DNA of 64,000 bases, filler included, from Candidatus Hydrogenedentota bacterium (GTDB lineage Bacteria; JBFMHD01), in assembly GCA_040752395.1 (NCBI GenBank). It is 7 parts of 7 records of this genome, joined end to end, with 100 filler letters (N's around TTAATTAATTAA, not from the genome) between each part and the next. Parts side by side here need not be neighbours in the genome. Positions count along the whole stretch, not along the records: positions 28,863 to 38,334 come from JBFMHD010000106.1; 6 more parts are not named here. One strand, 5' to 3'. How positions within the stretch are numbered: position 1 is the first letter of the stretch; every line of letters starts with the position of its first letter. Shown one piece after another: positions 1-64,000 of this stretch. The notes below the pieces were generated by a model. The model had not been told where the DNA came from and ran no database searches. It saw only the letters and a program-made list of their open reading frames with translations. A program made the translations under genes and the position numbers.

Positions 1-1486
1 TCTCACTATTACATTTTGGGCAGTTCTGTGGTCTTTGGAGCTCAAGTCCACAGTAATGACATAAGAGCTTTCTCCCATAACCATGCAAGGTTAAAGATAT
101 ATCGCAATTTATACATTTTAACGTATAACCACAATTAGAACATCGCACAAACCTCGAATACCCTCTGCGATTTAAAAAGATTATCGCCTGATGTCCTGAT
201 CTCAGGACTCTTTGTATCTCTGTTTTAAGAGTCTCTGAAAAAAGCTGTGTCCCTCTTTTCTTAAACTCTTCCCTCATATCAACAATTTCAATCTCAGGTA
301 AATCTAATTTATTTATTCTTTCCTGTAGTACCAGCAATGTAGATTGATTGTTTTGTGCTCGATAGAACGTTTCAACAGATGGTGTTGCGCTGCCAAGTAT
401 TACAGGTATGTCAAGTATCTTAGCCCTCGCTATTGCTAAATCACGGCTATTAATTCTCGGGTTTTCGTTTGCTTTATAAGTTAAAGATTGTTCTTCATCA
501 ACTACAATGAGTCCGAGGTTGTTAAAAGGTGCATAAAGCGCACTCCTCGGACCTATAACAATCTTTACCTCACAACTTTTTATTTTTCGCCATATCGATA
601 ATCTATGCGTATCAGATAAGCCGCTATGTGATAGCACAACTTTGTCCTGATACCTCTCATAAAACCGCTCCCAGATTTGCGTGGTTAAACTTATCTCAGG
701 CACTAATACAATAGCTTGTTTCCCGAGTTTTAAAACCTCATCTATCACCGCCATATAAACCTCTGTTTTACCCGAGCCAGTTACACCAAAAATCAAAAAT
801 TCGTTAAACACAATTGGTGATAAACTGTTCTTAATGCTATTTACAATTTTACACTGATCCGCTGTAAGTTTGGTCCCACCCACTTTTCGTTTTATCGGAG
901 CCATTACTTCGCTAACCTCATCTTTTCTTTTTACTAATTTGATATATTTTTTATCTTCAAGTTCTTTTATTACACCATATCCCTTACAGGAAAACTTTAC
1001 TATCTCTCGCCTGGTAAACTCGCCTCCATAGGTAAGTAGTATCTGGAGTATAATCGCCTGAGCAGGTGCCTTTTTTAATAAATCATCGATTATTCTTTTG
1101 GTATTTAAAATACTCTGGTTCAATATAACTATCTCTTCTTCTTTCTCATAACTTTTGCGAGCAGTGTATTTATACAGTTTAAGCACAGGTGGTAAGATTG
1201 TATTTAATGCTATATAGGGATAAGTAAATTGTTCTTTGAGAATAAGTTTGTACAATTTAGCCAGATCGTCAGTAAGTAAAGGCTCTTTATCTATTACACT
1301 CTTTATCGTTTTATAAGTTATATTCTCATCTGGTTTATCTATTCTGCTTATGACAAACCCTGTATAATCTTTTACTCCTAACGGAACCTTTACTCTGCGA
1401 TAAAAGATATCATCGTCTTTATCATAGCAATAAGTATAAGTTTGTCTAACTGCTACTGGTAAAACCACTTCATAATAATAAACCAT
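1..1486 (-). CDS. priA: Primosomal protein N' (3' part runs off the window)
   Basis: Manual translation from ATG at 1486: MVYYYEVVLPVAVRQTYTY; Walker A FGVTGSGKTEVY, IVVDEEQ motif II and CxxC zinc motifs near positions 1-170. Absent from the ORF track because no stop lies in the window. Confidence 0.93.
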   Translation of the reverse strand, partial: MVYYYEVVLPVAVRQTYTYCYDKDDDIFYRRVKVPLGVKDYTGFVISRIDKPDENITYKTIKSVIDKEPLLTDDLAKLYKLILKEQFTYPYIALNTILPPVLKLYKYTARKSYEKEEEIVILNQSILNTKRIIDDLLKKAPAQAIILQILLTYGGEFTRREIVKFSCKGYGVIKELEDKKYIKLVKRKDEVSEVMAPIKRKVGGTKLTADQCKIVNSIKNSLSPIVFNEFLIFGVTGSGKTEVYMAVIDEVLKLGKQAIVLVPEISLTTQIWERFYERYQDKVVLSHSGLSDTHRLSIWRKIKSCEVKIVIGPRSALYAPFNNLGLIVVDEEQSLTYKANENPRINSRDLAIARAKILDIPVILGSATPSVETFYRAQNNQSTLLVLQERINKLDLPEIEIVDMREEFKKRGTQLFSETLKTEIQRVLRSGHQAIIFLNRRGYSRFVRCSNCGYTLKCINCDISLTLHGYGRKLLCHYCGLELQRPQNCPKCNSE

Positions 1487-1489
1487 ACA

Positions 1490-2623
1490 TCACTCTACCC
1501 TTTTAACACAGCTATCAAGTCTTTCTCTTAAATTATATACACAACCAAATACCCCATTTGTTACCTCATCTGATTCCATACAAAGATATACTTTATCCTT
1601 CCACTCTTTAGTTATATTTTCAATCATTTTTTTATAAATACAAATTCTTCGTTCAACTTTATATCTCCACTTCTTATCAATCCCTCTTACAAACTGTGCT
1701 TCAAGGATTCGTGATTCTGGAAAACGTTCTCTTATAATCGCTGGTAATTTAGGACTGAATCTCAATGTCCCTAAACTGAGATATGCCACTCTCTTATAAT
1801 TAAAATCCTGTGTTATGTTTTTTATTAGATTAACATATTCATTTACCAGATCATCTCTATCAATAATAGGGTCAAAATGAAAAGAGAGCGAGAAACCAGC
1901 GTTCTCACATCTTTTAGCAAGCTCTAATCTTTCAGTAAGACTTATTGTACCTTGTTCTTCATTTTTGATTATCTCATTAACATTTACTGAAAAACCAATG
2001 ATAACCCTTTTGTCACAGGGTATGCTCTCTATATCAAATCTGTCCTTTGTTTTCAATTCTATAAATCTATCTTTTACATTTAAAATCGTTTTTATAATAT
2101 CTTTATGAAACCCTAAAATATTTTCAAGACTTAAACTATCACTGAATTCGCCTGTACCCCATCTTGTATACTCTGTAGTATTTAATAAAAACTTTAGTCT
2201 TTCTACTATCTTATTTACTCCGACGTCGAATATCAATGGTTTATTTTTATAGTAAACCTGAAGTATACAGTAACAGCAATCAAGTGGGCAACCTGATAAT
2301 GGTGAAATAATCTGGTATCCACAACAGATATGATATTTAGTACCCGGGCAGCCTACAATTTTTTGGCCTGTGTTTTCGGTCAAATAGAGTATTTTTTTTC
2401 CACACCCGATCGGGTCTTGTTTTTCTTTTATCTCTTTTATTACCTCGCTTAATCCTGCCTCTTCAATCTCTATTTTCTTGGCCTCACATATCTCCTGGTT
2501 TGGCCGGGTTTGGAACACACCACTACATCGTTTCCTGCTTCTTATTTTTAACAATATTTTATTAACCACAGGATTATTTTTCACTTCTTTATTAATGATA
2601 ATCTTCTCTAATTTTATGTTCAT
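1490..2623 (-). CDS. Spore-photoproduct-lyase-like radical SAM protein
   Basis: CxxxCxxC (CPLDCCYC), GTGEFSDSL, FHFDPI, SLGTLRF and YLCMES motifs typical of SplB-like proteins. Confidence 0.8.
   Translation of the reverse strand: MNIKLEKIIINKEVKNNPVVNKILLKIRSRKRCSGVFQTRPNQEICEAKKIEIEEAGLSEVIKEIKEKQDPIGCGKKILYLTENTGQKIVGCPGTKYHICCGYQIISPLSGCPLDCCYCILQVYYKNKPLIFDVGVNKIVERLKFLLNTTEYTRWGTGEFSDSLSLENILGFHKDIIKTILNVKDRFIELKTKDRFDIESIPCDKRVIIGFSVNVNEIIKNEEQGTISLTERLELAKRCENAGFSLSFHFDPIIDRDDLVNEYVNLIKNITQDFNYKRVAYLSLGTLRFSPKLPAIIRERFPESRILEAQFVRGIDKKWRYKVERRICIYKKMIENITKEWKDKVYLCMESDEVTNGVFGCVYNLRERLDSCVKRVE
2502..2526 (-). repeat. GTAG-REP-like motif inside the radical SAM CDS
   Basis: Minus strand GTAGTGGTGTGTTCCAAACCCGGCC; shares the flanks ATGTAGTGG...GGCCAAA with the intergenic copy at 34871-34896. 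Confidence 0.55.
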
Positions 2624-3423
2624 TCATCCTTAACCGAGACCCAGCTCTCCATTTTTTGATACTTTTTGTCACCGATGCCTTTCACATTTTTTAATTCTTC
2701 CTTATATTTTGTGCCTTGAGATAATCTACCATCTCCTCACCCCAGTCAATCATTGAATACCTTGTTTTATCAATGTCCATCCACGAATGCGGTGTTCTTA
2801 TGAATATACCATCACCATGTCCTACATCAAGAAACGTGACCTGTAATGTCCATGGTTTCCATAGGGTACCATCAATGTGTGACATCTATCGTTAAATCAG
2901 CTGGTTTTTCTTTTTTGCCTGTAAAGTATTTTACAATAAATAGTGATGCTAACCCAACAGCGAGTATCAAACCAATTGAGACCAGAGCTACTATCTTCTG
3001 TCCTCTTGTAAGCCTTGACCCATTCTCTTTTGTTTTTTCTTCTTCTTCTTTCTCATCGTCATCGTTTTTTGCACCAGTTATTAAGGATATGGGCTTCCAA
3101 TCATTGCTCCCTGCTTCCGTGAACTTTGCATGTTTTGGTAACTCTATTTTTTTTATCTCGGCTTCTGTAAAAGGACCTATCTGCTGTTCTTTAATCTTTA
3201 CAAAATATCTTTTTTCTTGTGGATGTATGGGATGAGATTGTGGTTGGTCTATAAAATATTCTGAAAACTCATCAAGCGATGATATAGAACACCAATCACT
3301 TAAGCCATCATACCATATATAACTATCACTCTTAACCTCTCCGGTTAAAATTAAACTCTCAACCTCATCTATACTATACGGTCCTTTATTTTGTTCTTCT
3401 AAATATAAATAATACTGCCTCAT
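2620..3423 (-). pseudogene. Decayed GYF_2 x2 - TM - ComEC-type MBL - ComEA HhH fusion gene
   Basis: 3423-2872 encodes two GYF_2-like repeats (QNKGPYS, QQIGPFT) and a TM helix; a second frame gives VTFLDVGHGDGIFIRTP (ComEC MBL start); a further shift at 2709-2620 gives EELKNVKGIGDKKYQKM (ComEA HhH end), whose stop overlaps the next ATG. Confidence 0.7.
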
Positions 3424-3562
3424 TATATCAACCCTTATCTATATTAATACCATTCCTTATATTAATATCATTCATTATATCTTTTTCAAGTGTTTTTTAA
3501 AGGTATTCCATCAGTTTTCAGTTGAGTTTATTAATCTTACATCTACTAAAACCGATGGTTTG

Positions 3563-3790
3563 GAGGCACAAAGGCACAGAGTGACAAGTTTGTAATTCCT
3601 CAGTTATTGGTGCGGTAGAACTTACTTTAGAAGCAAGAGGCAAGATAACGGAAGAAGTGAGAAGTGAGAAGTATCAGGACGGGCTACAGGCTACGGACTA
3701 CAGCCGGTTGAAGCCCGAAGCCCGGAGCCTGAAGCCAACATCCTTTAAAAAATTCAGAATGCAGAAATAATCTTTCAATCTTTCAAGATC
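3563..3790 (-). repeat. Partial copy of the modular intergenic element
   Basis: GAGGCACAAAGGCACAGA, CAAGAAG and GAGAAGT heptamers, the GGGCTAC/AGCCCG hairpin at 3680-3741 (reverse complement of 19110-19171) and ATCTTTCA x2. Confidence 0.85.
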
Positions 3791-3803
3791 TCAAAAATAG
3801 ATA

Positions 3804-3831
3804 TTGACTTTTTAATATAAATGATTATAAT
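3804..3831 (+). promoter_or_regulatory. Sigma70-type promoter for the coiled-coil gene
   Basis: TTGACT-N16-TATAAT; GGAG upstream of ATG 3864. Confidence 0.5.
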
Positions 3832-3863
3832 TATTATAAATAAATAGTTGGAGAATCTATAAG

Positions 3864-4238
3864 ATGAATCCTAAGGATTTTGTCGACGCTTTAAGAAAAG
3901 TAATTGTAGAAACACTTATACCGGAGATAAGGGAATTAAGAGAGGATACTAACCGTAAATTTGAGGCTATACAGAAACAGATGGATGAACGATTTACTGC
4001 AATACAGAAACAGATGGATGAACGATTTGCTAAAGTTGATGAACGATTTGCTAAAATTGATGAACGGTTTACTAAAGCAGATGAAAAGTTTGAAAAATTA
4101 TTTATTGCTCTTGCTAAAATTGATGAAAGAACAGCTATGATGGTTGAAATAATGAAAGACTTAAAAAAAGTAGAGCGTCTTGAGGTTCGGTTAGATAATC
4201 TTGAACAAAAATTTGAAAAACTCTCCAAAGTTGCATAA
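3864..4238 (+). CDS. Coiled-coil tandem-repeat protein (Bdr/DUF1640-like)
   Basis: 11-aa repeat AIQKQMDERF x2 then 7-aa repeats like AKVDERF; matching 33-bp and 21-bp DNA repeats. Confidence 0.65.
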   Translation: MNPKDFVDALRKVIVETLIPEIRELREDTNRKFEAIQKQMDERFTAIQKQMDERFAKVDERFAKIDERFTKADEKFEKLFIALAKIDERTAMMVEIMKDLKKVERLEVRLDNLEQKFEKLSKVA

Positions 4239-4319
4239 GAATTGACGCAGTAATTTTAATAATTCAATAATTCAAAATTTGACCACATCACTTACTTCTT
4301 GTTTCTTTCGTTATCTTAT

Positions 4320-5582
4320 ATGAGTTATAAATATATAAAACTTTTATTATTGTATGCTTTTAGCGCTATATTGGTATTTTTATTCTCACAAAAAGAGCCC
4401 GATACCCCATTTTATAATGTTCGAGTATATCTAAATGTCTTTACTATTTTATTATTATTGAGCTATTCGTTTCTTGTAATTCTTTCTAACGAAGATACAA
4501 TAAAAAAATATGATAAAATATTCTTCTATTCTTTAATATTTATTCTTATAGTATTACCTATCTTTATAAATATAATATCAAGGTACAGGGCTTCGAATCC
4601 GCTGGTCTATGCTCATGACGGTGGTGTTATCCAGACAGAAGAATCAGCACGGCTGTTACTAAACGGAAAAAATCCATACTCGGCTAATTTTAAGAATACT
4701 CCTTTAATAAACGTTGGCGAGATGGGCATAATTGTTCATAACCCATATCTTCCACTCTCATTTATCATCACAATACCGTTTATTTATATCTGTGATAAAT
4801 TAAATATCTTATTTGATCAGCGAATTATTTATCTTGTCTTCTACTTCAGTGTAATATTTTTTTCTGTATATGTCTTTAAATCAACGAATATCCGTGAAGT
4901 CTTTAAAATATTCTTTGCATTCAACCCATTATTAATCCCTTTTTTAATCCATGGTATGAACGAGATATACATTATTTCTTTACTGTTTATATCCTATTCA
5001 TTATTGATATCCTGTAAATTTTTATCATCATTTTTAGTTCTGGGACTGGCTTGTTCTACAAAACAATTTGCCTGGCTTATAGCTCCTTTTTTTATTATCT
5101 ATCTTAAAGCCACTGCCTCGAAAAATACATTTTATAAATCAATATTTATTTTTATCATTACTCTTCTTGTTTTTATTTTACCATTTTTTATCTGGAGCCA
5201 TTTTGATTTTATAGACGATACATTATTATTTAATGCGGGTAGAAGTTTTGTAAATTATCCTCTTGGTGGCACTCCTGGTATCGGCTTTTCTATGATCCAT
5301 GTGGTCTCGGGTTTTGTAAAAGATAAATATCAATATTTCCCCTGTATACTCTTTATTATTATATTTTGTTTACCTCTTTTTATTTATTTATTGATAAGAT
5401 TATACCGTGAACCCCTGCATTATAATATATTTTTATACGGTGCTATTTTTAGTTCATTTTTTATATTCTTTTCGAGGGTATTTCATTTGAATTATTTATT
5501 TTTTATACTATTCTTACTGGCTGTCGGAATATTTAACAAAATAGATTTAAAAAGTATTGCTAATATAAAGAAAAAATTATAG
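4320..5582 (+). CDS. GT-C fold membrane glycosyltransferase (GT87/DUF2029-like)
   Basis: Many TM helices; HDGG...LLNGKNPY, YLPLSF and ACSTKQF motifs. Start moved to ATG 4320. Confidence 0.65.
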   Translation: MSYKYIKLLLLYAFSAILVFLFSQKEPDTPFYNVRVYLNVFTILLLLSYSFLVILSNEDTIKKYDKIFFYSLIFILIVLPIFINIISRYRASNPLVYAHDGGVIQTEESARLLLNGKNPYSANFKNTPLINVGEMGIIVHNPYLPLSFIITIPFIYICDKLNILFDQRIIYLVFYFSVIFFSVYVFKSTNIREVFKIFFAFNPLLIPFLIHGMNEIYIISLLFISYSLLISCKFLSSFLVLGLACSTKQFAWLIAPFFIIYLKATASKNTFYKSIFIFIITLLVFILPFFIWSHFDFIDDTLLFNAGRSFVNYPLGGTPGIGFSMIHVVSGFVKDKYQYFPCILFIIIFCLPLFIYLLIRLYREPLHYNIFLYGAIFSSFFIFFSRVFHLNYLFFILFLLAVGIFNKIDLKSIANIKKKL

Positions 5583-5607
5583 TATATTAAAAAATTCCCG
5601 TATCTAA

Positions 5608-5675
5608 GTAACGCCTCAGCCTTCGGTAGGGTTTCTTTATCTTGCTTCTTAATTCCACCTAAACTGAGGAAAAAC
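5608..5675. mobile_element. 68-bp MITE-like insertion with 8-bp target-site duplication
   Basis: Imperfect 12-bp TIRs GTAACGCCTCAG / CTGAGGAAAAAC flanked by direct repeat GTATCTAA (5600-5607, 5676-5683); contains the TATCTTGCTTCT module. Confidence 0.6.
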
Positions 5676-5712
5676 GTATCTAATACGGGTTAAACCAGAG
5701 GTTAACAAAAGA

Positions 5713-7698
5713 ATGAGTTTAAGAATTGGGAAATATTTTTTTATATTATTTCTATTATTCATCCCTGTATGCGTCTTCGCTCAGTATAAACTTATAAAAG
5801 TTCAAAAGGGAGAAACTTTACAGAGTATAGCAAGAAAATACCTTAATGATGAGTCAAGAGTTAAAGACATAGCTAAACTAAATGATATCCCCTCGCCTTA
5901 CGTAATATCAGTCGGTCAGATATTAAAATTACCTTTAGCCAGAGAAGAAGAAGAAAACATTGCAAAAAAAATAGAAGAAGCGCTTATCAATATCAAAGTA
6001 GAGTTAGGAACAGAAAATACTGAACAGGTATATAGATTCGCAGTTCGACGACTTGAATGGATTAAAAAACAGGGTAGTGACCAGCGTGAAAATTTAAAAA
6101 ATCTCCACGAAATATTAAAAAATATCAACTCTCTATTTAAGGCAAGTGAAATCTATACAAACATTAAAATTATTGCATCAGGAAATTTAGATGGCGAAAA
6201 GGTTGACCCTGTAAGTCTTACTGCTAAACCGTTAATAAATGATGTGGAAATATTCTCTAATTATTATGTTAATGGCAATAATGGGCTCGGATTAAACTTA
6301 AGTAATATTGAAATAATAAATTTTAAAGATAAAGGCACAATTTCTATCGGACCATTTCTAAAGAGTAAAAATGGGGAATACACCGGCATCTGTGAGATTG
6401 TTAATGGTGAGGTGCTGATTAGAACTACTGATATTTTAACCGGCTGGTATGTTTTTGTGCAGGGTCAGCTGATTGTACTAAATCGCGCAATCGTCTCATT
6501 AAAAACAAGTAAAGAAAAAGTTTCATTAAGTGTTATGAACGGTTTTGTAGCTTTAAATGAAACCTTGAAATTATCTGGGGGTGAGAGAATAGATATACAT
6601 AGTTCAGGGGAGATACTGAGGTATCCAAAAACACCGGTCTTTGTTCGACCTGTTGATAATTTCGCAACACGTGAGGAAGAAATCCTGTTTCAATGGTTGG
6701 ATGCAGGTAGTGTGTCGTATAAATTTCAACTTAAAGATTGTGAAACAGATGAGGTATTAATAGAAAAAATTTTAACCTCAAATTATTTAAGAGTAATAGA
6801 TGCTCTCGAGGGTGAATACTTATACAGGGTCGCAAGTATCAATAACGATATTGAAGGAGATTATACAGAATGGAGAAAAATCAAAATAGATTATACACAA
6901 CCTTCTCTTGAACTTATATCACCAACCCCAACAATGGATTTACCTGATGAAAATGTAGAGTTTTCCGGTAAAACAGAAGCCTATAGTATCGTAAGAATTA
7001 ATGGTGTGCTTGTTTCTGCAGATGAGAACGGTTGTTTCTCCGGCAATATAATTTTCTCAAAGGGTATGAACCTTGTCAGAATCGATATCACAGATAAAGC
7101 ATTGAATAAATCTCATTTCAGGGGTGAATTTGTTTATTCAGAAAACAGAGCCTATGTTTTTGAAGGTGATACAAAAATAGAAACACGCAACGCTATTATC
7201 CCTGTAACAGGCTGGGCTGATATCGATGAAGAAATAAGTGTTCAGAATATACCTGTTGTTGTTGATAAAGACGGATTTTTTGTAAGTAAAGTCTTTCTCG
7301 ATCCTGGTAAAAATCTATTGAACATCGGATTTAAATCCGGAAATAAAACAATGAAAAAAGAGTATGATATAATACGTGATGATAAACCACCTCTCATTAC
7401 CTATTCCAGTCTTAAATTTTTACCCGGTAAATCTAAAACACAGAATGACAGTGTAGTCATAGAAATCAGGGCAAGCGATGGCGATGGTATTGGGCTTGAG
7501 GAAAAAGGCGAATGGCGGATCGCTGGTGTCGGTGATTTACAGCTTGACGGTCTTCTTTTATTGAAAAATAATGTTTACACAACTGTTATTCAGATACCAA
7601 AACAGGAAAGTATAAATATTTTGCTTGGAGAAGTAATAATTAAGGATAAGATAGGTAATGCAATAAGAAAGGAGATGCAAATTGATATCAGGCCGTGA
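5713..7698 (+). CDS. Secreted LysM protein with FecR-like and Ig/FN3-like domains
   Basis: Signal peptide, LysM (VQKGETLQSIARKY...ISVGQILKLP), beta-rich repeats (LDPGKNLL, FSKGMNLV). Confidence 0.7.
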   Translation: MSLRIGKYFFILFLLFIPVCVFAQYKLIKVQKGETLQSIARKYLNDESRVKDIAKLNDIPSPYVISVGQILKLPLAREEEENIAKKIEEALINIKVELGTENTEQVYRFAVRRLEWIKKQGSDQRENLKNLHEILKNINSLFKASEIYTNIKIIASGNLDGEKVDPVSLTAKPLINDVEIFSNYYVNGNNGLGLNLSNIEIINFKDKGTISIGPFLKSKNGEYTGICEIVNGEVLIRTTDILTGWYVFVQGQLIVLNRAIVSLKTSKEKVSLSVMNGFVALNETLKLSGGERIDIHSSGEILRYPKTPVFVRPVDNFATREEEILFQWLDAGSVSYKFQLKDCETDEVLIEKILTSNYLRVIDALEGEYLYRVASINNDIEGDYTEWRKIKIDYTQPSLELISPTPTMDLPDENVEFSGKTEAYSIVRINGVLVSADENGCFSGNIIFSKGMNLVRIDITDKALNKSHFRGEFVYSENRAYVFEGDTKIETRNAIIPVTGWADIDEEISVQNIPVVVDKDGFFVSKVFLDPGKNLLNIGFKSGNKTMKKEYDIIRDDKPPLITYSSLKFLPGKSKTQNDSVVIEIRASDGDGIGLEEKGEWRIAGVGDLQLDGLLLLKNNVYTTVIQIPKQESINILLGEVIIKDKIGNAIRKEMQIDIRP

Positions 7699-8698
7699 TA
7701 TTTATAAAAAAATTGTAAATAGAAAAGATTTAAGTGCTGAGGAATCAAAAGAATTATTCGATTTATTGATGGAAGGCAAAATAAGTCCCCAGCTTGCTAG
7801 TGGTATTCTAACCGCATTATTAATGAAAGGCGAATCTGTTGATGAGATATATGGTGCTGTACAATCTATGCGAGAACATTGCCAGAATATAGATGCAGGC
7901 GTTGAACCTCTCCTTGATACCTGCGGAACCGGTGGTGATGAATCCAATACATTTAATATCTCTACTGTCGCAGCTATTGTGTTAGCTGGTGGCGGTGTAT
8001 ATATTGCCAAACACGGGAACAGGTCTGTATCATCAAAATGCGGGAGTGCCGATGTGCTTGAGAGTATGGGTGTACCTATTGATCTAACACCTGAAAAAGT
8101 CATTGAAAGCATAAAGACTAACAGATTCGGGTTTTTATTCGCCCCATACTATCACCCCTCAATGAAAAATATCGCACCGATACGTCGGGAACTCGGCATA
8201 AGAACCATATTTAACATCCTCGGACCTTTAACTAACCCTGCCCGCTCTAAACGCCAGATTATAGGTGTATTCTCTACTGACTGGGTTGATAGAATAGCTT
8301 CTGTTCTTGCTAAAACAGGTTGCAAACACGGTTATGTATTTTCATCTGAGGATGGGCTTGATGAGGTGAGCCCATCGGCAAGAACAAGAGTTTGTGAGAT
8401 TATTGATGGTAAAGTTGTAAAATGTTTCTGGTTTCATCCACGCGATGTTGACCTTGAAGTAATATCACTAAATGCGATTGTAAGTAGTAGTATTAAAGAT
8501 AGTATAGTTCTCGCAGAAAAGATAATTCAGGCCGAAAAAACTAAAGCTACATCAGTAGTTTTATTAAACGCAGCTTTTGGATTCCTTGCTGCTGATGTAT
8601 GTAAAGATTTAAAAGAAGGAATCACATTAGCGCAAGAGTCAATAAATTCAGGTGGCGCCTATAAAATACTGCAAAATTTACGAAATATTAAAAAGTAA
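7682..8698 (+). CDS. trpD: Anthranilate phosphoribosyltransferase
   Basis: DTCGTGGD, FNIST, KHGNRSVSSKCGSAD, DGLDE motifs. Confidence 0.97.
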   Translation: MISGRDIYKKIVNRKDLSAEESKELFDLLMEGKISPQLASGILTALLMKGESVDEIYGAVQSMREHCQNIDAGVEPLLDTCGTGGDESNTFNISTVAAIVLAGGGVYIAKHGNRSVSSKCGSADVLESMGVPIDLTPEKVIESIKTNRFGFLFAPYYHPSMKNIAPIRRELGIRTIFNILGPLTNPARSKRQIIGVFSTDWVDRIASVLAKTGCKHGYVFSSEDGLDEVSPSARTRVCEIIDGKVVKCFWFHPRDVDLEVISLNAIVSSSIKDSIVLAEKIIQAEKTKATSVVLLNAAFGFLAADVCKDLKEGITLAQESINSGGAYKILQNLRNIKK

Positions 8699-9468
8699 TG
8701 GTTCCCGATCTTCACTGCATATTAAAGAATATTATCAAACAAAAAAAAGAAGAAGTAGAGTCCATAAAGCTTCAGTCTGACAGCAAAAAAAGAAGTATTA
8801 GAAAATTAAAAGATTTCATTTATCAAAGAACAGGTATTATAGCAGAGATAAAACCAGCTTCACCATCAAAGGGTAGACTAAGAACGATCCTTGACCCTGT
8901 AAAAATCGCAATAGAGTATGATAGAGCTAATGCATCAGCTATATCTGTTCTTACTGAAACTGAATACTTTAAAGGGAAGAAAGAATGGATTAAAAAAATA
9001 AGAGATAAAATTAAAATACCTATCTTACGAAAAGATTTTATTATTGACGAGATACAGGTCGATGAGACATACGAGTTAGGTGCTGATACACTCCTTGTTA
9101 TCGTCAGAATCCTTGATGATGATACTATCAAAAAAATTACAAAGCGATGTAAAAAATTTGGGATGGATATATTGTACGAGGTGCATAACAAACTTGAGAT
9201 TAAACGTATACTTGGTCTAAAACCTGAAATAATAGGTGTAAACTGTAGAAATTTAAAAGATTTTACGCTCGATAAAAGGTTGTTTGAAAAATTGATAGAT
9301 TTTATTCCTGATAATGTTTTAGCAATAGCAGAAAGCGGGATAAATAGTATTGAAGAAGCATCTAAAATAAAAAAAATAGGTTATGATGGTTTACTTATAG
9401 GCGAAGTTTTGATGAAATCCAAAAATCCAGCTAAATTCTTTAGAATGTTTTCAGAAGAGTACTCATGA
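8698..9468 (+). CDS. trpC: Indole-3-glycerol phosphate synthase
   Basis: IAEIKPASPSKG, LRKDFI, GVNCRNL, AESGI motifs; last codons overlap the repeat element. Confidence 0.95.
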   Translation: MVPDLHCILKNIIKQKKEEVESIKLQSDSKKRSIRKLKDFIYQRTGIIAEIKPASPSKGRLRTILDPVKIAIEYDRANASAISVLTETEYFKGKKEWIKKIRDKIKIPILRKDFIIDEIQVDETYELGADTLLVIVRILDDDTIKKITKRCKKFGMDILYEVHNKLEIKRILGLKPEIIGVNCRNLKDFTLDKRLFEKLIDFIPDNVLAIAESGINSIEEASKIKKIGYDGLLIGEVLMKSKNPAKFFRMFSEEYS

Positions 9469-9564
9469 GCGCGGGTTGCGCTCTACACAAAGGATGAAAA
9501 ACCAGATGTTTGTTTATCTTGCCTCTTGCTTCTACTTGATATTATTATAGTTACAATGTTTTTC
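9441..9564 (+). repeat. Short copy of the modular element, cut by contig end
   Basis: AATGTTTTTCAGAAGAGTACTCATGAGCGCGGGTTGCGCTCTACAC ... TCTTGCTTCTACTTGATATTATTATAGTTACAATGTTTTTC. Confidence 0.9.
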
Positions 9565-9664
9565 NNNNNNNNNNNNNNNNNNNNNNNNNNNNNNNNNNNN
9601 NNNNNNNNTTAATTAATTAANNNNNNNNNNNNNNNNNNNNNNNNNNNNNNNNNNNNNNNNNNNN
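9565..9664. other. Artificial contig linker
   Basis: N-run, TTAATTAATTAA (stops in six frames), N-run; 100 bp. Confidence 0.99.
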
Positions 9665-9845
9665 AACAAATCAACGCATAGATATTCTTGAACAGAAACT
9701 GAGTATAAGGATAGATGAGACAAATCAACGCATAGACAGACTTTATGATTCGTTTTTACCAAAAGAAAAATATTTCGAACTTCGGTTTGATATAACAGCT
9801 CTCCAAAAAGAGGTTGAACTGATTAAACAAAAAATAGCAGTTTAA
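9665..9845 (+). CDS. 3' fragment of a coiled-coil repeat protein
   Basis: Manual translation TNQRIDILEQKLSIRIDETNQRIDRLYDSFLPKEKYFELRFDITALQKEVELIKQKIAV*; ACAAATCAACGCATAGA occurs twice. Confidence 0.6.
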
Positions 9846-9896
9846 CTTTAATATAACTTTTAATAATTCAATGCCTGACCATCAAAAAAAGTATTG

Positions 9897-10781
9897 TTAA
9901 TTCACTACCTCAACGAATTTATAAAAAATGTTTGGAGATCCAAATTTTGCTAACATATCCTGATTTTTAATCTCCTGCAATTCTTTATTTAATAGAGGAA
10001 CGAAAAACATAGAACCACTGCCTGATAGAAATAATGGAAGATTTAAAAGAGCCTCAATTTTATTTTTGAATTTTATTTGGTCAGGATAGAGTTCGATAAA
10101 TGGCTTAAACAAATCATTAAAGATAGAGCCTCTAAGTATATTTATATCTTCTGATTTAAGATTTGTGATAAGTTTTTTTAATTCGGTTTCTTTAAACCTT
10201 TTTGGATAAGATTTTACTGAAGAATCATATTGTTTGTAAACGCTTGATGTAGAAGAATTCATAAGATTAGATATAAGTAAAAATTTTATTTTAGGAAATT
10301 TATCAATAGAATGGATTATTTCTCCTCTCCCGCTTATTAAACTGATCCCAGGATTGATAAAAAAAGGAACATCAGAACCAAGTTTTGAGCCTAAAAGCTG
10401 TAAATCATTCAAAGTAAAAGGAGATGCGAAAATAGTATTGAGTGCATTTAATATACTTGCAGCATTTGAGCTACCACCGCCTAAACCCGAACCGACTGGA
10501 ATATTCTTTTTTACCTTTATATCTATATTATATTTATGATTAAAAAAATTACAGAATAATACGCAGGCTCTGTATATTAAATCATTTTGAGGATTATCTG
10601 ATGTGGCAGGGTTTGAGATGTTTATAGACTGATATTTTGATTCCACGAGCGAAACTTCAATCTGGTCAAACAAAGAGATAGGTACAAATAAAGATTGTAA
10701 TTGATGATAACCATCAGTTCCTGGTTCTAATACTCTTAAAAATAGATTCAATTTAGCGGGCGATAAAACTGTTAATTGCAT
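9897..10781 (-). CDS. ispE: 4-diphosphocytidyl-2-C-methyl-D-erythritol kinase
   Basis: PAKLNLFL, KNIPVGSGLGGGSSNAA, GSDVPFF, LSGSGS. Confidence 0.95.
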   Translation of the reverse strand: MQLTVLSPAKLNLFLRVLEPGTDGYHQLQSLFVPISLFDQIEVSLVESKYQSINISNPATSDNPQNDLIYRACVLFCNFFNHKYNIDIKVKKNIPVGSGLGGGSSNAASILNALNTIFASPFTLNDLQLLGSKLGSDVPFFINPGISLISGRGEIIHSIDKFPKIKFLLISNLMNSSTSSVYKQYDSSVKSYPKRFKETELKKLITNLKSEDINILRGSIFNDLFKPFIELYPDQIKFKNKIEALLNLPLFLSGSGSMFFVPLLNKELQEIKNQDMLAKFGSPNIFYKFVEVVN

Positions 10782-10784
10782 AAA

Positions 10785-12398
10785 TTAATGGAAGAGATTA
10801 GTTTTGACTTTGAATTTCGAAAGATAACTTCCTGAGATATCTCGCTTTGGATCTATTTCGAGAGTCTTCTTGAAATATCGTAAAGCCGTATCGTAATCTC
10901 TCATATCCCAGTAAATAATCCCTAAATGTTCCAGGATATCAGGGTCATTCTCTCTTAATGACGCAGCTTTTATAATTATAGAAAGAGCCTCTTTAATATT
11001 ACCCTTTTTATATAATATCCACCCAAGTGTGTCGAGATAAAATGGGTTTTCAGGTTCTTTATCGAGTGCTATCATAACATAATCATAAGCTTTGTCGAGC
11101 TCTTTATTTTTCAAGGCAAGAGTGTATGCAACATAGTTTAAACTATCAGGTGATGAGATGCCCATATTAATCAATTTTTCAAAATAATATGCTGATTTCT
11201 GATACTCTTTTATACGGTCATACGAGAAAGCAAGATTTTTATACACAGCTATTTTACCAAGTAGTCCTTTCTCAGGCATATCGTATTTAAGAGATTCTTT
11301 TAAATCAACGATCGCTTCTTTATATTTATTAAGAGTAACTTTCATAAGACCATTAAGAATGAGGATATTTGAATCAAAATAATCTAATTTTATTGTTCTG
11401 TCAAAACACTCAACAGCTCTTTCAAAATCACCTGTAAGAGTATATACCCTCCCAAGCTCAGCTAAAATAAGAGGTATATCTTTATAAAGACTGTTGATTT
11501 TATTTAGCACCATTAAAAGTAAACCAGTATCCTGTATCTCTGAGAGTTTGTTATACACTAAAAACAAATCTTTAAAAGACCAGACATTATTAATAACAGT
11601 CCCCCAGGTTTTTTTTGAATTGATAGAATCCCCTGTTTTAGAATAAAGTTCAGCCAGATTGAAATGTGCAAGTATATTAGAAGAATCAATCTCAATAACC
11701 TGTTTTAGGTATTCAATAGCTTTATTATATTCACTCATTTCTTTGTATAAAAGACCGAGAAGATAGATAATAGAGGTATTATAAGGGTAATACACAAGCA
11801 TTTTCTTATAAACAGATATTGCTTTAATATAATCTTTTTGTTTGGTATAGATTTCACCTATACTAAATAAAGAGAGTAGATGTTCTGGATTATCAGATAG
11901 TATTTCCTTAAAATAATTTAATGCAGTATCATAATCATTTTTAAAAAGAAATAAAGACCCGAGATAATATTTAGATTCAAGGTTTCCGGGATTGTATTGC
12001 AGAGATTTTTGAAATGACGCTATAGCTTTATCTACATCACCATCCTCTATATAGTAATTACCCAACAAAAAATGGTATAAATCATTATGATATGGCAATC
12101 CTCTGGTATATTTGGAATACTTTAAGAAAGCTTTAATATCACCTTCTTTTAAATATAGATATGCGATACGATTAAGTATTGTAGTATCCCAGCTAACATT
12201 TTTAGCATATTTTTTATATTCGATAATAGCATTCGCAATCGAATCAGATAATTCGAGATAATAACCCTTAAGGAGATATTCTTCTGGATTTTTCTTTCTT
12301 ATTTTAAAAAAAGGCTCCCTTTTTTCTGATCCTGCGTAAGAGATTGTTACTATGATTAAATATATAAGTATAAAACAAAAGAATCTATAAAATTTCAT
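10785..12398 (-). CDS. Exported TPR protein
   Basis: Signal peptide, many TPRs, LNYVAY...YLDTLGWILYKKG C-terminal motif commonly found upstream of ispE. Confidence 0.85.
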   Translation of the reverse strand: MKFYRFFCFILIYLIIVTISYAGSEKREPFFKIRKKNPEEYLLKGYYLELSDSIANAIIEYKKYAKNVSWDTTILNRIAYLYLKEGDIKAFLKYSKYTRGLPYHNDLYHFLLGNYYIEDGDVDKAIASFQKSLQYNPGNLESKYYLGSLFLFKNDYDTALNYFKEILSDNPEHLLSLFSIGEIYTKQKDYIKAISVYKKMLVYYPYNTSIIYLLGLLYKEMSEYNKAIEYLKQVIEIDSSNILAHFNLAELYSKTGDSINSKKTWGTVINNVWSFKDLFLVYNKLSEIQDTGLLLMVLNKINSLYKDIPLILAELGRVYTLTGDFERAVECFDRTIKLDYFDSNILILNGLMKVTLNKYKEAIVDLKESLKYDMPEKGLLGKIAVYKNLAFSYDRIKEYQKSAYYFEKLINMGISSPDSLNYVAYTLALKNKELDKAYDYVMIALDKEPENPFYLDTLGWILYKKGNIKEALSIIIKAASLRENDPDILEHLGIIYWDMRDYDTALRYFKKTLEIDPKRDISGSYLSKFKVKTNLFH

Positions 12399-13687
12399 TG
12401 TTTTTGCAATATCTCATTAGCCTGAAGTAATTTTATAGCTGTTTGCAGTTGTTTATCAGTTATATTAGAAAGATATAATCTTTTGGGCGTAGAAGTATCT
12501 TCAGCGATATTTGGGTCAGGTTTATCAGCAAGCCAGGATGGAGGCAAATTTGTATCAGTTTCTGCCTCAACACATATATCAGGAGTGATGCCTTTTCCCT
12601 GAATCTTATGACCGTTTGGTGTTAGATAATTTTCAAAAGTAAATTTTATACCATATCCGCCATCGAGATTAATAGCCTTTTGTACCTGTGCTTTACCAAA
12701 AGTCGTAGTGCCGATTAGCACCCCGCGTTTATGGTCTTTTACAGCACCTGCGATTATCTCAGAGCCGCTCGCACTACCATTATCAACAAGAACTATAAGT
12801 GGTAGATCAGTATAAACGTTACGCTGCGAGGTTATATACACTTTTGCAGGAGAAGCTCTGCCCTGCGTCGTGACTATTGTCTTTCCTGGCGGTATTAGAT
12901 TACTTACTATGTGTAGTACTACATTTAGCAATCCACCGGGATTATGTCTTAAATCTAAAATAAGAGCATTGATAGATTTTTGCAGGAGATTAGTTAATTC
13001 TTCCTCGAACTGGTTAGTTGTAACCTCTTTGAACTGATAAATTCTAATATAACCGTATTTGTCAATAATGTTAGCTTCAACTGTTGGCAACTTTATTATA
13101 TCTCTTACGATAGTATAATTTATATACGTATCAACATTTTCTCTTAAAACTGTTATTGTCACTGTACTTCCCTGTTCGCCGCGAAGCACAATAACCGCGT
13201 CCTCAACACTCAGTCCTTTTGCATCTTTCCCATCAATAAGTATAATTTTATCTCCGGGTTTAACACCGGCTCTCTCAGCAGGCGTTTTAGGTATCGGAGA
13301 AACAACAGTGATATAATCGTCCTTTTTTGTTATCTGAATACCAAGCCCTGCATAAGAACCTATATTTTTTTCCTGAAATTGTTCATAAGATTTTGGTTCA
13401 AAAAATTCGGTATAAGGGTCAAGGTTTGAGGTTATACCTTTTACAGCGAAGCGGAATAAAGTGTCAGTGCCTAACTCCTCAACATAATCCTGAAGCAAAA
13501 TATCAATTATTTTATTCAGGTTATTTTTAATCTGTTCTGGGGTTGAAGGAACTGGTGCAGTATGTTCGATAACGATTTTTTCATAAGTATCATGTGGATA
13601 ATAGTCTTCTAAATCCGTATCCACTGCTATCAGCTGTAAAGAAGATAAAAATATAAAAACCAGAATAGTCAAATATAGTTTTTTCAT
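12395..13687 (-). CDS. ctpA: C-terminal processing peptidase, S41 family
   Basis: LDPYT, PDZ (GLGIQI), DLRHNPGG, SASGSEI, TFGK, GITPD. Confidence 0.92.
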   Translation of the reverse strand: MKKLYLTILVFIFLSSLQLIAVDTDLEDYYPHDTYEKIVIEHTAPVPSTPEQIKNNLNKIIDILLQDYVEELGTDTLFRFAVKGITSNLDPYTEFFEPKSYEQFQEKNIGSYAGLGIQITKKDDYITVVSPIPKTPAERAGVKPGDKIILIDGKDAKGLSVEDAVIVLRGEQGSTVTITVLRENVDTYINYTIVRDIIKLPTVEANIIDKYGYIRIYQFKEVTTNQFEEELTNLLQKSINALILDLRHNPGGLLNVVLHIVSNLIPPGKTIVTTQGRASPAKVYITSQRNVYTDLPLIVLVDNGSASGSEIIAGAVKDHKRGVLIGTTTFGKAQVQKAINLDGGYGIKFTFENYLTPNGHKIQGKGITPDICVEAETDTNLPPSWLADKPDPNIAEDTSTPKRLYLSNITDKQLQTAIKLLQANEILQKQ

Positions 13688-13749
13688 ATAACGTTCTCCA
13701 ATAGAATATTTTAAATTTTAACACATAATAAAAATAAAAAGTCAATCTT

Positions 13750-13809
13750 ATTTTGACACTAAATATGATTTTTTATATAAAAGGCTTATGAGAGAGTTAA
13801 AGAAAAAGA
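13750..13809 (+). repeat. Duplicated ispB promoter and 5' end upstream of the TA cassette
   Basis: 13750-13796 is identical to 14654-14700 (47 bp); 13791-13809 is identical to 14740-14758. Confidence 0.92.
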
Positions 13810-13904
13810 CTCTTTGTAAATCTGGCGGTATTACTGGTTAATAGATACAGAAAATCAGCTATTAGCTAAAAACCACGTATACTATAGGGAGATAAAAGGT
13901 AGAG

Positions 13905-14171
13905 ATGATATCAGAAAAGGATAAAGCAATAATATTGAAGTATGCAAAAAAATATAAGTTGACCACAGTAATTCTATTTGGTTCTTCTGTTGAGAAAGAA
14001 AACGCAAATGATATAGACATTGGTATAAAGGGGATCGAACCTGGACGTTTCTTTGAGTTTTATGGAGAATTATTGCTTTCACTCTCAAAACGGATAGATA
14101 TAGTTGATCTAAACAAAGAAAATTCTTTCAATAAATTGGTAGAAAAAGAAGGGATAAAACTCTATGGTTAG
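13905..14171 (+). CDS. Minimal nucleotidyltransferase (MNT) antitoxin
   Basis: ILFGSS...NDIDIG and RIDIVDL motifs, 88 aa. Confidence 0.88.
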   Translation: MISEKDKAIILKYAKKYKLTTVILFGSSVEKENANDIDIGIKGIEPGRFFEFYGELLLSLSKRIDIVDLNKENSFNKLVEKEGIKLYG

Positions 14172-14589
14172 TTTAAGAGAAAAAGTCAATGTTGAAATGG
14201 AGAATATATTTATTGTACTTGAGGAGTTAAAAAAGAATAAAGATAAACCTGACAAGACAGTTGTTGAATTGGCAGGTATAGGCGCATTTTTACATAATGT
14301 TTACAATGGAGTTGAAAATATCCTTAAACAGATATTAAGCTTTCAAGGTATCTCTATTCCAAATTCAGATTCGTGGCATCAAGATTTGCTAATAGAGGCG
14401 ACAGAGAAAGGAATTATTAGTGAGACCACAAAAAAACAATTGGCTAAGTATTTAGCATTCCGTCATTTTTTTATACATTCTTATGGATTTTTATTAGATG
14501 AAGAGGAATTAAGATTATTGGCTGATAATGTATTCGGCGTGTACTCATCATTTAAGAAAGAGATTGATGATTTTATTGCTAATCTTTAA
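14164..14589 (+). CDS. HEPN (HepT/DUF86-like) RNase toxin
   Basis: LHNVYNGVENI, WHQDLL and Rx4H motif RHFFIHSY; overlaps the MNT gene. Confidence 0.85.
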   Translation: MVSLREKVNVEMENIFIVLEELKKNKDKPDKTVVELAGIGAFLHNVYNGVENILKQILSFQGISIPNSDSWHQDLLIEATEKGIISETTKKQLAKYLAFRHFFIHSYGFLLDEEELRLLADNVFGVYSSFKKEIDDFIANL

Positions 14590-14656
14590 AAAATATGATG
14601 GACTTCAGCTAACAGCAGATTTACGATGTTTGTGATAAATCTGCCTGCGCTAGATT

Positions 14657-14685
14657 TTGACACTAAATATGATTTTTTATATAAA
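14657..14685 (+). promoter_or_regulatory. Sigma70 promoter of ispB, probably leaderless transcript
   Basis: TTGACA-N17-TATAAA, ATG begins 7 nt after the -10 box, no SD. Confidence 0.6.
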
Positions 14686-14691
14686 AGGCTT

Positions 14692-15648
14692 ATGAGAGAG
14701 ATTCTTGCACCCATAGCAAATGAACTCTCTTTATTTGAAAGAGAGTTAAAGAAAAAGATAGAATCGAGATTTAATTTTATTGAAGAACAATGTAAATATG
14801 TAATCTTCTCCAATGGGAAACGCATAAGACCGATACTAACCATGCTTTGTGGTCTTTGTCTGCACGTTAATTTAGATAAATTAATAAAGATTTGCTGTGT
14901 GATAGAACTTATACATAATGCAACTATTGTTCATGACGATGTTCTTGATAGATCAGATATAAGACGCGGAAATAAGACACTTAACTTTCTACATAATTCA
15001 AACATAGCTGTTCTAACAGGTGATTATCTTTTTTCAAAAACTATTGATACAAGTTTACAACTGAATAATCAAAAATTCAGCGAAGAGATAGCAAGAGTAT
15101 CTTCACTTATTTTCGAGGGCGAAGTAGAACAGTCTATTAATTCTTATAGAGTGATTGATAAGAAAAAATATATAGATATTATAAAAAAGAAGACCGGGAT
15201 GTTGTTCGGACTGAGTATAGCTTCTCCACTTTTATTTACAGATGATTGTCCGCGTATAAGTTATGAAAAATTATTTAGTGCAGGCGTTGATATAGGTACG
15301 TCTTTTCAGATAGTTGATGATGTTCTCGACTATACCTCTTGCGATACTCATTTGGGTAAACCTGTATATAAAGATTTGAAATCAGGTAAGATGACACTGC
15401 CTCTGATTTACACTTTAAAAAAATTAGAAGGTGGATTAAGAAACAAGGTCATAAAATACTTTATGCGGAATACGAATATTAAAACATTAAAAGAACTTGT
15501 GCATAATAATCATGGCGTAAGAATGTCTTTACGTACGGCAAAAAAACTTGTAAGAGATGCTGTTTGTAATCTGGATGTATTACCGGCTAATAGACACAGG
15601 AAGTCATTAGAAGAATTTATATTTTATCTTACAGACAGGAAGTTTTAG
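14692..15648 (+). CDS. ispB: Polyprenyl diphosphate synthase
   Basis: GKRIRP, VHDDVLD...RRG, KKKTG, FQIVDDVLD, GKMTLP. Start moved to ATG 14692. Confidence 0.88.
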   Translation: MREILAPIANELSLFERELKKKIESRFNFIEEQCKYVIFSNGKRIRPILTMLCGLCLHVNLDKLIKICCVIELIHNATIVHDDVLDRSDIRRGNKTLNFLHNSNIAVLTGDYLFSKTIDTSLQLNNQKFSEEIARVSSLIFEGEVEQSINSYRVIDKKKYIDIIKKKTGMLFGLSIASPLLFTDDCPRISYEKLFSAGVDIGTSFQIVDDVLDYTSCDTHLGKPVYKDLKSGKMTLPLIYTLKKLEGGLRNKVIKYFMRNTNIKTLKELVHNNHGVRMSLRTAKKLVRDAVCNLDVLPANRHRKSLEEFIFYLTDRKF

Positions 15649-15656
15649 AATATTAA

Positions 15657-15685
15657 TCCCGGGTCTCTTAAAAAGAGACCCGGGA
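15657..15685. terminator. Perfect 13-bp hairpin after ispB
   Basis: TCCCGGGTCTCTT-AAA-AAGAGACCCGGGA; no clear U-tract, so terminator function is uncertain. Confidence 0.45.
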
Positions 15686-15781
15686 CAATATAAATGATGA
15701 GACCGAAGATGGGTGTTGTGATTAAAATGGCTTCCACCTATTTTATCGTTATTTTATTAAAATTCTTTAGAGGTTTTTACA

Positions 15782-16381
15782 ATGAATGAGGTGATTTACT
15801 ATATAGCTGATGAAGATTCACAATTTGGACCATTTAACGAATCAGACCTTAAAAATTGGTTAGTAAATCATTCTTTCAAAAAAAATATTTATATCTGGGA
15901 CTCGGTTACTAATGAATGGAATCAACCTGATAATTATAAAGAGTTGTTAAAAAATAATAAACAGATCTCTTCACAATTGAAAAGTTTTAGCCCTAATATC
16001 GGAACCAAAATCTATCTCGAAGATGAAAGTAAATATAAAGAAAAAAGAAGATTTGTTAGATTGCCTGTTAGTGTAAAAGTAAAATATTTAGATAAAGAAT
16101 CTCATCTTGCAGGATGGGAAATGAAAGATGCTATATCACAGGAGATATCTACCGCGGGTATATCGTTTTTAACAGAAGAAAAAATAAAAGTAGATTCTAT
16201 TATTGTTGTAAATATTATTACTGAGTTAAATGAAGACAAAGGTATTATTTTAGAAGGAGTTGTCCGGCGTTCTGACACTACATTATTTAAAGGTATGTTT
16301 GAAACAGGTGTAGAATTTTTAGAAATTGATACAGAGACAAAATCTAAATTAAAAAACTTTTTGAAAAATTTATTATTTTGA
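15782..16381 (+). CDS. GYF_2 + PilZ domain protein
   Basis: N-terminal QFGPF...YIW; PilZ RRFVR and EISTAG, GVEF. Confidence 0.75.
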   Translation: MNEVIYYIADEDSQFGPFNESDLKNWLVNHSFKKNIYIWDSVTNEWNQPDNYKELLKNNKQISSQLKSFSPNIGTKIYLEDESKYKEKRRFVRLPVSVKVKYLDKESHLAGWEMKDAISQEISTAGISFLTEEKIKVDSIIVVNIITELNEDKGIILEGVVRRSDTTLFKGMFETGVEFLEIDTETKSKLKNFLKNLLF

Positions 16382-16390
16382 TGTATCCCT

Positions 16391-16436
16391 TTTTCTGATA
16401 CTTCTCACTTCTTACTTCTTACTTTTTCAGGGGAGA
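16391..16436 (+). repeat. Mini copy of the element (heptamer module plus 3' core)
   Basis: CTGATACTTCTCACTTCTTACTTCTTACTTTTTCAGGGGAG directly before ATG 16443. Confidence 0.7.
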
Positions 16437-16442
16437 TGAATT

Positions 16443-17780
16443 ATGGAAGAAATACAATTAGAACATAGACCACTGGACCCAAAAACTATTGAAGAAGCAG
16501 GTATAAGTGAAGAAATAGTTGAATCACTGATACTGAAAACAATTAAACAGGAGGGCGCTAAAACAAGAGAGGAGCTCTCTTTGTATATTAGATTGAACCC
16601 AAATATTTTGACACCATTCCTTGATTCGTTAAAGCAGAGAAAGATGCTCGAGGTCCAGGCAGGACTTAAATATGCGATGCTATCTCCGGGCAAAGAGATG
16701 TGTAAAATGTATGAAGAAGAGGATAACTATGTTGGCCCGGCACCTGTATCGTTTAAATCTTATTGTGAGATGGTATTATTACAGGATACAAGAGAAAAAA
16801 CTGTAACACTACAGGATGTTAAAGAGATAGCTAAAGAATATCAATATACTGAAGAACAATTATTATATTTTAAAGAAGCATTTAATTCAAGAAGGAGCGT
16901 ATTCTTTTTTGGCCCCCCTGGTAACGGGAAGTCACTTGTAACCTCTTTGATGCATGCATTACTTATAGAACCTGTGCTTATACCATATACGTTTGAATTT
17001 AACAAAAAAGTCGTGAAAATATTTGACCCCGCATATCACCAACATCTGGAAAAAGAAGATAAAGACATAAAAGCTGCTACCCCTGAAGAATTAGCTGCAA
17101 GAATCAAGGGACAGAAGGTACGATATGATAAACGCTGGCTTGTATGTAAAGCACCACTTGTTATTGTAGGCACTGAATTTCGGGTGAAACATTTTGAAAT
17201 AAATTTTATAGGACATTTCATAGCACCACCACACCTTAAAGCTAATAACGGTATCTTTATTTTTGACGATCTGGGTAGACAACTCGATGATCATAGAGTA
17301 ATCCTGAATCAGTTCATTTACCCCCTTGAAAATCAACAGACTATCATAGCGTTCCCTGGGGGCAGTAGCTTAATAGCCCCGTATAAACAGAGGCTCTTTC
17401 TCTCGACTAACCTTAACAAAGATGATATCATTGATGATGCATTTAACCGCAGACTTTTGTACCAGATATTTATATCACGACCGGATAAAGAGACTTATAA
17501 AAAGATTTATGTTAATATCGCAAAAAAGTTCGGGCTTGATGATAGTTGGGAGGACCAGCTGTATCAGGACTCAACAGTTTTACTTGAATGGTATGACAGG
17601 GATCAGAGGTCTATACGTGCCTGTGACCCGAGAAACCTTTTTATTATGATGTTAGCTGCACTTGATCCGGGACAAAGTTTAAAAGATATTTACAACCGAC
17701 AACTATTAGAACGAATATACAAAAAGTATCCGATGGCTTACAGAACTGATGAAAAAGAATATAAGAGATCAGGATTGTGA
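16443..17780 (+). CDS. AAA+ ATPase of unknown function
   Basis: YVGPAPV, Walker A GPPGNGKS, KANNGIFIFDDLGRQ, DDAFNRR. Confidence 0.8.
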   Translation: MEEIQLEHRPLDPKTIEEAGISEEIVESLILKTIKQEGAKTREELSLYIRLNPNILTPFLDSLKQRKMLEVQAGLKYAMLSPGKEMCKMYEEEDNYVGPAPVSFKSYCEMVLLQDTREKTVTLQDVKEIAKEYQYTEEQLLYFKEAFNSRRSVFFFGPPGNGKSLVTSLMHALLIEPVLIPYTFEFNKKVVKIFDPAYHQHLEKEDKDIKAATPEELAARIKGQKVRYDKRWLVCKAPLVIVGTEFRVKHFEINFIGHFIAPPHLKANNGIFIFDDLGRQLDDHRVILNQFIYPLENQQTIIAFPGGSSLIAPYKQRLFLSTNLNKDDIIDDAFNRRLLYQIFISRPDKETYKKIYVNIAKKFGLDDSWEDQLYQDSTVLLEWYDRDQRSIRACDPRNLFIMMLAALDPGQSLKDIYNRQLLERIYKKYPMAYRTDEKEYKRSGL

Positions 17781-17810
17781 ATGGTTTTTCAGGGGTCTCT
17801 TAAATAAAAC

Positions 17811-17870
17811 TTGACGAAATTGTTAGCCCTGCTAAAATTAATTGATATTAAATAATACCCCTGTTAAAAT
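17811..17870 (+). promoter_or_regulatory. Two tandem sigma70-like promoters
   Basis: TTGACG-N16-TAAAAT and TTGATA-N17-TAAAAT, both with TG extension; shared CCCTG(C/T)TAAAATTA. Confidence 0.4.
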
Positions 17871-17871
17871 T

Positions 17872-18808
17872 ATGTATATAAAAAGAGAACTCGAGGATAA
17901 AATTGGAAAATATATCAACTCACCTGAAATTCTTGCTATCATAGGACCAAGACAGACTTAATTTTAAAGAGTTCTTATCGTATCGAAATCCATTTTTATA
18001 TGAAAGGCTATTTCTTAACATAAAGAAAAAGGTTGATTTGATTTTAAAAAATAAAAGAAAATCACTACCCGTATTATCAATAGAGATGATTAAGGAATTT
18101 GAAAAATATTATCAGGAATACTCCATCTTTGGTGGATATCCCCGCGTTGTTCTAACAAAAGATAAAGATGAAAAAATAATTATACTCAAAAATATTTATA
18201 ATACCTATTTTTTGAGGGAAATAAGGGACATTTTACAGATTGCTACAGAAGAGGAATTACAAAAACTAATAAAATCTTTATCACTTCAAATAGGTTCGGA
18301 AGTTGTGTATAATGAATTGTGTAGTCTGACATCTCAAAATTATCTAAATTTAATTAAACACATTAATATTTTGGAGAACACATATATAATTAAAAAAGTC
18401 CACCCATATTGTAAAAATAAAAAAATAGAAATATCTAAGGCCCCTAAAATTTATTTTATAGATAATGGGTTTCGAAACGTGGCAATTGATAATTTTCTCC
18501 CATTTAATAAAAGAGTAGACAGAGGAATGCTTAATGAAAATTTTGTGGCAAGTCAGCTCATCAAACAAGGAAATAATGTTAATTATTGGAGAACAAAATC
18601 CAATGCTGAACTGGATTTTATAATAGAAAGGAACAATATGAAAATAGCTATAGAAGTAAAATCATCATTAACCACAGATAAGGTCAGGAGGGGTTTATTA
18701 AGTTTTAAAGAAAAATATGCACCTGACAAAATAATAGTCGTTTCCGAAAACTATTCATCTTATGATAAAATAAAAAAAATATACTTTATACCATTATTTT
18801 TTATTTAA
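17872..18808 (+). pseudogene. AAA_14/DUF4143 ATPase with internal deletion
   Basis: 17872-17961 reads MYIKRELEDKI...ILAIIGPRQT* and stops inside Walker A; 18038-18808 is the C-terminal half (FGGYP, PKIYFID, YWRT...ELDF, IEVK). Confidence 0.8.
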
Positions 18809-18983
18809 TATCTTATTCCTGATTATATAATTGGGCAATCAGGGAATTTTTCCACGACTGCTCAATTTGTGTAATTTCTGGCTATTTACTTACTTTAAGT
18901 CTAATCTCCGATATATAGGAGTTACTCTCTGAATCGCAGTAACCTGATTATGTAAACTTAATAAAAAATTATTAAATTTACTA

Positions 18984-19011
18984 TTGACAATTTTTATAAA
19001 TTATTTATAAT
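18984..19011 (+). promoter_or_regulatory. Consensus sigma70 promoter pointing into the repeat element
   Basis: TTGACA-N16-TATAAT about 20 bp before the first module. Confidence 0.55.
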
Positions 19012-19030
19012 TTTGATAGTTTGCTATTTT

Positions 19031-19187
19031 TCTTTACTTTTAACTTTTCAAAGGAGTACTCATGAGCGCGGGTTGCGCTCTACACAACGTATGAAAAACT
19101 AAAAATGATATGTTGGCTTCAGGCTCCGGGCTTCGGGCTCCAGCCGGCTGTAGCCCGTAGCCTGTAGCCCGAATTATTAGAGTTACA
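19031..19187 (+). repeat. Modular element copy, cut by contig end
   Basis: ACTTTTA module, core TTTTCAAAGGAG, REP-like hairpin, CAGCCGGCTG-centred heptamer hairpin, AATTATTAGAGTTACA. Confidence 0.9.
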
Positions 19188-19287
19188 NNNNNNNNNNNNN
19201 NNNNNNNNNNNNNNNNNNNNNNNNNNNNNNNTTAATTAATTAANNNNNNNNNNNNNNNNNNNNNNNNNNNNNNNNNNNNNNNNNNNN
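19188..19287. other. Artificial contig linker
   Basis: N-TTAATTAATTAA-N. Confidence 0.99.
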
Positions 19288-19456
19288 GATATGAAAAGAG
19301 TCACAAGTCGCAAGTCGTGAGTCAAAACAGGACTCGAGACTCAAGACTCAAGACTTTTCAGCAGGCTTTGGGCTTTTGGCTCCAGCCGGCTGTAGTCCGT
19401 AGCCTGTAGCCTGTACCCCGAATTATTAGAGTTACAATGTTTTTCAGAGGAGGAGG
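19288..19456 (+). repeat. Modular element copy (3' part)
   Basis: GAGTC/GACTC heptamer hairpin, CAGCCGGCTG hairpin, 3' end TTACAATGTTTTTCAGAGGAGG. Confidence 0.9.
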
Positions 19457-19463
19457 TTCGATA

Positions 19464-19856
19464 TTGAGAAAAGAAAGGAGAGTGTATTTAAGATACGAGA
19501 TAGAGCTTCCTGTTGATATAGAGATGGACGAAGGGAATGTGAGTATTAAGACAGTGTCGAAGAATATATCTGGTGGTGGTATTTTTGTAGAGGTGCCGGT
19601 AAGGCCAGAACTTTTTTCACAAGCGATATTAAAAATTGATTTTAGTAATATTGGTGGAGGGGTAAAAGTTATACCAGCTGTTGTAGTTCATACATTATCT
19701 AAAGAATCAGTAAACGAACAGAGGAGCGAGGTAGGTTTAGTATTTGACACAAATGATAATGAATTACGGATGGAGATAGATAATTGTTTAAGAAAGGCAT
19801 ATCCGTTTGAGAGGATAAAGAACAAATTAAAATTTTTTATAAAATCATTATTATGA
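19464..19856 (+). CDS. PilZ domain protein
   Basis: RRVYLR and NISGGG motifs; likely TTG start at 19464 behind GGAGG, since the ORF-track MFFRGG start lies in the repeat. Confidence 0.75.
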   Translation: MRKERRVYLRYEIELPVDIEMDEGNVSIKTVSKNISGGGIFVEVPVRPELFSQAILKIDFSNIGGGVKVIPAVVVHTLSKESVNEQRSEVGLVFDTNDNELRMEIDNCLRKAYPFERIKNKLKFFIKSLL

Positions 19857-20440
19857 CGAGTATTTATACTTTATTAGCTTTATTTTTATTTTCTTATTTA
19901 GTAGGTAGTATTCCAGCTGGTTATATATATGGTCGTTTAATGGGTATAGACATAAAGAAAGAGGGTTCAGGGAATGTTGGTGCTACTAATGTAATGCGAG
20001 TACTTGGGAGGAAGGCGGGGATAGCGGTTCTTTTTTTTGATATTTTAAAAGGTTTTATTCCGGTAGAATTAGGATCTTTATATTTTAGAAATGAGGGTAT
20101 TATAATAATTTGTGGTATTTTAAGTATTATTGGTCATATGTATCCGGTATGGTTAGGGTTTAGAGGCGGTAAAGGTGTAGCAACGAGTTGTGGTGTTTTT
20201 ATTGCATTAGTTCCAGGGGTTGTATTAATGGGATTTATTGTTTTTGTGATAACAGTTATTTTTACGAGGTTTGTATCAGTGGGTTCAATTATAATTTCTA
20301 TATTTGTGCCTGTATGTATATTTTTAGAGGGTAAAATAATTTTAGGAATTTTTAGTGTAATAGTTGGTGCTATTATCATTTATAGGCATAAAGAGAATAT
20401 AAAAAGGATATTAGAAGGGAGAGAGAATAAAATTTTTTAA
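19853..20440 (+). CDS. plsY: Glycerol-3-phosphate acyltransferase
   Basis: GSIP, GSGNVGATN, GHMYP...GGKGVAT, RHKENIKR. Confidence 0.96.
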   Translation: MTSIYTLLALFLFSYLVGSIPAGYIYGRLMGIDIKKEGSGNVGATNVMRVLGRKAGIAVLFFDILKGFIPVELGSLYFRNEGIIIICGILSIIGHMYPVWLGFRGGKGVATSCGVFIALVPGVVLMGFIVFVITVIFTRFVSVGSIIISIFVPVCIFLEGKIILGIFSVIVGAIIIYRHKENIKRILEGRENKIF

Positions 20441-20442
20441 TT

Positions 20443-20946
20443 ATGCTTATATCGTATAAAGGGAAAGAGCCAAGATTGGGAACAAATGTATTTATTGCTG
20501 ATACTGCGAGAGTGATAGGTGATGTTGAGATAGGCGACAATTCAAGTATCTGGTATGGTGCTATTATAAGGGGAGATGTAGGGTATATAAGGATAGGGAA
20601 GAATACAAACATACAGGATAATTCAGTGATACACATTTACGAGCATTTACCTGTACTTATAGGTGATGAGGTTACTATAGGTCACAATGTAGTATTACAT
20701 GGTTGTATTATTCAATCAAGGGTTATAATAGGGATTGGGGCGATTGTACTCGATGAAGCAGAGGTTAGTGAGGATTGTATTATTGCTGCTGGTAGTGTTG
20801 TAACTCCCGGGACCAAGGTTCAGGGAGGCACTTTATATATGGGGGTTCCGGCAAGAATGAAGCGCAAATTAACAGATAAAGAGATAGCACATATAAGAGA
20901 GAGTGCAGCTGGTTATATAGGTCTTGCGAGAGGATACAGGGTTTGA
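20443..20946 (+). CDS. Gamma carbonic anhydrase family protein
   Basis: Hexapeptide repeats, IRGD, NIQDNSVIH, IGHNVVLHGC. Confidence 0.92.
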   Translation: MLISYKGKEPRLGTNVFIADTARVIGDVEIGDNSSIWYGAIIRGDVGYIRIGKNTNIQDNSVIHIYEHLPVLIGDEVTIGHNVVLHGCIIQSRVIIGIGAIVLDEAEVSEDCIIAAGSVVTPGTKVQGGTLYMGVPARMKRKLTDKEIAHIRESAAGYIGLARGYRV

Positions 20947-22382
20947 GAAAGAGTCTAATATTTTTATTAAGCGTATTTTTAGTTATTTTGGATTCTTGTA
21001 GAACTGCTCCATCAATCAAGACAGGCCATAGGGAGTTTGTAAAAGGTCATTATCATAATGCAGCCCAAATATACCGTGAATATCTTGAGATAAGGAAGAT
21101 TTCGAGGAATAAAGAGGTAGCATATTTTGGACTTTGCTGGAGTGAATATTTTAATGGGAATGACAGGGAAGCGCTTGAAGTTGTTAATACGCTATTAACA
21201 AAATATCCAAAATCTGTTTTAAAAAACAATATATTGAGTTTAAAAAGTTTAATATTATTTCAATTAAAAGATTATAAAAAGAGTAAAGAAATCATAGATG
21301 AAGTTTTAAGTATGAAAAATATAGAGACAGAGTTATCTTCGGTATTTATGCAGGAGTTAAGATTTGTGAGAGCTGAGATACATAGAAGAGAAGACAATAT
21401 AGATGATGCAATTGATTTATTTTCTAATTATATCAATGAGTATCCAGAGGGAGAACGGATAAAAGAGAGTTATTTAAGTCGAGCTTTATGTTACAGAAGC
21501 AAGAGAGAATACGACAAAGCTCTTTCAAGTTTAGATAAATTAAGTGAGATAAAAGGTTCTCTTGGAGAATCGGTGATATTATTAAAGAGTTTAGTACTTA
21601 TAGAGAAGGGGGATACTGATATAGCGTGGAGTGCTCTTTCAGATTTTGCGAATAATAATCCACAATCAAAATGGACAGGTCCAATTTTAACCCAGCTTTC
21701 GATAAAGTCAGAAGAGAGGGGAGATACTTTAAGTGCCAGGGATTATTATTTTAAGATTATAAGAAATAAAGGGATAGATTCTAAATATATAAGCAGGGCA
21801 TTATATTATCTTGGGAATTTTTATGAAGTAGGGGACAGGATTGACAGTGCTATTATCTATTACAAAGAGATAGAAAACAATTATCAGAATACCTTGTGGT
21901 TTACTAACAGTGTGAAGTTGCTGTATAATCTTTATCTTTCAAAAAAGAGGTTTGATTTATCGAGTGATTTAGCAGAGAGATATCCACATTTAATAGGGGA
22001 GGAGAGCAGAGGGTATACTTTAATGGATTTAGCAAGGATGCAGGTAAAATATCAGGAGGATAATTTTGATAAAGTTCAAAAGTTTGTAGAGATTGGGAAA
22101 AATGACGAAGCGCTTGAATTATTGGAGCATTTAATTGAGGAAGGGAGGATAGCGGAGGATGTTAAAGCCCAGGCATTGATATTATCGGGTAATCTTTTAA
22201 AAAAGGCGAATCGGCTAGAAGAGAGCGTGAATAGATATTTTGAAGCGTTTCTTATAGCAAAAACTGATAAAGAGAAAGAGGTTACTTTAGAGAATTTGCT
22301 TACTTTGTATATTAAACTTGGTGAAAGGGATAAAGCTGAACGGACCAAGCTTGCGCTTGAGGCTTTAAGAAAGACAAAATAA
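20943..22382 (+). CDS. TPR protein, probable lipoprotein
   Basis: Hydrophobic leader ending in LDSC; TPRs with YP turns (BamD/YbgF-like). Confidence 0.7.
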   Translation: MRKSLIFLLSVFLVILDSCRTAPSIKTGHREFVKGHYHNAAQIYREYLEIRKISRNKEVAYFGLCWSEYFNGNDREALEVVNTLLTKYPKSVLKNNILSLKSLILFQLKDYKKSKEIIDEVLSMKNIETELSSVFMQELRFVRAEIHRREDNIDDAIDLFSNYINEYPEGERIKESYLSRALCYRSKREYDKALSSLDKLSEIKGSLGESVILLKSLVLIEKGDTDIAWSALSDFANNNPQSKWTGPILTQLSIKSEERGDTLSARDYYFKIIRNKGIDSKYISRALYYLGNFYEVGDRIDSAIIYYKEIENNYQNTLWFTNSVKLLYNLYLSKKRFDLSSDLAERYPHLIGEESRGYTLMDLARMQVKYQEDNFDKVQKFVEIGKNDEALELLEHLIEEGRIAEDVKAQALILSGNLLKKANRLEESVNRYFEAFLIAKTDKEKEVTLENLLTLYIKLGERDKAERTKLALEALRKTK

Positions 22383-22387
22383 ATATT

Positions 22388-23623
22388 ATGGGAGATGAAA
22401 TAGTTTTATCTCAAGGGTTACTGAGAGTTAAGATTATAAAGACAGATGCAGGATATATAAGGATAGGGAGTTTCCCTGATATATTAAAAAGATTAAGAAA
22501 AACAAATATTCAACCATATATAATTATACTTGCGCCTTTTAAAACAGGTGATTTTGGGGATAAGAGACTTGGTGAGGAGTTTATTTTCTGGGATAGCATA
22601 TTTTTCAAGAAGCAGAGACTACGGTATATTGCTCCACGGGAGATACTTAAAAAATTTTATGATATACTTAATTGTACGGTTCCGTGGGATTTAGACGATG
22701 AGAGGATAAAGATTATAAGGAGAGAGTGGTTGGATGAGACTTTTATTCCCTGTGAGATACCGTGGGATCAAGAAAAGGTTTTAGAAAATTTATTTATATA
22801 TTATTCAAGGGAAGGGGTTGAGATAAGGGATAGTAGAGGTAGATATTTTGTTAAATGGAATGAACTCATTGAGACCCGAAAGAGGGAGAGGCCTTTATTA
22901 GACATAAAGTTTAAGGATGAGTTATCTGTATATGTGGTTGGGAGTGGCAATGGGTTTTTGGGAAGGACATCAAGTTTCATAGTTGGTAAAGAAGATGTTT
23001 ACTATTGGATTGATCCGCCGGGTGATATCTGGGATTTCGGGTTTACTTCATCAAACAGACTTGACGGAATAATAATCTCCCATAATCATGAGGATCATAT
23101 AGCAGGTTTTCCGCTTATATTGTATCAATACATTAGTGAGAATAAAAGATTAAAGGTTTATACAGCAGAGAGTATCTGGGCTGTATTACTTCAACAATTT
23201 GATTATTCAAGAGGTCTGATAGAGAGATCTACAGAATTCTTTGATATATCTCCTTATAAAGGAGATATTGTATTAAGGGGTGGTGTGGTATTAAAGACGA
23301 GATGGAGTCATCATTGTTTACCGAGTGGTACACTGGGTTTCAAATTTTATGATAAAAAGAAATGTATAGGTATCTCAGGGGATACTAAATACAGAGAGGA
23401 TATATCAGAAGATTTAGGAGATGTGGCTATTAGTTACAGATGGTTTCTTGATACTGATATTTTATTTCATGAGGTTGATAAACCGTCGAGACACAGTGTT
23501 CATACTTTTCCAGAAGATTTATATAATTTAAAGAAGAGATTAACCAGGACAAGGGTTTTATATTATCACACGGGATTTAGTTTTAAAAATATTGAACGAG
23601 TGCAAGAAAATAGTATTTATTGA
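22388..23623 (+). CDS. Metallo-beta-lactamase fold hydrolase
   Basis: VGSGNGF, SHNHEDH, SGDT, FHE, VHT motifs plus a long N-terminal extension. Confidence 0.75.
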   Translation: MGDEIVLSQGLLRVKIIKTDAGYIRIGSFPDILKRLRKTNIQPYIIILAPFKTGDFGDKRLGEEFIFWDSIFFKKQRLRYIAPREILKKFYDILNCTVPWDLDDERIKIIRREWLDETFIPCEIPWDQEKVLENLFIYYSREGVEIRDSRGRYFVKWNELIETRKRERPLLDIKFKDELSVYVVGSGNGFLGRTSSFIVGKEDVYYWIDPPGDIWDFGFTSSNRLDGIIISHNHEDHIAGFPLILYQYISENKRLKVYTAESIWAVLLQQFDYSRGLIERSTEFFDISPYKGDIVLRGGVVLKTRWSHHCLPSGTLGFKFYDKKKCIGISGDTKYREDISEDLGDVAISYRWFLDTDILFHEVDKPSRHSVHTFPEDLYNLKKRLTRTRVLYYHTGFSFKNIERVQENSIY

Positions 23624-23724
23624 TGTTACAGAGTCAATGTGGCGGACTAGTGGGCTAAAGAACTTTTAAAATAATACCGATAAACAACCTAGGTAATTAT
23701 CAAGAAAAATAAAGGGGTTAGATA

Positions 23725-24615
23725 ATGATGAAATCAGAATGGATTGAAGAGTTTATTATTTTGTTAAGAGTTGAGGCTGGATTAACTGAAAATACACTTT
23801 CAGCTTATAGAACAGATTTAAAACAGTTTTATGAATATTTAGAAAAGAAAAACAAACTTGATAAAGAGGTTCAGAGAAGAGATTTACTCCAATATTTTTT
23901 ATATTTGAAAGAGTGGAGGGACTTATCCTTACGGAGTGTGGCACGTCATACTGTTACAATAAGGAATTTTTTTAATTTCTTATATAGAGAGGATAAAATT
24001 CAATTAAATCCCGCAGAAGATTTAGAATCACCGAGGATAGAGAAGCCGTTACCGACGTTTTTAACCGATGATGAGATGGAAAAACTTTTAAAACTACCTG
24101 ATAATAGAGACATATTCGGGATGCGAGACAAAGCTATGTTAGAGCTTTTATATGCTACAGGAATGCGAGTTTCTGAGATAATTAATATAAGAATAATAGA
24201 TTTAGACCTTAATGAAGGTTATGTTAGAGTAAAAGGCAAAGGTGAGAAAGAGAGAATAGTACCGATAGGGAGTGAAGCACTTGAAGCGGTAAAAATATAT
24301 TTACAGAAAGGTAGAAGAGAGTTAAAACCCGAAAATAATGAGGACAAACTTTTTCTTAATAAAAGTGGGAAGGTATTAACGCGACAGGGGTTCTGGAAAA
24401 TATTGAAACGATATGCAAGAATGAGCGGGAAAAGTGATATCACGCCTCACACCCTGAGACATACTTTTGCAACGCATCTCTTATCAAATGGTGCTGATTT
24501 AAGGAGTGTGCAGGAATTATTGGGTCACTCTGATATCAGCACAACTCAAATTTATACACATACAGACACTTCGCGACTTATTTCTGTACACAGGCAGTAC
24601 CATCCACGAGCATAA
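23725..24615 (+). CDS. xerD: Site-specific tyrosine recombinase XerD
   Basis: RDKAMLELLYATGMRVSE, TRQGFWK, TPHTLRHTFATH, LGHSDISTTQIYTH, C-terminal HPRA. Confidence 0.92.
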   Translation: MMKSEWIEEFIILLRVEAGLTENTLSAYRTDLKQFYEYLEKKNKLDKEVQRRDLLQYFLYLKEWRDLSLRSVARHTVTIRNFFNFLYREDKIQLNPAEDLESPRIEKPLPTFLTDDEMEKLLKLPDNRDIFGMRDKAMLELLYATGMRVSEIINIRIIDLDLNEGYVRVKGKGEKERIVPIGSEALEAVKIYLQKGRRELKPENNEDKLFLNKSGKVLTRQGFWKILKRYARMSGKSDITPHTLRHTFATHLLSNGADLRSVQELLGHSDISTTQIYTHTDTSRLISVHRQYHPRA

Positions 24616-24646
24616 ATATCATGTAACCTATCAATTATAGTGGATA

Positions 24647-24704
24647 ACAAGTAAAAAGTTAAAAGTGAGAGAACGAAAAAAATAGGAGCACATTGTGGTC
24701 GCCC
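24647..24704 (+). repeat. AAAAGTT heptamer module plus degenerate REP-like motif
   Basis: ACAAGTAAAAAGTTAAAAGTG matches 53321-53368; followed by ATAGGAGCACATTGTGGTCGCCC. Confidence 0.5.
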
Positions 24705-24759
24705 GAGGCAAGGAGTAAGATTTTGACAATAAAAAAATAAATGAGTAGAATTAAACAAT

Positions 24760-26619
24760 ATGAAATTTAACAATTATATCTGGTTAGTGATAGTTGGCAT
24801 CGGTGCAAGATTGATATTTTATTTTACTACTGAAAATTACGCATCACTTACCTATCCTTCTGAAGGTACTGATATGGAGACATATAACAACTGGGCGCTT
24901 GAAATAATGAATGGCAAGTTGTTTCAGAATAGTGCCTTTTATATGGGGCCTCTTTATCCATATCTTATGGCGTTAATTTTTAAATTGATTGGATATAAAA
25001 TTATTTACATACAAGTTCTTCAATATTTATCAGGGATTATCTCGGGTATATTGATTTTCAATATTATGAAATATTTTGTACAAGAAAAGATAGCTTTATT
25101 TGTATCTTTTGGATATATGTTTTATCCATTTTTTTTTATTTTTGAATCTATTCAATTAACAGACAGTTTAGCTTTATTTTTAAATGTCTGTGTTATATAT
25201 TTTTTAATTAAATATTTTAGTCAATATAAAAAGTGTCATCTTATATTAGCTGGTTTATTTTCTGGTTTAAGTATTTTGACTCGGGGTAATTTGCTTATAG
25301 TATTACCTTTTTTTTGTTTATTTATATTTTTAAGCAGTGATAAAAGCTATAAGAGATCAATATTTAATATTTTATTATATTTTACATTTACTTTTTTAAT
25401 AATTTCGCCAGCAACGATACATAACTATATTGTTGAAAAAAGATTTGTTTTAGTTACCACGAATGCGGGCATAAATTTATACATAGGGAATAATCCTGAG
25501 GCTACAGGATGGTATACGTATCCATCTTTTACCTCGAGAGAGCCTGGCAAAGCAGCGCTTAAATGGATAATTGAGAATAGAGAAAAATTTTTAAAACTCA
25601 CATTAAAAAAGGCAAGGTATTTTCTTTTAAATTATGAAATACCTCAAAATCTCGATACTATAGAATTCATACGTAATTCATATATTTTAAGTGAGATATA
25701 TAAATTTTTAAACTTTGGACTTGTTTTATCGATAGGTTTACCCGGCATTATTTTTTTAGGTCTATCCCGTAAAAGTTGTGATTATGTTATATTGATATAT
25801 TTATTTTTTTATTCTCTGTCGGTTATTTTATTTTTTGTAACTGACAGATATAGATTACCGATAGTACCTGTGTTTTTTCTATGTGCGGGTATATGTATAG
25901 ACAAAGTTTTTGGATATTACAAAAAAAAGAAATATTTAGAAATCATTGTAATTTTAATATGTGTTGGTTTTTGCTATAAGTTTACAAATATTAATCCAAA
26001 AGAGATAAGAGAGGTTGAGAGAGGTTCTGAGGTAAGAGCTATTTATAATGAAGCTGTTAATTTACTACAGAGCGGGGAATTAGAGGATGCTATAATCAAG
26101 TTTGAAAAGGTAGTAAATACAAAAAAAGATTATAAAAATGCGTGGCTAAAGCTTGGGAGTGCTTATTTTAATAATAAAGAGTATGATAAATCTATTGAGT
26201 GTTATAATAAAGTAATCGAACTTGATAAAGACAATTACGATGCGAATTATGGGATGGGAATGAATTATTTATTTAAGAATGATATTGCAACCGCAAAAAG
26301 ATATTTTAATATAGTATATGAGTTTTATCCAGATAATATTAATAATCTTTGGCGGCTTGCAGGTGTTGAATTTAACCTGGGGAATGTTAACAGAGCTGAA
26401 GAATTATGTGAAAAGGCTATAAAGATAAATGGGAAGGATGGTAGAATTTATGCTTTATTAGGGATTATAAACATAACTAAAGGGGATTTAGATAAAGCAA
26501 AAGAAGACTTTAGATTAGCAAAAGAGTATGATCCTAATGGAAGTAATACAAAACGATTAGAGGAATTAATTAATAATACAGAGAAAGTAATTCTTCAGTT
26601 AGGCGGAGGAAAGAAATAA
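24760..26619 (+). CDS. GT39/PMT-like membrane glycosyltransferase with C-terminal TPRs
   Basis: YMGPLYPY, NLYIGNNP, DRYRLP in a multi-TM region, then TPRs. Confidence 0.8.
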   Translation: MKFNNYIWLVIVGIGARLIFYFTTENYASLTYPSEGTDMETYNNWALEIMNGKLFQNSAFYMGPLYPYLMALIFKLIGYKIIYIQVLQYLSGIISGILIFNIMKYFVQEKIALFVSFGYMFYPFFFIFESIQLTDSLALFLNVCVIYFLIKYFSQYKKCHLILAGLFSGLSILTRGNLLIVLPFFCLFIFLSSDKSYKRSIFNILLYFTFTFLIISPATIHNYIVEKRFVLVTTNAGINLYIGNNPEATGWYTYPSFTSREPGKAALKWIIENREKFLKLTLKKARYFLLNYEIPQNLDTIEFIRNSYILSEIYKFLNFGLVLSIGLPGIIFLGLSRKSCDYVILIYLFFYSLSVILFFVTDRYRLPIVPVFFLCAGICIDKVFGYYKKKKYLEIIVILICVGFCYKFTNINPKEIREVERGSEVRAIYNEAVNLLQSGELEDAIIKFEKVVNTKKDYKNAWLKLGSAYFNNKEYDKSIECYNKVIELDKDNYDANYGMGMNYLFKNDIATAKRYFNIVYEFYPDNINNLWRLAGVEFNLGNVNRAEELCEKAIKINGKDGRIYALLGIINITKGDLDKAKEDFRLAKEYDPNGSNTKRLEELINNTEKVILQLGGGKK

Positions 26620-26620
26620 A

Positions 26621-26767
26621 AGGAGACATTTTATTTTTGCTTCTCTGGGGTCATTATATTTACTTGGAGCAACTGCACTTGAAAACTTTGGAGTTGGTGT
26701 TGATACTACGAACAGGAGACTAAAACCGATTACTGCTATTATTGGTAATTTCTTCGGCTCAAGATAA
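26621..26767 (+). pseudogene. C-terminal remnant of a clan AA (AF_0612-like) aspartic protease
   Basis: Start-less frame reads IFASLGSLYLLGATALENFGVGVDTTNRRLKPI. Confidence 0.55.
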
Positions 26768-26785
26768 CGTTTGTTTGGAATGCTA

Positions 26786-27784
26786 TTATTTTTCGAGGAT
26801 AGTTTCTTCAACTGATAGACCGAAATGTCTGGCCGATTTTAATAGATAGCCAAGGACAGCATCACCTTTTTTAAGTGATACGACTGATAAAGGTTTACCG
26901 TGGGTGTTTACAAGTCTTATAGTTTCAGCGTTTTGGAGGATTATAGAGAATCTTTCAATAGTATTTTCAGTGTGTGCTTGGATATATAACATTGGTCTTC
27001 GTTCAATTTTAACTCTTCCCACGATACCAATTTGTGTTTCGCCTTTATAATTAACAATTAACACCTTATCACCTGATTTAAGTTCAGAGAGATAATTAGT
27101 TTTATTTTCAGGGGATAGGACGTATGCGTGTATACCGCCTGCATTAACTCTAAAAGGTCTTGGTTCTACGTATGGGTTTACCTCTGTTTCAGAATGGACA
27201 AAGAAGAGGCCCATAGAAGTATTACCGACGAGCATTCCCTCGCCGGGGTTCATTCGAGTACAGGTATCAACGCAAACTCTATCGCCCATACCTGCGGCAT
27301 CGACTTTATCGATAATAAATTTTTGGAGTTGGATTTTTGTTTTTGGGTATTTAACCTTTTGTATTGCTTTAGTTATATCCTGGATTTTAAAATTTTTAAG
27401 AACGACACCGCTTACGCCCTTCTCAAGTATACCCAGAGCCACTTCAAGTTCGGAGAGATTTTTAACAACAGCGAATATTTTATCGGACTGGGCGATAAGG
27501 TTTTCAAGAGGTATAATCATCCAGTCAGAAGTTTCAACTATAACGGTTTTATTTTTTCCTAACAAAGCTGCTTTTATTTCATCTTTTTTGTCAGTTATTT
27601 TGACTTCAACCACATTTTTACCGAGAATAATATCGCCATCAGGAGCGATTGTATTAATTCTTCCGAGTTCCTTAATTTTTTTCGTGTAGCCTTTATCAAC
27701 AATAATGGCGTCAGCACCTGATTCAAGAGCTGTTGTAGCAATTTTTTTATTATATGGTCTTACATCGACCCAGACAGTCTTCAT
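26786..27784 (-). CDS. 3-dehydroquinate synthase II (archaeal-type AroB')
   Basis: IPLENLIA, GDRVCVDT, RPFRVNAG, ILQNAETIRL, ARHFG. Confidence 0.93.
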   Translation of the reverse strand: MKTVWVDVRPYNKKIATTALESGADAIIVDKGYTKKIKELGRINTIAPDGDIILGKNVVEVKITDKKDEIKAALLGKNKTVIVETSDWMIIPLENLIAQSDKIFAVVKNLSELEVALGILEKGVSGVVLKNFKIQDITKAIQKVKYPKTKIQLQKFIIDKVDAAGMGDRVCVDTCTRMNPGEGMLVGNTSMGLFFVHSETEVNPYVEPRPFRVNAGGIHAYVLSPENKTNYLSELKSGDKVLIVNYKGETQIGIVGRVKIERRPMLYIQAHTENTIERFSIILQNAETIRLVNTHGKPLSVVSLKKGDAVLGYLLKSARHFGLSVEETILEK

Positions 27785-27787
27785 AAT

Positions 27788-28582
27788 TTATCCTTTTAAT
27801 ATTTTCATAGCTTCATTAACAGAGGCATTTTCGTGAACAATTGTACATATAGCGCGAACCATTTTTCTTGGGGATTCATGTCCAAAGGCATTACGTCCGA
27901 CAGCGACACCTTTGCCGCCTGCGGTGATAGAATCTTTTATTATAGAGAATATAAGTTTTTCATCTTTTATTTTTTCGCCGCCAGCGATAACAACCGGTAT
28001 AGGGCAGCTTGATACGACTTTTTCGAAAGTTTTAATAGAGCCTGTATAAGAGACTTTAACAATATCAGCTCCGAGTTCAGCAGCGATTCGTGCAGCGTGT
28101 TTTATACCTTCAGGGTCTGTTTCAGATTTAAACTTTTTACCACGAGTATACATCATTGCAAGGAGAGGTATCCCCCATTCATAACATTTAACAGATACCT
28201 CACCCAAATCTTTTAACATTTCATCTTCATTAAGAGCACCGATATTAATATGGACGCTGACCCCATCAGCCCCGAATTTTATTGCATTTTCCACAGTATT
28301 AACAAGCACTTTAGCATTTGGGTCAGGGCTCCATATAGTACTTCCTGATAAATGGAGTATGAGACCGATATCTTTGCCGTGTTTTCTATGGCCGTGGATA
28401 GGCAGACCGAGATGTCCGAGCACTGCGTTTGCGCCGCCCTCAGCAATTTCGTTCACCATATCCCGCATATTTTCTATACCACTGATAGGGCCTATTGTTA
28501 CACCGTGGTCCATAGGTACGATTACGGTCTTTTTTGTCTCTCTATTAATTATTCTTTCAAGTCTTATATACTTACCGAGCAT
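27788..28582 (-). CDS. 2-amino-3,7-dideoxy-D-threo-hept-6-ulosonate synthase (AroA', DhnA-type aldolase)
   Basis: IVPMDHGVTIGP, ELGADIVK, PVVIAGG, GRN; adjacent to AroB'. Start moved to ATG 28582 (MLGKYIRL). Confidence 0.9.
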   Translation of the reverse strand: MLGKYIRLERIINRETKKTVIVPMDHGVTIGPISGIENMRDMVNEIAEGGANAVLGHLGLPIHGHRKHGKDIGLILHLSGSTIWSPDPNAKVLVNTVENAIKFGADGVSVHINIGALNEDEMLKDLGEVSVKCYEWGIPLLAMMYTRGKKFKSETDPEGIKHAARIAAELGADIVKVSYTGSIKTFEKVVSSCPIPVVIAGGEKIKDEKLIFSIIKDSITAGGKGVAVGRNAFGHESPRKMVRAICTIVHENASVNEAMKILKG

Positions 28583-28589
28583 ATAGATA

Positions 28590-28762
28590 CCTCCTCTGAA
28601 AAACATTGTAACTATAATAATATCAAGTAGAAGCAAGAAGCAAGAAGCAAGATAAACAAACATCTAGTTTTTCATACGTTGTGTAGAGCGCAAAAGCGCT
28701 CATGTTGACTCCTTCGAAGAACGCTGTAACTCTAATAATTTCACGAAGTAAGAAGTGAGAAG
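28590..28762 (-). repeat. Modular element, head-to-tail arrangement
   Basis: Two copies of the 31-bp end motif (28591-28621 and 28709-28739, 25/31 identical) enclosing the REP-like hairpin and CAAGAAG repeats. Confidence 0.9.
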
Positions 28763-28862
28763 NNNNNNNNNNNNNNNNNNNNNNNNNNNNNNNNNNNNNN
28801 NNNNNNTTAATTAATTAANNNNNNNNNNNNNNNNNNNNNNNNNNNNNNNNNNNNNNNNNNNN
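28763..28862. other. Artificial contig linker
   Basis: N-TTAATTAATTAA-N. Confidence 0.99.
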
Positions 28863-28950
28863 CGGATGAGTTCATAGTAGCGAAGACGACAGGGACAACA
28901 TAACCCTGTAAGAGCGAAGGGACTCTACTTTAACAAAAGTTTCTAAAAGA
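28863..28950 (+). mobile_element. Probable group II intron remnant (domain III and start of domain IV)
   Basis: CGGAT-GAGTTC-ATAGTAGCGAAGA...ACAGGG/CCCTGT...GAGCGAAG-GGACTC-TACTTT resembles bacterial group II intron DIII; no RT ORF or domain V follows. Confidence 0.55.
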
Positions 28951-29269
28951 AGGAGTACTCATGAGCGCGGTTTGCGCTCTACACTATTGTGTTCTTGGGT
29001 TATTGGGTTATTGGGTTATTGGGTTTTTGCGCTCTACACAATATATGAAAAACTAAAGATGATATAAAAAGAGTCGTGAGTCACAAGTCGCAAGTCGTGA
29101 GTCAAAACAGGACTCAAGACTCAAGACTTTTCAGCAGGTTCCGGGCTTTTGGCTCCAGCCGGCTGTAGTCCGTAGCCTGTAGCCTGTCCTGACACCTCTC
29201 ACTTCTTCCGTTATCTTGCTTCTTGCTTCTACTTGATATTATTAGAGTTAGAATGTTTTTCAGAGGAGG
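28951..29269 (+). repeat. Full-length modular element upstream of rpoZ
   Basis: All modules in order: REP-like hairpin, TTGGGTTA array, second GCGCTCTACAC, GAGTC/GACTC hairpin, CAGCCGGCTG hairpin, TCTCACT/TCTTGCT, 3' core with GGAGG. Confidence 0.93.
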
Positions 29270-29279
29270 TATTACTGAG

Positions 29280-29489
29280 ATGCGAGCGACTCTTGAAAAT
29301 TTGCAGGATAAAATCCCTAATAAATATAAATTATGTCTTGTTGCTGCAAGAAGGGCTAAAATGATTACAAACGGTGCACCACCACTGTTATTTACTAAAA
29401 ACATAAAGCCAACCACTATTGCACTTGAGGAGATACTTAACAAGAAAGTCACTATAAAAGAGGGGAAGAAATCCAAAAGTAAACAATGA
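29280..29489 (+). CDS. rpoZ: RNA polymerase omega subunit
   Basis: NKYKLCLVAARRAK, KPTTIALEEI; upstream of coaBC; start moved to ATG 29280. Confidence 0.92.
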   Translation: MRATLENLQDKIPNKYKLCLVAARRAKMITNGAPPLLFTKNIKPTTIALEEILNKKVTIKEGKKSKSKQ

Positions 29490-30685
29490 GTCATTTTACC
29501 GTAGGTTTAGGAATAACTGCAGGTATATCTGCATACAAAATCTTATATTTTGCTTCATTACTAAGAAAGAATGATTATAAAATAATCCCAATTCTTACAA
29601 AAGACAGTCTTAATTTTATAACCCCTCTTTCCTTGCAATCAATTTGTGACAACAGAGTCTATTTCAACCAGTTTGAATTAGTTGAGAATTATAATCCAGA
29701 ACATATAGCTATTGCCAGAGAATGCGATTTAATTGTTGTAGCGCCTGCAACAGCTGATTTTATATCTAAGATGGCTAGTGGTGCTGCTGATGAGCTATTA
29801 TTATCCGTGATTTTATCTTTCAAGAAAAAAGTAATAGTAGTTCCTGCAATGAACCCGGCAATGTATAATCATAAAGCAACAAGGAGGAATCTGGAACAGA
29901 TTGAAAGATATGGTTATAAAGTTATAGGTCCGGTGGAGGGCTGGAGTGCGTGCGGAGATTTTGGCAAAGGCAGGATGGTTGAGCCAGAAGATATATTTTA
30001 TTATATCGAGGAAGAGAGGGGCAGAATACAGGGTAGATTAAAAAATAAAAAAGTTTTGTTAACATCCGGACCAACCATAGAATTTATCGACTCGATGAGG
30101 TATATATCGAATTTATCAAGTGGGTTTATGGGTAAATTCATAGCTGAAGAATTAATTAGAGAAGGTGCGCTTGTTGAGATTATTTCAGGTCCTGTAAAAA
30201 TCAGTTATCCATCGGTTTGTTTGGTTACTAAAATTAGTTCTGCTATTGAGATGTTTAATCAAGTTAAAAAGAGAATCGCAAATAATGATTGTTTTGTAGC
30301 AGCAGCTGCTGTTAGTGATTATAGACCCGAAATAAAAGAAAAGATAAAATTACCTAAAAAAGATAGCATTGATATCAAACTTATCAAAAATCCTGATATT
30401 CTGGAGTGGGTGTCAAAGAATTATTTTAAGAAAAAGTTTATAGTCGGTTTTTCAGCTACTTCTAATTTGAAGGAGAGCCCACATCAAAAATTAAAGAATA
30501 AACCGGTGGATTTACTTGTTGTCAACCCTGTTGGAGTTAAGGGTAAAGGTCCTGGTGAAGAGATAAATGATGCGATAATTTATGATACCAATGCTAATAT
30601 ACTTAAAGAATTAGATTCTTTACCTAAAAAAGAGATAGCTCGACATCTGGTCGAGATGATTATTAACAAAAGTATGAGCCCATAG
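29486..30685 (+). CDS. coaBC: Phosphopantothenoylcysteine decarboxylase/ligase
   Basis: GISAYK, APATAD, PAMN, GKGRM, TSGPT, NLSSG, AAVSDY, NPDIL. Confidence 0.95.
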   Translation: MSHFTVGLGITAGISAYKILYFASLLRKNDYKIIPILTKDSLNFITPLSLQSICDNRVYFNQFELVENYNPEHIAIARECDLIVVAPATADFISKMASGAADELLLSVILSFKKKVIVVPAMNPAMYNHKATRRNLEQIERYGYKVIGPVEGWSACGDFGKGRMVEPEDIFYYIEEERGRIQGRLKNKKVLLTSGPTIEFIDSMRYISNLSSGFMGKFIAEELIREGALVEIISGPVKISYPSVCLVTKISSAIEMFNQVKKRIANNDCFVAAAAVSDYRPEIKEKIKLPKKDSIDIKLIKNPDILEWVSKNYFKKKFIVGFSATSNLKESPHQKLKNKPVDLLVVNPVGVKGKGPGEEINDAIIYDTNANILKELDSLPKKEIARHLVEMIINKSMSP

Positions 30686-30717
30686 TCTCACAGCAAGAGA
30701 TATCGGCCGGGGATTAT

Positions 30718-31401
30718 ATGCAGAATGTTTTAAATAGAAGATATCAGGAAATAATGGATGATTTTATCGAGTATTTAAAATTTAGATGTGCAGAGGCTGA
30801 TATAAAGATTGATTATCATAAGATCGCGGAAAAAAACGAGGAGCTCTGGAATGAATTTGAAAAAAAGATAAAAGAGTGTAGAGATTGTTCTTTATATAAA
30901 AAGAGAAATAATGTTGTTCCTGGAGCAGGTAGCAGAAATTCGAAACTTTTAATAGTTGGCGAAGCACCCGGGGAGCAGGAAGATTTACAGGGGGTACCAT
31001 TTGTAGGGGCTGCTGGTGAACTCTTAACTAAAATATTAAACAGTATCGGGATTAAAAGAGAAAATATTTACATAACCAATATTATTAAATGCAGACCACC
31101 TAATAATAGAGAACCTTTTACAGAAGAAATAGAAGCCTGCAACAAATATCTGCAATGGCAGATAGACAGAATAAAACCCGCAATAATTTTAGCGCTTGGG
31201 AACTATGCTATTAAAACTTTAACAGGGGTCAAGGAGGGGATCACTAAAATTCACGGTGAAATATTTAACTATAGAGGTATACCTGTGATTGTTTCATTTC
31301 ACCCTGCAGCTTTATTAAGAAACGAGGTTTATAAGAGGCCTACCTGGCAAGATATGCAGAAATTGCAACAGCTACTCAAGGAAAGAGAAATAAAAATATG
31401 A
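30718..31401 (+). CDS. Uracil-DNA glycosylase family 4
   Basis: CRDC, GEAPG, PFVGAAG, KCRPPNNR, FHPAALLR. Confidence 0.93.
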   Translation: MQNVLNRRYQEIMDDFIEYLKFRCAEADIKIDYHKIAEKNEELWNEFEKKIKECRDCSLYKKRNNVVPGAGSRNSKLLIVGEAPGEQEDLQGVPFVGAAGELLTKILNSIGIKRENIYITNIIKCRPPNNREPFTEEIEACNKYLQWQIDRIKPAIILALGNYAIKTLTGVKEGITKIHGEIFNYRGIPVIVSFHPAALLRNEVYKRPTWQDMQKLQQLLKEREIKI

Positions 31402-32078
31402 GAGATTTTAAGATTGTTGGTTGTATAGAGGCTGATAGACCGGTTTTTAAAGCTAAATTAGCAAAAAGGTATGGAGCAGATTTAGTGGAAGTCCGGGTTG
31501 ACCTTCTTAAAAACTATAAGAATTTAAAATATATACTAAAAAATATTAAAAATAAAATAAAGATCGGAATTATATTAACAGTAAGAAGCAAAATTGAATC
31601 AGGGATACAGGGAAAGGGGCTGGATGATAATTTGCTGGTACAATTATATAATGAGGGATTAGAGTTTGCAGATTATGTTGATATCGAGATTTCATCAATA
31701 AAAGTAATGGAGAGCATTATTGATAGAATACGAAAAGAGAAAAAAAGACTCATTTTAAGTTATCATAACTTTAAATGTTTACCACGAAATTTAAATAGAG
31801 TTATTGAAAAGATGAAGAAGATAAAGAGTGATATAAAAAAGATAGCTGTAAGACCATCAAATATGACTGATATAATAAAACTTGTTAAAATATTGAAATC
31901 AAACAGGGATATGGTTATAATAGCGATGGGTAAGGAATATGAGATGACACGTGTTTTTTTCCCATTATTAGGTAGTAAATTTGTTTATTGTGCTATAGCT
32001 AAAGCTACAGCCCCTGGTCAGTTAAGTTTGCGTTCTCCGGTTATAGCATTACTAAAGGGAGATAAAAACTATGTATGA
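31398..32078 (+). CDS. aroD: Type I 3-dehydroquinate dehydratase
   Basis: VEVRVD, ILTVR, DIE, LSYHNF, IAMG, TAPGQ. Confidence 0.88.
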   Translation: MRDFKIVGCIEADRPVFKAKLAKRYGADLVEVRVDLLKNYKNLKYILKNIKNKIKIGIILTVRSKIESGIQGKGLDDNLLVQLYNEGLEFADYVDIEISSIKVMESIIDRIRKEKKRLILSYHNFKCLPRNLNRVIEKMKKIKSDIKKIAVRPSNMTDIIKLVKILKSNRDMVIIAMGKEYEMTRVFFPLLGSKFVYCAIAKATAPGQLSLRSPVIALLKGDKNYV

Positions 32079-33705
32079 AAATTTTTATGGGTTTACTGAG
32101 AACCCGTTTTCAATGACGCCAGATACTAAATATCTTTTTTATTCATCACATCACAGGGAAGCCTTTGCTGCTTTAAAATACGGGATAGAGCAGAAAAAAG
32201 GGTTTATAGTTATAACAGGTGAGGTAGGGACAGGAAAGACCACGATTTGCCGAGCTATTTTAAATCAGCTTGATCCCACAATCAATGTTGCTCTTATTTT
32301 TAATCCTATGATGAGTGAGATAGAATTATTAAAAGCTATTCTTGATGATTTAGAGATAGAGAAAAAAGGGGAGACTGTGAAAGACATTGTTGATTCTTTG
32401 AACGAGTATCTTTTAAAAGAAGCCACAGGTGGCAAAACCACTGTGCTTATAATCGATGAAGCCCAGGATTTGTCTTCTAAACTACTTGAACAGATAAGAC
32501 TCCTCTCGAATCTTGAAACAGAGAAAGAGAAACTATTGCAGATTGTTCTTGTTGGTCAGCCTGAACTTATGTATAATCTTCAGAAGGAAGAGTTGAGACA
32601 GCTACGACAGAGAATAACAGTATCCTATCATCTCAAACCATTAAACAAAGATGAGGTTAAAAGATATATACAACATAGGCTTTCAGTTGCAGGCGATACA
32701 GGCTCAATTACTTTTGCTGATAAGTCAGTTGGGATGATTTATAGGTATTCAAGAGGCATACCGAGATTGATAAATAGTTTGTGTGATAAATGTCTTCTTG
32801 TTGCTTATGTAAAAGAGGTGCATGAAATTGACACTGTTATTGTTAAACTCGGTATAAAAGAGCTTGAGGGGTATAGGTTCCCTGTTTTACAAAAGAAAAT
32901 TATACCCGAAATTATAAGAATTATTAAATACATCACCGTTGGTACAGGGCTTGGGTTAGGCATATCTATTGTGCTATTCTTGTTTTCTAATACTGAGCTT
33001 ATTATGTATAAATTCAGAGTGAACTTTCAGCCTCAATATAAGTTAAATCAGCAATTACTTGAATCAGGGTTAAAGAGGATAGAAAAAAATGAATTTATTT
33101 TACCTGCTGATATTAATGAGATAGCGGCTTTCGAAAAATTTTTAATAGAGAATGGAGCGAAGGAAGTTTTATTACCACGAGAGAGTTTCAGAGGGATGTC
33201 TGATTTACTTTTTACAGCTCTTGAAAAAAACGGATACAAAGCCTATTTTTATGTTGGCAATTTAGGAACTATTAAAAATATAGGTTTACCTGCATTTATC
33301 AGAATCAGTATTCATAAGACAGATGAGATGGTATTTCTGCCGATATTAAAGTTTTCAAAAGATAGATATACAGTAGTATTTTCGGCTGAGAATGTTATAG
33401 ATGTGTTTTCAGCTGATATTGATAGAATCTTTAACGGCAGAGCAATTATTGTTTATAAAGAGGATGACAAGTATTTAAAACCTATTTTAAGAGCAGGAAT
33501 GAAAAACTACAGAGTTACAGAACTTAAAAAGAGGCTTGAAAAACTGGGGTATAAGGTCGCAGATTATAGTGATACCTTTGATAGTAATTTTGAGATAGTG
33601 GTAAAAAATTTTCAAGCTGATTATGGATTAATATCAGACGGGATTTATGGAAACCAGACAGCTATGCTTTTATATAGAGTATTTAGTGAAAAGGTTAAAT
33701 TATGA
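32071..33705 (+). CDS. ExeA/GspA-family ATPase with C-terminal peptidoglycan-binding domain
   Basis: MYENFYGF...PF, GEVGTGKT, IIDEAQ, LVGQPEL, GIPRLIN, VKNFQ...DGIYG. Confidence 0.88.
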   Translation: MYENFYGFTENPFSMTPDTKYLFYSSHHREAFAALKYGIEQKKGFIVITGEVGTGKTTICRAILNQLDPTINVALIFNPMMSEIELLKAILDDLEIEKKGETVKDIVDSLNEYLLKEATGGKTTVLIIDEAQDLSSKLLEQIRLLSNLETEKEKLLQIVLVGQPELMYNLQKEELRQLRQRITVSYHLKPLNKDEVKRYIQHRLSVAGDTGSITFADKSVGMIYRYSRGIPRLINSLCDKCLLVAYVKEVHEIDTVIVKLGIKELEGYRFPVLQKKIIPEIIRIIKYITVGTGLGLGISIVLFLFSNTELIMYKFRVNFQPQYKLNQQLLESGLKRIEKNEFILPADINEIAAFEKFLIENGAKEVLLPRESFRGMSDLLFTALEKNGYKAYFYVGNLGTIKNIGLPAFIRISIHKTDEMVFLPILKFSKDRYTVVFSAENVIDVFSADIDRIFNGRAIIVYKEDDKYLKPILRAGMKNYRVTELKKRLEKLGYKVADYSDTFDSNFEIVVKNFQADYGLISDGIYGNQTAMLLYRVFSEKVKL

Positions 33706-34841
33706 GTATTATTTACGAAGCATTAAAGAAAAAGGAAAAAACTTTAGAGAGTTTACCTCCGAGTCTTAGTAGAGAAAAAAAAGAGTCAAATAAACGCGTT
33801 ATTTTATATGGCATTATTTCTTGTTTGATTTTTATCTTAATTTTAGTTTGTTGTATAGCATTTTTATCTTTTTATCTTGGAAGAAAAGTGGAAAAAGTAC
33901 AGATAGCTGAAGTTGAACCCAAAATCGCAAAAGAGCCAGTGGTAGAGACAAAATATTTTGATTATATTATAGACATACCTGAAACCGAAACAAAAATTGT
34001 AAAAGAGCCGATAGTGGAGCCGAATGTCAATGTGTCGCCTCCTCCGGATGCTGTTGATAAATATATAGAATTGAAGGAGGAGGGTAATTTTATAAAGTGT
34101 GAGGATATTTTACTTGAGGCTATATCAGAGAACCCTAAAAATAATAAATATAGAATGGAACTGATAAGATATTATCTTGAGCTTGAGAGATTTAAGGAGG
34201 CCAAGGTTTTAGTGGATGATTTAATTAAGCGAGGATTTCAGGGTTATGAGACTGAAGCGATGAAACGCAGGCTAAGCGGAGAGGATCTTGGTGGGAAATT
34301 TTTTGAATTCCCCGGGGCAATTATCTCGAATATCCAGGGTAAAATAACATTTAATAATAAACCGGATATTTTGGACAAATTAAGTCAGGGAGATAAAGTG
34401 AGTATTATTGATGATGGAGAGATAGAATTCGAGATTTTCAGTGGTAGATACAGGGTTGAGGGACCTGCTGAGTTTGCTTTAGAAAAAATATCAAAAGCTG
34501 GAGAAGGGTTATCAAGAAAATGTGAGTTAATAATAAAATTAGATAAAGGAAGAATTAAAACGAAAATACCTCCTTTCGGAAGTTCTTTAGACGTCGAGGT
34601 GGTGTTATCTTTTGGAGTATTAAAGACAAATTCTGCAACATTTTGTGTGGAAGCTTTTTTGAATAAAGAGGCTGAATTAATTATAGGTGTTGTATATGGT
34701 CATTCCAGGTTTTTCGAGAAGACCACAAAAGCAGGGATTATTGACTTACCGCAGGGAATGTATACGATTTATAAGACTGCTGGTTCTGGTGGCAGTGTTC
34801 GTAGGATCGATGAAGACTTAAAATTAGGTTTTATATTTTAA
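33702..34841 (+). CDS. ExeB/GspB-like membrane protein with TPR and FecR-like regions
   Basis: MSIIYEALKK N-terminus, TM helix, coupled to ExeA. Confidence 0.55.
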   Translation: MSIIYEALKKKEKTLESLPPSLSREKKESNKRVILYGIISCLIFILILVCCIAFLSFYLGRKVEKVQIAEVEPKIAKEPVVETKYFDYIIDIPETETKIVKEPIVEPNVNVSPPPDAVDKYIELKEEGNFIKCEDILLEAISENPKNNKYRMELIRYYLELERFKEAKVLVDDLIKRGFQGYETEAMKRRLSGEDLGGKFFEFPGAIISNIQGKITFNNKPDILDKLSQGDKVSIIDDGEIEFEIFSGRYRVEGPAEFALEKISKAGEGLSRKCELIIKLDKGRIKTKIPPFGSSLDVEVVLSFGVLKTNSATFCVEAFLNKEAELIIGVVYGHSRFFEKTTKAGIIDLPQGMYTIYKTAGSGGSVRRIDEDLKLGFIF

Positions 34842-34844
34842 CGG

Positions 34845-34955
34845 TTTTCCGTTATCTTGCATCTTGCTTTGGCCAGACACATAGGTCTGCCACTACATTG
34901 TTTTCTGATACTTCTTACTTCTTATTTCTTTACCGCTATAACTTGAGGGGTTATA
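34845..34955 (+). repeat. Element modules enclosing a GTAG-REP-like hairpin
   Basis: CCGTTATCTTGCATCTTGC, then minus-strand GTAGTGGCAGACCTATGTGTCTGGCC (34871-34896), then CTGATACTTCTTACTTC. Confidence 0.75.
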
Positions 34956-34974
34956 TCAGTACCTCGAGGTATTA

Positions 34975-35322
34975 ATGGAACGTCGGCAATATAAAAGGTT
35001 AAAAAAGCCGGTAAAATTTATATTTTTTCTTCAGGGAGAGGAATTTTTAAGAGGTGAAGCCACGGGTGTAAATCCGCAAGGGTTTGCTGGTGTGGTAGAG
35101 CCGACAGAGGGTAAAAGAATAGCGCGTCGGGCTTTTGAAGGAATGGAGGGCGAGGTTGAATTTGACTTAAAAGCAGTTGATATTCTTCCTGTAAAATGCG
35201 AAATCATCCGAAGCAGCAATATTGAAAACGACCCAAAGAAAGTATTTATGGCATTTAAAATATTAAATATGGATAGCAGAGATAAAAAGATGTTATTAGA
35301 ATATATAAGCAGGACGGATTGA
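34975..35322 (+). CDS. PilZ-like protein
   Basis: ERRQYKR N-terminal motif; second motif degenerate. Confidence 0.55.
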   Translation: MERRQYKRLKKPVKFIFFLQGEEFLRGEATGVNPQGFAGVVEPTEGKRIARRAFEGMEGEVEFDLKAVDILPVKCEIIRSSNIENDPKKVFMAFKILNMDSRDKKMLLEYISRTD

Positions 35323-35366
35323 GCACTGCCTTATTGAGAGAAATGTAAACACCAGGAGGTTATCGT

Positions 35367-35672
35367 ATGGAAAAAAATGATGCCAAGAAAAAATTTTTAG
35401 AGTTTGTGTATAGTATGATGAATGCTGCGTTTATGCAGATGGGTAAAACTGTTAACCCGATCACAGGTAAAACTGAGAAGGATTTGCCTGGAGCAAAATC
35501 TACTATAGATTTACTTGAAATGTTTGAGGCTAAAACAAAAGGTAATCTTGATAATGATGAGGAAAAATTTTTAAGAGATACACTTACTATGTTGAGATTG
35601 AATTATGTAGAAGAAGTAAAAACAGAAGAATCTAAACCCAAAGAACAAGAGGCTAAAACCAATGGGAAATAG
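35367..35672 (+). CDS. DUF1844 family protein
   Basis: MGK..NPITG, AKSTIDLL...KTKGNL...LRLNYV. Confidence 0.85.
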   Translation: MEKNDAKKKFLEFVYSMMNAAFMQMGKTVNPITGKTEKDLPGAKSTIDLLEMFEAKTKGNLDNDEEKFLRDTLTMLRLNYVEEVKTEESKPKEQEAKTNGK

Positions 35673-35931
35673 AGATTACAGAGATGAGATAGCTGATAGA
35701 ATTTTTGAAGAAGCTAAAATAGGTTTAAAAGAGGCTTATCAGGCTATTGATATAACTCTTGAGATGATTAGATTGCTGGTTGAAGATGAGGTTAAGAAAA
35801 GGGGCAAGGCATTTTTGCCAAGACTGGGTTTCTTTTATAAAGATTTATCACTGAGGAAAACAAGAAAAGATACTTATGGTAAAATATTTTTCAGTCCATC
35901 AGCAAAAGTCACAGAATACGAGATGTATTAA
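35662..35931 (+). CDS. Divergent HU/IHF-like DNA-binding protein
   Basis: 89 aa; LPRLGFF and IFFSPS resemble the HU beta arms, but the arm is shortened. Confidence 0.45.
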   Translation: MGNRDYRDEIADRIFEEAKIGLKEAYQAIDITLEMIRLLVEDEVKKRGKAFLPRLGFFYKDLSLRKTRKDTYGKIFFSPSAKVTEYEMY

Positions 35932-37040
35932 TGCCAGGGACGATTATCATTCCTGTTTATAACAAACATAATTTAGTGAGAAAATGCGTATTATCAATTA
36001 TCAATAGTTTCCCTTCTTGCGTTATGATAAATATTATTGATAATGCTTCAGATGATCTTACTATAACTTTATTACAACAGCTTCAGTCAGAGTTTAATAA
36101 TATAAATGTAATCTATAATAAGGAAAACATCGGGTTTGCAAGAGCCGTGAATCAAGGACTGCGGATGATAGAGGGGGATTGGTGCGGCATAGTTAACAGT
36201 GATACTGAATTTGATAAAGAGTCAGTGTCAAGGTTATTAAATTATGTTCAAAACGACAAGGGGTCATTATTTGGGCCTGTAACAAATTATACAGGCTCAA
36301 GACAGATTATAAATGTATATGCTAATAGAAAAAAATTTATAGCTGAATTTTTTACAAGACAAAAAAGTATCGCTTATGAAGTTGAGCGAATCACGGGGTT
36401 TGCAATCTTTGGTGCTAACGAGATATTTGAGGACGTGTCTGAATTTGACACAAGTTTTATCGGTGGAAATTTTGAGGATGATGACTACATATTACGCGCG
36501 TTATTAAAAGGATATAAAGTTAAAATAGCAAACGATGTTTATGTTGAACATCTTGGTCATTCGTCGTATGGAGGGATGAGTGATAGATTTATAAAAATTA
36601 TAGAGAAAAATAAAAGGATATTTTTAAATAAATGGCTTAAGAATTCAACGCAAAAATACGTAGCTCAATATATTTATCTTCATTCTGATAAGAAAGAAGA
36701 TAAAGCCCAAATATTACAGAATTTTTCGTCTGATTACTATATTATGTTAAATAGAGCCATAGAATTATATGAGAGTAAAAATTATATTGAAACTAATGAG
36801 ACTTTGAAAAAAATTTTAAATAGCCGGGATGACGATCCTTTTTTATATCTCTTTTATGGGCTAAGTTTATATAAATTGAACAGATTGGATGAGGCTTTAG
36901 AATTTTTAAAAAAATCTATAGAAATTCGGTTTTTTGATAGAGATGCTTTATCTAAAATTGCAAGAATCTATAATGAAAAATCTGATATATTGAAAGCTAA
37001 AGATTATATAAATATATTATATTGTTTTGTGAAACATTAA
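35931..37040 (+). CDS. GT2 glycosyltransferase with C-terminal TPR
   Basis: IIPVYN, IIDNAS, NIGFARAVNQG, FEDDDY. Confidence 0.85.
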   Translation: MPGTIIIPVYNKHNLVRKCVLSIINSFPSCVMINIIDNASDDLTITLLQQLQSEFNNINVIYNKENIGFARAVNQGLRMIEGDWCGIVNSDTEFDKESVSRLLNYVQNDKGSLFGPVTNYTGSRQIINVYANRKKFIAEFFTRQKSIAYEVERITGFAIFGANEIFEDVSEFDTSFIGGNFEDDDYILRALLKGYKVKIANDVYVEHLGHSSYGGMSDRFIKIIEKNKRIFLNKWLKNSTQKYVAQYIYLHSDKKEDKAQILQNFSSDYYIMLNRAIELYESKNYIETNETLKKILNSRDDDPFLYLFYGLSLYKLNRLDEALEFLKKSIEIRFFDRDALSKIARIYNEKSDILKAKDYINILYCFVKH

Positions 37041-37044
37041 AATT

Positions 37045-37770
37045 ATGCAGGAAAAATTTCAAAAGATAAAAGAAAAGTTTATAGAAGCTAAAGTAGTGGT
37101 TGTTCTTACCGGAGCAGGAATCTCAGCCGAGAGCGGAGTCCCTACTTTTAGAGATGCGATGTCAGGATTATGGGAAAAATTTAATCCTCAAGAATTAGCT
37201 ACCCCACAGGCATTTAGAAGAAATCCTGAACTCGTATGGAAATGGTATAAATATCGTAGAGATTTAATACAAAAAGTAAAACCGAACCCAGGTCATTATG
37301 CTATCGCTACATTAGAAAAACTTAGTAAAGATTTTTTACTTGTTACACAGAATGTTGATGGTTTGCATAAAGAGGCGGGTAATAAAAAATTGGTTGAGAT
37401 ACATGGTAATATTACACGATATAGATGTTTTAATAATTGTATTTTTATGGATAATCCAAAAAGCGAATTACCCATAAGATGTGAGAAATGCGGCGATTGG
37501 ATTAGACCTGATGTAGTATGGTTCGGTGAAAATTTACCTGAGGATGCTTTAGATAAATCTTTTAAATATATTAACAATTGTAATATATTTTTTAGTATAG
37601 GTACTTCAGGTGTTGTTCAGCCGGCTGCATCGTTTCCTCTTATGGCAAAAGAAAAGGGCGCTTTTTTAGTTGAAATAAATTTAGAACCAACACTTATCTC
37701 AGCTTATACTGATATCTCTATTTATGGTAAGTCAGGAGTTATTTTGTCTGAACTTATAAAACAATTATAG
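37045..37770 (+). CDS. cobB: NAD-dependent deacylase (sirtuin)
   Basis: GAGISAESGVPTFR, TQNVDGLH, HG, RPDVVWFGE, GTSGVVQPAA. Confidence 0.93.
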   Translation: MQEKFQKIKEKFIEAKVVVVLTGAGISAESGVPTFRDAMSGLWEKFNPQELATPQAFRRNPELVWKWYKYRRDLIQKVKPNPGHYAIATLEKLSKDFLLVTQNVDGLHKEAGNKKLVEIHGNITRYRCFNNCIFMDNPKSELPIRCEKCGDWIRPDVVWFGENLPEDALDKSFKYINNCNIFFSIGTSGVVQPAASFPLMAKEKGAFLVEINLEPTLISAYTDISIYGKSGVILSELIKQL

Positions 37771-37930
37771 GCAAAAAGAGATTCCTCACAAAATACCAAA
37801 AGGATACCCTGATAGTAAATGCAATTTTGACAATTAAGAATATTATTATCTACTAATTTGCCATTTTGACAAAGAATATATAAAAATATACCTGCTAATA
37901 TTAAAATTAAATTGGGCATACCTGTTGCTT

Positions 37931-38308
37931 TATAGCGCTTTGGCGCTCTATATATAACCACTCAGTTAAAGTTCGGAGGAGTAGTCATGAGCGCGGTTTG
38001 CGCTCTACACTATTGCGTTCTTGGGTTCTTGGGTTATTGCGTTATTGCGTTTTTGCGCTCTACACAACGTATGAAAAACTAAAGATGATATGAAAAGAGT
38101 CGTGGGTCGCAAGTCGTGAGTCAAAACAGGACTCGAGACTCAAGACTCAAGACTTTTCAGCAGGCTCCGGGCTTTTGGCTCCAGCCGGCTGTAGTCCGTA
38201 GCCTGTAGCCTGTAGCCCGTCCTGATACTTCTCACTTTTTCCGTTATCTTGCTTCTTGCCTCTTGCTTCTACTTGATATTATTATAGTTACAATGTTTTT
38301 CGAAGGAG
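37931..38308 (+). repeat. Full-length modular element with a degenerate upstream REP-like hairpin
   Basis: TAGCGCTTTGGCGCTCTATA at about 37933, full module series from 37977, 3' core TTTTTCGAAGGAG before ATG 38316. Confidence 0.92.
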
Positions 38309-38334
38309 AACCAAAATGGTCATTCAACCTGAGA

Positions 38335-38434
38335 NNNNNNNNNNNNNNNNNNNNNNNNNNNNNNNNNNNNNNNNNNNNTTAATTAATTAANNNNNNNNNN
38401 NNNNNNNNNNNNNNNNNNNNNNNNNNNNNNNNNN
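38335..38434. other. Artificial contig linker
   Basis: N-TTAATTAATTAA-N. Confidence 0.99.
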
Positions 38435-38475
38435 GTCGTAACTGATTGTAATAGAGTTAGTGTTGGAGGTAATTT

Positions 38476-39108
38476 ATGAAAAGAGTTATAACATTAATTG
38501 GATTTATATTTTTATATTCTCAAATCTGTTATGGGGTATCTTTATGGGAGCCACGCGGTTCGCTATTTACTGAATTAAAAGAAAGAAATGTGGGTGATGT
38601 TATCACGATAATTGTTACTGAGCGTGCTGATGCTCAGCATAAATCTAATGATGAATTTGATAAAGAGGTAAAACTCGATGTCAAACCAAGTTCAACAGCT
38701 ACTACAGCTGCAACGACAACTACCACAACAACCACTAAAGCGACTAATGTCTTAGCTTCACTCCCTATACTCGGTCTTTTATTCGATGATGAATACAAAA
38801 AAGACCATCAGTCTCAGCGTAATTCAATGTTAAGAGCTACTATAACAGCTAAGATTACAAAGATTTATCCAAATGGTAATATCGCTATCGAAGGGAAGAA
38901 AAACATAAAAATCAACAGTGAGCTGCAGGAGTTGACAATAACAGGTATTATACGACCTGAAGACATAGCCAAAGATAATACTGTAGCCTCAACAAGGATA
39001 GCTGATGCCAACATAGTTTATTCAGGCGGCATATCGTTTGCCAAGGATCCATCCAAAAGAAACATATTCGAGAAGGTCTTTGCTAAAATCTTTGATTTTT
39101 TATTTTAA
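38476..39108 (+). CDS. flgH: Flagellar L-ring protein
   Basis: SLW, VGDVITI, PNGNIAIEG, GIIRPEDI..DNTVAS..IADA. Confidence 0.85.
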   Translation: MKRVITLIGFIFLYSQICYGVSLWEPRGSLFTELKERNVGDVITIIVTERADAQHKSNDEFDKEVKLDVKPSSTATTAATTTTTTTTKATNVLASLPILGLLFDDEYKKDHQSQRNSMLRATITAKITKIYPNGNIAIEGKKNIKINSELQELTITGIIRPEDIAKDNTVASTRIADANIVYSGGISFAKDPSKRNIFEKVFAKIFDFLF

Positions 39109-39109
39109 G

Positions 39110-39315
39110 AGTCCAGGTTATTATCGATATACGCCGAGACTTAAAATTTATCGACAGAGACATACTATATAAAATAGTATGTTTTGGATATATTTAGTAA
39201 GATTTTGAAGAAACGCAAAGGACTTTTAAATGGTTAAAAATATATCTGAAATAAAAAAAAATAGCCAGAGAATACAAAAAAGAGTTAGAGCGTCATAATA
39301 TTCGGTATGGATAAG
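39110..39315 (+). pseudogene. Possible HEPN-MNT toxin-antitoxin remnant
   Basis: EETQRTFKWLKIYLK* (HEPN-like end) overlapping ATG 39230 MVKNISEIKK, frameshifting in an A-run to IAREYKKELERHNIR (MNT-like start). Confidence 0.4.
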
Positions 39316-39381
39316 TGTTAGCTACCAGTTGGGGCTAACGTCTGAATAAGTAAAAAAAATAAAAAAAAATTAAAAAAATAT

Positions 39382-39444
39382 TTGACAGAGAAGGGGAAAA
39401 AATGCAATATTCCGAAAAGTGGAGGTAAGTGGAGCAAAGTGGAA
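39382..39444 (+). promoter_or_regulatory. dcw promoter and MraZ binding boxes
   Basis: TTGACA-N17-CAATAT, then AAGTGGA three times at 10-bp period (GTGGA at 39419, 39429, 39439). Confidence 0.75.
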
Positions 39445-39894
39445 GAAAAGATTTTTTTTGCCGGAGAGAACGAACAAACCATAGATGATAAAAATAGAAT
39501 CATACTACCAGCTAAATACAGAAGACAATTAGGTAAGAAAATGATGCTTACCAAAGGACTCGAAAAATGTTTATATATCTTCCCCAAAAACCAATGGGAA
39601 AACTTCCTCGAAAACTTAATAAATAAATACGGAGAAATGCTAAAAGATGCAAGATTACTCAGAAGATATTTTGCCGCTAATTCAGAAATCTTAAAAATAG
39701 ATTCACAAAATAGAATCCTTATACCAAAAAAATATAAAGAATTTGCAAACATTAAAAAAGTTATAGTCATCGCAGGTATCTTAAACAGGGTAGAGGTCTG
39801 GGCAAAAGATGAATGGGAAAAAGAAATGGAATTAAGTGAGAAAAAAGCTGTCTCAGCCGCTGAAGCCCTCGGCAAGAATGACTATACAGTATAA
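39439..39894 (+). CDS. mraZ: Transcriptional regulator MraZ
   Basis: IDDKNRIILPAKYR and IDSQNRILIP repeats, EVW; start uncertain, GTG 39439 chosen. Confidence 0.9.
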   Translation: MEEKIFFAGENEQTIDDKNRIILPAKYRRQLGKKMMLTKGLEKCLYIFPKNQWENFLENLINKYGEMLKDARLLRRYFAANSEILKIDSQNRILIPKKYKEFANIKKVIVIAGILNRVEVWAKDEWEKEMELSEKKAVSAAEALGKNDYTV

Positions 39895-39900
39895 AGTGAG

Positions 39901-40806
39901 ATGAGTTTAGCAAACGAACACCACATCCCGGTTATGAAGGATGAGGTGGTAAAGTTTTTAGTATATAATGCCGAAGGTATAATTGTAGATTCTACCCTCG
40001 GTGCAGGTGGGCATACTAAAGCAATATTAGAATCAGGGTTTAGAGGAAAGGTTATTGGTCTTGATTGGGACCCTGACGCTATTTTGATAGCTAATCGTGT
40101 TCTTTCAAAATATAAAGAATCAGTATCTCTGCACCAATGGAACTATACACGGGTGAACGATTTACTTGATGAGCTTGGTATTAAATCTGTTAATGGTTTT
40201 CTTTTTGATCTCGGTATCTCTTCTATGCAGATCGAAGACCCGGAGAGAGGATTTTCATATCGTAAAGATAGCGACCTCGATATGAGAATGAGCAAAGTTG
40301 GTCGAAGCGCAAAAGATTTTCTGAATCAAGCCTCGTTTGATGAACTGGTCTTTGTCTTTACTGAATTTGGAGAGGAGCGATTTTCAAAAAGGATAGCTAA
40401 AAAAGTTATTGATTTTCGAAAAAATGTAAAGAGAGTTGAAACAACCGGCGAGTTAAACAGGATTATCTTGAGTTGCTATGGAATTTATGGCCGCAGGTTA
40501 AAAAAGCATCCTTCGAGTCGCATCTTTCAGGCTATAAGAATTTATCTGAATAACGAGATAGAGAATCTTAAAAAGGGTTTAGCCGAAGCTTTTAGACTCT
40601 TAAAAAAGAATGGAAGGCTCGTCGTCATTTCTTATCATTCGTTAGAGGACAGAGTTGTAAAAGAGTTTATAAAAGAGAAAAAGAAAGAAATATTTTCTCT
40701 TACAAAAAAAGTGGTGGTACCTGCAAAGGATGAAATCGTAATTAATCCCAGGGCAAGGTCAGCGAAATTAAGGGCTATAGAAAAAGCTGCTGGAGGGACG
40801 GTATGA
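39901..40806 (+). CDS. rsmH: 16S rRNA m4C1402 methyltransferase
   Basis: HIPVM, TLGAGGH, DLGISS, LDMRM, ISYHSLEDR, NPRARSAKLR. Confidence 0.97.
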   Translation: MSLANEHHIPVMKDEVVKFLVYNAEGIIVDSTLGAGGHTKAILESGFRGKVIGLDWDPDAILIANRVLSKYKESVSLHQWNYTRVNDLLDELGIKSVNGFLFDLGISSMQIEDPERGFSYRKDSDLDMRMSKVGRSAKDFLNQASFDELVFVFTEFGEERFSKRIAKKVIDFRKNVKRVETTGELNRIILSCYGIYGRRLKKHPSSRIFQAIRIYLNNEIENLKKGLAEAFRLLKKNGRLVVISYHSLEDRVVKEFIKEKKKEIFSLTKKVVVPAKDEIVINPRARSAKLRAIEKAAGGTV

Positions 40807-40812
40807 GGTGGA

Positions 40813-41205
40813 TTGAATTTGAGTTCAAGAACAGATATTTTCAAACCAGAGAGAATACTTAATCTTGAGACTCTCACGCATAATCAAAGAACGCAGATAC
40901 GTTTTTTGGTTAAATATATCAGGATATTAGCTGCTATTGCGATTGTGCTTTTTACAATTGTTTTTATAAAGAATTACACATTGAAAGTAAGATTCAAAAA
41001 AGGTCAATTAGAATTAAAGAGAGATGAATTACTTGAGGAGAACAGGAAATTGATGATAAAATATTCGGCTGTGACTGACCCTGTAAGGATTGAGAAAATA
41101 GCGCGTGAGAAATTGGGGATGGTGCTTCCGGATAGAAAAAACATACATCTAATGCAAATATATGAAGATATAAGTGAGGTTCCAGAGAAGCTTGCAAAAA
41201 AATAG
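40813..41205 (+). CDS. ftsL: Cell division protein FtsL
   Basis: TM, coiled coil, RIEKIAREKLGM; position after rsmH. Confidence 0.8.
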   Translation: MNLSSRTDIFKPERILNLETLTHNQRTQIRFLVKYIRILAAIAIVLFTIVFIKNYTLKVRFKKGQLELKRDELLEENRKLMIKYSAVTDPVRIEKIAREKLGMVLPDRKNIHLMQIYEDISEVPEKLAKK

Positions 41206-41220
41206 GGAACAGGGCTTGGG

Positions 41221-42687
41221 TTGAAAGTTGTGAAGCGGTTAAACGAACTTTTAGAAGGTATAGAATACAAGGTCTTATCAGGTGACCCGGTTAACACACT
41301 AATAAACGAAGTAACAAATGATTCAAGGGCTATAACACCTGGTGCGCTCTTTATCTGTATTCAGGGAGAGAAAGCCGATGGCCACCGGTTTGCCGGTGAC
41401 GCGGTGCAACAGGGTGCAAAAGCTCTAATTGTTGAAAAAAAAGTAGACGTCGCAGAAAACATCACACAAATACTCACAGCAAACACACGCAGCATACTAC
41501 CAGTTATTGCAGCACGATTCTTCGAAGAACCGACAAAGCATTTAAAAGTAGCAGGCATCACAGGAACAAATGGTAAAACAACCACAGCCTTCGCACTCCA
41601 GAAGATCCTACAGACTTCAGGAGTGCGAACCGGGTTACTTGGGACCATCGGTTATTATCTTCCTTCTGGTTGCAAAAAACCTTTTCTTACAACACCAGAT
41701 GCAATAGAATTACAGAGATATTTTAAGATATTCAGAGACAATGGTTATCAATCAGTGGTGGTTGAGGTTTCATCCCATTCACTTGCTCTTATGCGCGTTG
41801 AATCTGTCAGATTTGATAAAGTTGTGTTTACAAATTTATCCAGAGACCATCTTGATTTTCACAAGAATATGGAAGATTATTTTAGTGCCAAAAAAAGGTT
41901 ATTTGACCTTGTAAAGACAGAGAACAGATACGCCGGTGTTGTGAATAATGACGACGAGTATGGTAGAAGATTAAAAAAAGATGGAATCCTTTCTTATGGC
42001 CTGACTGAATCTTCAGAAGTAAAAGCAGAAAATATACGATTGGGTTTAAATAAAACTGAGTTCTCTATCATCTTCCCTGATAAAAATAGTATTGATATCT
42101 CTACTGAATTACTTGGTTATCCAGCTGTGTATAATCTGTTATGCGCAGCCTCCTGTACATATACTATGGGTATTAATCAGGAGATTATCAGGAAAGCCCT
42201 GTTAGAATTTGAAACGCCGCCAGGCAGGTTACAAAATGTGACACCACAAAAAGAATTTTCAGTAATAATAGATTATGCTCATACACCGGATGGGTTGAAA
42301 ACGGTTTTATCCTCAATCAAGGCTATGAACCCCAATCGTATCATAACGCTTTTTGGTTGTGGGGGTGATAGAGACAGGGGCAAGAGGCCATTAATGGCAA
42401 AGGAGGTAGAAGAGTATAGTGATATAATAATTGTGACGAGTGATAATCCAAGGACAGAGGACCCGGAGAAAATTATTGAAGATATATTTAAAGGGTTTAC
42501 AAAACCTGATATTGTTATTAAAATTACTGATAGGAGAGAGGCTATTAATAAAGGTTTACAATTATTAAAAAAAGGAGATATTTTTCTTATAGCAGGCAAA
42601 GGCCACGAGGATTATCAAATCATAGGAACTGAAAGGATACCTTTTAACGACAGAGAGATTGTTATGCAACATTTTGGCAGGACATAG
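41221..42687 (+). CDS. murE: UDP-MurNAc-dipeptide--DAP ligase
   Basis: GITGTNGKTT, TTPDA, EVSSH, DYAHTPD, SDNPR (DAP-type), AGKGHE. Confidence 0.96.
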   Translation: MKVVKRLNELLEGIEYKVLSGDPVNTLINEVTNDSRAITPGALFICIQGEKADGHRFAGDAVQQGAKALIVEKKVDVAENITQILTANTRSILPVIAARFFEEPTKHLKVAGITGTNGKTTTAFALQKILQTSGVRTGLLGTIGYYLPSGCKKPFLTTPDAIELQRYFKIFRDNGYQSVVVEVSSHSLALMRVESVRFDKVVFTNLSRDHLDFHKNMEDYFSAKKRLFDLVKTENRYAGVVNNDDEYGRRLKKDGILSYGLTESSEVKAENIRLGLNKTEFSIIFPDKNSIDISTELLGYPAVYNLLCAASCTYTMGINQEIIRKALLEFETPPGRLQNVTPQKEFSVIIDYAHTPDGLKTVLSSIKAMNPNRIITLFGCGGDRDRGKRPLMAKEVEEYSDIIIVTSDNPRTEDPEKIIEDIFKGFTKPDIVIKITDRREAINKGLQLLKKGDIFLIAGKGHEDYQIIGTERIPFNDREIVMQHFGRT

Positions 42688-42695
42688 GTAAACCG

Positions 42696-44087
42696 ATGGA
42701 ACAAAAGAAGATTGAAGAATTATTAACTAAAGAATTTAAAATAGTTCAAGGCAGTGGTAGTAAAATAATAAGTAATATCTCAACTGATAGCCGCTCCATT
42801 TCATATAATGAGATGTTTGTTGCATTAAAAGGTGAATACTTTGATGGTCATAATTTTATAGAGGATGCTGTTAAAAAGGGTGCAGCTGCTTTACTTGTAA
42901 GTAATCAATATGAAGTACCAGAATGGTTAGCAAGACATGAGGATATAACGGTTGTCAAGATATTTGATACTCTTTATGGTCTTGGCGAGCTCGCGAGGGT
43001 TTATCGAGCAGGGTTTCAGATACCGGCAGTTGGTATTACTGGCTCTAATGGTAAGACATCAACAAAAGATATGCTTGCTGCTATTTTATCACAGAAAGAA
43101 CCAATCACAAAAACCATTGGAAATCTAAATAATTTAGTGGGGGTTCCACTTACCCTTTTCAGAATCAGCTATGAGACTGGTTTTATTGTTGCAGAGATGG
43201 GGATGAGTCAACTGGGTGAGATAAAAAGATTAACTGAGATCCTTAATCCCGATGTCGGTATAGTCACAAATATTGGTGAAAGCCATCTTGAATTTTTAGG
43301 TGATGTTTTAACTGTAGCCAGAGGCAAAAAAGAGATGATTGAGATGATGGCTGAGAAAGATACAATTATTGTTAATGCAGACGATGTATTCCTTGACACA
43401 TTGATCTTGGGATTTAAAGGTAAAGTTATAACTTTCGGGATCAACAGTGAAGCTAATTTCAGGGGAGAGAATATAAAATTAAGCAAAGAATCAACTGAAT
43501 TTACTGTTAATGGATTGAGGATAAATCTGAAAATAGCAGGATATCATTTTGTCTATAATGCCTTAAGTGCGATAGCAGCAGCAAAACACTTTGGTATAAC
43601 TGATAATCAGATAAAGGAGGCATTAGATAATATTAAGCTATCACCGATGAGAATGGAGCTCATTGCAGCAAAACAATATCTGATTATTAATGATTCATAT
43701 AATGCAAACCCACGTTCTATGAGAGCTGCCCTGAGAACTTTTTATGACATACCGCTTGAGGGCAGACGGGTTCTTATACTTGGTGATATGCTTGAATTAG
43801 GGCCTCAATGCATCGATTTACATATTGAGCTCGGCAAAGAGATTGATAAAGAAAAGATAGATTTACTTATTACTTATGGTGGGCTTGCATCCTTTATTAT
43901 TGAGGGAGCGATAGAATCAGGGTTTGATAAAAGCAAAATAAGAGCCTTCAAAGATAAGGAGGAGTGTATAAATTATTTAAAGAATGTATTAAAGGAGGGT
44001 GACAATATACTTGTAAAAGGCTCACGCGGTATGAAAATGGAAGAGATAATTGATGGGATAGCAGGGTCAGGTGGTAGGGAGATGTAA
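42696..44087 (+). CDS. murF: UDP-MurNAc-tripeptide--D-Ala-D-Ala ligase
   Basis: TGSNGKT, EMGMS, DSYNANP, GDMLELG, KGSRG. Confidence 0.96.
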   Translation: MEQKKIEELLTKEFKIVQGSGSKIISNISTDSRSISYNEMFVALKGEYFDGHNFIEDAVKKGAAALLVSNQYEVPEWLARHEDITVVKIFDTLYGLGELARVYRAGFQIPAVGITGSNGKTSTKDMLAAILSQKEPITKTIGNLNNLVGVPLTLFRISYETGFIVAEMGMSQLGEIKRLTEILNPDVGIVTNIGESHLEFLGDVLTVARGKKEMIEMMAEKDTIIVNADDVFLDTLILGFKGKVITFGINSEANFRGENIKLSKESTEFTVNGLRINLKIAGYHFVYNALSAIAAAKHFGITDNQIKEALDNIKLSPMRMELIAAKQYLIINDSYNANPRSMRAALRTFYDIPLEGRRVLILGDMLELGPQCIDLHIELGKEIDKEKIDLLITYGGLASFIIEGAIESGFDKSKIRAFKDKEECINYLKNVLKEGDNILVKGSRGMKMEEIIDGIAGSGGREM

Positions 44088-44088
44088 T

Positions 44089-45213
44089 ATGTTTTATCAT
44101 TTAGTTTACAAATTATCTGTATATTTTTCACCATTTAATGTTTTTAAATACATAACATTCAGGACTGCGTATGCTGCTATTACAGCGTTTTTGTTCTGTC
44201 TTATAGTAGGACCTTATTTTATCAAAAAATTGAAAGAGATGAAGATACAGCATCAACGGGGTGAAGAAAAATTAGACCATCATCTTGACAAAGTAGGAAC
44301 ACCGACTATGGGTGGTGCGCTTATTTTAGGTGCTATATTTTTTTCAATGATACTCTGGGGAAATTTTGCAAATGTTTATGTCTGGATAGTTCTCATTGTT
44401 TCTCTATTACTCGGCATTGTGGGTTTTGTTGATGATTATCTTAAATGGACGTATGCTGATTCAAAAGGACTCAAAGCACATTATAAATTTTTAGCCCAGA
44501 TAGTTATTGCTACTGGAGTAGCAGCTTATTTATACATTTATCCTATCAAGGGATTAAATCTATGGAGTCCGGAAAGATTTATTGATATGAAGTTTGGTTA
44601 TTGTTTAACAGCCCCGTTTCTGAAAAATTTTGTAGTCTATCTTGGAGTATTTTATATCCCCTTTGTAGTTCTTGTTATAGTAGGTTCTTCGAATGCCGTG
44701 AATCTTACAGATGGTCTTGATGGTCTTGCGATAGGATGTGTTATTTTTACAGCTTTAGCTCTTTCTGTCTTTACGTATCTTACAGGACATTTTAAGTTCT
44801 CGCAATATTTGAATTTAAATTTTATACGAGAGAGTTCGGAGCTTACTGTTTTTTTAGGTGCAATGATAGGTGCAGGGATGGGGTTCTTATGGTTTAATGC
44901 ACACCCGGCTTCTATATTTATGGGTGATACCGGCTCATTATCACTCGGCGGAGTTATAGGGACCATCGTAGTCCTTATAAAACAGGAGATTGTCTTACTG
45001 ATCATAGGTGGGATATTTGTGATAGAGGCTTTATCGGTTATTCTTCAGGTGGCATATTTTAAAATAACCGGTGGAAAAAGATTATTTATGATGTCACCCA
45101 TACACCATCATTTCGAATTAAAGGGATTACATGAGTCAAAAATTATCGTAAGATTCTGGATAGTTGCAATATTATTAGCATTAATAGGACTCAGTACAAT
45201 TAAATTACGTTAA
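44089..45213 (+). CDS. mraY: Phospho-MurNAc-pentapeptide transferase
   Basis: GTPTMGG, NAVNLTDGLDGL, FMGDTGS, PIHHHFE; start moved to ATG 44089. Confidence 0.97.
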   Translation: MFYHLVYKLSVYFSPFNVFKYITFRTAYAAITAFLFCLIVGPYFIKKLKEMKIQHQRGEEKLDHHLDKVGTPTMGGALILGAIFFSMILWGNFANVYVWIVLIVSLLLGIVGFVDDYLKWTYADSKGLKAHYKFLAQIVIATGVAAYLYIYPIKGLNLWSPERFIDMKFGYCLTAPFLKNFVVYLGVFYIPFVVLVIVGSSNAVNLTDGLDGLAIGCVIFTALALSVFTYLTGHFKFSQYLNLNFIRESSELTVFLGAMIGAGMGFLWFNAHPASIFMGDTGSLSLGGVIGTIVVLIKQEIVLLIIGGIFVIEALSVILQVAYFKITGGKRLFMMSPIHHHFELKGLHESKIIVRFWIVAILLALIGLSTIKLR

Positions 45214-45219
45214 AGAACA

Positions 45220-46626
45220 ATGAAACTAAACAAGGTAAAAAACGTAGCAGTAATCGGCGCAGGTCAAACAGGCATTGATATCAGCACATACCTTGTTAAG
45301 AATAATATAAATGTTTTGTTGAGTGAGGCTAATAAAGACGTAATTATAAACCCGAGATTAATAAAGAACAGTTATTTTAGATATGAGATTGGTAAAAATA
45401 GTGAGAAATGTCTTGAGAGTGATCTGATTATACCTTCACCCGGGGTAAGCCCGGCTAACAAAATTTTAATAAAAGCAAAAAAGAATGACCTGCCTGTTTT
45501 ATCAGAGATTGAGTTTGCGTTTTTAAAATATACTGAAAAGAGGACATACAAAAACATAGTTGCGGTCACAGGAACAAACGGTAAAACAAGCACAGTGCAG
45601 ATGATAGAATTTATATTAAATAAATCAGGTATCAAAGCAGTTGCTTGTGGAAACATTGGAGACCCATTTATCAATTACGTTAATTACAAAGGTATAATTG
45701 TTCTTGAAGTCTCAAGTTTTCAACTTCATTACTCGTTTAAGTTTAGACCTTATATCTCGGTACTTTTAAATATAGATGAAGACCACATCGAGTGGCATAA
45801 AACTTTTCAAAACTACATAGAAGCCAAAAGGAAATTATTTAAAAATCAGAACCCAAAAGACAGAATGGTCTTAAATTTCGATGATAAAAGGGTATTAGAC
45901 CTAACAAAGGGTATACGAGTTAGAAAATATTATTTTTCGCAAACTCCTCTTCCACTTTGCAAGAACGAGTTTGATACCGCAACATACGAGTTTGAAAATG
46001 GATTAATCCTCAAAGATAAAAAGATTATTCATATTATAAATTATAAAAAGTATAACGAATATGAATTCAATATATCAGGGATACAAGGTATATTTAGAAA
46101 GAATGCTTTAGCTTCACTTCTGGTATGTCAGATACTGGGGATTGATGTACCAACCGGTATAAAAAAATTATCTGATTTTTCTGTAGGGGACCATAGACTT
46201 GAGACATTTTACAGGAATAATGGGATTACTTATATAAATGATTCAAAATCAACAAATCCTCTATCTGTTATAGCTGCAATTGATAGTATGAATGATAAGT
46301 TTGTATTAGTCATTGGAGGATATGAAAAGGGGCTCGACTACAAAAATGTAAAAAATAGAATAAAAAATTCATTATGTGTTGGTTTAATTCTTTATGGTCC
46401 GCTCGGAAAAAGAATTCACAAAGAATTCAGCAAAGATTTATCAATTAAGACTATACTTGTAAATAGAATAGATGATACAATTGAAGCAGGAGTAGAGATA
46501 TTAGATGGCAGCGGTATATTTCTCTTTTCCCCTGGAACCTCGAGTTTCGATTCTTTTGATAATTATAAAGAACGAGGGGACTATTTTAAAAGGAGAGTCA
46601 GAGAATGGTTAAAGACGAAGAAGTAA
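45220..46626 (+). CDS. murD: UDP-MurNAc-L-Ala--D-Glu ligase
   Basis: SPGV, VTGTNGKT, EVSSFQL, HRLE, NDSKSTN, SFDSF.NYKERG. Confidence 0.95.
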   Translation: MKLNKVKNVAVIGAGQTGIDISTYLVKNNINVLLSEANKDVIINPRLIKNSYFRYEIGKNSEKCLESDLIIPSPGVSPANKILIKAKKNDLPVLSEIEFAFLKYTEKRTYKNIVAVTGTNGKTSTVQMIEFILNKSGIKAVACGNIGDPFINYVNYKGIIVLEVSSFQLHYSFKFRPYISVLLNIDEDHIEWHKTFQNYIEAKRKLFKNQNPKDRMVLNFDDKRVLDLTKGIRVRKYYFSQTPLPLCKNEFDTATYEFENGLILKDKKIIHIINYKKYNEYEFNISGIQGIFRKNALASLLVCQILGIDVPTGIKKLSDFSVGDHRLETFYRNNGITYINDSKSTNPLSVIAAIDSMNDKFVLVIGGYEKGLDYKNVKNRIKNSLCVGLILYGPLGKRIHKEFSKDLSIKTILVNRIDDTIEAGVEILDGSGIFLFSPGTSSFDSFDNYKERGDYFKRRVREWLKTKK

Positions 46627-47729
46627 AACCAATAAGAAAAAGAGCAAAGAATTTACCCGATATAATGTTTTTTTCAGCTGCGATAACTTTATCAGTAATA
46701 GGTTTTATAAGTGTCTCAAGTGCATCAGCAGCAGAGGGTTATAGATTGTTTCACAATGTTTTTTATTTTACTATAAGGCATATTATCTTTCTTATTACAG
46801 GTATCTTAGCCTTAATAATTTTTACTTATTTTAATTACCGGGCATTAAAAAAGATTAGTTTACCAATGCTTATTTTATCAACTATTTTGTTAGGTATTGT
46901 TCTTATACCTCAATTCGGGAGTCTTGCAGGTGGGGCGAGAAGATGGTTTAGAATCGGACCATTATCATTTCAGCCAAGTGAGTTTGCAAGATTTGCGATT
47001 ATAATTTATCTCGGAGTGAAATTATCGTTATCTCAAAATAATGTCAGAGATTCGCTTGAGAACTTTTTAAAAGTCTGGTTATTACCCCTTGTATTATGTG
47101 TTCTTATAATACTCGAACCGCATTTTTCTATGAGTATTCTTTTAATTATTACCGTGGGAATATTTATTTTTATCTGTGGTGCAAAAATGTTACATCTGAT
47201 TTCTGTGGGTTTAATGTTTATTCCTGTAGCAATAGGATTAATAATAAAATATCCTTATAGAGCAAGGCGAATTCTTGCTTATCTTGACCCATTCACAGAC
47301 CCATCTGATAAAGGTTATCATATTATTCAATCATTAAAAGCAATAATAAAAGGTGGGTTCTTTGGTGTCGGGTTAGGAGAGGGTACACAAAAACTTGGCT
47401 ATTTGCCAGAACCACATACTGATTTTATTCTGGCAATCATCGCAGAGGAACTGGGTTTTATTGTAGTAGCTGTTATACTCTTATTATTTTTTATTATCGC
47501 CTGGCGCGGCTTTAAGATCGCTTCTCAAAGTTCTAATAAAAAGGGTAGTTTACTCGCCTCTGGACTTACATTATTTTTGGTTATACCTGCGATGATTAAC
47601 GTAGCTGTTATAACAGGATTGATACCATCAACTGGTATACCGTTGACTTATATAAGTTATGGTGGAACATCGCTTTTATTTGCCTTTATTGCGACAGGGA
47701 TAATATTGAACATCTCAAGACAATTGTAA
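46605..47729 (+). CDS. ftsW: SEDS peptidoglycan polymerase FtsW
   Basis: GARRW, FQPSEF, LPEPHTDFI, EELG, ISYGGTS. Confidence 0.93.
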   Translation: MVKDEEVKPIRKRAKNLPDIMFFSAAITLSVIGFISVSSASAAEGYRLFHNVFYFTIRHIIFLITGILALIIFTYFNYRALKKISLPMLILSTILLGIVLIPQFGSLAGGARRWFRIGPLSFQPSEFARFAIIIYLGVKLSLSQNNVRDSLENFLKVWLLPLVLCVLIILEPHFSMSILLIITVGIFIFICGAKMLHLISVGLMFIPVAIGLIIKYPYRARRILAYLDPFTDPSDKGYHIIQSLKAIIKGGFFGVGLGEGTQKLGYLPEPHTDFILAIIAEELGFIVVAVILLLFFIIAWRGFKIASQSSNKKGSLLASGLTLFLVIPAMINVAVITGLIPSTGIPLTYISYGGTSLLFAFIATGIILNISRQL

Positions 47730-47768
47730 TTAAGATAACGAAAGAAGCAAGAAGCAAGAAGCAAGATA
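47730..47768 (+). repeat. CAAGAAG heptamer module between ftsW and murG
   Basis: AAGATAACGAAAGAAGCAAGAAGCAAGAAGCAAGATA. Confidence 0.8.
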
Positions 47769-47777
47769 GAGGATAAA

Positions 47778-47881
47778 ATGATGCAGAACATAGTTTTTAC
47801 CTGTGGTGGCACAGGTGGACATATAATACCGGCGCTTACTTTAGCTTCTTTATTAAAGAAGAGTTTACCAATGTGGGGTTT
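47778..47881 (+). CDS. murG: MurG, 5' fragment
   Basis: MMQNIVFTCGGTGGHIIPAL; cut by contig end. Confidence 0.88.
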
Positions 47882-47981
47882 NNNNNNNNNNNNNNNNNNN
47901 NNNNNNNNNNNNNNNNNNNNNNNNNTTAATTAATTAANNNNNNNNNNNNNNNNNNNNNNNNNNNNNNNNNNNNNNNNNNNN
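47882..47981. other. Artificial contig linker
   Basis: N-TTAATTAATTAA-N. Confidence 0.99.
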
Positions 47982-48293
47982 AAGTAGAAGCAAGAAGCAA
48001 GATAACGGAAGAAGTGAGAGGTATCAGGACGGGCTACAGGCTACAGGCTACGGACTACAGCCGGCTGGAGCCAAAAGCCAAAAGTCTGCTGAAAAGTCTT
48101 GAGTCTTGAGTCTTGAGTCTCGAGTCCTGTTTTGACTCACGACTTGCGACTTGTGACTCTTTTCATACTTTGTGCCTCTGTGCCTCTGTGCCTTTCCCTT
48201 CTGTCTCCTGTCTCCTGTCTTCTTTCTGCCTTTGCCTGCCTGCCGCGGCGGAGTGCGGCGCAGGCAGGTGCCTCTGTGCCTGTGCCTTCGTGC
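47982..48293 (-). repeat. Modular element with extra TGTGCCTC and CTGTCTC arrays and a CCTGCCTGC palindrome
   Basis: Reverse complement of the standard modules to about 48167, then 8-mer and 7-mer arrays with CCTGCCTGC...GCAGGCAGG at 48235-48268. Confidence 0.9.
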
Positions 48294-48394
48294 TTAATAA
48301 ATGCCTTAAGCATTCACTTGAACCCTAAAAATGATGCTTTTAAAAAAGAGCTGGAAAAATTATTTAATTATGTTAATATATTATTATAATTCTT

Positions 48395-48910
48395 TCAAGT
48401 TAAATTTGATATTATATCCTGTAATTTATTAAAAAATATAACGTATTTTAAAATGGCTGATTCTTTTGTTTTTTGGTCTATGGAATATATTTTAAGCAGG
48501 TCATAAACAGGTCTCCAAAAATTATGAATAAAGATCTTTCGTGGCTTTTTAAACCCCTTATTAATGAATTCGCAGATAATTGATAATTCTGCAAGTGTTC
48601 CTGTACCACCGGGAAAGATTATATATACGCTACCCATATTAATAAGAGTATCTATTCGATCAAGTAGATTATCTTTTTCAATAATTTCATCTATATAGTT
48701 ATTAATACCTGATCTAAATTTCGAGAGAGTGATACCAATGGTTTTACCCTTGATCTCTTTTGCACCTTTACTCGATGCCTCCATAATACCACCATAACCA
48801 CCATTAACAATTGTATAACCACGTTTTGCAAGTTCAAATCCTGTTTCATAGGCTAAATTATCATAAATAGAATAAGATGAGTTACCAAAGATTGTAGCAT
48901 ATTTTTGCAT
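48395..48910 (-). CDS. LOG family nucleotide-binding protein
   Basis: NGGYGGIMEA, FPGGTGTLAE. Confidence 0.88.
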   Translation of the reverse strand: MQKYATIFGNSSYSIYDNLAYETGFELAKRGYTIVNGGYGGIMEASSKGAKEIKGKTIGITLSKFRSGINNYIDEIIEKDNLLDRIDTLINMGSVYIIFPGGTGTLAELSIICEFINKGFKKPRKIFIHNFWRPVYDLLKIYSIDQKTKESAILKYVIFFNKLQDIISNLT

Positions 48911-49005
48911 AAATGTTTATCAGTGACCACTCAATTAAAATATATTTTATGAATGTAGTCAATATTTCTATTTACAAAAAAGATTAAAGATACTAATGTA
49001 TATTT

Positions 49006-50670
49006 ATGAATAACAAGATATCGCTAAAGATTCTAAGAAGAAAACCTATAAAATTAGAACCCAATAAGACAGTTAAAGAGATATTTGCTTACACCAGGTT
49101 CAAGACCGACTTACCTATATTTGCAGCAAAGGTCAATAATCGTCTTGTCTCTCTTGATTATGTTGTCAAATTTGATTCATACATAGAGCCGCTTACATAT
49201 AATTCAAAAGAGGGCGCATCTATTTATAGAAGGAGTCTAACACATATTTTGGTCCAGGCAATAATCGAATTATATCCTGATGTAAGACCTGTTGTTGGAC
49301 AATCAATATTAAATGGTTATTATTACGATCTAAAAAATGGGCCTAAAATGACAAATAAAATCTTAAAAAACATCACTTCCAAAATGAAAAGTATTATAAA
49401 AGAAGACAGGGTTTTCAAATTTTCAAGGTTCCCTGTTGAATATGCCTGTAAATTTTTTGAAGAGAAAAATTACATAGATAAATCACGGCTTTTGAAATAT
49501 TATCCAAGAGAGAGGGTTGATGTATGTATATGTGGCGAATTTGTTGATATAGCAAATGGTCCCTATGTTCCATCAACAAAATATATAACCGCTTTTGAGC
49601 TTTATAAATATCCCCCTGGTTTTGTTTTACGTTTCCCAAAATCAAAAGACCCGTTTAACTTAGCTAAAATAAAAGGAAAAGAGAGAAAATTATTTAATAT
49701 CTACAAAGAGACGAGAGAGTGGAATGAGATACTTGGTTTAGAAAATATCTCTGATCTGAATAAAATAATTAATGAGGGCGATATCTTAGAAGAAATAATG
49801 ATAGCTGAGGGTCTGCATGAAAAAAAGATTGTAAAGATAGCAGATGAGATAACAAAAAGAAAAAATATAAGGCTTATCGTTATTGCCGGTCCATCAGCTT
49901 CAGGAAAAACAACGTTTGCTAAAAGATTAATAATCCAGCTTAAAGTGAACGGGCTGCGACCTGTACAAATATCTGTTGACGATTATTTTGTTGATAGAGA
50001 AAAGACGCCGCGAGATGAAAAAGGTGACTATGATTTCGAGTCGCTCGGTGCTGTTGATGTAAAATTACTTAATGAACATCTTCTGAAACTCTTTGAAGGG
50101 AGTAGCGTTTCTCTGCCTGAATTTAATTTTAAAAAGGGTAAACAAATGCTGGATGTAAAACCGCCTCTAAAAATTGACTCTGACCAGATAATCATTCTTG
50201 AAGGGATCCATGGTCTTAATGAAGCCCTGACACCACATATCCCTAAAAATATAAAATATAAAATCTATGTTAGCTCACTTACACAGCTCTGCCTTGATTA
50301 TAATAACCGCATCTTTACCTCAGATACACGGCTTTTACGAAGAATTGTTCGTGACGCACAGTTCCGCGGTTATACGGCAACAAGTACATTATCACGCTGG
50401 CAGTCTGTTCGACGCGGTGAGGCAAAAAATATTTTCCCGTTCCAGGAAGAATCTAATGTGATGTTTAATTCGGCTCTGATATATGAACAATGCGTTTTAA
50501 AATTATATGCCCAGCCACAGCTAAACAGGGTGAGACCTGCTGATCCAAATTATGCTGAGGCTCGAAGATTGTATGATTTTCTTGATTATTTTCTCCCTGT
50601 TTTCCCGGATGACGTACCCCAGACCTCTATATTACGTGAATTCATTGGCGGTTCAAAATTTGAATATTAA
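49006..50670 (+). CDS. Nucleoside (uridine) kinase with ThrRS-like N-terminal domain
   Basis: AAKVNN, IYRRSL, AGPSASGKTT, EGIHGLN, RRIVRD, SILREFIGGS. Confidence 0.88.
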   Translation: MNNKISLKILRRKPIKLEPNKTVKEIFAYTRFKTDLPIFAAKVNNRLVSLDYVVKFDSYIEPLTYNSKEGASIYRRSLTHILVQAIIELYPDVRPVVGQSILNGYYYDLKNGPKMTNKILKNITSKMKSIIKEDRVFKFSRFPVEYACKFFEEKNYIDKSRLLKYYPRERVDVCICGEFVDIANGPYVPSTKYITAFELYKYPPGFVLRFPKSKDPFNLAKIKGKERKLFNIYKETREWNEILGLENISDLNKIINEGDILEEIMIAEGLHEKKIVKIADEITKRKNIRLIVIAGPSASGKTTFAKRLIIQLKVNGLRPVQISVDDYFVDREKTPRDEKGDYDFESLGAVDVKLLNEHLLKLFEGSSVSLPEFNFKKGKQMLDVKPPLKIDSDQIIILEGIHGLNEALTPHIPKNIKYKIYVSSLTQLCLDYNNRIFTSDTRLLRRIVRDAQFRGYTATSTLSRWQSVRRGEAKNIFPFQEESNVMFNSALIYEQCVLKLYAQPQLNRVRPADPNYAEARRLYDFLDYFLPVFPDDVPQTSILREFIGGSKFEY

Positions 50671-51542
50671 ATAACCCCTTTCTCTTTTAATATTTTTTCT
50701 AATCTCTCTTTGTTTGACTGTGACATCTTTACAAGTGGTAACCTTAAATTATCCTCAATAAGCTCCATCATTGACATAGCTGTCTTCACAGGTATCGGGT
50801 TTGTTTCAAGAAACATAGCTTTTGAGATGTCAAACAGATATTCGTGTATCAAAAGAGCCTGTTCCCATTTGTCATCAAAAAAAGAATCTACAAGTTGAGC
50901 CACTTTAGAAGGCAAAATATTTGCTGTCACAGATACCACTCCCTTACCACCCACAGCAAGTATCGGTAAAGTAAGAGCATCATCACCAGAAAGAACTACA
51001 AAATCATCACGTGTTCTTAATATTATCTCTTCAATCTGCTGCATATTACCACTCGCTTCTTTAACACCCACGATGTTTCCTATCTTATTTAATTTTTCTA
51101 TCGTGGCTGGCTCTAAATTTACACCTGTTCTACCAGGAACATTATACAAAATAATAGGTAAATGAGTAGAATCAGAAATAGCTTTGAAATGTTGGTAGAG
51201 TCCCTCCTGCGTAGGTTTATTATAATATGGTGTAATAACAAGACAGGCTTCTGCACCGGCTTGCGTAGCAAAGCAAATAAGCTCGATTGATTCTTTGGTA
51301 TTATTAGACCCGCAGCCAGCAATAACAGGTATCCTGCCAGCGGAAGCATCAACAACAGTTTTAATAATATTTTTGTGTTCTTCATGAGAGAGTGTTGCGC
51401 TCTCGCCTGTGGTTCCGCAGGGTAATATCCAATCGCTGCCTTTCTCTATATGAAACTCTACAAGTTCTTTTATTTTTTTGTAGTCAACGCTACCATCATT
51501 TTTAAAAGGCGTCACTAAAGCAACAACGCTACCGTATATCAT
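50667..51542 (-). CDS. dapA: 4-hydroxy-tetrahydrodipicolinate synthase
   Basis: GTTGES, PYYNKP, YNVPGRT, KEASG, NPIPVK; start moved to ATG 51542. Confidence 0.96.
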   Translation of the reverse strand: MIYGSVVALVTPFKNDGSVDYKKIKELVEFHIEKGSDWILPCGTTGESATLSHEEHKNIIKTVVDASAGRIPVIAGCGSNNTKESIELICFATQAGAEACLVITPYYNKPTQEGLYQHFKAISDSTHLPIILYNVPGRTGVNLEPATIEKLNKIGNIVGVKEASGNMQQIEEIILRTRDDFVVLSGDDALTLPILAVGGKGVVSVTANILPSKVAQLVDSFFDDKWEQALLIHEYLFDISKAMFLETNPIPVKTAMSMMELIEDNLRLPLVKMSQSNKERLEKILKEKGVI

Positions 51543-52033
51543 AGTAGATTCCTGTTGGTTCTTAAATTCAGTCCGCAGCAAATGGCTATAACCAGAGCAT
51601 CAGCTGCATCATCATATCCGGGTATTTTATCAATGTTCGTAATCTTTGTCAATGCCCGTTGTATCTGAATTTTATCGGCTCGACCATACCCAAGTACTGA
51701 TTTTTTCACTTCAAGCGGTGTATATTCTTTAACAGTTAGACCTTTTCTCGCACACGCTAATTTTATTACACCAAGCGATTGTGCAACCTCTATAGCGGTT
51801 TTAGTGTTTTTAGAAAATAATATTTTTTCTACACCCGCATAATCAGGTTTAAAATGTGTTATCAAGCTATCAACCTCATCATAAATCCGTGATAATCTTA
51901 ATGAAAAATTATCATTTTTTTCAGTTTTTATCACACCATAAGAAATAACAGCTATTTTATTAATTTTTGAATTAAGAGATATTACCCCATAACCAGACGT
52001 CGCAATTCCAGGATCAAACCCCACAACAATCAT
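51539..52033 (-). CDS. ruvC: Holliday junction resolvase
   Basis: GFDPG, EYTP..VK, GYGRADK, DDAADAL. Confidence 0.95.
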   Translation of the reverse strand: MIVVGFDPGIATSGYGVISLNSKINKIAVISYGVIKTEKNDNFSLRLSRIYDEVDSLITHFKPDYAGVEKILFSKNTKTAIEVAQSLGVIKLACARKGLTVKEYTPLEVKKSVLGYGRADKIQIQRALTKITNIDKIPGYDDAADALVIAICCGLNLRTNRNLL

Positions 52034-52061
52034 TATAAATTGGTCCTTGTTCTTTTTTCTT

Positions 52062-52148
52062 ACATCTTGCTTCTTGCTTCTTGATATCCCCTCAGTCTAC
52101 TACGGGTCTTGTGACCCTCACTACTCTGTGTCTCTTTCGTTATCTTAT
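52062..52148 (-). repeat. CAAGAAG module interrupted by a GTAG-REP-like hairpin
   Basis: Minus strand AAGATAACGAAAGA [..GTAGTGAGGGTCACAAGACCC..] CAAGAAGCAAGAAGCAAGAT; compare the uninterrupted 47730-47768. Confidence 0.7.
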
Positions 52149-52163
52149 AATTAAGCAGTTACA

Positions 52164-52913
52164 TCATAAATTGGCTTTTTGTAATATCTGCTCCGGGATA
52201 TCCATATTGGTAGTAACCTTATTAATGTCATCGAGTTCTTCAAGCGCTTCTATTAATCTCATATTTTTTTCTGCTGTCCCTATATCAATCTCAGTATAAT
52301 TATCCGGAACGAGGTTAACATCAGCTTCTTTAATTTCAAATTTAAAATCTTGTAAACCTTTTTTTACTTTTTCAAAATCTTCAAATTCAGTTTTTATAAT
52401 AATTTCATCCTCATCGACCTCAAAATCAGAGGCTCCACTATTAATAGCAACATCAAGTATCTCTTCTTCTTTGTCAGATTTTTTAATAATAATAACACCC
52501 CTGCGTTTAAAATTCCATGCCACAGCACCGCGTTCAGCCAGACGCCCATTATGTTTGCTGAATATATTTCTTACCTCAGAGGTTATCCTGTTTTTATTAT
52601 CAGTAACAGCTTCAACTACGATAGCTATGCCTCCAGGGCCATATCCTTCATAAATAATATCTTCATAGTTCACACCTGGTAACTCACCTGTACCCCGGGC
52701 AATAGCCTTTTTAATGTTATCCATCGGCATATTAGCTTCTCTGGCTTTAGTAACCACGAGTCTGAGTCTCGCATTTGAATTTATATCACCGCTCCCACCT
52801 GTTTTAGCAGCTATTGTTATTTCTTTGGCAAGTTTAGAAAATAATTTTCCCTTTTTAGCATCCTGGTTCTCTTTTTGTCTTTTAATCTTACTCCATTTGG
52901 AATGTCCTGACAC
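52164..52913 (-). CDS. yebC: YebC/PmpR family protein
   Basis: MSGHSKW, YEGYGPGG, TDNKNR; upstream of ruvC. Confidence 0.95.
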   Translation of the reverse strand: MSGHSKWSKIKRQKENQDAKKGKLFSKLAKEITIAAKTGGSGDINSNARLRLVVTKAREANMPMDNIKKAIARGTGELPGVNYEDIIYEGYGPGGIAIVVEAVTDNKNRITSEVRNIFSKHNGRLAERGAVAWNFKRRGVIIIKKSDKEEEILDVAINSGASDFEVDEDEIIIKTEFEDFEKVKKGLQDFKFEIKEADVNLVPDNYTEIDIGTAEKNMRLIEALEELDDINKVTTNMDIPEQILQKANL

Positions 52914-52925
52914 AGTGTAAATCTA

Positions 52926-53406
52926 CTCCTCTGAAAAACATTGTAATTATAATAATATCAAGTAGAAGCAAGAAGCAAGATAACGGAAGAAGTGAGAGGT
53001 ATCAGGACAGGCTACAGGCTACGGACTACAGCCGACTGGAGCCCAAAGCCCAAAGCCTGCTGAAAAGTCTTGAGTCTTGAGTCTTGAGTCTCGAGTCCTG
53101 TTTTGACTCACGACTTGCGACTCATGACTCTTTTCATATCATCTTTAGTTTTTCATGCTTTGTGTAGAGCGCAAAAACGCAATAACCCAATAACCCAATA
53201 GTGTAGAGCGCAACCCGCGCTCATGGGTACTCCTTCGAAAAAGTTCGGAGCTCGGAGTTCGGAGCTCGGAGTTCGGAGCTCGGATCTATTATTACAAACT
53301 CCTAACTTCTAACTCCTATGACAAGTTAAAAGTAAAAAGTCAAAAGTTAAAAGTAAAGAAAGCGAAAATATACACTTCCTTGCCGTATCTTTCAATCTTT
53401 GAATCC
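52926..53406 (-). repeat. Full-length modular element plus three upstream modules
   Basis: 52926-53243 standard series with the core at both ends; 53244-53317 GGAGTTC/AACTCCT hairpin; AAAAGTT array; ATCTTTCA module. Confidence 0.93.
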
Positions 53407-53417
53407 CTGGACTGACT

Positions 53418-53795
53418 TCAGTCAGCGGATTGAAGAATTTCAATTTCTTGAAGACTCATCTGTAATTTGGTAGCTACCTCTTCATCGGAAACACCCTTTT
53501 CTTTGAGATTTCTTATTACAGTTTTTAATTTATCTCTGTCAAGAAGAACCCTTGTTTTTTTCTCTGTCTCTCTGGAACTATTTATTATCGCTTTAAGTTC
53601 TTCTTTTGCTTGCTCAAGATCACTTATATACAATTCTGCGACTCTGTTAAATTCGCTTATAAGTAGATTAATGTTTTCTCTCTCTCTCTTAAAACTATCC
53701 TCATATTTGATAATTTTTTTTATAATGAGTATATAAAAGATAAGAACTACAATACTATTCAATACTACAAATAATCCGATTACACCATAAATCAT
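53418..53795 (-). CDS. Membrane-anchored coiled-coil protein with C-terminal HTH-like segment (DUF2802-like)
   Basis: N-terminal TM; GVSDEEVATKLQMSLQEIEIL; follows fapA. Confidence 0.55.
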   Translation of the reverse strand: MIYGVIGLFVVLNSIVVLIFYILIIKKIIKYEDSFKRERENINLLISEFNRVAELYISDLEQAKEELKAIINSSRETEKKTRVLLDRDKLKTVIRNLKEKGVSDEEVATKLQMSLQEIEILQSAD

Positions 53796-55450
53796 TGCAA
53801 ATCTTTTTTATCAATCCTTGGTTCATCATAGGTTCGGGTCTTGATTTCTCCTGCTTCTTCAAAGAACGTCGAATAAGTAAATTTCTTTGTTGTAAACATA
53901 GTTATATTTCGTATTGTTATCTTAACTCCTGGATACGCATCACCCGAGATACAGATTTTAGAAGGGATCCTTGTTTTTAACGTTTCGTGGAGCTCATCAA
54001 ATCTCGCGATTAAATCAGATACTTTCTTCTTCAAGCCCTCCCTTATACCCGCAAGCTGAATAAGAAGCTTTTCTTTATCTGGCGGTAATTGCTGTTTTGC
54101 TTTTTTCAATTTAAGAAGAGTGGTCAGTCCCTGTTCAACCTGTTCGAGGTTCTTTTTATCTTTAGCTAAATCCTCTTCAACCTTATTTAATTCTTCCCGC
54201 ATAGCCGGTCTGACACCAACCTCTACATTTGTTTTGGTTGACATCTCTGAACCTATTGTCCTCGCATTGATCTCTTTGTATGCAATAACATTCCCCCCAA
54301 CTATAAGAGCCTTTTTTCCATAAAGTATGACCCTCTCACCCGCCTCAACGTTTGAATGCATAATAGCTTCACTCACTAATATATCGCCAGTTGCTTTGAC
54401 ATTTGCTTCCTGAATATACTTTGCCCGTACATTACCACCTGCTTTAATAATTGCTTCATTGTGGCCCACTATCCCCTGATTAACTATAATATCACCCTCA
54501 GCTTCAAGAATAGCCTTCCCAACAGTCTGTTTTACCTCTATGTTGCCTTCTGCTCTTACTTTGTAACCATCTTGTACCGCGCCATGCACAATTACGTTCC
54601 CTACAAAATTTATGTTCCCCGTTGCTGTACTCACATCACCCTTAACATTGTAATCGTTATCTACATTAATTTTCCCAGCAACTATAGAAACCATGCCGTT
54701 AATAGTAGAATAAAGTTCCAACCCATTATCTGAAACCTTTGTATTTTTTCCTGCGGGGATTGGTAAATCTCTGCCTGGTCTTGGTGGTATATGTTTATTT
54801 TCCACTGTGATTCCTGGTTCACCTTGTTTGGCTGGTATCTTAACAGCTAAAAGCTGTTGCTCCACAACATTCTCAATCAGGTTCATTTCTTTAAGATCAA
54901 CAGCTCCTGTATCTTCATTTACTTTAAATTTTGGTTTTTCTTTATTTATATCTACTTTATATTCTATTCTTGAATCCTCACCATTTTTTACTGGTATACC
55001 CTCAGCTACAAGAATAACCTCTTCATAACGTCTTTGTTCAGCTATCTCATCGAGCACATTTTCTTTAACACCAAATATTACATTAGCGTCAGTCAGAGCC
55101 TTTTTTAACATCTCTTTTGTTATATGAGCACCTCCGGGTGCTGGCGGTAAAACTTTAACTATTGCGTTCAGTCCCTCTCTGGTAATATCAACCTGTATTT
55201 CAGCATCTTTGGGGAAATGTTTCCCTATGATAATTTCCTGGCCTGAATGCTCAGAAACCGCCCTTTTTAATAAATCTTTATCATAATTTTTAATCTCCCT
55301 GTTTCTTAAGTCTTCAACAACAGTCTGATATCTCACACGCTCGCCTCGTCCCTGAGGCGCAAAAATACTTATAAATACGTTATTTTCTCTTACCTCTATC
55401 TTATAATATCCATTTACATCCGGTGATTTTTCTTTATCCTGTTCTGGCAT
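53792..55450 (-). CDS. fapA: FapA (DUF342) flagellar assembly protein
   Basis: GKNT, VKGDVSTATGNINFVGNV, IVGG, YPGVKI; follows fliA; ATG 55450 has AGGGG upstream. Confidence 0.82.
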   Translation of the reverse strand: MPEQDKEKSPDVNGYYKIEVRENNVFISIFAPQGRGERVRYQTVVEDLRNREIKNYDKDLLKRAVSEHSGQEIIIGKHFPKDAEIQVDITREGLNAIVKVLPPAPGGAHITKEMLKKALTDANVIFGVKENVLDEIAEQRRYEEVILVAEGIPVKNGEDSRIEYKVDINKEKPKFKVNEDTGAVDLKEMNLIENVVEQQLLAVKIPAKQGEPGITVENKHIPPRPGRDLPIPAGKNTKVSDNGLELYSTINGMVSIVAGKINVDNDYNVKGDVSTATGNINFVGNVIVHGAVQDGYKVRAEGNIEVKQTVGKAILEAEGDIIVNQGIVGHNEAIIKAGGNVRAKYIQEANVKATGDILVSEAIMHSNVEAGERVILYGKKALIVGGNVIAYKEINARTIGSEMSTKTNVEVGVRPAMREELNKVEEDLAKDKKNLEQVEQGLTTLLKLKKAKQQLPPDKEKLLIQLAGIREGLKKKVSDLIARFDELHETLKTRIPSKICISGDAYPGVKITIRNITMFTTKKFTYSTFFEEAGEIKTRTYDEPRIDKKDLQ

Positions 55451-55475
55451 AAAAACCCCTTTATTGCCCAATCTC

Positions 55476-56258
55476 TCAAACAAACATCTTTATATTTCTT
55501 TTTAGTTTACCCCGGAGTCGCAGCACTGCTTTAGTATGTAACTGCGATACTCTGCTTTCTGTAACATTTAAAACAGCACCTATCTCCTTTAGTGTTAATT
55601 CTTCGTAATAATATAGAGTAATAACCATTCTTTCTCTCTCTGGTAACTCTTTAATGGCATCAATAAGTATACGTTTGATTTCTTCTTTTTCAATGTGATA
55701 TTCGGGTCTTGTTTTATCCGGTCCTTCAATAGTGTCAGCCAGGGTTATGTCATCACTATCGTTACCAGAATACCACACATCCTCAAAAGACATCAAAGTA
55801 GTACCACTGACTTCCTGGATAATCTTTACAACATCTTCCTCATTAACTCCGAGTTCATAAGCGAGTTCTTTATCAGTTGCCGGTCTCCCGTGTCTGAGTT
55901 CAAAATCAGCTAACGCCTGCTCAACCTGGCGTGCTTTAGTTCGAGTGGAGCGTGGTACCCAATCGAGTGCACGTAGTTCGTCGATGATTGCCCCTCTAAT
56001 TCTGCTCGCAGCATAGGTTTTAAATTTTATATCGCGGTCCGGGTCAAATTTATCTATTGCATCAATCAAACCGAATATACCATAACTCACAAGATCATCG
56101 AACTCGACGTTAGGTGGCATACATATAGCGAGCCTACCAGCTACATATTTTACAAGCGGTGCGTATTTTAAAACAAGTTTTTCCCTTATCTGTAAATCAC
56201 TTGTTCTTCTAAATTTTTCCCAGAGTTCATCTATTTCTTTTTCTTCTTCAATCTCCAT
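55476..56258 (-). CDS. fliA: Flagellar sigma-28 factor (FliA/WhiG)
   Basis: DDLVSYGIFGL, RIRGAIIDELRALDWVPRS, LTLKEIG..L.VTESRVSQ. Confidence 0.95.
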   Translation of the reverse strand: MEIEEEKEIDELWEKFRRTSDLQIREKLVLKYAPLVKYVAGRLAICMPPNVEFDDLVSYGIFGLIDAIDKFDPDRDIKFKTYAASRIRGAIIDELRALDWVPRSTRTKARQVEQALADFELRHGRPATDKELAYELGVNEEDVVKIIQEVSGTTLMSFEDVWYSGNDSDDITLADTIEGPDKTRPEYHIEKEEIKRILIDAIKELPERERMVITLYYYEELTLKEIGAVLNVTESRVSQLHTKAVLRLRGKLKRNIKMFV

Positions 56259-56291
56259 ACTGCAAAACCACCCTCGCTCTTTATCAACTGA

Positions 56292-57287
56292 TCAAATTCT
56301 AAAAATAATTAAAATAATAATCAATAAAATAAAAACCACAGCAGCAATAATAACCACCACTCTAACATTTAATTCCTTTTTTTTCTTAACCGTTTCTTGT
56401 GGTGATATTTCTTTTTTGGGGAGCTCATCAGCTATAACCTTTACCATTATACGCTGGTTAGCTTTTCCAATACCGTAAACCCCGGGTCCGAATTTAACAA
56501 TAACTTTTGCAAAATCAGGGTCAATTAGATCAACACTATAAACAGTGCCGTAAATTTTATCGTTTACTACCTCCTCATCTTTCTTTATCAAATTAACTAA
56601 ATATTTAGCAAACTCTCTTTCATCATTTAAGACAACCGCCACTTTGGTTCCAACTTTAAGGTCTTTTAATGCTATACCCTTAACTGGCGATAGAATAAAT
56701 TTTATATTAAAATATACTTCTTCAGAAACCTTTTCTTGTGTCTCCCCGTAAATCTCTTTAATAACTTCTGCATCGGTCTTAGTTTCAGTTTCAGGAGTGG
56801 TTCGGGTTTTGAGGAATTCTTCCTCAGTGAAACTGTCCATTCGGCTCTGTATCACAACATCGCTCTGTCCAATCTCTTTGGTTAAAACCCCTTCTAAATA
56901 TTTACATATAGAGTTTTCATCCCGATTATCTAAAAATATAATAATTTCAGACTCGCTATTCTTGAAATCATCTTGTAAAATATTTGTAATATTCTGTGAG
57001 ATTGTTAAAGCCAAACGACCAGCCATCTTTTCAGTAATAATAAAATCTTCAAAAATATGCCAATCCTTGTTAATATTTATATCCCTTAGCCTCTTATCGC
57101 CACCTATACCCAATGTAAATCGCTTCACTTTTTTTGCTTCTTTATTATATATAATAACTCCGCCACCATATAATGCTGCTCCATCTGATACTGCTTTAAA
57201 TTTAAGTACATAATATTTTTCTTTATATTCAGTAGTTTCAGGGGTACCAGTCTCAATACTACTGGTTATTCTCTCCTCTTGTTCCAT
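56292..57287 (-). CDS. Hypothetical protein with C-terminal TM anchor
   Basis: 331-aa ORF with GGAGG SD; ILSPVKGIALKDLKVG segment recalls DUF4899-like proteins (weak). Confidence 0.55.
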   Translation of the reverse strand: MEQEERITSSIETGTPETTEYKEKYYVLKFKAVSDGAALYGGGVIIYNKEAKKVKRFTLGIGGDKRLRDININKDWHIFEDFIITEKMAGRLALTISQNITNILQDDFKNSESEIIIFLDNRDENSICKYLEGVLTKEIGQSDVVIQSRMDSFTEEEFLKTRTTPETETKTDAEVIKEIYGETQEKVSEEVYFNIKFILSPVKGIALKDLKVGTKVAVVLNDEREFAKYLVNLIKKDEEVVNDKIYGTVYSVDLIDPDFAKVIVKFGPGVYGIGKANQRIMVKVIADELPKKEISPQETVKKKKELNVRVVVIIAAVVFILLIIILIIFRI

Positions 57288-57363
57288 ACATCCTCCCTTA
57301 ACTTACTTCTTACAAAATCAACCATTTTTGAAATATCGTGCTTCATATTTATACTATTTTCTC

Positions 57364-57463
57364 NNNNNNNNNNNNNNNNNNNNNNNNNNNNNNNNNNNNN
57401 NNNNNNNTTAATTAATTAANNNNNNNNNNNNNNNNNNNNNNNNNNNNNNNNNNNNNNNNNNNN
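57364..57463. other. Artificial contig linker
   Basis: N-TTAATTAATTAA-N. Confidence 0.99.
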
Positions 57464-57533
57464 GGTAGACGCAACGGACTTAAAATCCGTCGGGGTCTTG
57501 TGCCCTGTGCCGGTTCAATTCCGGCCTCCGGCA
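57464..57533 (+). tRNA. tRNA-Leu(TAA), 5'-truncated
   Basis: GGTAGACGCA, anticodon arm ACGGA-CTTAAAA-TCCGT, long variable arm, T arm GCCGG-TTCAATT-CCGGC; CCA not encoded. Confidence 0.92.
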
Positions 57534-57639
57534 GCTGATTAAACCACCAAGGAATTGAACGGACATTTTGCGCCGAGCGGATAGTCAATTCCAGCTGTAG
57601 TCTTGAAAGATTGAAAGATTAGATTTCGTAAAGCCGGAT

Positions 57640-58689
57640 TTATCCACCCATTTTACTGATAAATATTCTTAAAGCGTTTTCTACTTCAGCGACAGTTATA
57701 CTTTTAATACATTGCGGGTCTTTGCAGAAAGTATTCAGGCAAGGATTAATATCACCTTTTTTTCTATCAAGATAAGGACAATTATAGTACCCACTGATGC
57801 CTACAGAATCTTTATCGAGCTCAACCACATCTGGGCAAGTTGGGCCGAACAAACCAATTACAGGGGTGTTAACTGCTCTTGATATATGTAAGGGTCCTGT
57901 ATCATTCGTTATCAGGAGATCAAGTTGTTTTATAAATGCTACAGTTTCTCTTAAATCAATATTCTCAATTAAAGTAATGTCAGGAAATAGCCCTTTACAA
58001 CTAATTACAAATTCTTTTGATTCACGTGGGCCTAAAAGAAGATAAAATTCTATTTCAGGTGATTCAAACTTATCTACAATATTTCTAAAATAAAAAAGAG
58101 GCCACATTTTTGCATGCCAGCCTGCTCCTGGAAAAATCCCTATTTTTAATCTCTTATCTGAAACATCGCTGAATAATCTTTTAACTCTCTGAATCTCTTC
58201 TTCCCGTAAATAAATACGCGGGTATAAATTTCTACTTTTAATATTCAGTGTTTTTAGAAATTCATTTATCTTGGACGATAAATGCGGGGAAAGATTATGA
58301 AGGAATACAAATTTGTCATATATTATATTTCGCAAATGCTTTTTTTTATAAAGGCCAATTTTAAGTTTTGCTTTAGATAGAAGAGATAAAAAAGCTGAAC
58401 GTGTATTACCTATTAAGTCTATACAATAATCATATTTACAAAAAAGAAGTTCTTTATAGAAAGTAAACAAAGAAAATCTATTTAATATTTTTTCGTAAAT
58501 ATATTCTTTTTTAGGTAATATATGAATTTTATCGATATATGGATTATACTGCAATATAGGATACGAATAAGGTTTTGTAATAACGGTTAAATGGGTATCC
58601 TTGAAGCTGGATTTAATTTCTTCAAAAAGAGGTGTCGAAGAGATAACATCCCCAATAAGTCCCCAGTTGATGATGAGAAATTTATCCAT
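57640..58689 (-). CDS. GT9 (LPS heptosyltransferase-like)
   Basis: IGDVI, PGAG...KMWP, NDTGPLH, LFGPT. Confidence 0.9.
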   Translation of the reverse strand: MDKFLIINWGLIGDVISSTPLFEEIKSSFKDTHLTVITKPYSYPILQYNPYIDKIHILPKKEYIYEKILNRFSLFTFYKELLFCKYDYCIDLIGNTRSAFLSLLSKAKLKIGLYKKKHLRNIIYDKFVFLHNLSPHLSSKINEFLKTLNIKSRNLYPRIYLREEEIQRVKRLFSDVSDKRLKIGIFPGAGWHAKMWPLFYFRNIVDKFESPEIEFYLLLGPRESKEFVISCKGLFPDITLIENIDLRETVAFIKQLDLLITNDTGPLHISRAVNTPVIGLFGPTCPDVVELDKDSVGISGYYNCPYLDRKKGDINPCLNTFCKDPQCIKSITVAEVENALRIFISKMGG

Positions 58690-58776
58690 AATAATTTTAT
58701 ATTAAACATAAAGTGTTTAATTGACAAGTATTAATATTTTATAGATTATTAATATTTAATACAAAGGAAGACTTTT

Positions 58777-59751
58777 ATGCGATATGATGGTGTAACCATT
58801 TTGATAACAAACTGGAATGGTAAAAAATTAATCTTACCCTGTATCAGAGATGCAATCAATTCAGCTAATCTTTACAAAGGTCCAGTAGAGTTATTAGTTA
58901 TTGATGATTTTTCTTCTGATGATTCTGTCTCCGCCATACAACAGGAGTTCCCTTCTGTAAATATTTTTGTAAATGAAAAAAATCTTGGTGTTGGTGGCGC
59001 TATCAATGTGGGATTTGAAAAAGCTATGTATGACTATGTTATCTTATTAAATAACGATTGTTACCTCCGAGGTGATTATATTACACCTATGATGGATACG
59101 ATTAACAGATTTAACCCTCAAAGGGTCTTTGCTGTTATGAGCAGGGTATATGAGAATGATAGTGAAACTCCTGGTGGTGGTCTTTCGAGAGCATATATAC
59201 ATTATGGTTTACTAAGGGTCAGATGGGCAACCGAAGGAAAATATTTAGAAAAAGAGAGTTATACATTTTACGCTACTTCAGGTGCTATGTTCAGCAAAAA
59301 AAAATGGTTAGAGTTAGGCGGCATGGACCCTTTGTTTAAACCGTTTTATTCTGAGGATGTCGACATCTCTTACCGAGCATGGAAACGCGGCTGGTTGATA
59401 ATTTATCAGCCAAAATCCAAATTAATACACAATCAAGGGACTACAATAAAATCTAATTTTTCTAAAAAATTAATAAGATTCAGTTCGCAAAAAAATAGAT
59501 TTCTTTTCTTTTATAAAAATATGGATGATTTTCTATTCAATCTAAATCACTGGTCTGTAATTTTTTTCAGATTACTTGAGTTTTTTATTAAATGCGATTT
59601 TAAAGTGATTATTGAGATTATTAAAATGTGGAGTAAATTCCCGTATTTTAATAATCATAAACAAAAAGAAAATTTACAAAGAAGATTGACTGATAGAGAC
59701 ATATTAAGTATATCTTCAAAATGGTATTTTACCAATGCTCCAACAAAGTAA
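58777..59751 (+). CDS. GT2 glycosyltransferase
   Basis: ITNWNG, IDDFSSD, LLNND, EDVDISYRAWKRG. Confidence 0.88.
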   Translation: MRYDGVTILITNWNGKKLILPCIRDAINSANLYKGPVELLVIDDFSSDDSVSAIQQEFPSVNIFVNEKNLGVGGAINVGFEKAMYDYVILLNNDCYLRGDYITPMMDTINRFNPQRVFAVMSRVYENDSETPGGGLSRAYIHYGLLRVRWATEGKYLEKESYTFYATSGAMFSKKKWLELGGMDPLFKPFYSEDVDISYRAWKRGWLIIYQPKSKLIHNQGTTIKSNFSKKLIRFSSQKNRFLFFYKNMDDFLFNLNHWSVIFFRLLEFFIKCDFKVIIEIIKMWSKFPYFNNHKQKENLQRRLTDRDILSISSKWYFTNAPTK

Positions 59752-60943
59752 AAAAATTACAAAATTATTATTGCTACTATTTTTCTTCTTTCTACCAATC
59801 TCAATCACTCTGTCCGAGATTTTTGGTTTCTTATCTTTTCTAACAGCTATTTTTATTATGGTTCAGCATAATACACCATATTACAAACCATCGAAAAATA
59901 TTGTAATCTCTTTAACATTACTTATTTTAATGCTGATACTATCTGTAGTTTTTTCTAAAGATACAGGTTTGAGTCTGAATTACTTGAAAAGACACTGGAA
60001 ACTTTTGATACCTGTAGGTGTTTTTTTACTTGTAAGCATTGATAATGATTTTTTTATTAAAATTATAAAATCATTTCTTTGTGGTATTATTTTATCTATC
60101 ATAGCCATTATTATCTCAGAATTTTTTTCAATTGAATTTTTAGATAATTACGATTTTTCTTATGGTTTCTTAAGAAAGAATGCTGCCGGAGTTATGTATA
60201 TCTATGCCGGGATATGGACGGCTATATCTATTATGAAAAAAGATTTAATAAAGTATATAGTTTTTATTTTAACTCTGGGTCTGTTAGTTCTTCTTGATAT
60301 AAGAGAATCGGTTTGTGGTTTCCTGACTGCTATGATTACTTATTTTGTTTTATCAAATAAAAAAGTAATAATCACTTGTTGTGTTATCATATTAGTTATA
60401 GGTATCTTGTTTACAGGCAAAGGTAAATATTTTATAAGGGGAGATAATGGTTCTATTACTGGCAATGTTCTTGACAGATTCGGTGCCTGGAACAGATGTT
60501 TTGAATTATGGAAGAAAAATCCTGTCTTTGGTCTTGGAATGAGTGTATTTGATAAAATTAATCACGATTTTATCTGGGAGAGAAAAGGATTTATTAAATC
60601 AGGTCCAATCACACCTCATTCTATGTATATCAAAGTTCTCATTGATGGCGGTATAGTTGGCATATCATTATTTGCTGGATTCTTATTTTATCTTTTAAAA
60701 GAATTACACAGCCTATTCTATTCTATTAAAGATAATGAGTTGTTAAGAGGTGTATGGTTATCATTATTTTCAAGTTTTACAGGTTTTTTAACAGTGGGGT
60801 TTTTCAACGAATGTTTTACAGATGCTGAGGTTTTCTTACTTGTATTCAGTTTTTACAGTGCTGGTGTGGCTTATTTGAACGTTAACTACACACTTCAGAT
60901 TGCAGACTACGGGCTACGGGCTACGGACTCCAGCCGGCTGTAG
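59735..60943 (+). CDS. O-antigen ligase family protein (WaaL-like)
   Basis: Multi-TM; DRFGAW, NPVFGLG, PHSMY...GGIVG; C-terminus encoded by the repeat. Confidence 0.78.
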   Translation: MLQQSKKITKLLLLLFFFFLPISITLSEIFGFLSFLTAIFIMVQHNTPYYKPSKNIVISLTLLILMLILSVVFSKDTGLSLNYLKRHWKLLIPVGVFLLVSIDNDFFIKIIKSFLCGIILSIIAIIISEFFSIEFLDNYDFSYGFLRKNAAGVMYIYAGIWTAISIMKKDLIKYIVFILTLGLLVLLDIRESVCGFLTAMITYFVLSNKKVIITCCVIILVIGILFTGKGKYFIRGDNGSITGNVLDRFGAWNRCFELWKKNPVFGLGMSVFDKINHDFIWERKGFIKSGPITPHSMYIKVLIDGGIVGISLFAGFLFYLLKELHSLFYSIKDNELLRGVWLSLFSSFTGFLTVGFFNECFTDAEVFLLVFSFYSAGVAYLNVNYTLQIADYGLRATDSSRL

Positions 60944-61097
60944 TCCGTAGCCTGTAGCCTGTCCTGATACCTCTCACTTCTTCCGTTATCTTGCTTCTTG
61001 CATCTTGCTTCTTTCGTTATCTTTCTTTTCCGTTATCTTGCCTCTTGCCCCTTGCTTCTATTTGATATTATTATAGTTACAAAGTTTTTCAGAGGAA
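60884..61097 (+). repeat. Modular element copy (3' part)
   Basis: GGCTACG heptamers, CAGCCGGCTG, duplicated CGTTATCTTGC module, 3' core TTTTTCAGAGGA before ATG 61104. Confidence 0.9.
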
Positions 61098-61103
61098 ATT
61101 TAT

Positions 61104-61901
61104 ATGGAATCTATTGTTATAGAGAATTGTCCTGTATGCGAAAATAAAGAATCAGAAAAGTATTGTGAAGGAGATTGGTGGGAATATGTAAAATGCAAGA
61201 AATGCGAACTCTTATATTTGAAAAAAAGACTCCCGACATCAAAGATGTATAAGTCTTACAGCGGTGGTCTACTTAAAGAAATAAGACGAAAATTAACATA
61301 CCCATTTAGAAAATCAAAAACATTTAAAAATCTTGAAACATCACTTGCAAGATGTGAAATCATTGTTGATGAAATAGAAAATTTTGTTTATCCACCGGGA
61401 AAGCTGCTTGACATAGGCTGCAACAAGGGATATCTAATCGCTACCTCTTTGTGCAGAGGGTGGGATGCTTATGGAATAGAACTTATTCCTGAATTGCCAA
61501 TGGTGATTAAGCGAGAGTTCTGTCTTGAAAATAAAATATTTATAGGTGACATCTCAAGAAATCACAATTATTTTGAGGATAATTTCTTTGACTGCGTCTC
61601 GCTTATAGATATGATAGAACATTTTGAAAAGCCGGTTTCTGATTTAAATAATTTAAACAGAATCCTTAAAAATAACCGTATCCTTTTTATACAAACCCCT
61701 GATTTTAATAATATTCTATCAAAAATATATAGAAGTGCGTGGGGCGGCCTTAATCCCTGCGAACATCTCTGTATATACAATATCAACTCAATTAAATATC
61801 TTTTAGATAAAACAAATTATAAACTCATCAAACTAAAAAGTGGCATTGATAAATATTGCGGTAATATGGTTGTCATTGCTGAAAAATTGTCTAATGTATG
61901 A
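61104..61901 (+). CDS. Class I SAM methyltransferase with N-terminal zinc ribbon
   Basis: CPVC...CKKC, LLDIGCNKG, IEH, QTPD. Confidence 0.85.
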   Translation: MESIVIENCPVCENKESEKYCEGDWWEYVKCKKCELLYLKKRLPTSKMYKSYSGGLLKEIRRKLTYPFRKSKTFKNLETSLARCEIIVDEIENFVYPPGKLLDIGCNKGYLIATSLCRGWDAYGIELIPELPMVIKREFCLENKIFIGDISRNHNYFEDNFFDCVSLIDMIEHFEKPVSDLNNLNRILKNNRILFIQTPDFNNILSKIYRSAWGGLNPCEHLCIYNINSIKYLLDKTNYKLIKLKSGIDKYCGNMVVIAEKLSNV

Positions 61902-62626
61902 ACAAAGAAGAGATAACTGTTTTTAATTTAATAAAAGAATCAAATAAAGGCAGAGTTATTGAGTTATGTCCTGGTTTTGGAAATCTCGCCGAAGAATTAA
62001 AATCAACTGGATTTCGAGTATTCACCGCTGATATCGAGCCATCAAACCTGCAAAAAAAAGATATACCGATAATTAAAGCTGATATGAATAAACAACTACC
62101 ATTTAAAGATAGTTCAGCTGATTATATCATATGTCTTGGTTCTATAGAGCATCTGGAAACACAATATAATTTTACAAAAGAAATAAAAAGAGTTTTAAAA
62201 AATAGCGGCAAATTTTTATTATCAACGCCTAATATATTAAATCTTGCAAGCAGATTAAGATATTTATTAACAGGTTTTTATTCTCTTGCTGAAAGACCCT
62301 GCCCTGAAAATAACAAAAAAAATTATTTTATTGAACATATCTACCCCCTGACCTATTATCAATTACGCCATATGATTCATACCGCTGGTTTAAAAATAAC
62401 AAAACTAACTTCTGACAGAAAACGCAAAAGTTGCATCTTCTTATTATGGCTATATCCATTAATACTTTTTATTACTTATATCGCTTTAATAAAAGAACCA
62501 GATCCCAGACAAAAAGAAATTAATAAAATGATATTAAAAGACTTATTATCTTTAACAATTCTTACAGGTAGAAATTTAATTATCGAAGCAGAAAAAAATG
62601 AAAATAGTAGATATAGATTTATTTAA
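61898..62626 (+). CDS. Class I SAM methyltransferase
   Basis: ELCPGFG, LPFKD, IEH, STPN. Confidence 0.82.
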   Translation: MNKEEITVFNLIKESNKGRVIELCPGFGNLAEELKSTGFRVFTADIEPSNLQKKDIPIIKADMNKQLPFKDSSADYIICLGSIEHLETQYNFTKEIKRVLKNSGKFLLSTPNILNLASRLRYLLTGFYSLAERPCPENNKKNYFIEHIYPLTYYQLRHMIHTAGLKITKLTSDRKRKSCIFLLWLYPLILFITYIALIKEPDPRQKEINKMILKDLLSLTILTGRNLIIEAEKNENSRYRFI

Positions 62627-63404
62627 CTGTGATAATTTATTTAATGCTACCTACCTCTCTATTCTTGAATCAATCTACAACTTTGTTAATAAGAAATTTA
62701 TAAAAGAGCCTCCTTTCAGACCACTTGTAATCGGTCATGGAAATTTTAGGATCGCTGATATGGAACCTGGCAAACACTGGGAGTATCCTTATGCAATCCT
62801 TAATTCTGATCTACAGCCGGGGATGGAAATAATTGATTGTGGTGCTGGAAGAGGTCTTCTGCAGTTTTATCTTGCAAAACTCGGTTGTAAGGTAACTTCT
62901 ATTGATAAAAAGACCTTCCACTCAAAAAAATTGCAACGTTTTTATAGCTTTTTAAACAAAATAGCGATCAAAATAAAAAAAGACCCATCATATTTTATTA
63001 ACAGGTCATCCAGAAAGTTAGGGGTTAACGTAAATTTTATAAATACCTCTATCGACGATATGCCATTCCCGGCCAGGTCTTTTGACAGAGTTTTTTGTAT
63101 CTCTGTTATTGAGCATATTCCCGAGAAACATCGAATTACAAACATTGTAAAAATGTTAAACGTTTTAAAAAAAGGTGGTAAAATGGTTTTAACGTTTGAT
63201 TATAGTCCTTATGGCGATAGTGGATCTATCTCGGATATAGAATTAAAAAAAATTATTGAATGCATAGATAGCGGATATAAATTCGATAAAGCAAAATATT
63301 TTAGTAACTGGGATGATTATATCGCTGGCGTTAATCGTGTTCTTGGACTGAATTTAAAATATACGAGTCTCGGTATGGTCATAGTAAACCAACACACCAA
63401 TTGA
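62598..63404 (+). CDS. Class I SAM methyltransferase
   Basis: WEYP, IDCGAGRG, FDRVFCISVIEH, LTFDY. Confidence 0.82.
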   Translation: MKIVDIDLFNCDNLFNATYLSILESIYNFVNKKFIKEPPFRPLVIGHGNFRIADMEPGKHWEYPYAILNSDLQPGMEIIDCGAGRGLLQFYLAKLGCKVTSIDKKTFHSKKLQRFYSFLNKIAIKIKKDPSYFINRSSRKLGVNVNFINTSIDDMPFPARSFDRVFCISVIEHIPEKHRITNIVKMLNVLKKGGKMVLTFDYSPYGDSGSISDIELKKIIECIDSGYKFDKAKYFSNWDDYIAGVNRVLGLNLKYTSLGMVIVNQHTN

Positions 63405-63432
63405 ACTAAGGTATCTTACATAGGGTATTTTG

Positions 63433-64000
63433 TTATTTCAATTGGTGTTGGGGTAAAGAATTAACAATATTTTCTGATACACCATTGATTAGTATCTGAA
63501 CCTCTTCTTCATAAGTCCGAAAAAGTGATTGAAGAGGACTATTTAGTTCATCATAATAAAATTGATGTTCGAGGTCTTTGAAAATTATATCATCTGACCA
63601 TATAATTGATTCTGATAGATCATACATCGCTAAATTTATCCTGATAAAAGATTCTCTGCTTATCACAGACGAGCTTGATAATCTTGAATTTATATACATA
63701 TCCTCTATCTCTGGTATATTGATTTCTTTAATTTTCAGGATTATATAACCTTGTGCTTCAAAGGTTGATGCTAATTTTTTATAGCTTATCTGTGGATTTT
63801 TAGTTATAAAATCTTTTACGGATAAAGGTTTTATTATATAAGTCGGGCTGTCGTCTTTACGAAGGAGCGTATAAACATTTTCCGTTATAATCCAGCCGAT
63901 TTTTTCATCAAAAGGTGTATTTATGAGAACAAATGTATTTATTGACATGAGTGGTTTATTTGAATTTAATATCTGGTGGTTTGTGCAGGTAATGAAAAAT
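63433..64000 (-). CDS. Hypothetical protein, possible lipoprotein, start beyond the window
   Basis: The frame stays open upstream of the track start (FFITCTNHQILNSNKPL-MSIN) to the window edge. Confidence 0.5.
   Translation of the reverse strand, partial: FFITCTNHQILNSNKPLMSINTFVLINTPFDEKIGWIITENVYTLLRKDDSPTYIIKPLSVKDFITKNPQISYKKLASTFEAQGYIILKIKEINIPEIEDMYINSRLSSSSVISRESFIRINLAMYDLSESIIWSDDIIFKDLEHQFYYDELNSPLQSLFRTYEEEVQILINGVSENIVNSLPQHQLK

Follow-up and report, generated by a model that had tools for sequence, protein, structure and literature searches.

A family of mosaic intergenic repeats, comprising nine large copies, one partial copy and additional fragments, is distributed over the window, i.e. 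the whole stretch of 64,000 nucleotides that was analysed, which consists of seven short contigs of a draft genome with 34% GC (contig limits are the runs of N). The family is a real dispersed, modular and non-coding repeat whose occurrence lies far above chance expectation. Its architecture, its copy number, its unit-wise indels and its orientation, as well as the placement and strength of the Shine-Dalgarno (SD) site that it carries, can be read directly from the window. We regard it as a lineage-specific, dispersed mosaic of STRR-type heptamer hairpins and a few unique linkers that resides in transcribed spacers, spreads by recombination or gene conversion and retains its orientation by means of an SD-bearing tail, a composite explanation to which we assign an even chance of being correct.

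At least one stretch of family sequence, recognised by 15-mers shared with distant sites, is present on each of the seven contigs, and each of the nine large copies, like the partial one, is found where the earlier note had placed it. The 22-nt core of the tail occurs at six sites with up to three mismatches and a 24-nt GTAGCC module at nine sites with up to two mismatches, compared with none in 100 shuffles in either case. Period-7 arrays account for 45 of the 92 TRF rows of the window, against 0–7 in 20 block shuffles. At least 33 of these 45 are intergenic according to crude gene calls, and among the remaining 12 there are seven in element-bearing spacers that are overlapped by spurious or over-extended ORF calls. 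With the same crude gene calls and small fragments delimited by eye, the spacers amount to about 5,574 nt, of which the family occupies about 2,206 nt, and it is found in 16 of the 34 gaps of at least 30 nt. Minor fragments identified by shared 15-mers are located at 643–659, 4248–4320, 5636–5650 and 34845–34924. In the full copies the shared 15-mers span 28950–29272, 37985–38301 and 52926–53225, and in copy 60884 they span 60928–61082.

The modules are best illustrated by the copy that precedes rpoZ, in which they succeed each other in the order A to H:

28950–28984, plus strand: module A, with an SD-like AGGAG at 28951–28955 and an ATG at 28961–28963
28963–28979: 6-bp hairpin of module A, GAGCGC (28963–28968) pairing with GCGCTC (28974–28979), followed by TACAC
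28985–29039, plus strand: module B, an 8-nt array of the TATTGGGT type with 5.6 units, closed by a second GCGCTCTACAC
29045–29065, plus strand: module C, the unique linker ATGAAAAACTAAAGATGATAT
29069–29131, plus strand: module D, a hairpin of two heptamer-array arms, with (R)AGTCNN in the left and GACTCAA in the right one
29135–29186, plus strand: module E, a hairpin around CCAGCCGGCTG, its left arm made of GGCTNNR and its right arm of GTAGCCY units
29185–29233, plus strand: modules F and G, pyrimidine-rich heptamers, F being GTCCTGAYACYTCTCACTTCTTCCGTTA and G a TCTTGCT array
29234–29268, plus strand: module H, the tail GATATTATTAKAGTTACAATGTTTTTCAGAGGAG, which bears the SD site of rpoZ
29280–29489, plus strand: rpoZ, the gene behind this copy (TIGR00690, E 1.5e-12, alignment beginning at residue 2)

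TRF identifies modules D, E, F and G as tandem heptamer arrays, and such arrays are often paired with their own inverse, thereby forming long hairpins. Module A was detected at six sites in a fuzzy motif search, and its hairpin, which folds with -10.7 kcal/mol, is the same in all six A-bearing copies; the mini-ORF within it was dismissed as a gene candidate, given that its frame and length (10–31 codons, by eye) vary among the copies. The octamer array of module B (TRF row 28985–29029, period 8) is present in three of the ten aligned copies with three or five units. Module C was found at four sites within three errors, and shorter variants (C') occur in copies 9441 and 28590. Module D, which was recognised by its inverted repeats and period-7 TRF rows, is present in five copies with folds of -20 to -32 kcal/mol; its interpretation as a cluster of GANTC methylation sites was rejected, as no depletion of GANTC was seen elsewhere (172 sites observed, 188 expected). 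The palindromic module E is found in eight copies and additionally as a mirror arm in copy 60884. Module F occurs at five sites within four errors, and the F/G region, which is covered by period-7 TRF rows, contains two weak promoter-like matches (CTGAYA-17-TATCTT and TTGCYT-18-TATTAT).

The other members of the family, with copies named by their approximate position, are the following:

37985–38308, plus strand: copy 37931, a full copy from A to H as established by alignments; the next gene begins at 38316 and is truncated by the end of the contig
52926–53232, minus strand: copy 52926, a full copy from A to H before yebC, with unique flanks on both sides within one contig
28587–28762, minus strand: copy 28590, a short copy with an F fragment, an H-like module, A, C', G and H, cut by the contig end
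9457–9564, plus strand: copy 9441, a short copy with A, C', G and H, cut by the contig end
19029–19187, plus strand: copy 19031, with A, C, a variant of E and the first part of H, truncated by the end of the contig
19288–19453, plus strand: copy 19288, with the end of C, D, E and H, starting at the contig start
47982–48167, minus strand: copy 47982, with D, E, F and G, truncated at the start of the contig
60907–61097, plus strand: copy 60884, with a near-perfect palindrome of E, F, an extended F/G array and H
3628–3788, minus strand: partial copy 3563, with a variant of E, F and G and without a tail
47731–47768, plus strand: F/G fragment in inverse orientation, an AAGAAGC array that follows a stop codon and precedes the next start codon
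52064–52149, plus strand: F/G fragments in the gap that separates yebC from ruvC, opposite in orientation to both genes
16391–16442 (shared stretch to 16452), plus strand: miniature relative composed of CTGATACTTCTCAC, (TTCTTAC)n and TTTTTCAGGGGAG

Five of the 12 contig ends in the window stop inside family sequence, and therefore the terminal copies are truncated and their neighbours are not established; three further contig ends are located within about 115 nt of the family. In copy 60884 the preceding ORF ends at a TAG (60941–60943) inside module E, the next gene begins at 61104, and TRF reports a period of 17 over 60977–61046. The miniature relative ends 7 nt ahead of the start codon at 16443. 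Additional repeats adjoin two copies, namely further, unshared heptamer arrays (TRF rows) at 53242–53405 beside copy 52926, and other heptamer and octamer hairpins at 48171–48300 upstream of copy 47982.

The alignment of ten copies exhibits a single module order, in which whole modules are present or absent in varying combinations, and the indels, including those among the three full copies, comprise whole units of 7 or 8 nt. This is in agreement with the fixed order, the gain and loss of entire modules and the varying repeat counts that had been described before, but the linkers, which had been called nearly identical, are only similar, since 41 pairs of copies, compared at their shared columns, are 65.6–95.4% identical (median 83.5%). 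The three full copies are mutually 89–94% identical; their similarity stops sharply at both ends, and the flanks are unrelated. An H-like core (TTC-R-R-AGGAG) is also found ahead of module A, and copy 28590 even harbors a complete H-like module ahead of A. Beyond the modules described in the earlier note, AAGATTGA units are shared between 3769–3786, 53387–53405 and 57601–57621, and GGCACAGA units are found in 48171–48193 and near 3560. The left arm of module E mirrors the right arm in copy 60884, whereas the other copies have a different left arm, which fits a re-templating of hairpin arms on each other.

All six complete tails are located 5–13 nt before a start codon and point at the gene. 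The genes behind the copies encode rpoZ, yebC, ADH synthase, a PilZ protein and a methyltransferase, and the starts of the first three are backed by profile alignments from residue 1 or 2 (yebC, 52164–52913, matches NF001030 from residue 1; the ADH synthase gene behind copy 28590, 27788–28582, matches NF005556 from residue 2), while the PilZ-domain gene behind copy 19288 starts with TTG at 19465. The orientation has two exceptions, i.e. the F/G fragments at 47731–47768 and 52064–52149, which are inverted relative to the downstream gene. The predicted SD pairing energies of the element genes range from -5.9 to -12.4 kcal/mol, compared with a median of -3.7 kcal/mol for 60 other genes (Mann-Whitney p=0.0009). 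The strongest SD sites of the window are those of module H, and a value of -12 kcal/mol is reached by none of the 60 other genes, even with the best alternative start for each. A masking of the SD site by the pyrimidine-rich heptamers was suggested by a first look at five copies (unpaired 0.02–0.29), but the predicted accessibility of the SD region in the element genes (0.26–0.54) is not significantly lower than that of 57 other genes (median 0.52; p=0.09), and masking is thus not supported.

In the explanation that we favor, the mosaic would occupy the transcribed spacer before genes, either as a 5' leader or in an intercistronic gap, with transcription being suggested by matches to consensus promoters. 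Its arrays would lengthen and shorten by replication slippage, hairpin arms would be re-templated on each other, and whole hairpin modules could be gained or lost. The composite would then be copied among spacers by recombination or gene conversion rather than by a classical cut-and-paste transposase; this recombinational copying is suggested solely by the absence of transposon hallmarks. Upon arrival, module H would replace the translation-initiation region of the downstream gene with AU-rich sequence and a strong GGAGG SD site, and probably only copies in that orientation would persist. As the tail supplies the SD site of the gene, the cassette would set downstream expression, which the variable pyrimidine-rich heptamers may in turn tune.

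Three other explanations have to be weighed against the recombinational mosaic, and the least of them is an assembly artefact, i.e. collapsed or chimeric copies from a short-read metagenome assembly. The accumulation of contig ends in and near the family and the small size of the contigs, only about 9.5 kb each, would fit this scenario, but copies 52926, 60884 and 3563 are internal to contigs with unique sequence on both sides, the copies differ in substitutions and unit numbers and hence have not been collapsed, and a real multi-copy repeat would itself cause such breaks. An artefact is accordingly highly improbable, and the family is the main cause of the fragmentation of the assembly. The same five broken contig ends imply many more copies genome-wide and thus speak for a mobile element of a non-autonomous type (MITE, REPIN or SDR-like), which would depend on an enzyme acting in trans from another locus of the genome, target SD sites and insert harmlessly by bringing its own SD. 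The unrelated flanks and sharp similarity limits of the three full copies, the TTC-R-R-AGGAG core at both ends, the unrelated housekeeping genes downstream and the subterminal hairpin at the 5' end are consistent with such an element. A check for REP/REPIN features identified module E as an inverted pair of GTAG-containing units and module A as a 6-bp hairpin, and the GTAG-containing units are reminiscent of REP heads, which we count in favor of mobility. However, terminal inverted repeats common to the copies are absent: the sole terminal pair, 12 nt at 83%, is found in the focal copy only, requires a variant base of that copy and is missing in the other full copies (by eye). The 5' cores follow the consensus TTCGAAGGAG and the 3' cores TTCAGAGGAG, and their match within a copy (7–11 of 13, by eye) is no higher than between copies. 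Both bear AGGAG, but these two separate consensus forms make the ends unlike target duplications of individual copies. A MITE-type form of the non-autonomous element envisaged in the earlier note is thus not supported. Recent activity is not shown either, and the copies are 5–34% diverged. The combinatorial module content would moreover require many extra events. The statement of the earlier note that the mobiliser is not within the window stands, as the 50 ORFs of the window that were scanned include no transposase, reverse transcriptase, four-helix-bundle protein or RAYT, and the 10 small ORFs scanned no four-helix-bundle (IVS) protein; the lone recombinase among the 50 is a XerC/D-like integrase (23725–24615). 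The mobility of REP/REPIN sequences, by comparison, is tied to a RAYT gene in the available part of their description (PMC3116915). Taken together, transposition in trans is an unlikely origin of the family. A related proposal, namely a new mobile non-coding element that invades and replaces translation-initiation regions with its own strong SD site and perhaps a weak promoter, thereby keeping the gene expressed, and whose heptamer hairpins would serve as substrate of recombination or replication, is quite unlikely.

The third explanation is a selected cis-regulatory leader RNA, whose hairpins would be processing or stability sites (e.g. for RNase III) or sites for a heptamer-specific protein and whose heptamer number would be a mutable expression dial. 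It would account for the strict orientation and SD placement, and strong promoter-like sites are located upstream of two copies (12/12 at 18984–19011 before copy 19031; 10/12 at 53395–53367 before the mosaic of copy 52926). The sense strand of module E folds better than the antisense strand in seven of eight copies, and the G-U asymmetry favors sense in module E (22 vs 7) but not in module D (8 vs 12), the copies being non-independent. Moreover, an 8-nt complementarity between TGAAAAAC of module C and GTTTTTCA of the tail is kept wherever both modules occur, with a wobble-compatible change in copy 37931 (by eye). A precedent is hmw1A of Haemophilus influenzae, where, in the portion of the report at hand, an (ATCTTTC)n array in the transcribed 5' UTR forms a hairpin with a purine-rich partner, the level of expression is determined by the number of units and the hairpin is processed by RNase III (PMC12721329). 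The pyrimidine-rich heptamer array is common to both, but the hmw adhesin array represents a single locus with a demonstrated function, whereas the mosaic is a dispersed family whose function is conjectural. In Nostoc, heptamer repeats adjoin start codons, and heptamer deletions had modest effects in reporter constructs, according to the accessible part of the preprint (bioRxiv 10.1101/2022.06.06.494920). The structured leader RNA considered in the earlier note is hence plausible with respect to the upstream promoter-like sites, but the covariation analysis speaks against it, since none of the 84 predicted pairs in the consensus fold of the three full copies exhibits a compensatory change. The downstream genes lack a common functional theme, the modules are dispensable copy by copy, and SD accessibility does not differ significantly from that of other genes. 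Searches of the whole window against Rfam gave no match at gathering score, in line with the lack of a named family that had been anticipated, and a search at E<=1 of 52880–53440, which contains one full copy, yielded nothing beyond two miRNA hairpins at chance level (E 0.4 and 0.67). The fold z-score of the whole element is -1.57 in sense and -3.14 in antisense direction. No terminator was predicted in the focal copy, and three terminator-like sites in 52900–53430 are not common to other copies. We consider a selected leader RNA an unlikely explanation of the family.

Among known systems, the traits shared with REP/BIME mosaics and heptamer STRRs had been correctly recognised at the outset. 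STRRs were reportedly first described by Mazel et al. in 1990, and their original definition includes a filamentous or heterocystous cyanobacterium as host. The present host is, as far as its sequence indicates, one without demonstrated cyanobacterial affinity, unlike these original hosts; its best non-self MurE match is 46% identical, and the named top matches belong to Clostridia, Nitrospira, Deltaproteobacteria and others. An atlas search with MurE yielded no more than a general Bacillota label. As in STRRs, short tandem arrays of 7 nt are located in intergenic regions at many loci with variable unit number, but here several different arrays, connected by unique linkers, follow each other in a constant order, the entire chain of about 110–330 nt is dispersed as a unit, and a non-repetitive tail with a canonical strong SD site is placed between the arrays and the start codon. 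BIMEs combine palindromic units with other short motifs into mosaics, and the BIME/REP/REPIN sequences of enterobacteria and Pseudomonas resemble the family as many-copy intergenic mosaics. However, REP/BIME sequences mainly occur at gene 3' ends or in the spacers of convergent gene pairs, in contrast to the six of six complete tails that adjoin start codons here, and their units are palindromes of 20–40 nt instead of tandem heptamers. The MIRUs of Mycobacterium tuberculosis are short repeats that occupy intercistronic gaps of operons, where stop and start codons overlap. A comparable overlap exists in only one of the six A-bearing copies, namely copy 9441, where the trpC stop codon (9466–9468) is the TGA inside CATGA of the element. 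Elhai et al. are said to have described in 2008 the small dispersed repeats (SDR) of Nostoc, which are very small and nested inside other repeats. The family differs from both MIRU and SDR in its unit structure and its SD-bearing tail.

BOX modules are tens of bases long and not heptamer arrays. Compared in architecture only, the BOX element of Streptococcus pneumoniae (boxA - n x boxB - boxC) likewise has a fixed module order, a variable number of internal modules and extensive secondary structure, and it is co-transcribed and thought to affect the expression of its neighbours, as far as the available section of its description extends (PMC3049150). In the same section, no transposase of its own is known for BOX, as for the mosaic, and an RBS anchoring to the next gene, unlike here, is absent from the text (PMC3049150). 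Heptamer repeats are known as GGGNATC in Xanthomonas and Nostoc (PMC4692102), and the TAACTGA repeats of Beggiatoaceae adjoin start codons according to the part of the report available (PMC4679880). STRR-like heptamers are often located near start codons, as is the family in the window.

What appears to be unusual here is the dispersal of a whole hairpin chain with unique linkers as one unit. Heptamer-repeat hairpins are widespread, and in most genomes each of them is unique to its own locus. To our knowledge, the origin and purpose of such STRR-like hairpins have remained unexplained since 1990. The mosaic represents a rare case in which the spread of heptamer hairpins is traceable through linked unique sequence: a fixed hairpin chain has been copied before many unrelated housekeeping genes and provides the strongest RBS where those of other genes are weak. 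The family may link heptamer hairpins directly to gene expression, and, given a complete genome, transcript maps or cultured material, it would be a good test bed for the questions whether heptamer arrays tune translation and how arrays move. If an element that invades initiation regions were the true explanation, STRR-like hairpins would be working parts of its propagation and not passive products of slippage.

Matches to parts of the mosaic were also sought elsewhere. A tail pattern retrieved a single site in genome contigs, which is located in a coding region of a Nomurabacteria MAG and was judged to be a chance match, and the three linker patterns had no match in viral contigs. The search for the GTAGCC module in metagenome contigs returned 12 loci, all of which have 60–71% GC, are unrelated and are devoid of the linkers (0 of 12). 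Two pure array patterns matched 24 and 6 loci in viral contigs that are unrelated to the mosaic. Single heptamer words thus recur in unrelated organisms, GTAGCCY at the metagenome loci and GACTCAA in viral contigs, and in three of the latter (L025, L026 and L036) the GACTCAA arrays are located just before start codons.

The dispersed modular intergenic repeat family is real and unusual in its organisation: different heptamer hairpins and unique linkers form a chain that is dispersed as a single unit and anchored at gene starts. The 15-mers shared with distant parts of the window mark the nine large copies and the partial copy (at about 3563) at the places given by the earlier note, together with several fragments, and each of the seven contigs carries at least one copy or fragment. 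The 22-nt core of the tail has six sites at up to three mismatches and the 24-nt GTAGCC module nine sites at up to two, versus none in 100 shuffles in either case. The three full copies (28951, 37931 and 52926), located upstream of rpoZ, of a gene truncated at a contig end and of yebC, align over ~320 nt. The resemblance between them sets in abruptly at TTC-R-R-AGGAGTA..CATG and breaks off just as abruptly at ..TTTTTCAGAGGAG. Their flanks are unrelated, the indels between them are whole 7- or 8-nt units, and repeat counts indeed vary. The ten-copy alignment likewise bears out the proposed fixed order of modules that are wholly present or absent. Identity over its shared columns ranges from 65.6 to 95.4% (median 83.5%; full copies 89–94%); the linkers, previously described as nearly identical, are therefore only similar, and no sign of the recent activity once proposed was seen. 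The family occupies ~2,206 of ~5,574 nt of spacer DNA and occurs in 16 of the 34 gaps that measure 30 nt or more, shares that depend on crude gene calls and on a few small fragments delimited by eye. Five contig ends lie inside it, and it is highly improbable that the copies are an assembly artefact.

Tandem heptamers make up most of the modules. The window gives 92 TRF rows, 45 with period 7 (0–7 in 20 block shuffles) and 12 with period 8. In each of modules D and E, two heptamer arrays in inverted orientation fold into a long imperfect hairpin, and the heptamers of modules F and G are rich in pyrimidine. Module B, which a second GCGCTCTACAC closes, is an array of 8-nt units; in our reading these units resemble the right arm of hairpin A in degenerate form and would derive from it. 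The modules belong to the STRR-like class, and spacer heptamer arrays without a counterpart in other copies also occur, e.g. at 53242-53405 and 48171-48220. A further shared unit, AAGATTGA (TTGAAAGATTGAAAGAT), lies at the upstream margin of several spacers (3769-3786, 53387-53405, 57601-57621) and provides the TTGAAA hexamer of a 10/12 promoter-like site in copy 52926. On the opposite strand within the priA helicase coding region, positions 643-659 match the E/F junction of the mosaic exactly over 17 nt; the match may be accidental (rough expectation ~0.02) or may be left over from the origin of the module.

All six complete tails (module H) face a start codon 5-13 nt downstream, and the starts of rpoZ, the ADH synthase gene and yebC are confirmed by profile alignments that begin at residue 1-2. 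The Shine-Dalgarno (SD) pairing energy of the tails is -5.9 to -12.4 kcal/mol, whereas 60 other genes have a median of -3.7 (p=0.0009), calculated with a generic anti-SD motif. With this generic motif, -12 kcal/mol is reached by three of five element genes versus none of the 60 other genes, even at their best alternative start. The genes of the window are mostly weak in SD (median pairing energy -3.7 to -4.8 kcal/mol, n=60), a background against which the GGAGG tail of the repeat is conspicuous. An H-like core is also present upstream of module A, in copy 28590 even as a whole H-like module, and the unit therefore reads H'-A-...-G-H. The element contains the stop codons of two upstream ORFs:

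9466-9468, stop codon of trpC, the TGA of the element's CATGA, in an ATGA stop/start overlap
60941-60943, stop codon TAG of the O-antigen-ligase-like ORF 59735-60943, located in module E, ~12 codons into E

Module A moreover opens a mini-ORF behind its own SD (28961-29056, 37987-38082 and, on the minus strand, 53224-53153). It has 10 codons in short copies and, where module B is present, 23-31 codons with a hydrophobic product; its frame and stop depend, as read by eye, on how many 8-nt units there are, and it is probably not a gene.

Among known families the mosaic works most like a BOX-type modular repeat with STRR-type heptamer hairpins as its modules, going by the description in PMC3049150, and its placement differs from that of REP/BIME elements in being anchored at gene starts. 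According to PMC4692102, heptamer repeats of Xanthomonas and Nostoc are enriched in non-coding DNA and mostly transcribed; TAACTGA repeats are described a few nucleotides from start codons in Beggiatoaceae, some cyanobacteria and Bacteroidetes (PMC4679880), and heptamer repeats of Nostoc lie near start codons and are stated to have modest effects in reporter constructs (bioRxiv 10.1101/2022.06.06.494920). We found GTAGCCY arrays at 12 metagenome loci (L002-L013; 60–71% GC) between genes of unrelated organisms; by eye these represent nine distinct sites, four of which have an inverted partner array upstream. The arrays often occur with inverted GGCTACR partners, and other heptamers stand beside them (GGGAANN in L009, CCCAGNG in L011 and L013). 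GACTCAA arrays are located just upstream of start codons in the viral contigs L025, L026 and L036, with an inverted partner in L036. The mosaic linkers are absent from all 12 metagenome loci and these three viral loci, and three linker patterns searched against the viral contigs gave no match. About 18 of the 24 viral (GACTCAA)n loci (L014-L037) are one phage locus with an array of 7-31 units that begins a few bases past the ATG (followed by TCAA or TTAA) and looks like a coding, length-variable contingency repeat. The mosaic is a novel form of a known but unexplained repeat class, and our proposals on its function and mobility are drawn from sequence.

We give about an even chance to a lineage-specific mosaic of STRR-type hairpins that rides in leaders and intercistronic gaps and would be tolerated or favoured because its tail supplies a strong ribosome-binding site. 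An element mobilised in trans and aimed at SD regions is unlikely: a terminal inverted repeat common to the copies was not found, and the 50 window ORFs scanned include no transposase, reverse transcriptase or four-helix-bundle protein; their sole recombinase is XerC/D-like, in line with the earlier statement that the mobiliser is not in the window. The AGGAG cores at the two ends have separate consensus forms and are, by eye, not alike within each copy. Judged by two sequence hallmarks, a terminal inverted repeat common to the copies and a target duplication specific to each copy, the mosaic is not a MITE. In copy 60884 the left arm of module E mirrors the right arm, whereas the other copies have a different left arm, a pattern compatible with one arm having been re-templated on its partner. 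The unit-wise indels, the mirrored arm and the missing mobile-element hallmarks lead us to favour, partly from absence of evidence within the window, a mosaic whose arrays would change by slippage, whose hairpin arms would be re-templated on each other, whose hairpins would be gained and lost, and which would be copied between spacers by recombination.

A selected regulatory leader family is similarly doubtful. Its closest worked example is Haemophilus hmw1A, for which PMC12721329 describes a heptamer 5'-UTR hairpin processed by RNase III.

The tail of the focal copy (28951) has no good sigma-70 match, and a looser promoter scan retrieved TTGCYT-18-TATTAT (8-9/12) in five copies and CTGAYA-17-TATCTT in module F. 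Much stronger promoter-like sites upstream of the whole mosaic (12/12 at 18984-19011; 10/12 at 53395-53367) suggest that it is transcribed as a leader. Terminator-like sites common to the copies are absent from the scanned focal copy and the regions of two other copies. Compared with shuffles, the fold of the whole element is only slightly better in sense (z -1.57) and somewhat better in antisense (z -3.14). In seven of eight copies the sense strand gives the more stable fold of module E (G-U pairs 22 vs 7), and module D has no strand bias in G-U pairs (8 vs 12), in both cases among copies that are not independent. The structured leader of the earlier note gained nothing from covariation: the three full copies yield a consensus fold of 84 pairs, none of which shows a compensatory change. 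Element genes show no difference from other genes in predicted SD accessibility (p=0.09), and the Rfam search gave no match, in agreement with the view that no named RNA family applies. An RNA-level function is thus possible but gains no support from covariation.

The host DNA (seven contigs of ~9.5 kb, 33.7% GC) carries ordinary housekeeping genes: trpD/trpC, priA, rpoZ-coaBC, yebC-ruvC, an ADH synthase with a DHQ synthase II, genes for PilZ, PEP-CTERM and TPR proteins, and a dcw cluster with murE. Among 5.8 billion clustered proteins, none related to MurE exceeds 46% identity, so the organism is without a sequenced close relative; the top named matches come from several phyla. In the part of the window that the family does not occupy, CATG is far scarcer than expected (32 observed vs ~188 expected), and GATC (77) and GTAC (65) are also below this expectation. 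CATG is kept in every module A, with eight in 2,175 nt of the family, and its scarcity may reflect restriction-site avoidance that the family escaped. A 60-nt stretch is identical at 13750-13809 and 14654-14713, ~900 nt apart, and holds a near-consensus promoter-like TTGACA-17-TATAAA (read by eye) and an ATG. One site precedes a HepT-like gene region and the other lies just past the ATG (14626) of a polyprenyl synthetase ORF; this is a second gene-start duplication, unrelated to the mosaic.

Follow-up and report, generated by a model that had tools for sequence, protein, structure and literature searches.

Repeats that bring expression signals to the genes beside them are known but rare. The closest described cases are the Neisseria REP2 and the Borrelia IR-A/IR-B repeats, which in the account of Delihas (2011, PMC3184786) are interspersed, 120–150 bp long and furnished with internal stem-loops, without terminal inverted repeats. 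According to the same account, they lie immediately upstream of unrelated genes and supply them with a promoter, a ribosome-binding site (RBS) and an ATG. Here we describe an intergenic repeat from a Candidatus Hydrogenedentota bacterium, seen in a single 64-kb stretch of DNA, hereafter the window. Like REP2 and IR as portrayed there, it stands directly upstream of genes and holds their RBS (6 of 6 tails, 6–12 nt before the start codon). Unlike those elements, which include the gene's ATG, its copies cease to resemble each other at the Shine-Dalgarno (SD) pentamer, beyond which spacers and start codons differ. Whereas REP2 and IR contain the promoter, the tails of this repeat match 8–9 of the 12 sigma-70 consensus positions, a consensus that may not be that of the host. 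It also differs, in a comparison made by description and not by sequence, in having an SD core at both ends, head-to-tail chaining and hairpins built of heptamer repeats.

A second relevant group is formed by the MIRUs, short repeats located inside operons and co-oriented with the genes (PMC12548453; PMC3184786). As PMC12548453 presents them, they are believed to be mobile elements that enter at the start of a gene while leaving its translation intact, their internal ORF being coupled to the gene by a -4 overlap. The present repeat is likewise intergenic within operons and co-oriented, in 10 of 10 large copies. In contrast to the ORF reported to run through the MIRU unit, all three sense frames stop in the linker of copies A and H, and a MIRU-like start/stop overlap is found in one head only, that of copy J, whose ATG overlaps the trpC stop. 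Unlike in MIRU coupling, translation would restart from the SD borne by the repeat.

Heptamer direct repeats of the TAACTGA type occur as intergenic tandems in Beggiatoaceae, cyanobacteria and Bacteroidetes (MacGregor 2015, PMC4679880). In that description the sets are mostly forward, lie close to start codons and vary in copy number by 7-nt steps; they overlap the RBS or take its place, and they bear little resemblance to an SD (PMC4679880). Tandem heptamers of variable copy number in intergenic DNA near gene starts are also what we observed here; unlike in the sets so described, they form complementary hairpin arms within a larger unit that ends in a strong SD. Cyanobacterial STRR repeats are grouped with the intergenic heptamer direct repeats as well.

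REP/BIME elements are mosaics of short structured motifs with variable internal modules, transcribed with their neighbours; REPs themselves are GC-rich palindromes of small size that mostly lie 3' of genes and whose orientation alternates inside a BIME (both as summarized in PMC3184786). The modular mosaic of structured motifs and the variable number of modules recall this group. However, compared with that summary, the units found here are longer (120–450 nt), keep one orientation relative to genes and are anchored 5' of them. BOX is another modular mosaic repeat of the REP/BIME kind.

The same short sequence at both ends is also a feature of integron cassettes with core sites and of IS200/IS605-type single-strand transposition. 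The present repeat shares with these systems one core per junction, co-oriented arrays, strand-specific hairpins and a lack of terminal inverted repeats and of a variable target duplication. Neither IntI nor attI was seen in the window, where the copies are dispersed. There was no Y1/HUH transposase among the 60 ORFs scanned in the window, and of the subterminal hairpins of IS200/IS605 a left-end hairpin is present (53206–53222), while no comparable GC-rich right-end hairpin was found; a mechanism of the IS200/IS605 or RAYT type may nevertheless apply. The concept of repeats that bring translation signals is known from REP2, the Borrelia IRs and MIRUs, and the architecture here differs; as for MITEs, REP/BIME and integrons, membership of each fails on a defining feature.

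The window and the locus of copy A

The window comprises seven contigs of 9.4–9.6 kb, the last of them cut by its end. They are ordered by falling size and separated by linkers of 100 nt, each a six-frame stop spacer between runs of N, at 9565–9664, 19188–19287, 28763–28862, 38335–38434, 47882–47981 and 57364–57463, across which no feature can be read. The G+C content is 33.7%. It should be noted that this is a sample of 64 kb from one draft genome, in which contig breaks within repeats may bias the set of visible copies.

The 318-nt copy at the centre of this work, copy A, lies inside contig 6 (47982–57363). It is flanked by a 125-aa ORF, at the end of a fliA-fapA cluster, and by yebC-ruvC-dapA, all on the minus strand. 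The gene fed by its 3' core is yebC (52164–52913, minus strand; Pfam PF01709 and PF20772), with a GTG start at 52913. An earlier, sequence-only reading of the window had given the copy an extent of 52926–53243. The 3' limit holds, as the core ends at 52926; on the 5' side, the repeat array runs on beyond the copy to about 53375.

Anatomy of the repeat unit

The two ends of copy A share an SD-containing core, as the sequence-only reading had stated: 53242–53228 and 52938–52924 (minus strand) are identical at 13 of 15 positions. The core proper has 13 bases, namely five T, one C, two purines and the SD pentamer. When the window was searched with a degenerate 15-mer allowing at most one mismatch, 5 matches were obtained against 0.07 expected, and 0 of 100 shuffles gave 5. 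The 5' core (53230–53242, minus strand) agrees with the 3' core at 11 of 13 positions and is a weak match to the profile of the tails. The 3' core itself (52926–52938, minus strand) shows the T-run, the C, the two purines and the SD pentamer 12 nt before the GTG of yebC, and on this layout we propose that it is the working RBS of that gene.

Between the two cores, and always on the minus strand, the unit opens with a head mini-ORF of 23 codons (53153–53224) that starts 5 nt past the 5' core. A GC-rich, 6-bp hairpin, H0, begins at the last base of the head ATG (53206–53222). It is followed by a block of octamer repeats with a second copy of the hairpin's right half-site (53162–53200; period 8 at 53172–53200), which is optional, being missing from the short copies D, F and J. 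The linker comes next (53134–53156) and has stops in all three sense frames, the stop-to-stop frames ending at 53153, 53145 and 53134; the linker of copy H likewise closes all three, and closure is achieved within about 22 nt in both A and H. The idea of a conserved mini-ORF peptide was rejected: the head mini-ORF is not a gene, because its length and frame vary from copy to copy.

The second half of the unit contains two hairpins whose arms are heptamer repeats, H1 (53063–53132) and H2 (53005–53060), the latter with such repeats in both arms and with G-U pairs on the sense strand. Then follow a pyrimidine-rich block with heptamer repeats (52962–53004; period 7 at 52964–52980) and the tail module (52926–52966; nhmmer E=9.6e-13), an AT-rich stretch plus the 3' core, which is the best-conserved module of the family in a nine-copy alignment. 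An 8-nt segment in the T-run region of the tail (52932–52939) is perfectly complementary to one in the linker (53148–53155), 208 nt upstream, and both segments are conserved in the family. Such a pairing would bring head and tail together.

More repeat modules lie 5' of copy A (53243–53375, minus strand): a 14-mer tandem block, a complementary arm and a 5' module common to copies D and G. The repeat spans of this 5' array are 53242–53284, 53297–53318 and 53323–53354, and its 5' module matches 19029–19057 by blast. Just before the head of copy A, a weak terminator-like hairpin with a T-run is found on the sense strand (53267–53248), and it could confer some polarity on the array. Upstream of the whole array there is a sigma-70-like promoter match with 10 of 12 consensus positions (53367–53395, minus strand).

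A family of repeats in intergenic DNA

Blast of the copy A locus against the window revealed 9 further large copies, hence 10 in total, spread over 6 of the 7 contigs before unrelated genes. Moreover, a profile of the last 41 nt, built from 7 tails, gave 9 matches in the window at E<=0.0042, which are the 7 training tails and two tails cut by contig ends. In the nine-copy alignment the order of the unit is core, start codon 5 nt on, 6-bp GC hairpin, optional octamer block, linker, H1, H2, heptamer-repeat pyrimidine block and AT-rich tail ending in the core. This order and the number of copies can be read directly from the sequence. Unit sizes range from 120 to 450 nt: in the short copies F and J the linker is joined directly to the pyrimidine block, copy D is without H1, and copies I and C are without a head. 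Similarity between copies runs from the core before the head to the SD pentamer of the tail, and the aligned flanks are unrelated. A variant arrangement was noted in copy B (48170–48300, minus strand), in which a different 5' module, composed of a GC-rich palindrome and of repeated octamers and heptamers, stands in the place of the head; a portion of this module recurs, inverted, downstream of copy C near 3560–3600.

Common modules make up 2391 of the 6403 nt (37%) of intergenic DNA in the window and are present in 18 of its 36 intergenic regions. Given that 5 of the 12 internal contig ends fall within copies, the family is likely to be frequent throughout the genome and to interrupt its assembly; it would thereby explain the short contigs of this genome.

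Searches outside the window returned no relatives of the repeat. Rfam gave no family at gathering score, just two chance-level hairpin matches (E 0.39 and 0.66). A scan of genome contigs with a 21-mer of the tail produced 5 matches in unrelated taxa, about the chance expectation, and a scan of metagenome contigs with a 24-mer of the tail produced one eukaryote-like chance match (L006). There were 0 matches in viral contigs to head and tail patterns, none to the repeat in plasmids by blastn, and nothing was found with a pseudo-protein from the antisense strand of the element. The closest non-self YebC homologue is 57% identical, with named matches from Omnitrophota, Nitrospirota and Caldiserica MAGs; at so low an identity, the organism has no close relative on record.

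Orientation of the repeats and neighbouring genes

All ten large copies lie in the sense of the adjacent gene or genes, in agreement with the co-orientation proposed earlier. Both orientations occur within single contigs: on contig 1, copy C is minus and copy J plus, and on contig 3, copy E is plus and copy F minus, each matching the local gene. Orientation therefore follows the genes and not one DNA strand. The antisense occurrences are limited to small fragments of the pyrimidine block, before murG (47743–47768) and ruvC (52064–52081); these pyrimidine/heptamer fragments are purine-rich on the mRNA, and a weak SD follows each of them. On the antisense strand, H1 is terminator-like in 3 of 3 copies scanned, a property that could lead to selection against inverted insertions.

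Copies are also found between genes of an operon, as illustrated by copy J after trpD-trpC and by copy I between the Wzy_C and methyltransferase genes. At the former site, the last residues and the stop of trpC lie in the tail remnant and head of copy J (9440–9468), the IGPS domain ending at residue 249 of 256. At the latter, the stop codon of the Wzy_C-domain ORF falls within H2 of copy I (60902–60943).

The family matters for annotation, because the longest ORFs upstream of several genes wrongly start in the repeat. For example, those of the PilZ gene (19437) and of the aldolase gene (28606–28663) begin inside the tail or the unit. A spurious antisense ORF of 126 aa (29114–29494) covers rpoZ together with a tail.

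The 3' core as the putative RBS of the downstream gene

The sequence-only reading had taken the 3' core for the RBS of the next gene, and this is well supported by the sequence, since 6 of the 7 tails with visible 3' sequence precede a start codon. The seventh, tail F', runs directly into unit F, where the mini-ORF start of the head follows it, and one core is common to both. The spacer after the core measures 11 nt for PilZ (TTG start at 19464), 8 nt for the DeoC-family aldolase gene aroA' (28582), 11 nt for rpoZ (29280), 7 nt for an ORF at 38316, which is a 19-nt stub cut by a contig end, 12 nt for yebC (GTG, 52913) and 6 nt for the methyltransferase gene (61104). The short spacing claimed earlier is thus observed, while the range of 7–12 nt has to be widened to 6–12 nt by the methyltransferase gene. 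The 12-nt spacer of yebC is longer than usual for an SD and counts against the reading of its core as an RBS. In addition, a mini copy, in which the start of the pyrimidine block is joined directly to the core, stands before a 445-aa ORF (start 16443) with a spacer of 7 nt. The labels given to the PilZ, aldolase, RpoZ, YebC and methyltransferase genes all find Pfam support; that of AAA for the 445-aa ORF does not, with 0 Pfam families at E<=0.001. An ATG within the tail and in frame with the gene occurs in 3 of 5 copies, a number that chance could produce.

Predicted binding to the anti-SD is stronger for the tail-fed genes, with a median of -9.2 kcal/mol for the 6 of them vs -4.0 kcal/mol for 55 others, even though the most favourable candidate start was taken for each of the latter (p=0.0014). 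Tails provide three of the window's four strongest SDs, the top three included. By these binding predictions, the repeat supplies unusually strong SDs where most genes of the genome have weak ones.

We consider it fairly probable that copy A is a unit of a modular, strand-specific intergenic repeat family, chained head-to-tail, in which each unit ends in a portable RBS. A unit would start just past an SD core with a start codon and a GC hairpin, continue with optional hairpin modules having heptamer or octamer arms, and then pass through the three-frame-stop linker and the pyrimidine block into an AT-rich tail ending in the same core. Each unit would follow a leader or a further unit in head-to-tail fashion, and every junction would have a single core, so that both ends of any copy carry the core. 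Arrays would belong to the transcripts of the flanking genes, either as a 5' UTR or as an intercistronic spacer, and the last core of each would be the SD site of the next gene, a strong one among mostly weak ones. If ribosomes indeed use this core, as we infer, the repeat would act as a portable leader for translation initiation, and a unit lying between two co-directional genes should still allow the second of them to be translated.

Unit junctions and the possible spread of the repeat

The six heads (A, D, F, G, H and J) are all preceded in the alignment by a core or a degraded core. A complete tail, F', is found before head F (E=1.2e-11) and a 20-nt tail remnant before head J (a weak match, E=4.1); core-only matches precede heads A and D, and remnants with indels, judged by eye, precede H and G. 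Each unit junction has one core. One core per junction, together with tail-like remnants before heads, fits insertion or recombination at the core, by which the units may have spread. The single core per junction is also consistent with the proposal of the sequence-only reading that the element may insert at SD sites and regenerate the RBS. Moreover, the same SD core at both ends, the single core per junction and the strict co-orientation point to a spreading tied to the translation start signal. Were such a mechanism true, it would provide a clean natural example of an insertion harmless inside operons, and a ready-made portable RBS and insulator cassette.

Terminal inverted repeats are absent: none of the 12 inverted-repeat pairs in 52915–53255 joins both termini, these pairs being the internal H1, H2, short palindromes and one 8-nt T-run/linker match. 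No copy-specific target-site duplication was seen, the core sequence being the same in all copies aligned. Furthermore, in all four complete copies (A, F, G and H) the head core does not have the same two variable purines as the tail core, and beyond the core the alignment shows nothing common to both ends; the purine mismatch and the lack of further shared sequence both argue against duplication of a variable target.

As a tentative extension, of rather low probability, the unit may be a non-autonomous mobile element for which the SD site serves as the attachment or cleavage site. It would insert one-way just 3' of an SD-containing core, and its own 3' core would keep an RBS at the native distance, the old SD then facing a decoy start closed by the hairpin and the three-frame stops. 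Arrays would grow by self-insertion, because the element's own end is the target. If true, insertion at SD sites would be a way of transposing whose very design leaves translation unaffected. The 60 ORFs scanned in the window yielded no transposase, four long ORFs of the dcw cluster (41221–46626) lying outside the Pfam scan; the sole recombinase among the scanned ORFs is encoded by an Xer-like tyrosine recombinase gene (23725–24615).

Probable transcription and predicted RNA structure of the arrays

The tails match 8–9 of 12 sigma-70 consensus positions, which may not be the consensus of the host, and no match is listed in the tail of copy A. With so few positions matched, the comparison lends no support to a promoter inside the tail. 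A perfect match (12 of 12, 16-nt spacer) was noticed at 18984–19011 on the plus strand, 33 nt before the head core of copy D, and the organism therefore appears to use canonical promoters. Since the better promoter matches lie upstream of arrays and the weak ones in tails, the arrays look like 5' UTRs or intercistronic spacers and not like promoters. We thus infer that they are transcribed.

The predicted fold of the copy A array is more stable on the sense strand (-166.2 kcal/mol, z -4.97) than on the antisense strand (-140.0 kcal/mol, z -3.54). Across 8 copies, H2 has 20 consensus pairs, several of them G-U pairs on the sense strand; 0 of the 20 showed compensatory changes, and covariation is uninformative here. 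Pairing of the pyrimidine block with the SD was predicted in silico in several copies. The SDs of tail-fed genes tended to be predicted less accessible than those of other genes (0.29 vs 0.40 unpaired), a difference that is not significant (p=0.12; a second accessibility comparison gave p=0.26). Sequestration of the SD by the pyrimidine block is accordingly left as an idea.

These features lend some weight to another reading, which we hold to be unlikely, that the repeat is no selfish element but a cis-regulatory leader under selection, retained before particular genes. The hairpins, the pyrimidine block or the core would then be the target of some shared RNA-binding protein, RNase or small RNA. 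The strand-specific structure and the predicted pairing of the pyrimidine block with the SD agree with it, as does the variation of heptamer copy number among copies, which could tune expression; Neisseria REP2, as reported in PMC3184786, offers a precedent. However, the tails serve genes without a functional relationship (PilZ, shikimate aldolase, rpoZ, yebC and methyltransferase), their SDs are not significantly more occluded than those of other genes, and module content varies freely among copies. In addition, the trpC and Wzy_C ORFs that run into the repeat look like insertion damage and not like design.

Origin of the Shine-Dalgarno pentamer

When the 22 nt before each start were inspected, an exact SD pentamer was present for 5 of the 6 tail-fed genes, compared with 3 of the 56 remaining genes (Fisher p=5e-5). 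On this evidence, the pentamer belongs to the repeat and is not the native SD of each gene. We consider it improbable that the pentamer is each gene's native site and that the repeat, which would end at the T-run, survives where it happens to land just upstream of an SD. Such a view would account for the unrelated sequences 3' of the pentamer and for the spacing that varies from 6 to 12 nt, and the organism does use SDs, a match of at least 4 nt being present upstream of 25 of the 56 other genes. Yet besides the excess of the exact pentamer before tail-fed genes, exactly two purines separate the T-run from the pentamer in every one of the 7 tails, and the same arrangement is found before heads, where no gene follows.

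It is very improbable that the repeat is a MITE of the usual kind, in which case it would be a reduced DNA transposon bounded by terminal inverted repeats, and its shared ends would be a target-site duplication. Its copies are indeed small, non-coding, numerous, intergenic and assembly-interrupting, but the termini are joined by none of the 12 inverted-repeat pairs, the core is constant in every copy, the two variable purines disagree between the ends of every complete copy, and the scanned ORFs include no transposase. Finally, an artefact of assembly or concatenation, with copies and junctions arising from mis-joined repeats in a draft metagenome assembly of seven contigs joined by linkers, 5 of whose 12 internal ends lie in copies, is hardly credible given that unique genes surround copies A, C, H, I and K in the interior of contigs, that copies differ in module content and point changes, and that the junctions between tails and gene starts are unique sequence.

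Other features of the window

Alongside the repeat family with its proposed portable RBS, the window contains other loci worth recording. At 26786–28582, genes for a DeoC-family aldolase and for DHQ synthase II make up a pair of the archaeal type (aroA'/aroB') for entry into the shikimate pathway, and a type I dehydroquinase gene is found at 31398–32078, on another contig than this pair. A perfect 47-nt direct repeat (13750–13796 and 14654–14700) brackets an MNT (Polbeta nucleotidyltransferase)/HepT-like toxin-antitoxin pair (13905–14589), and its second copy reaches the likely start of a polyprenyl synthetase gene. From this arrangement, the MNT/HepT-like pair looks like a cassette inserted with duplication of the 5' region of the polyprenyl synthetase gene.
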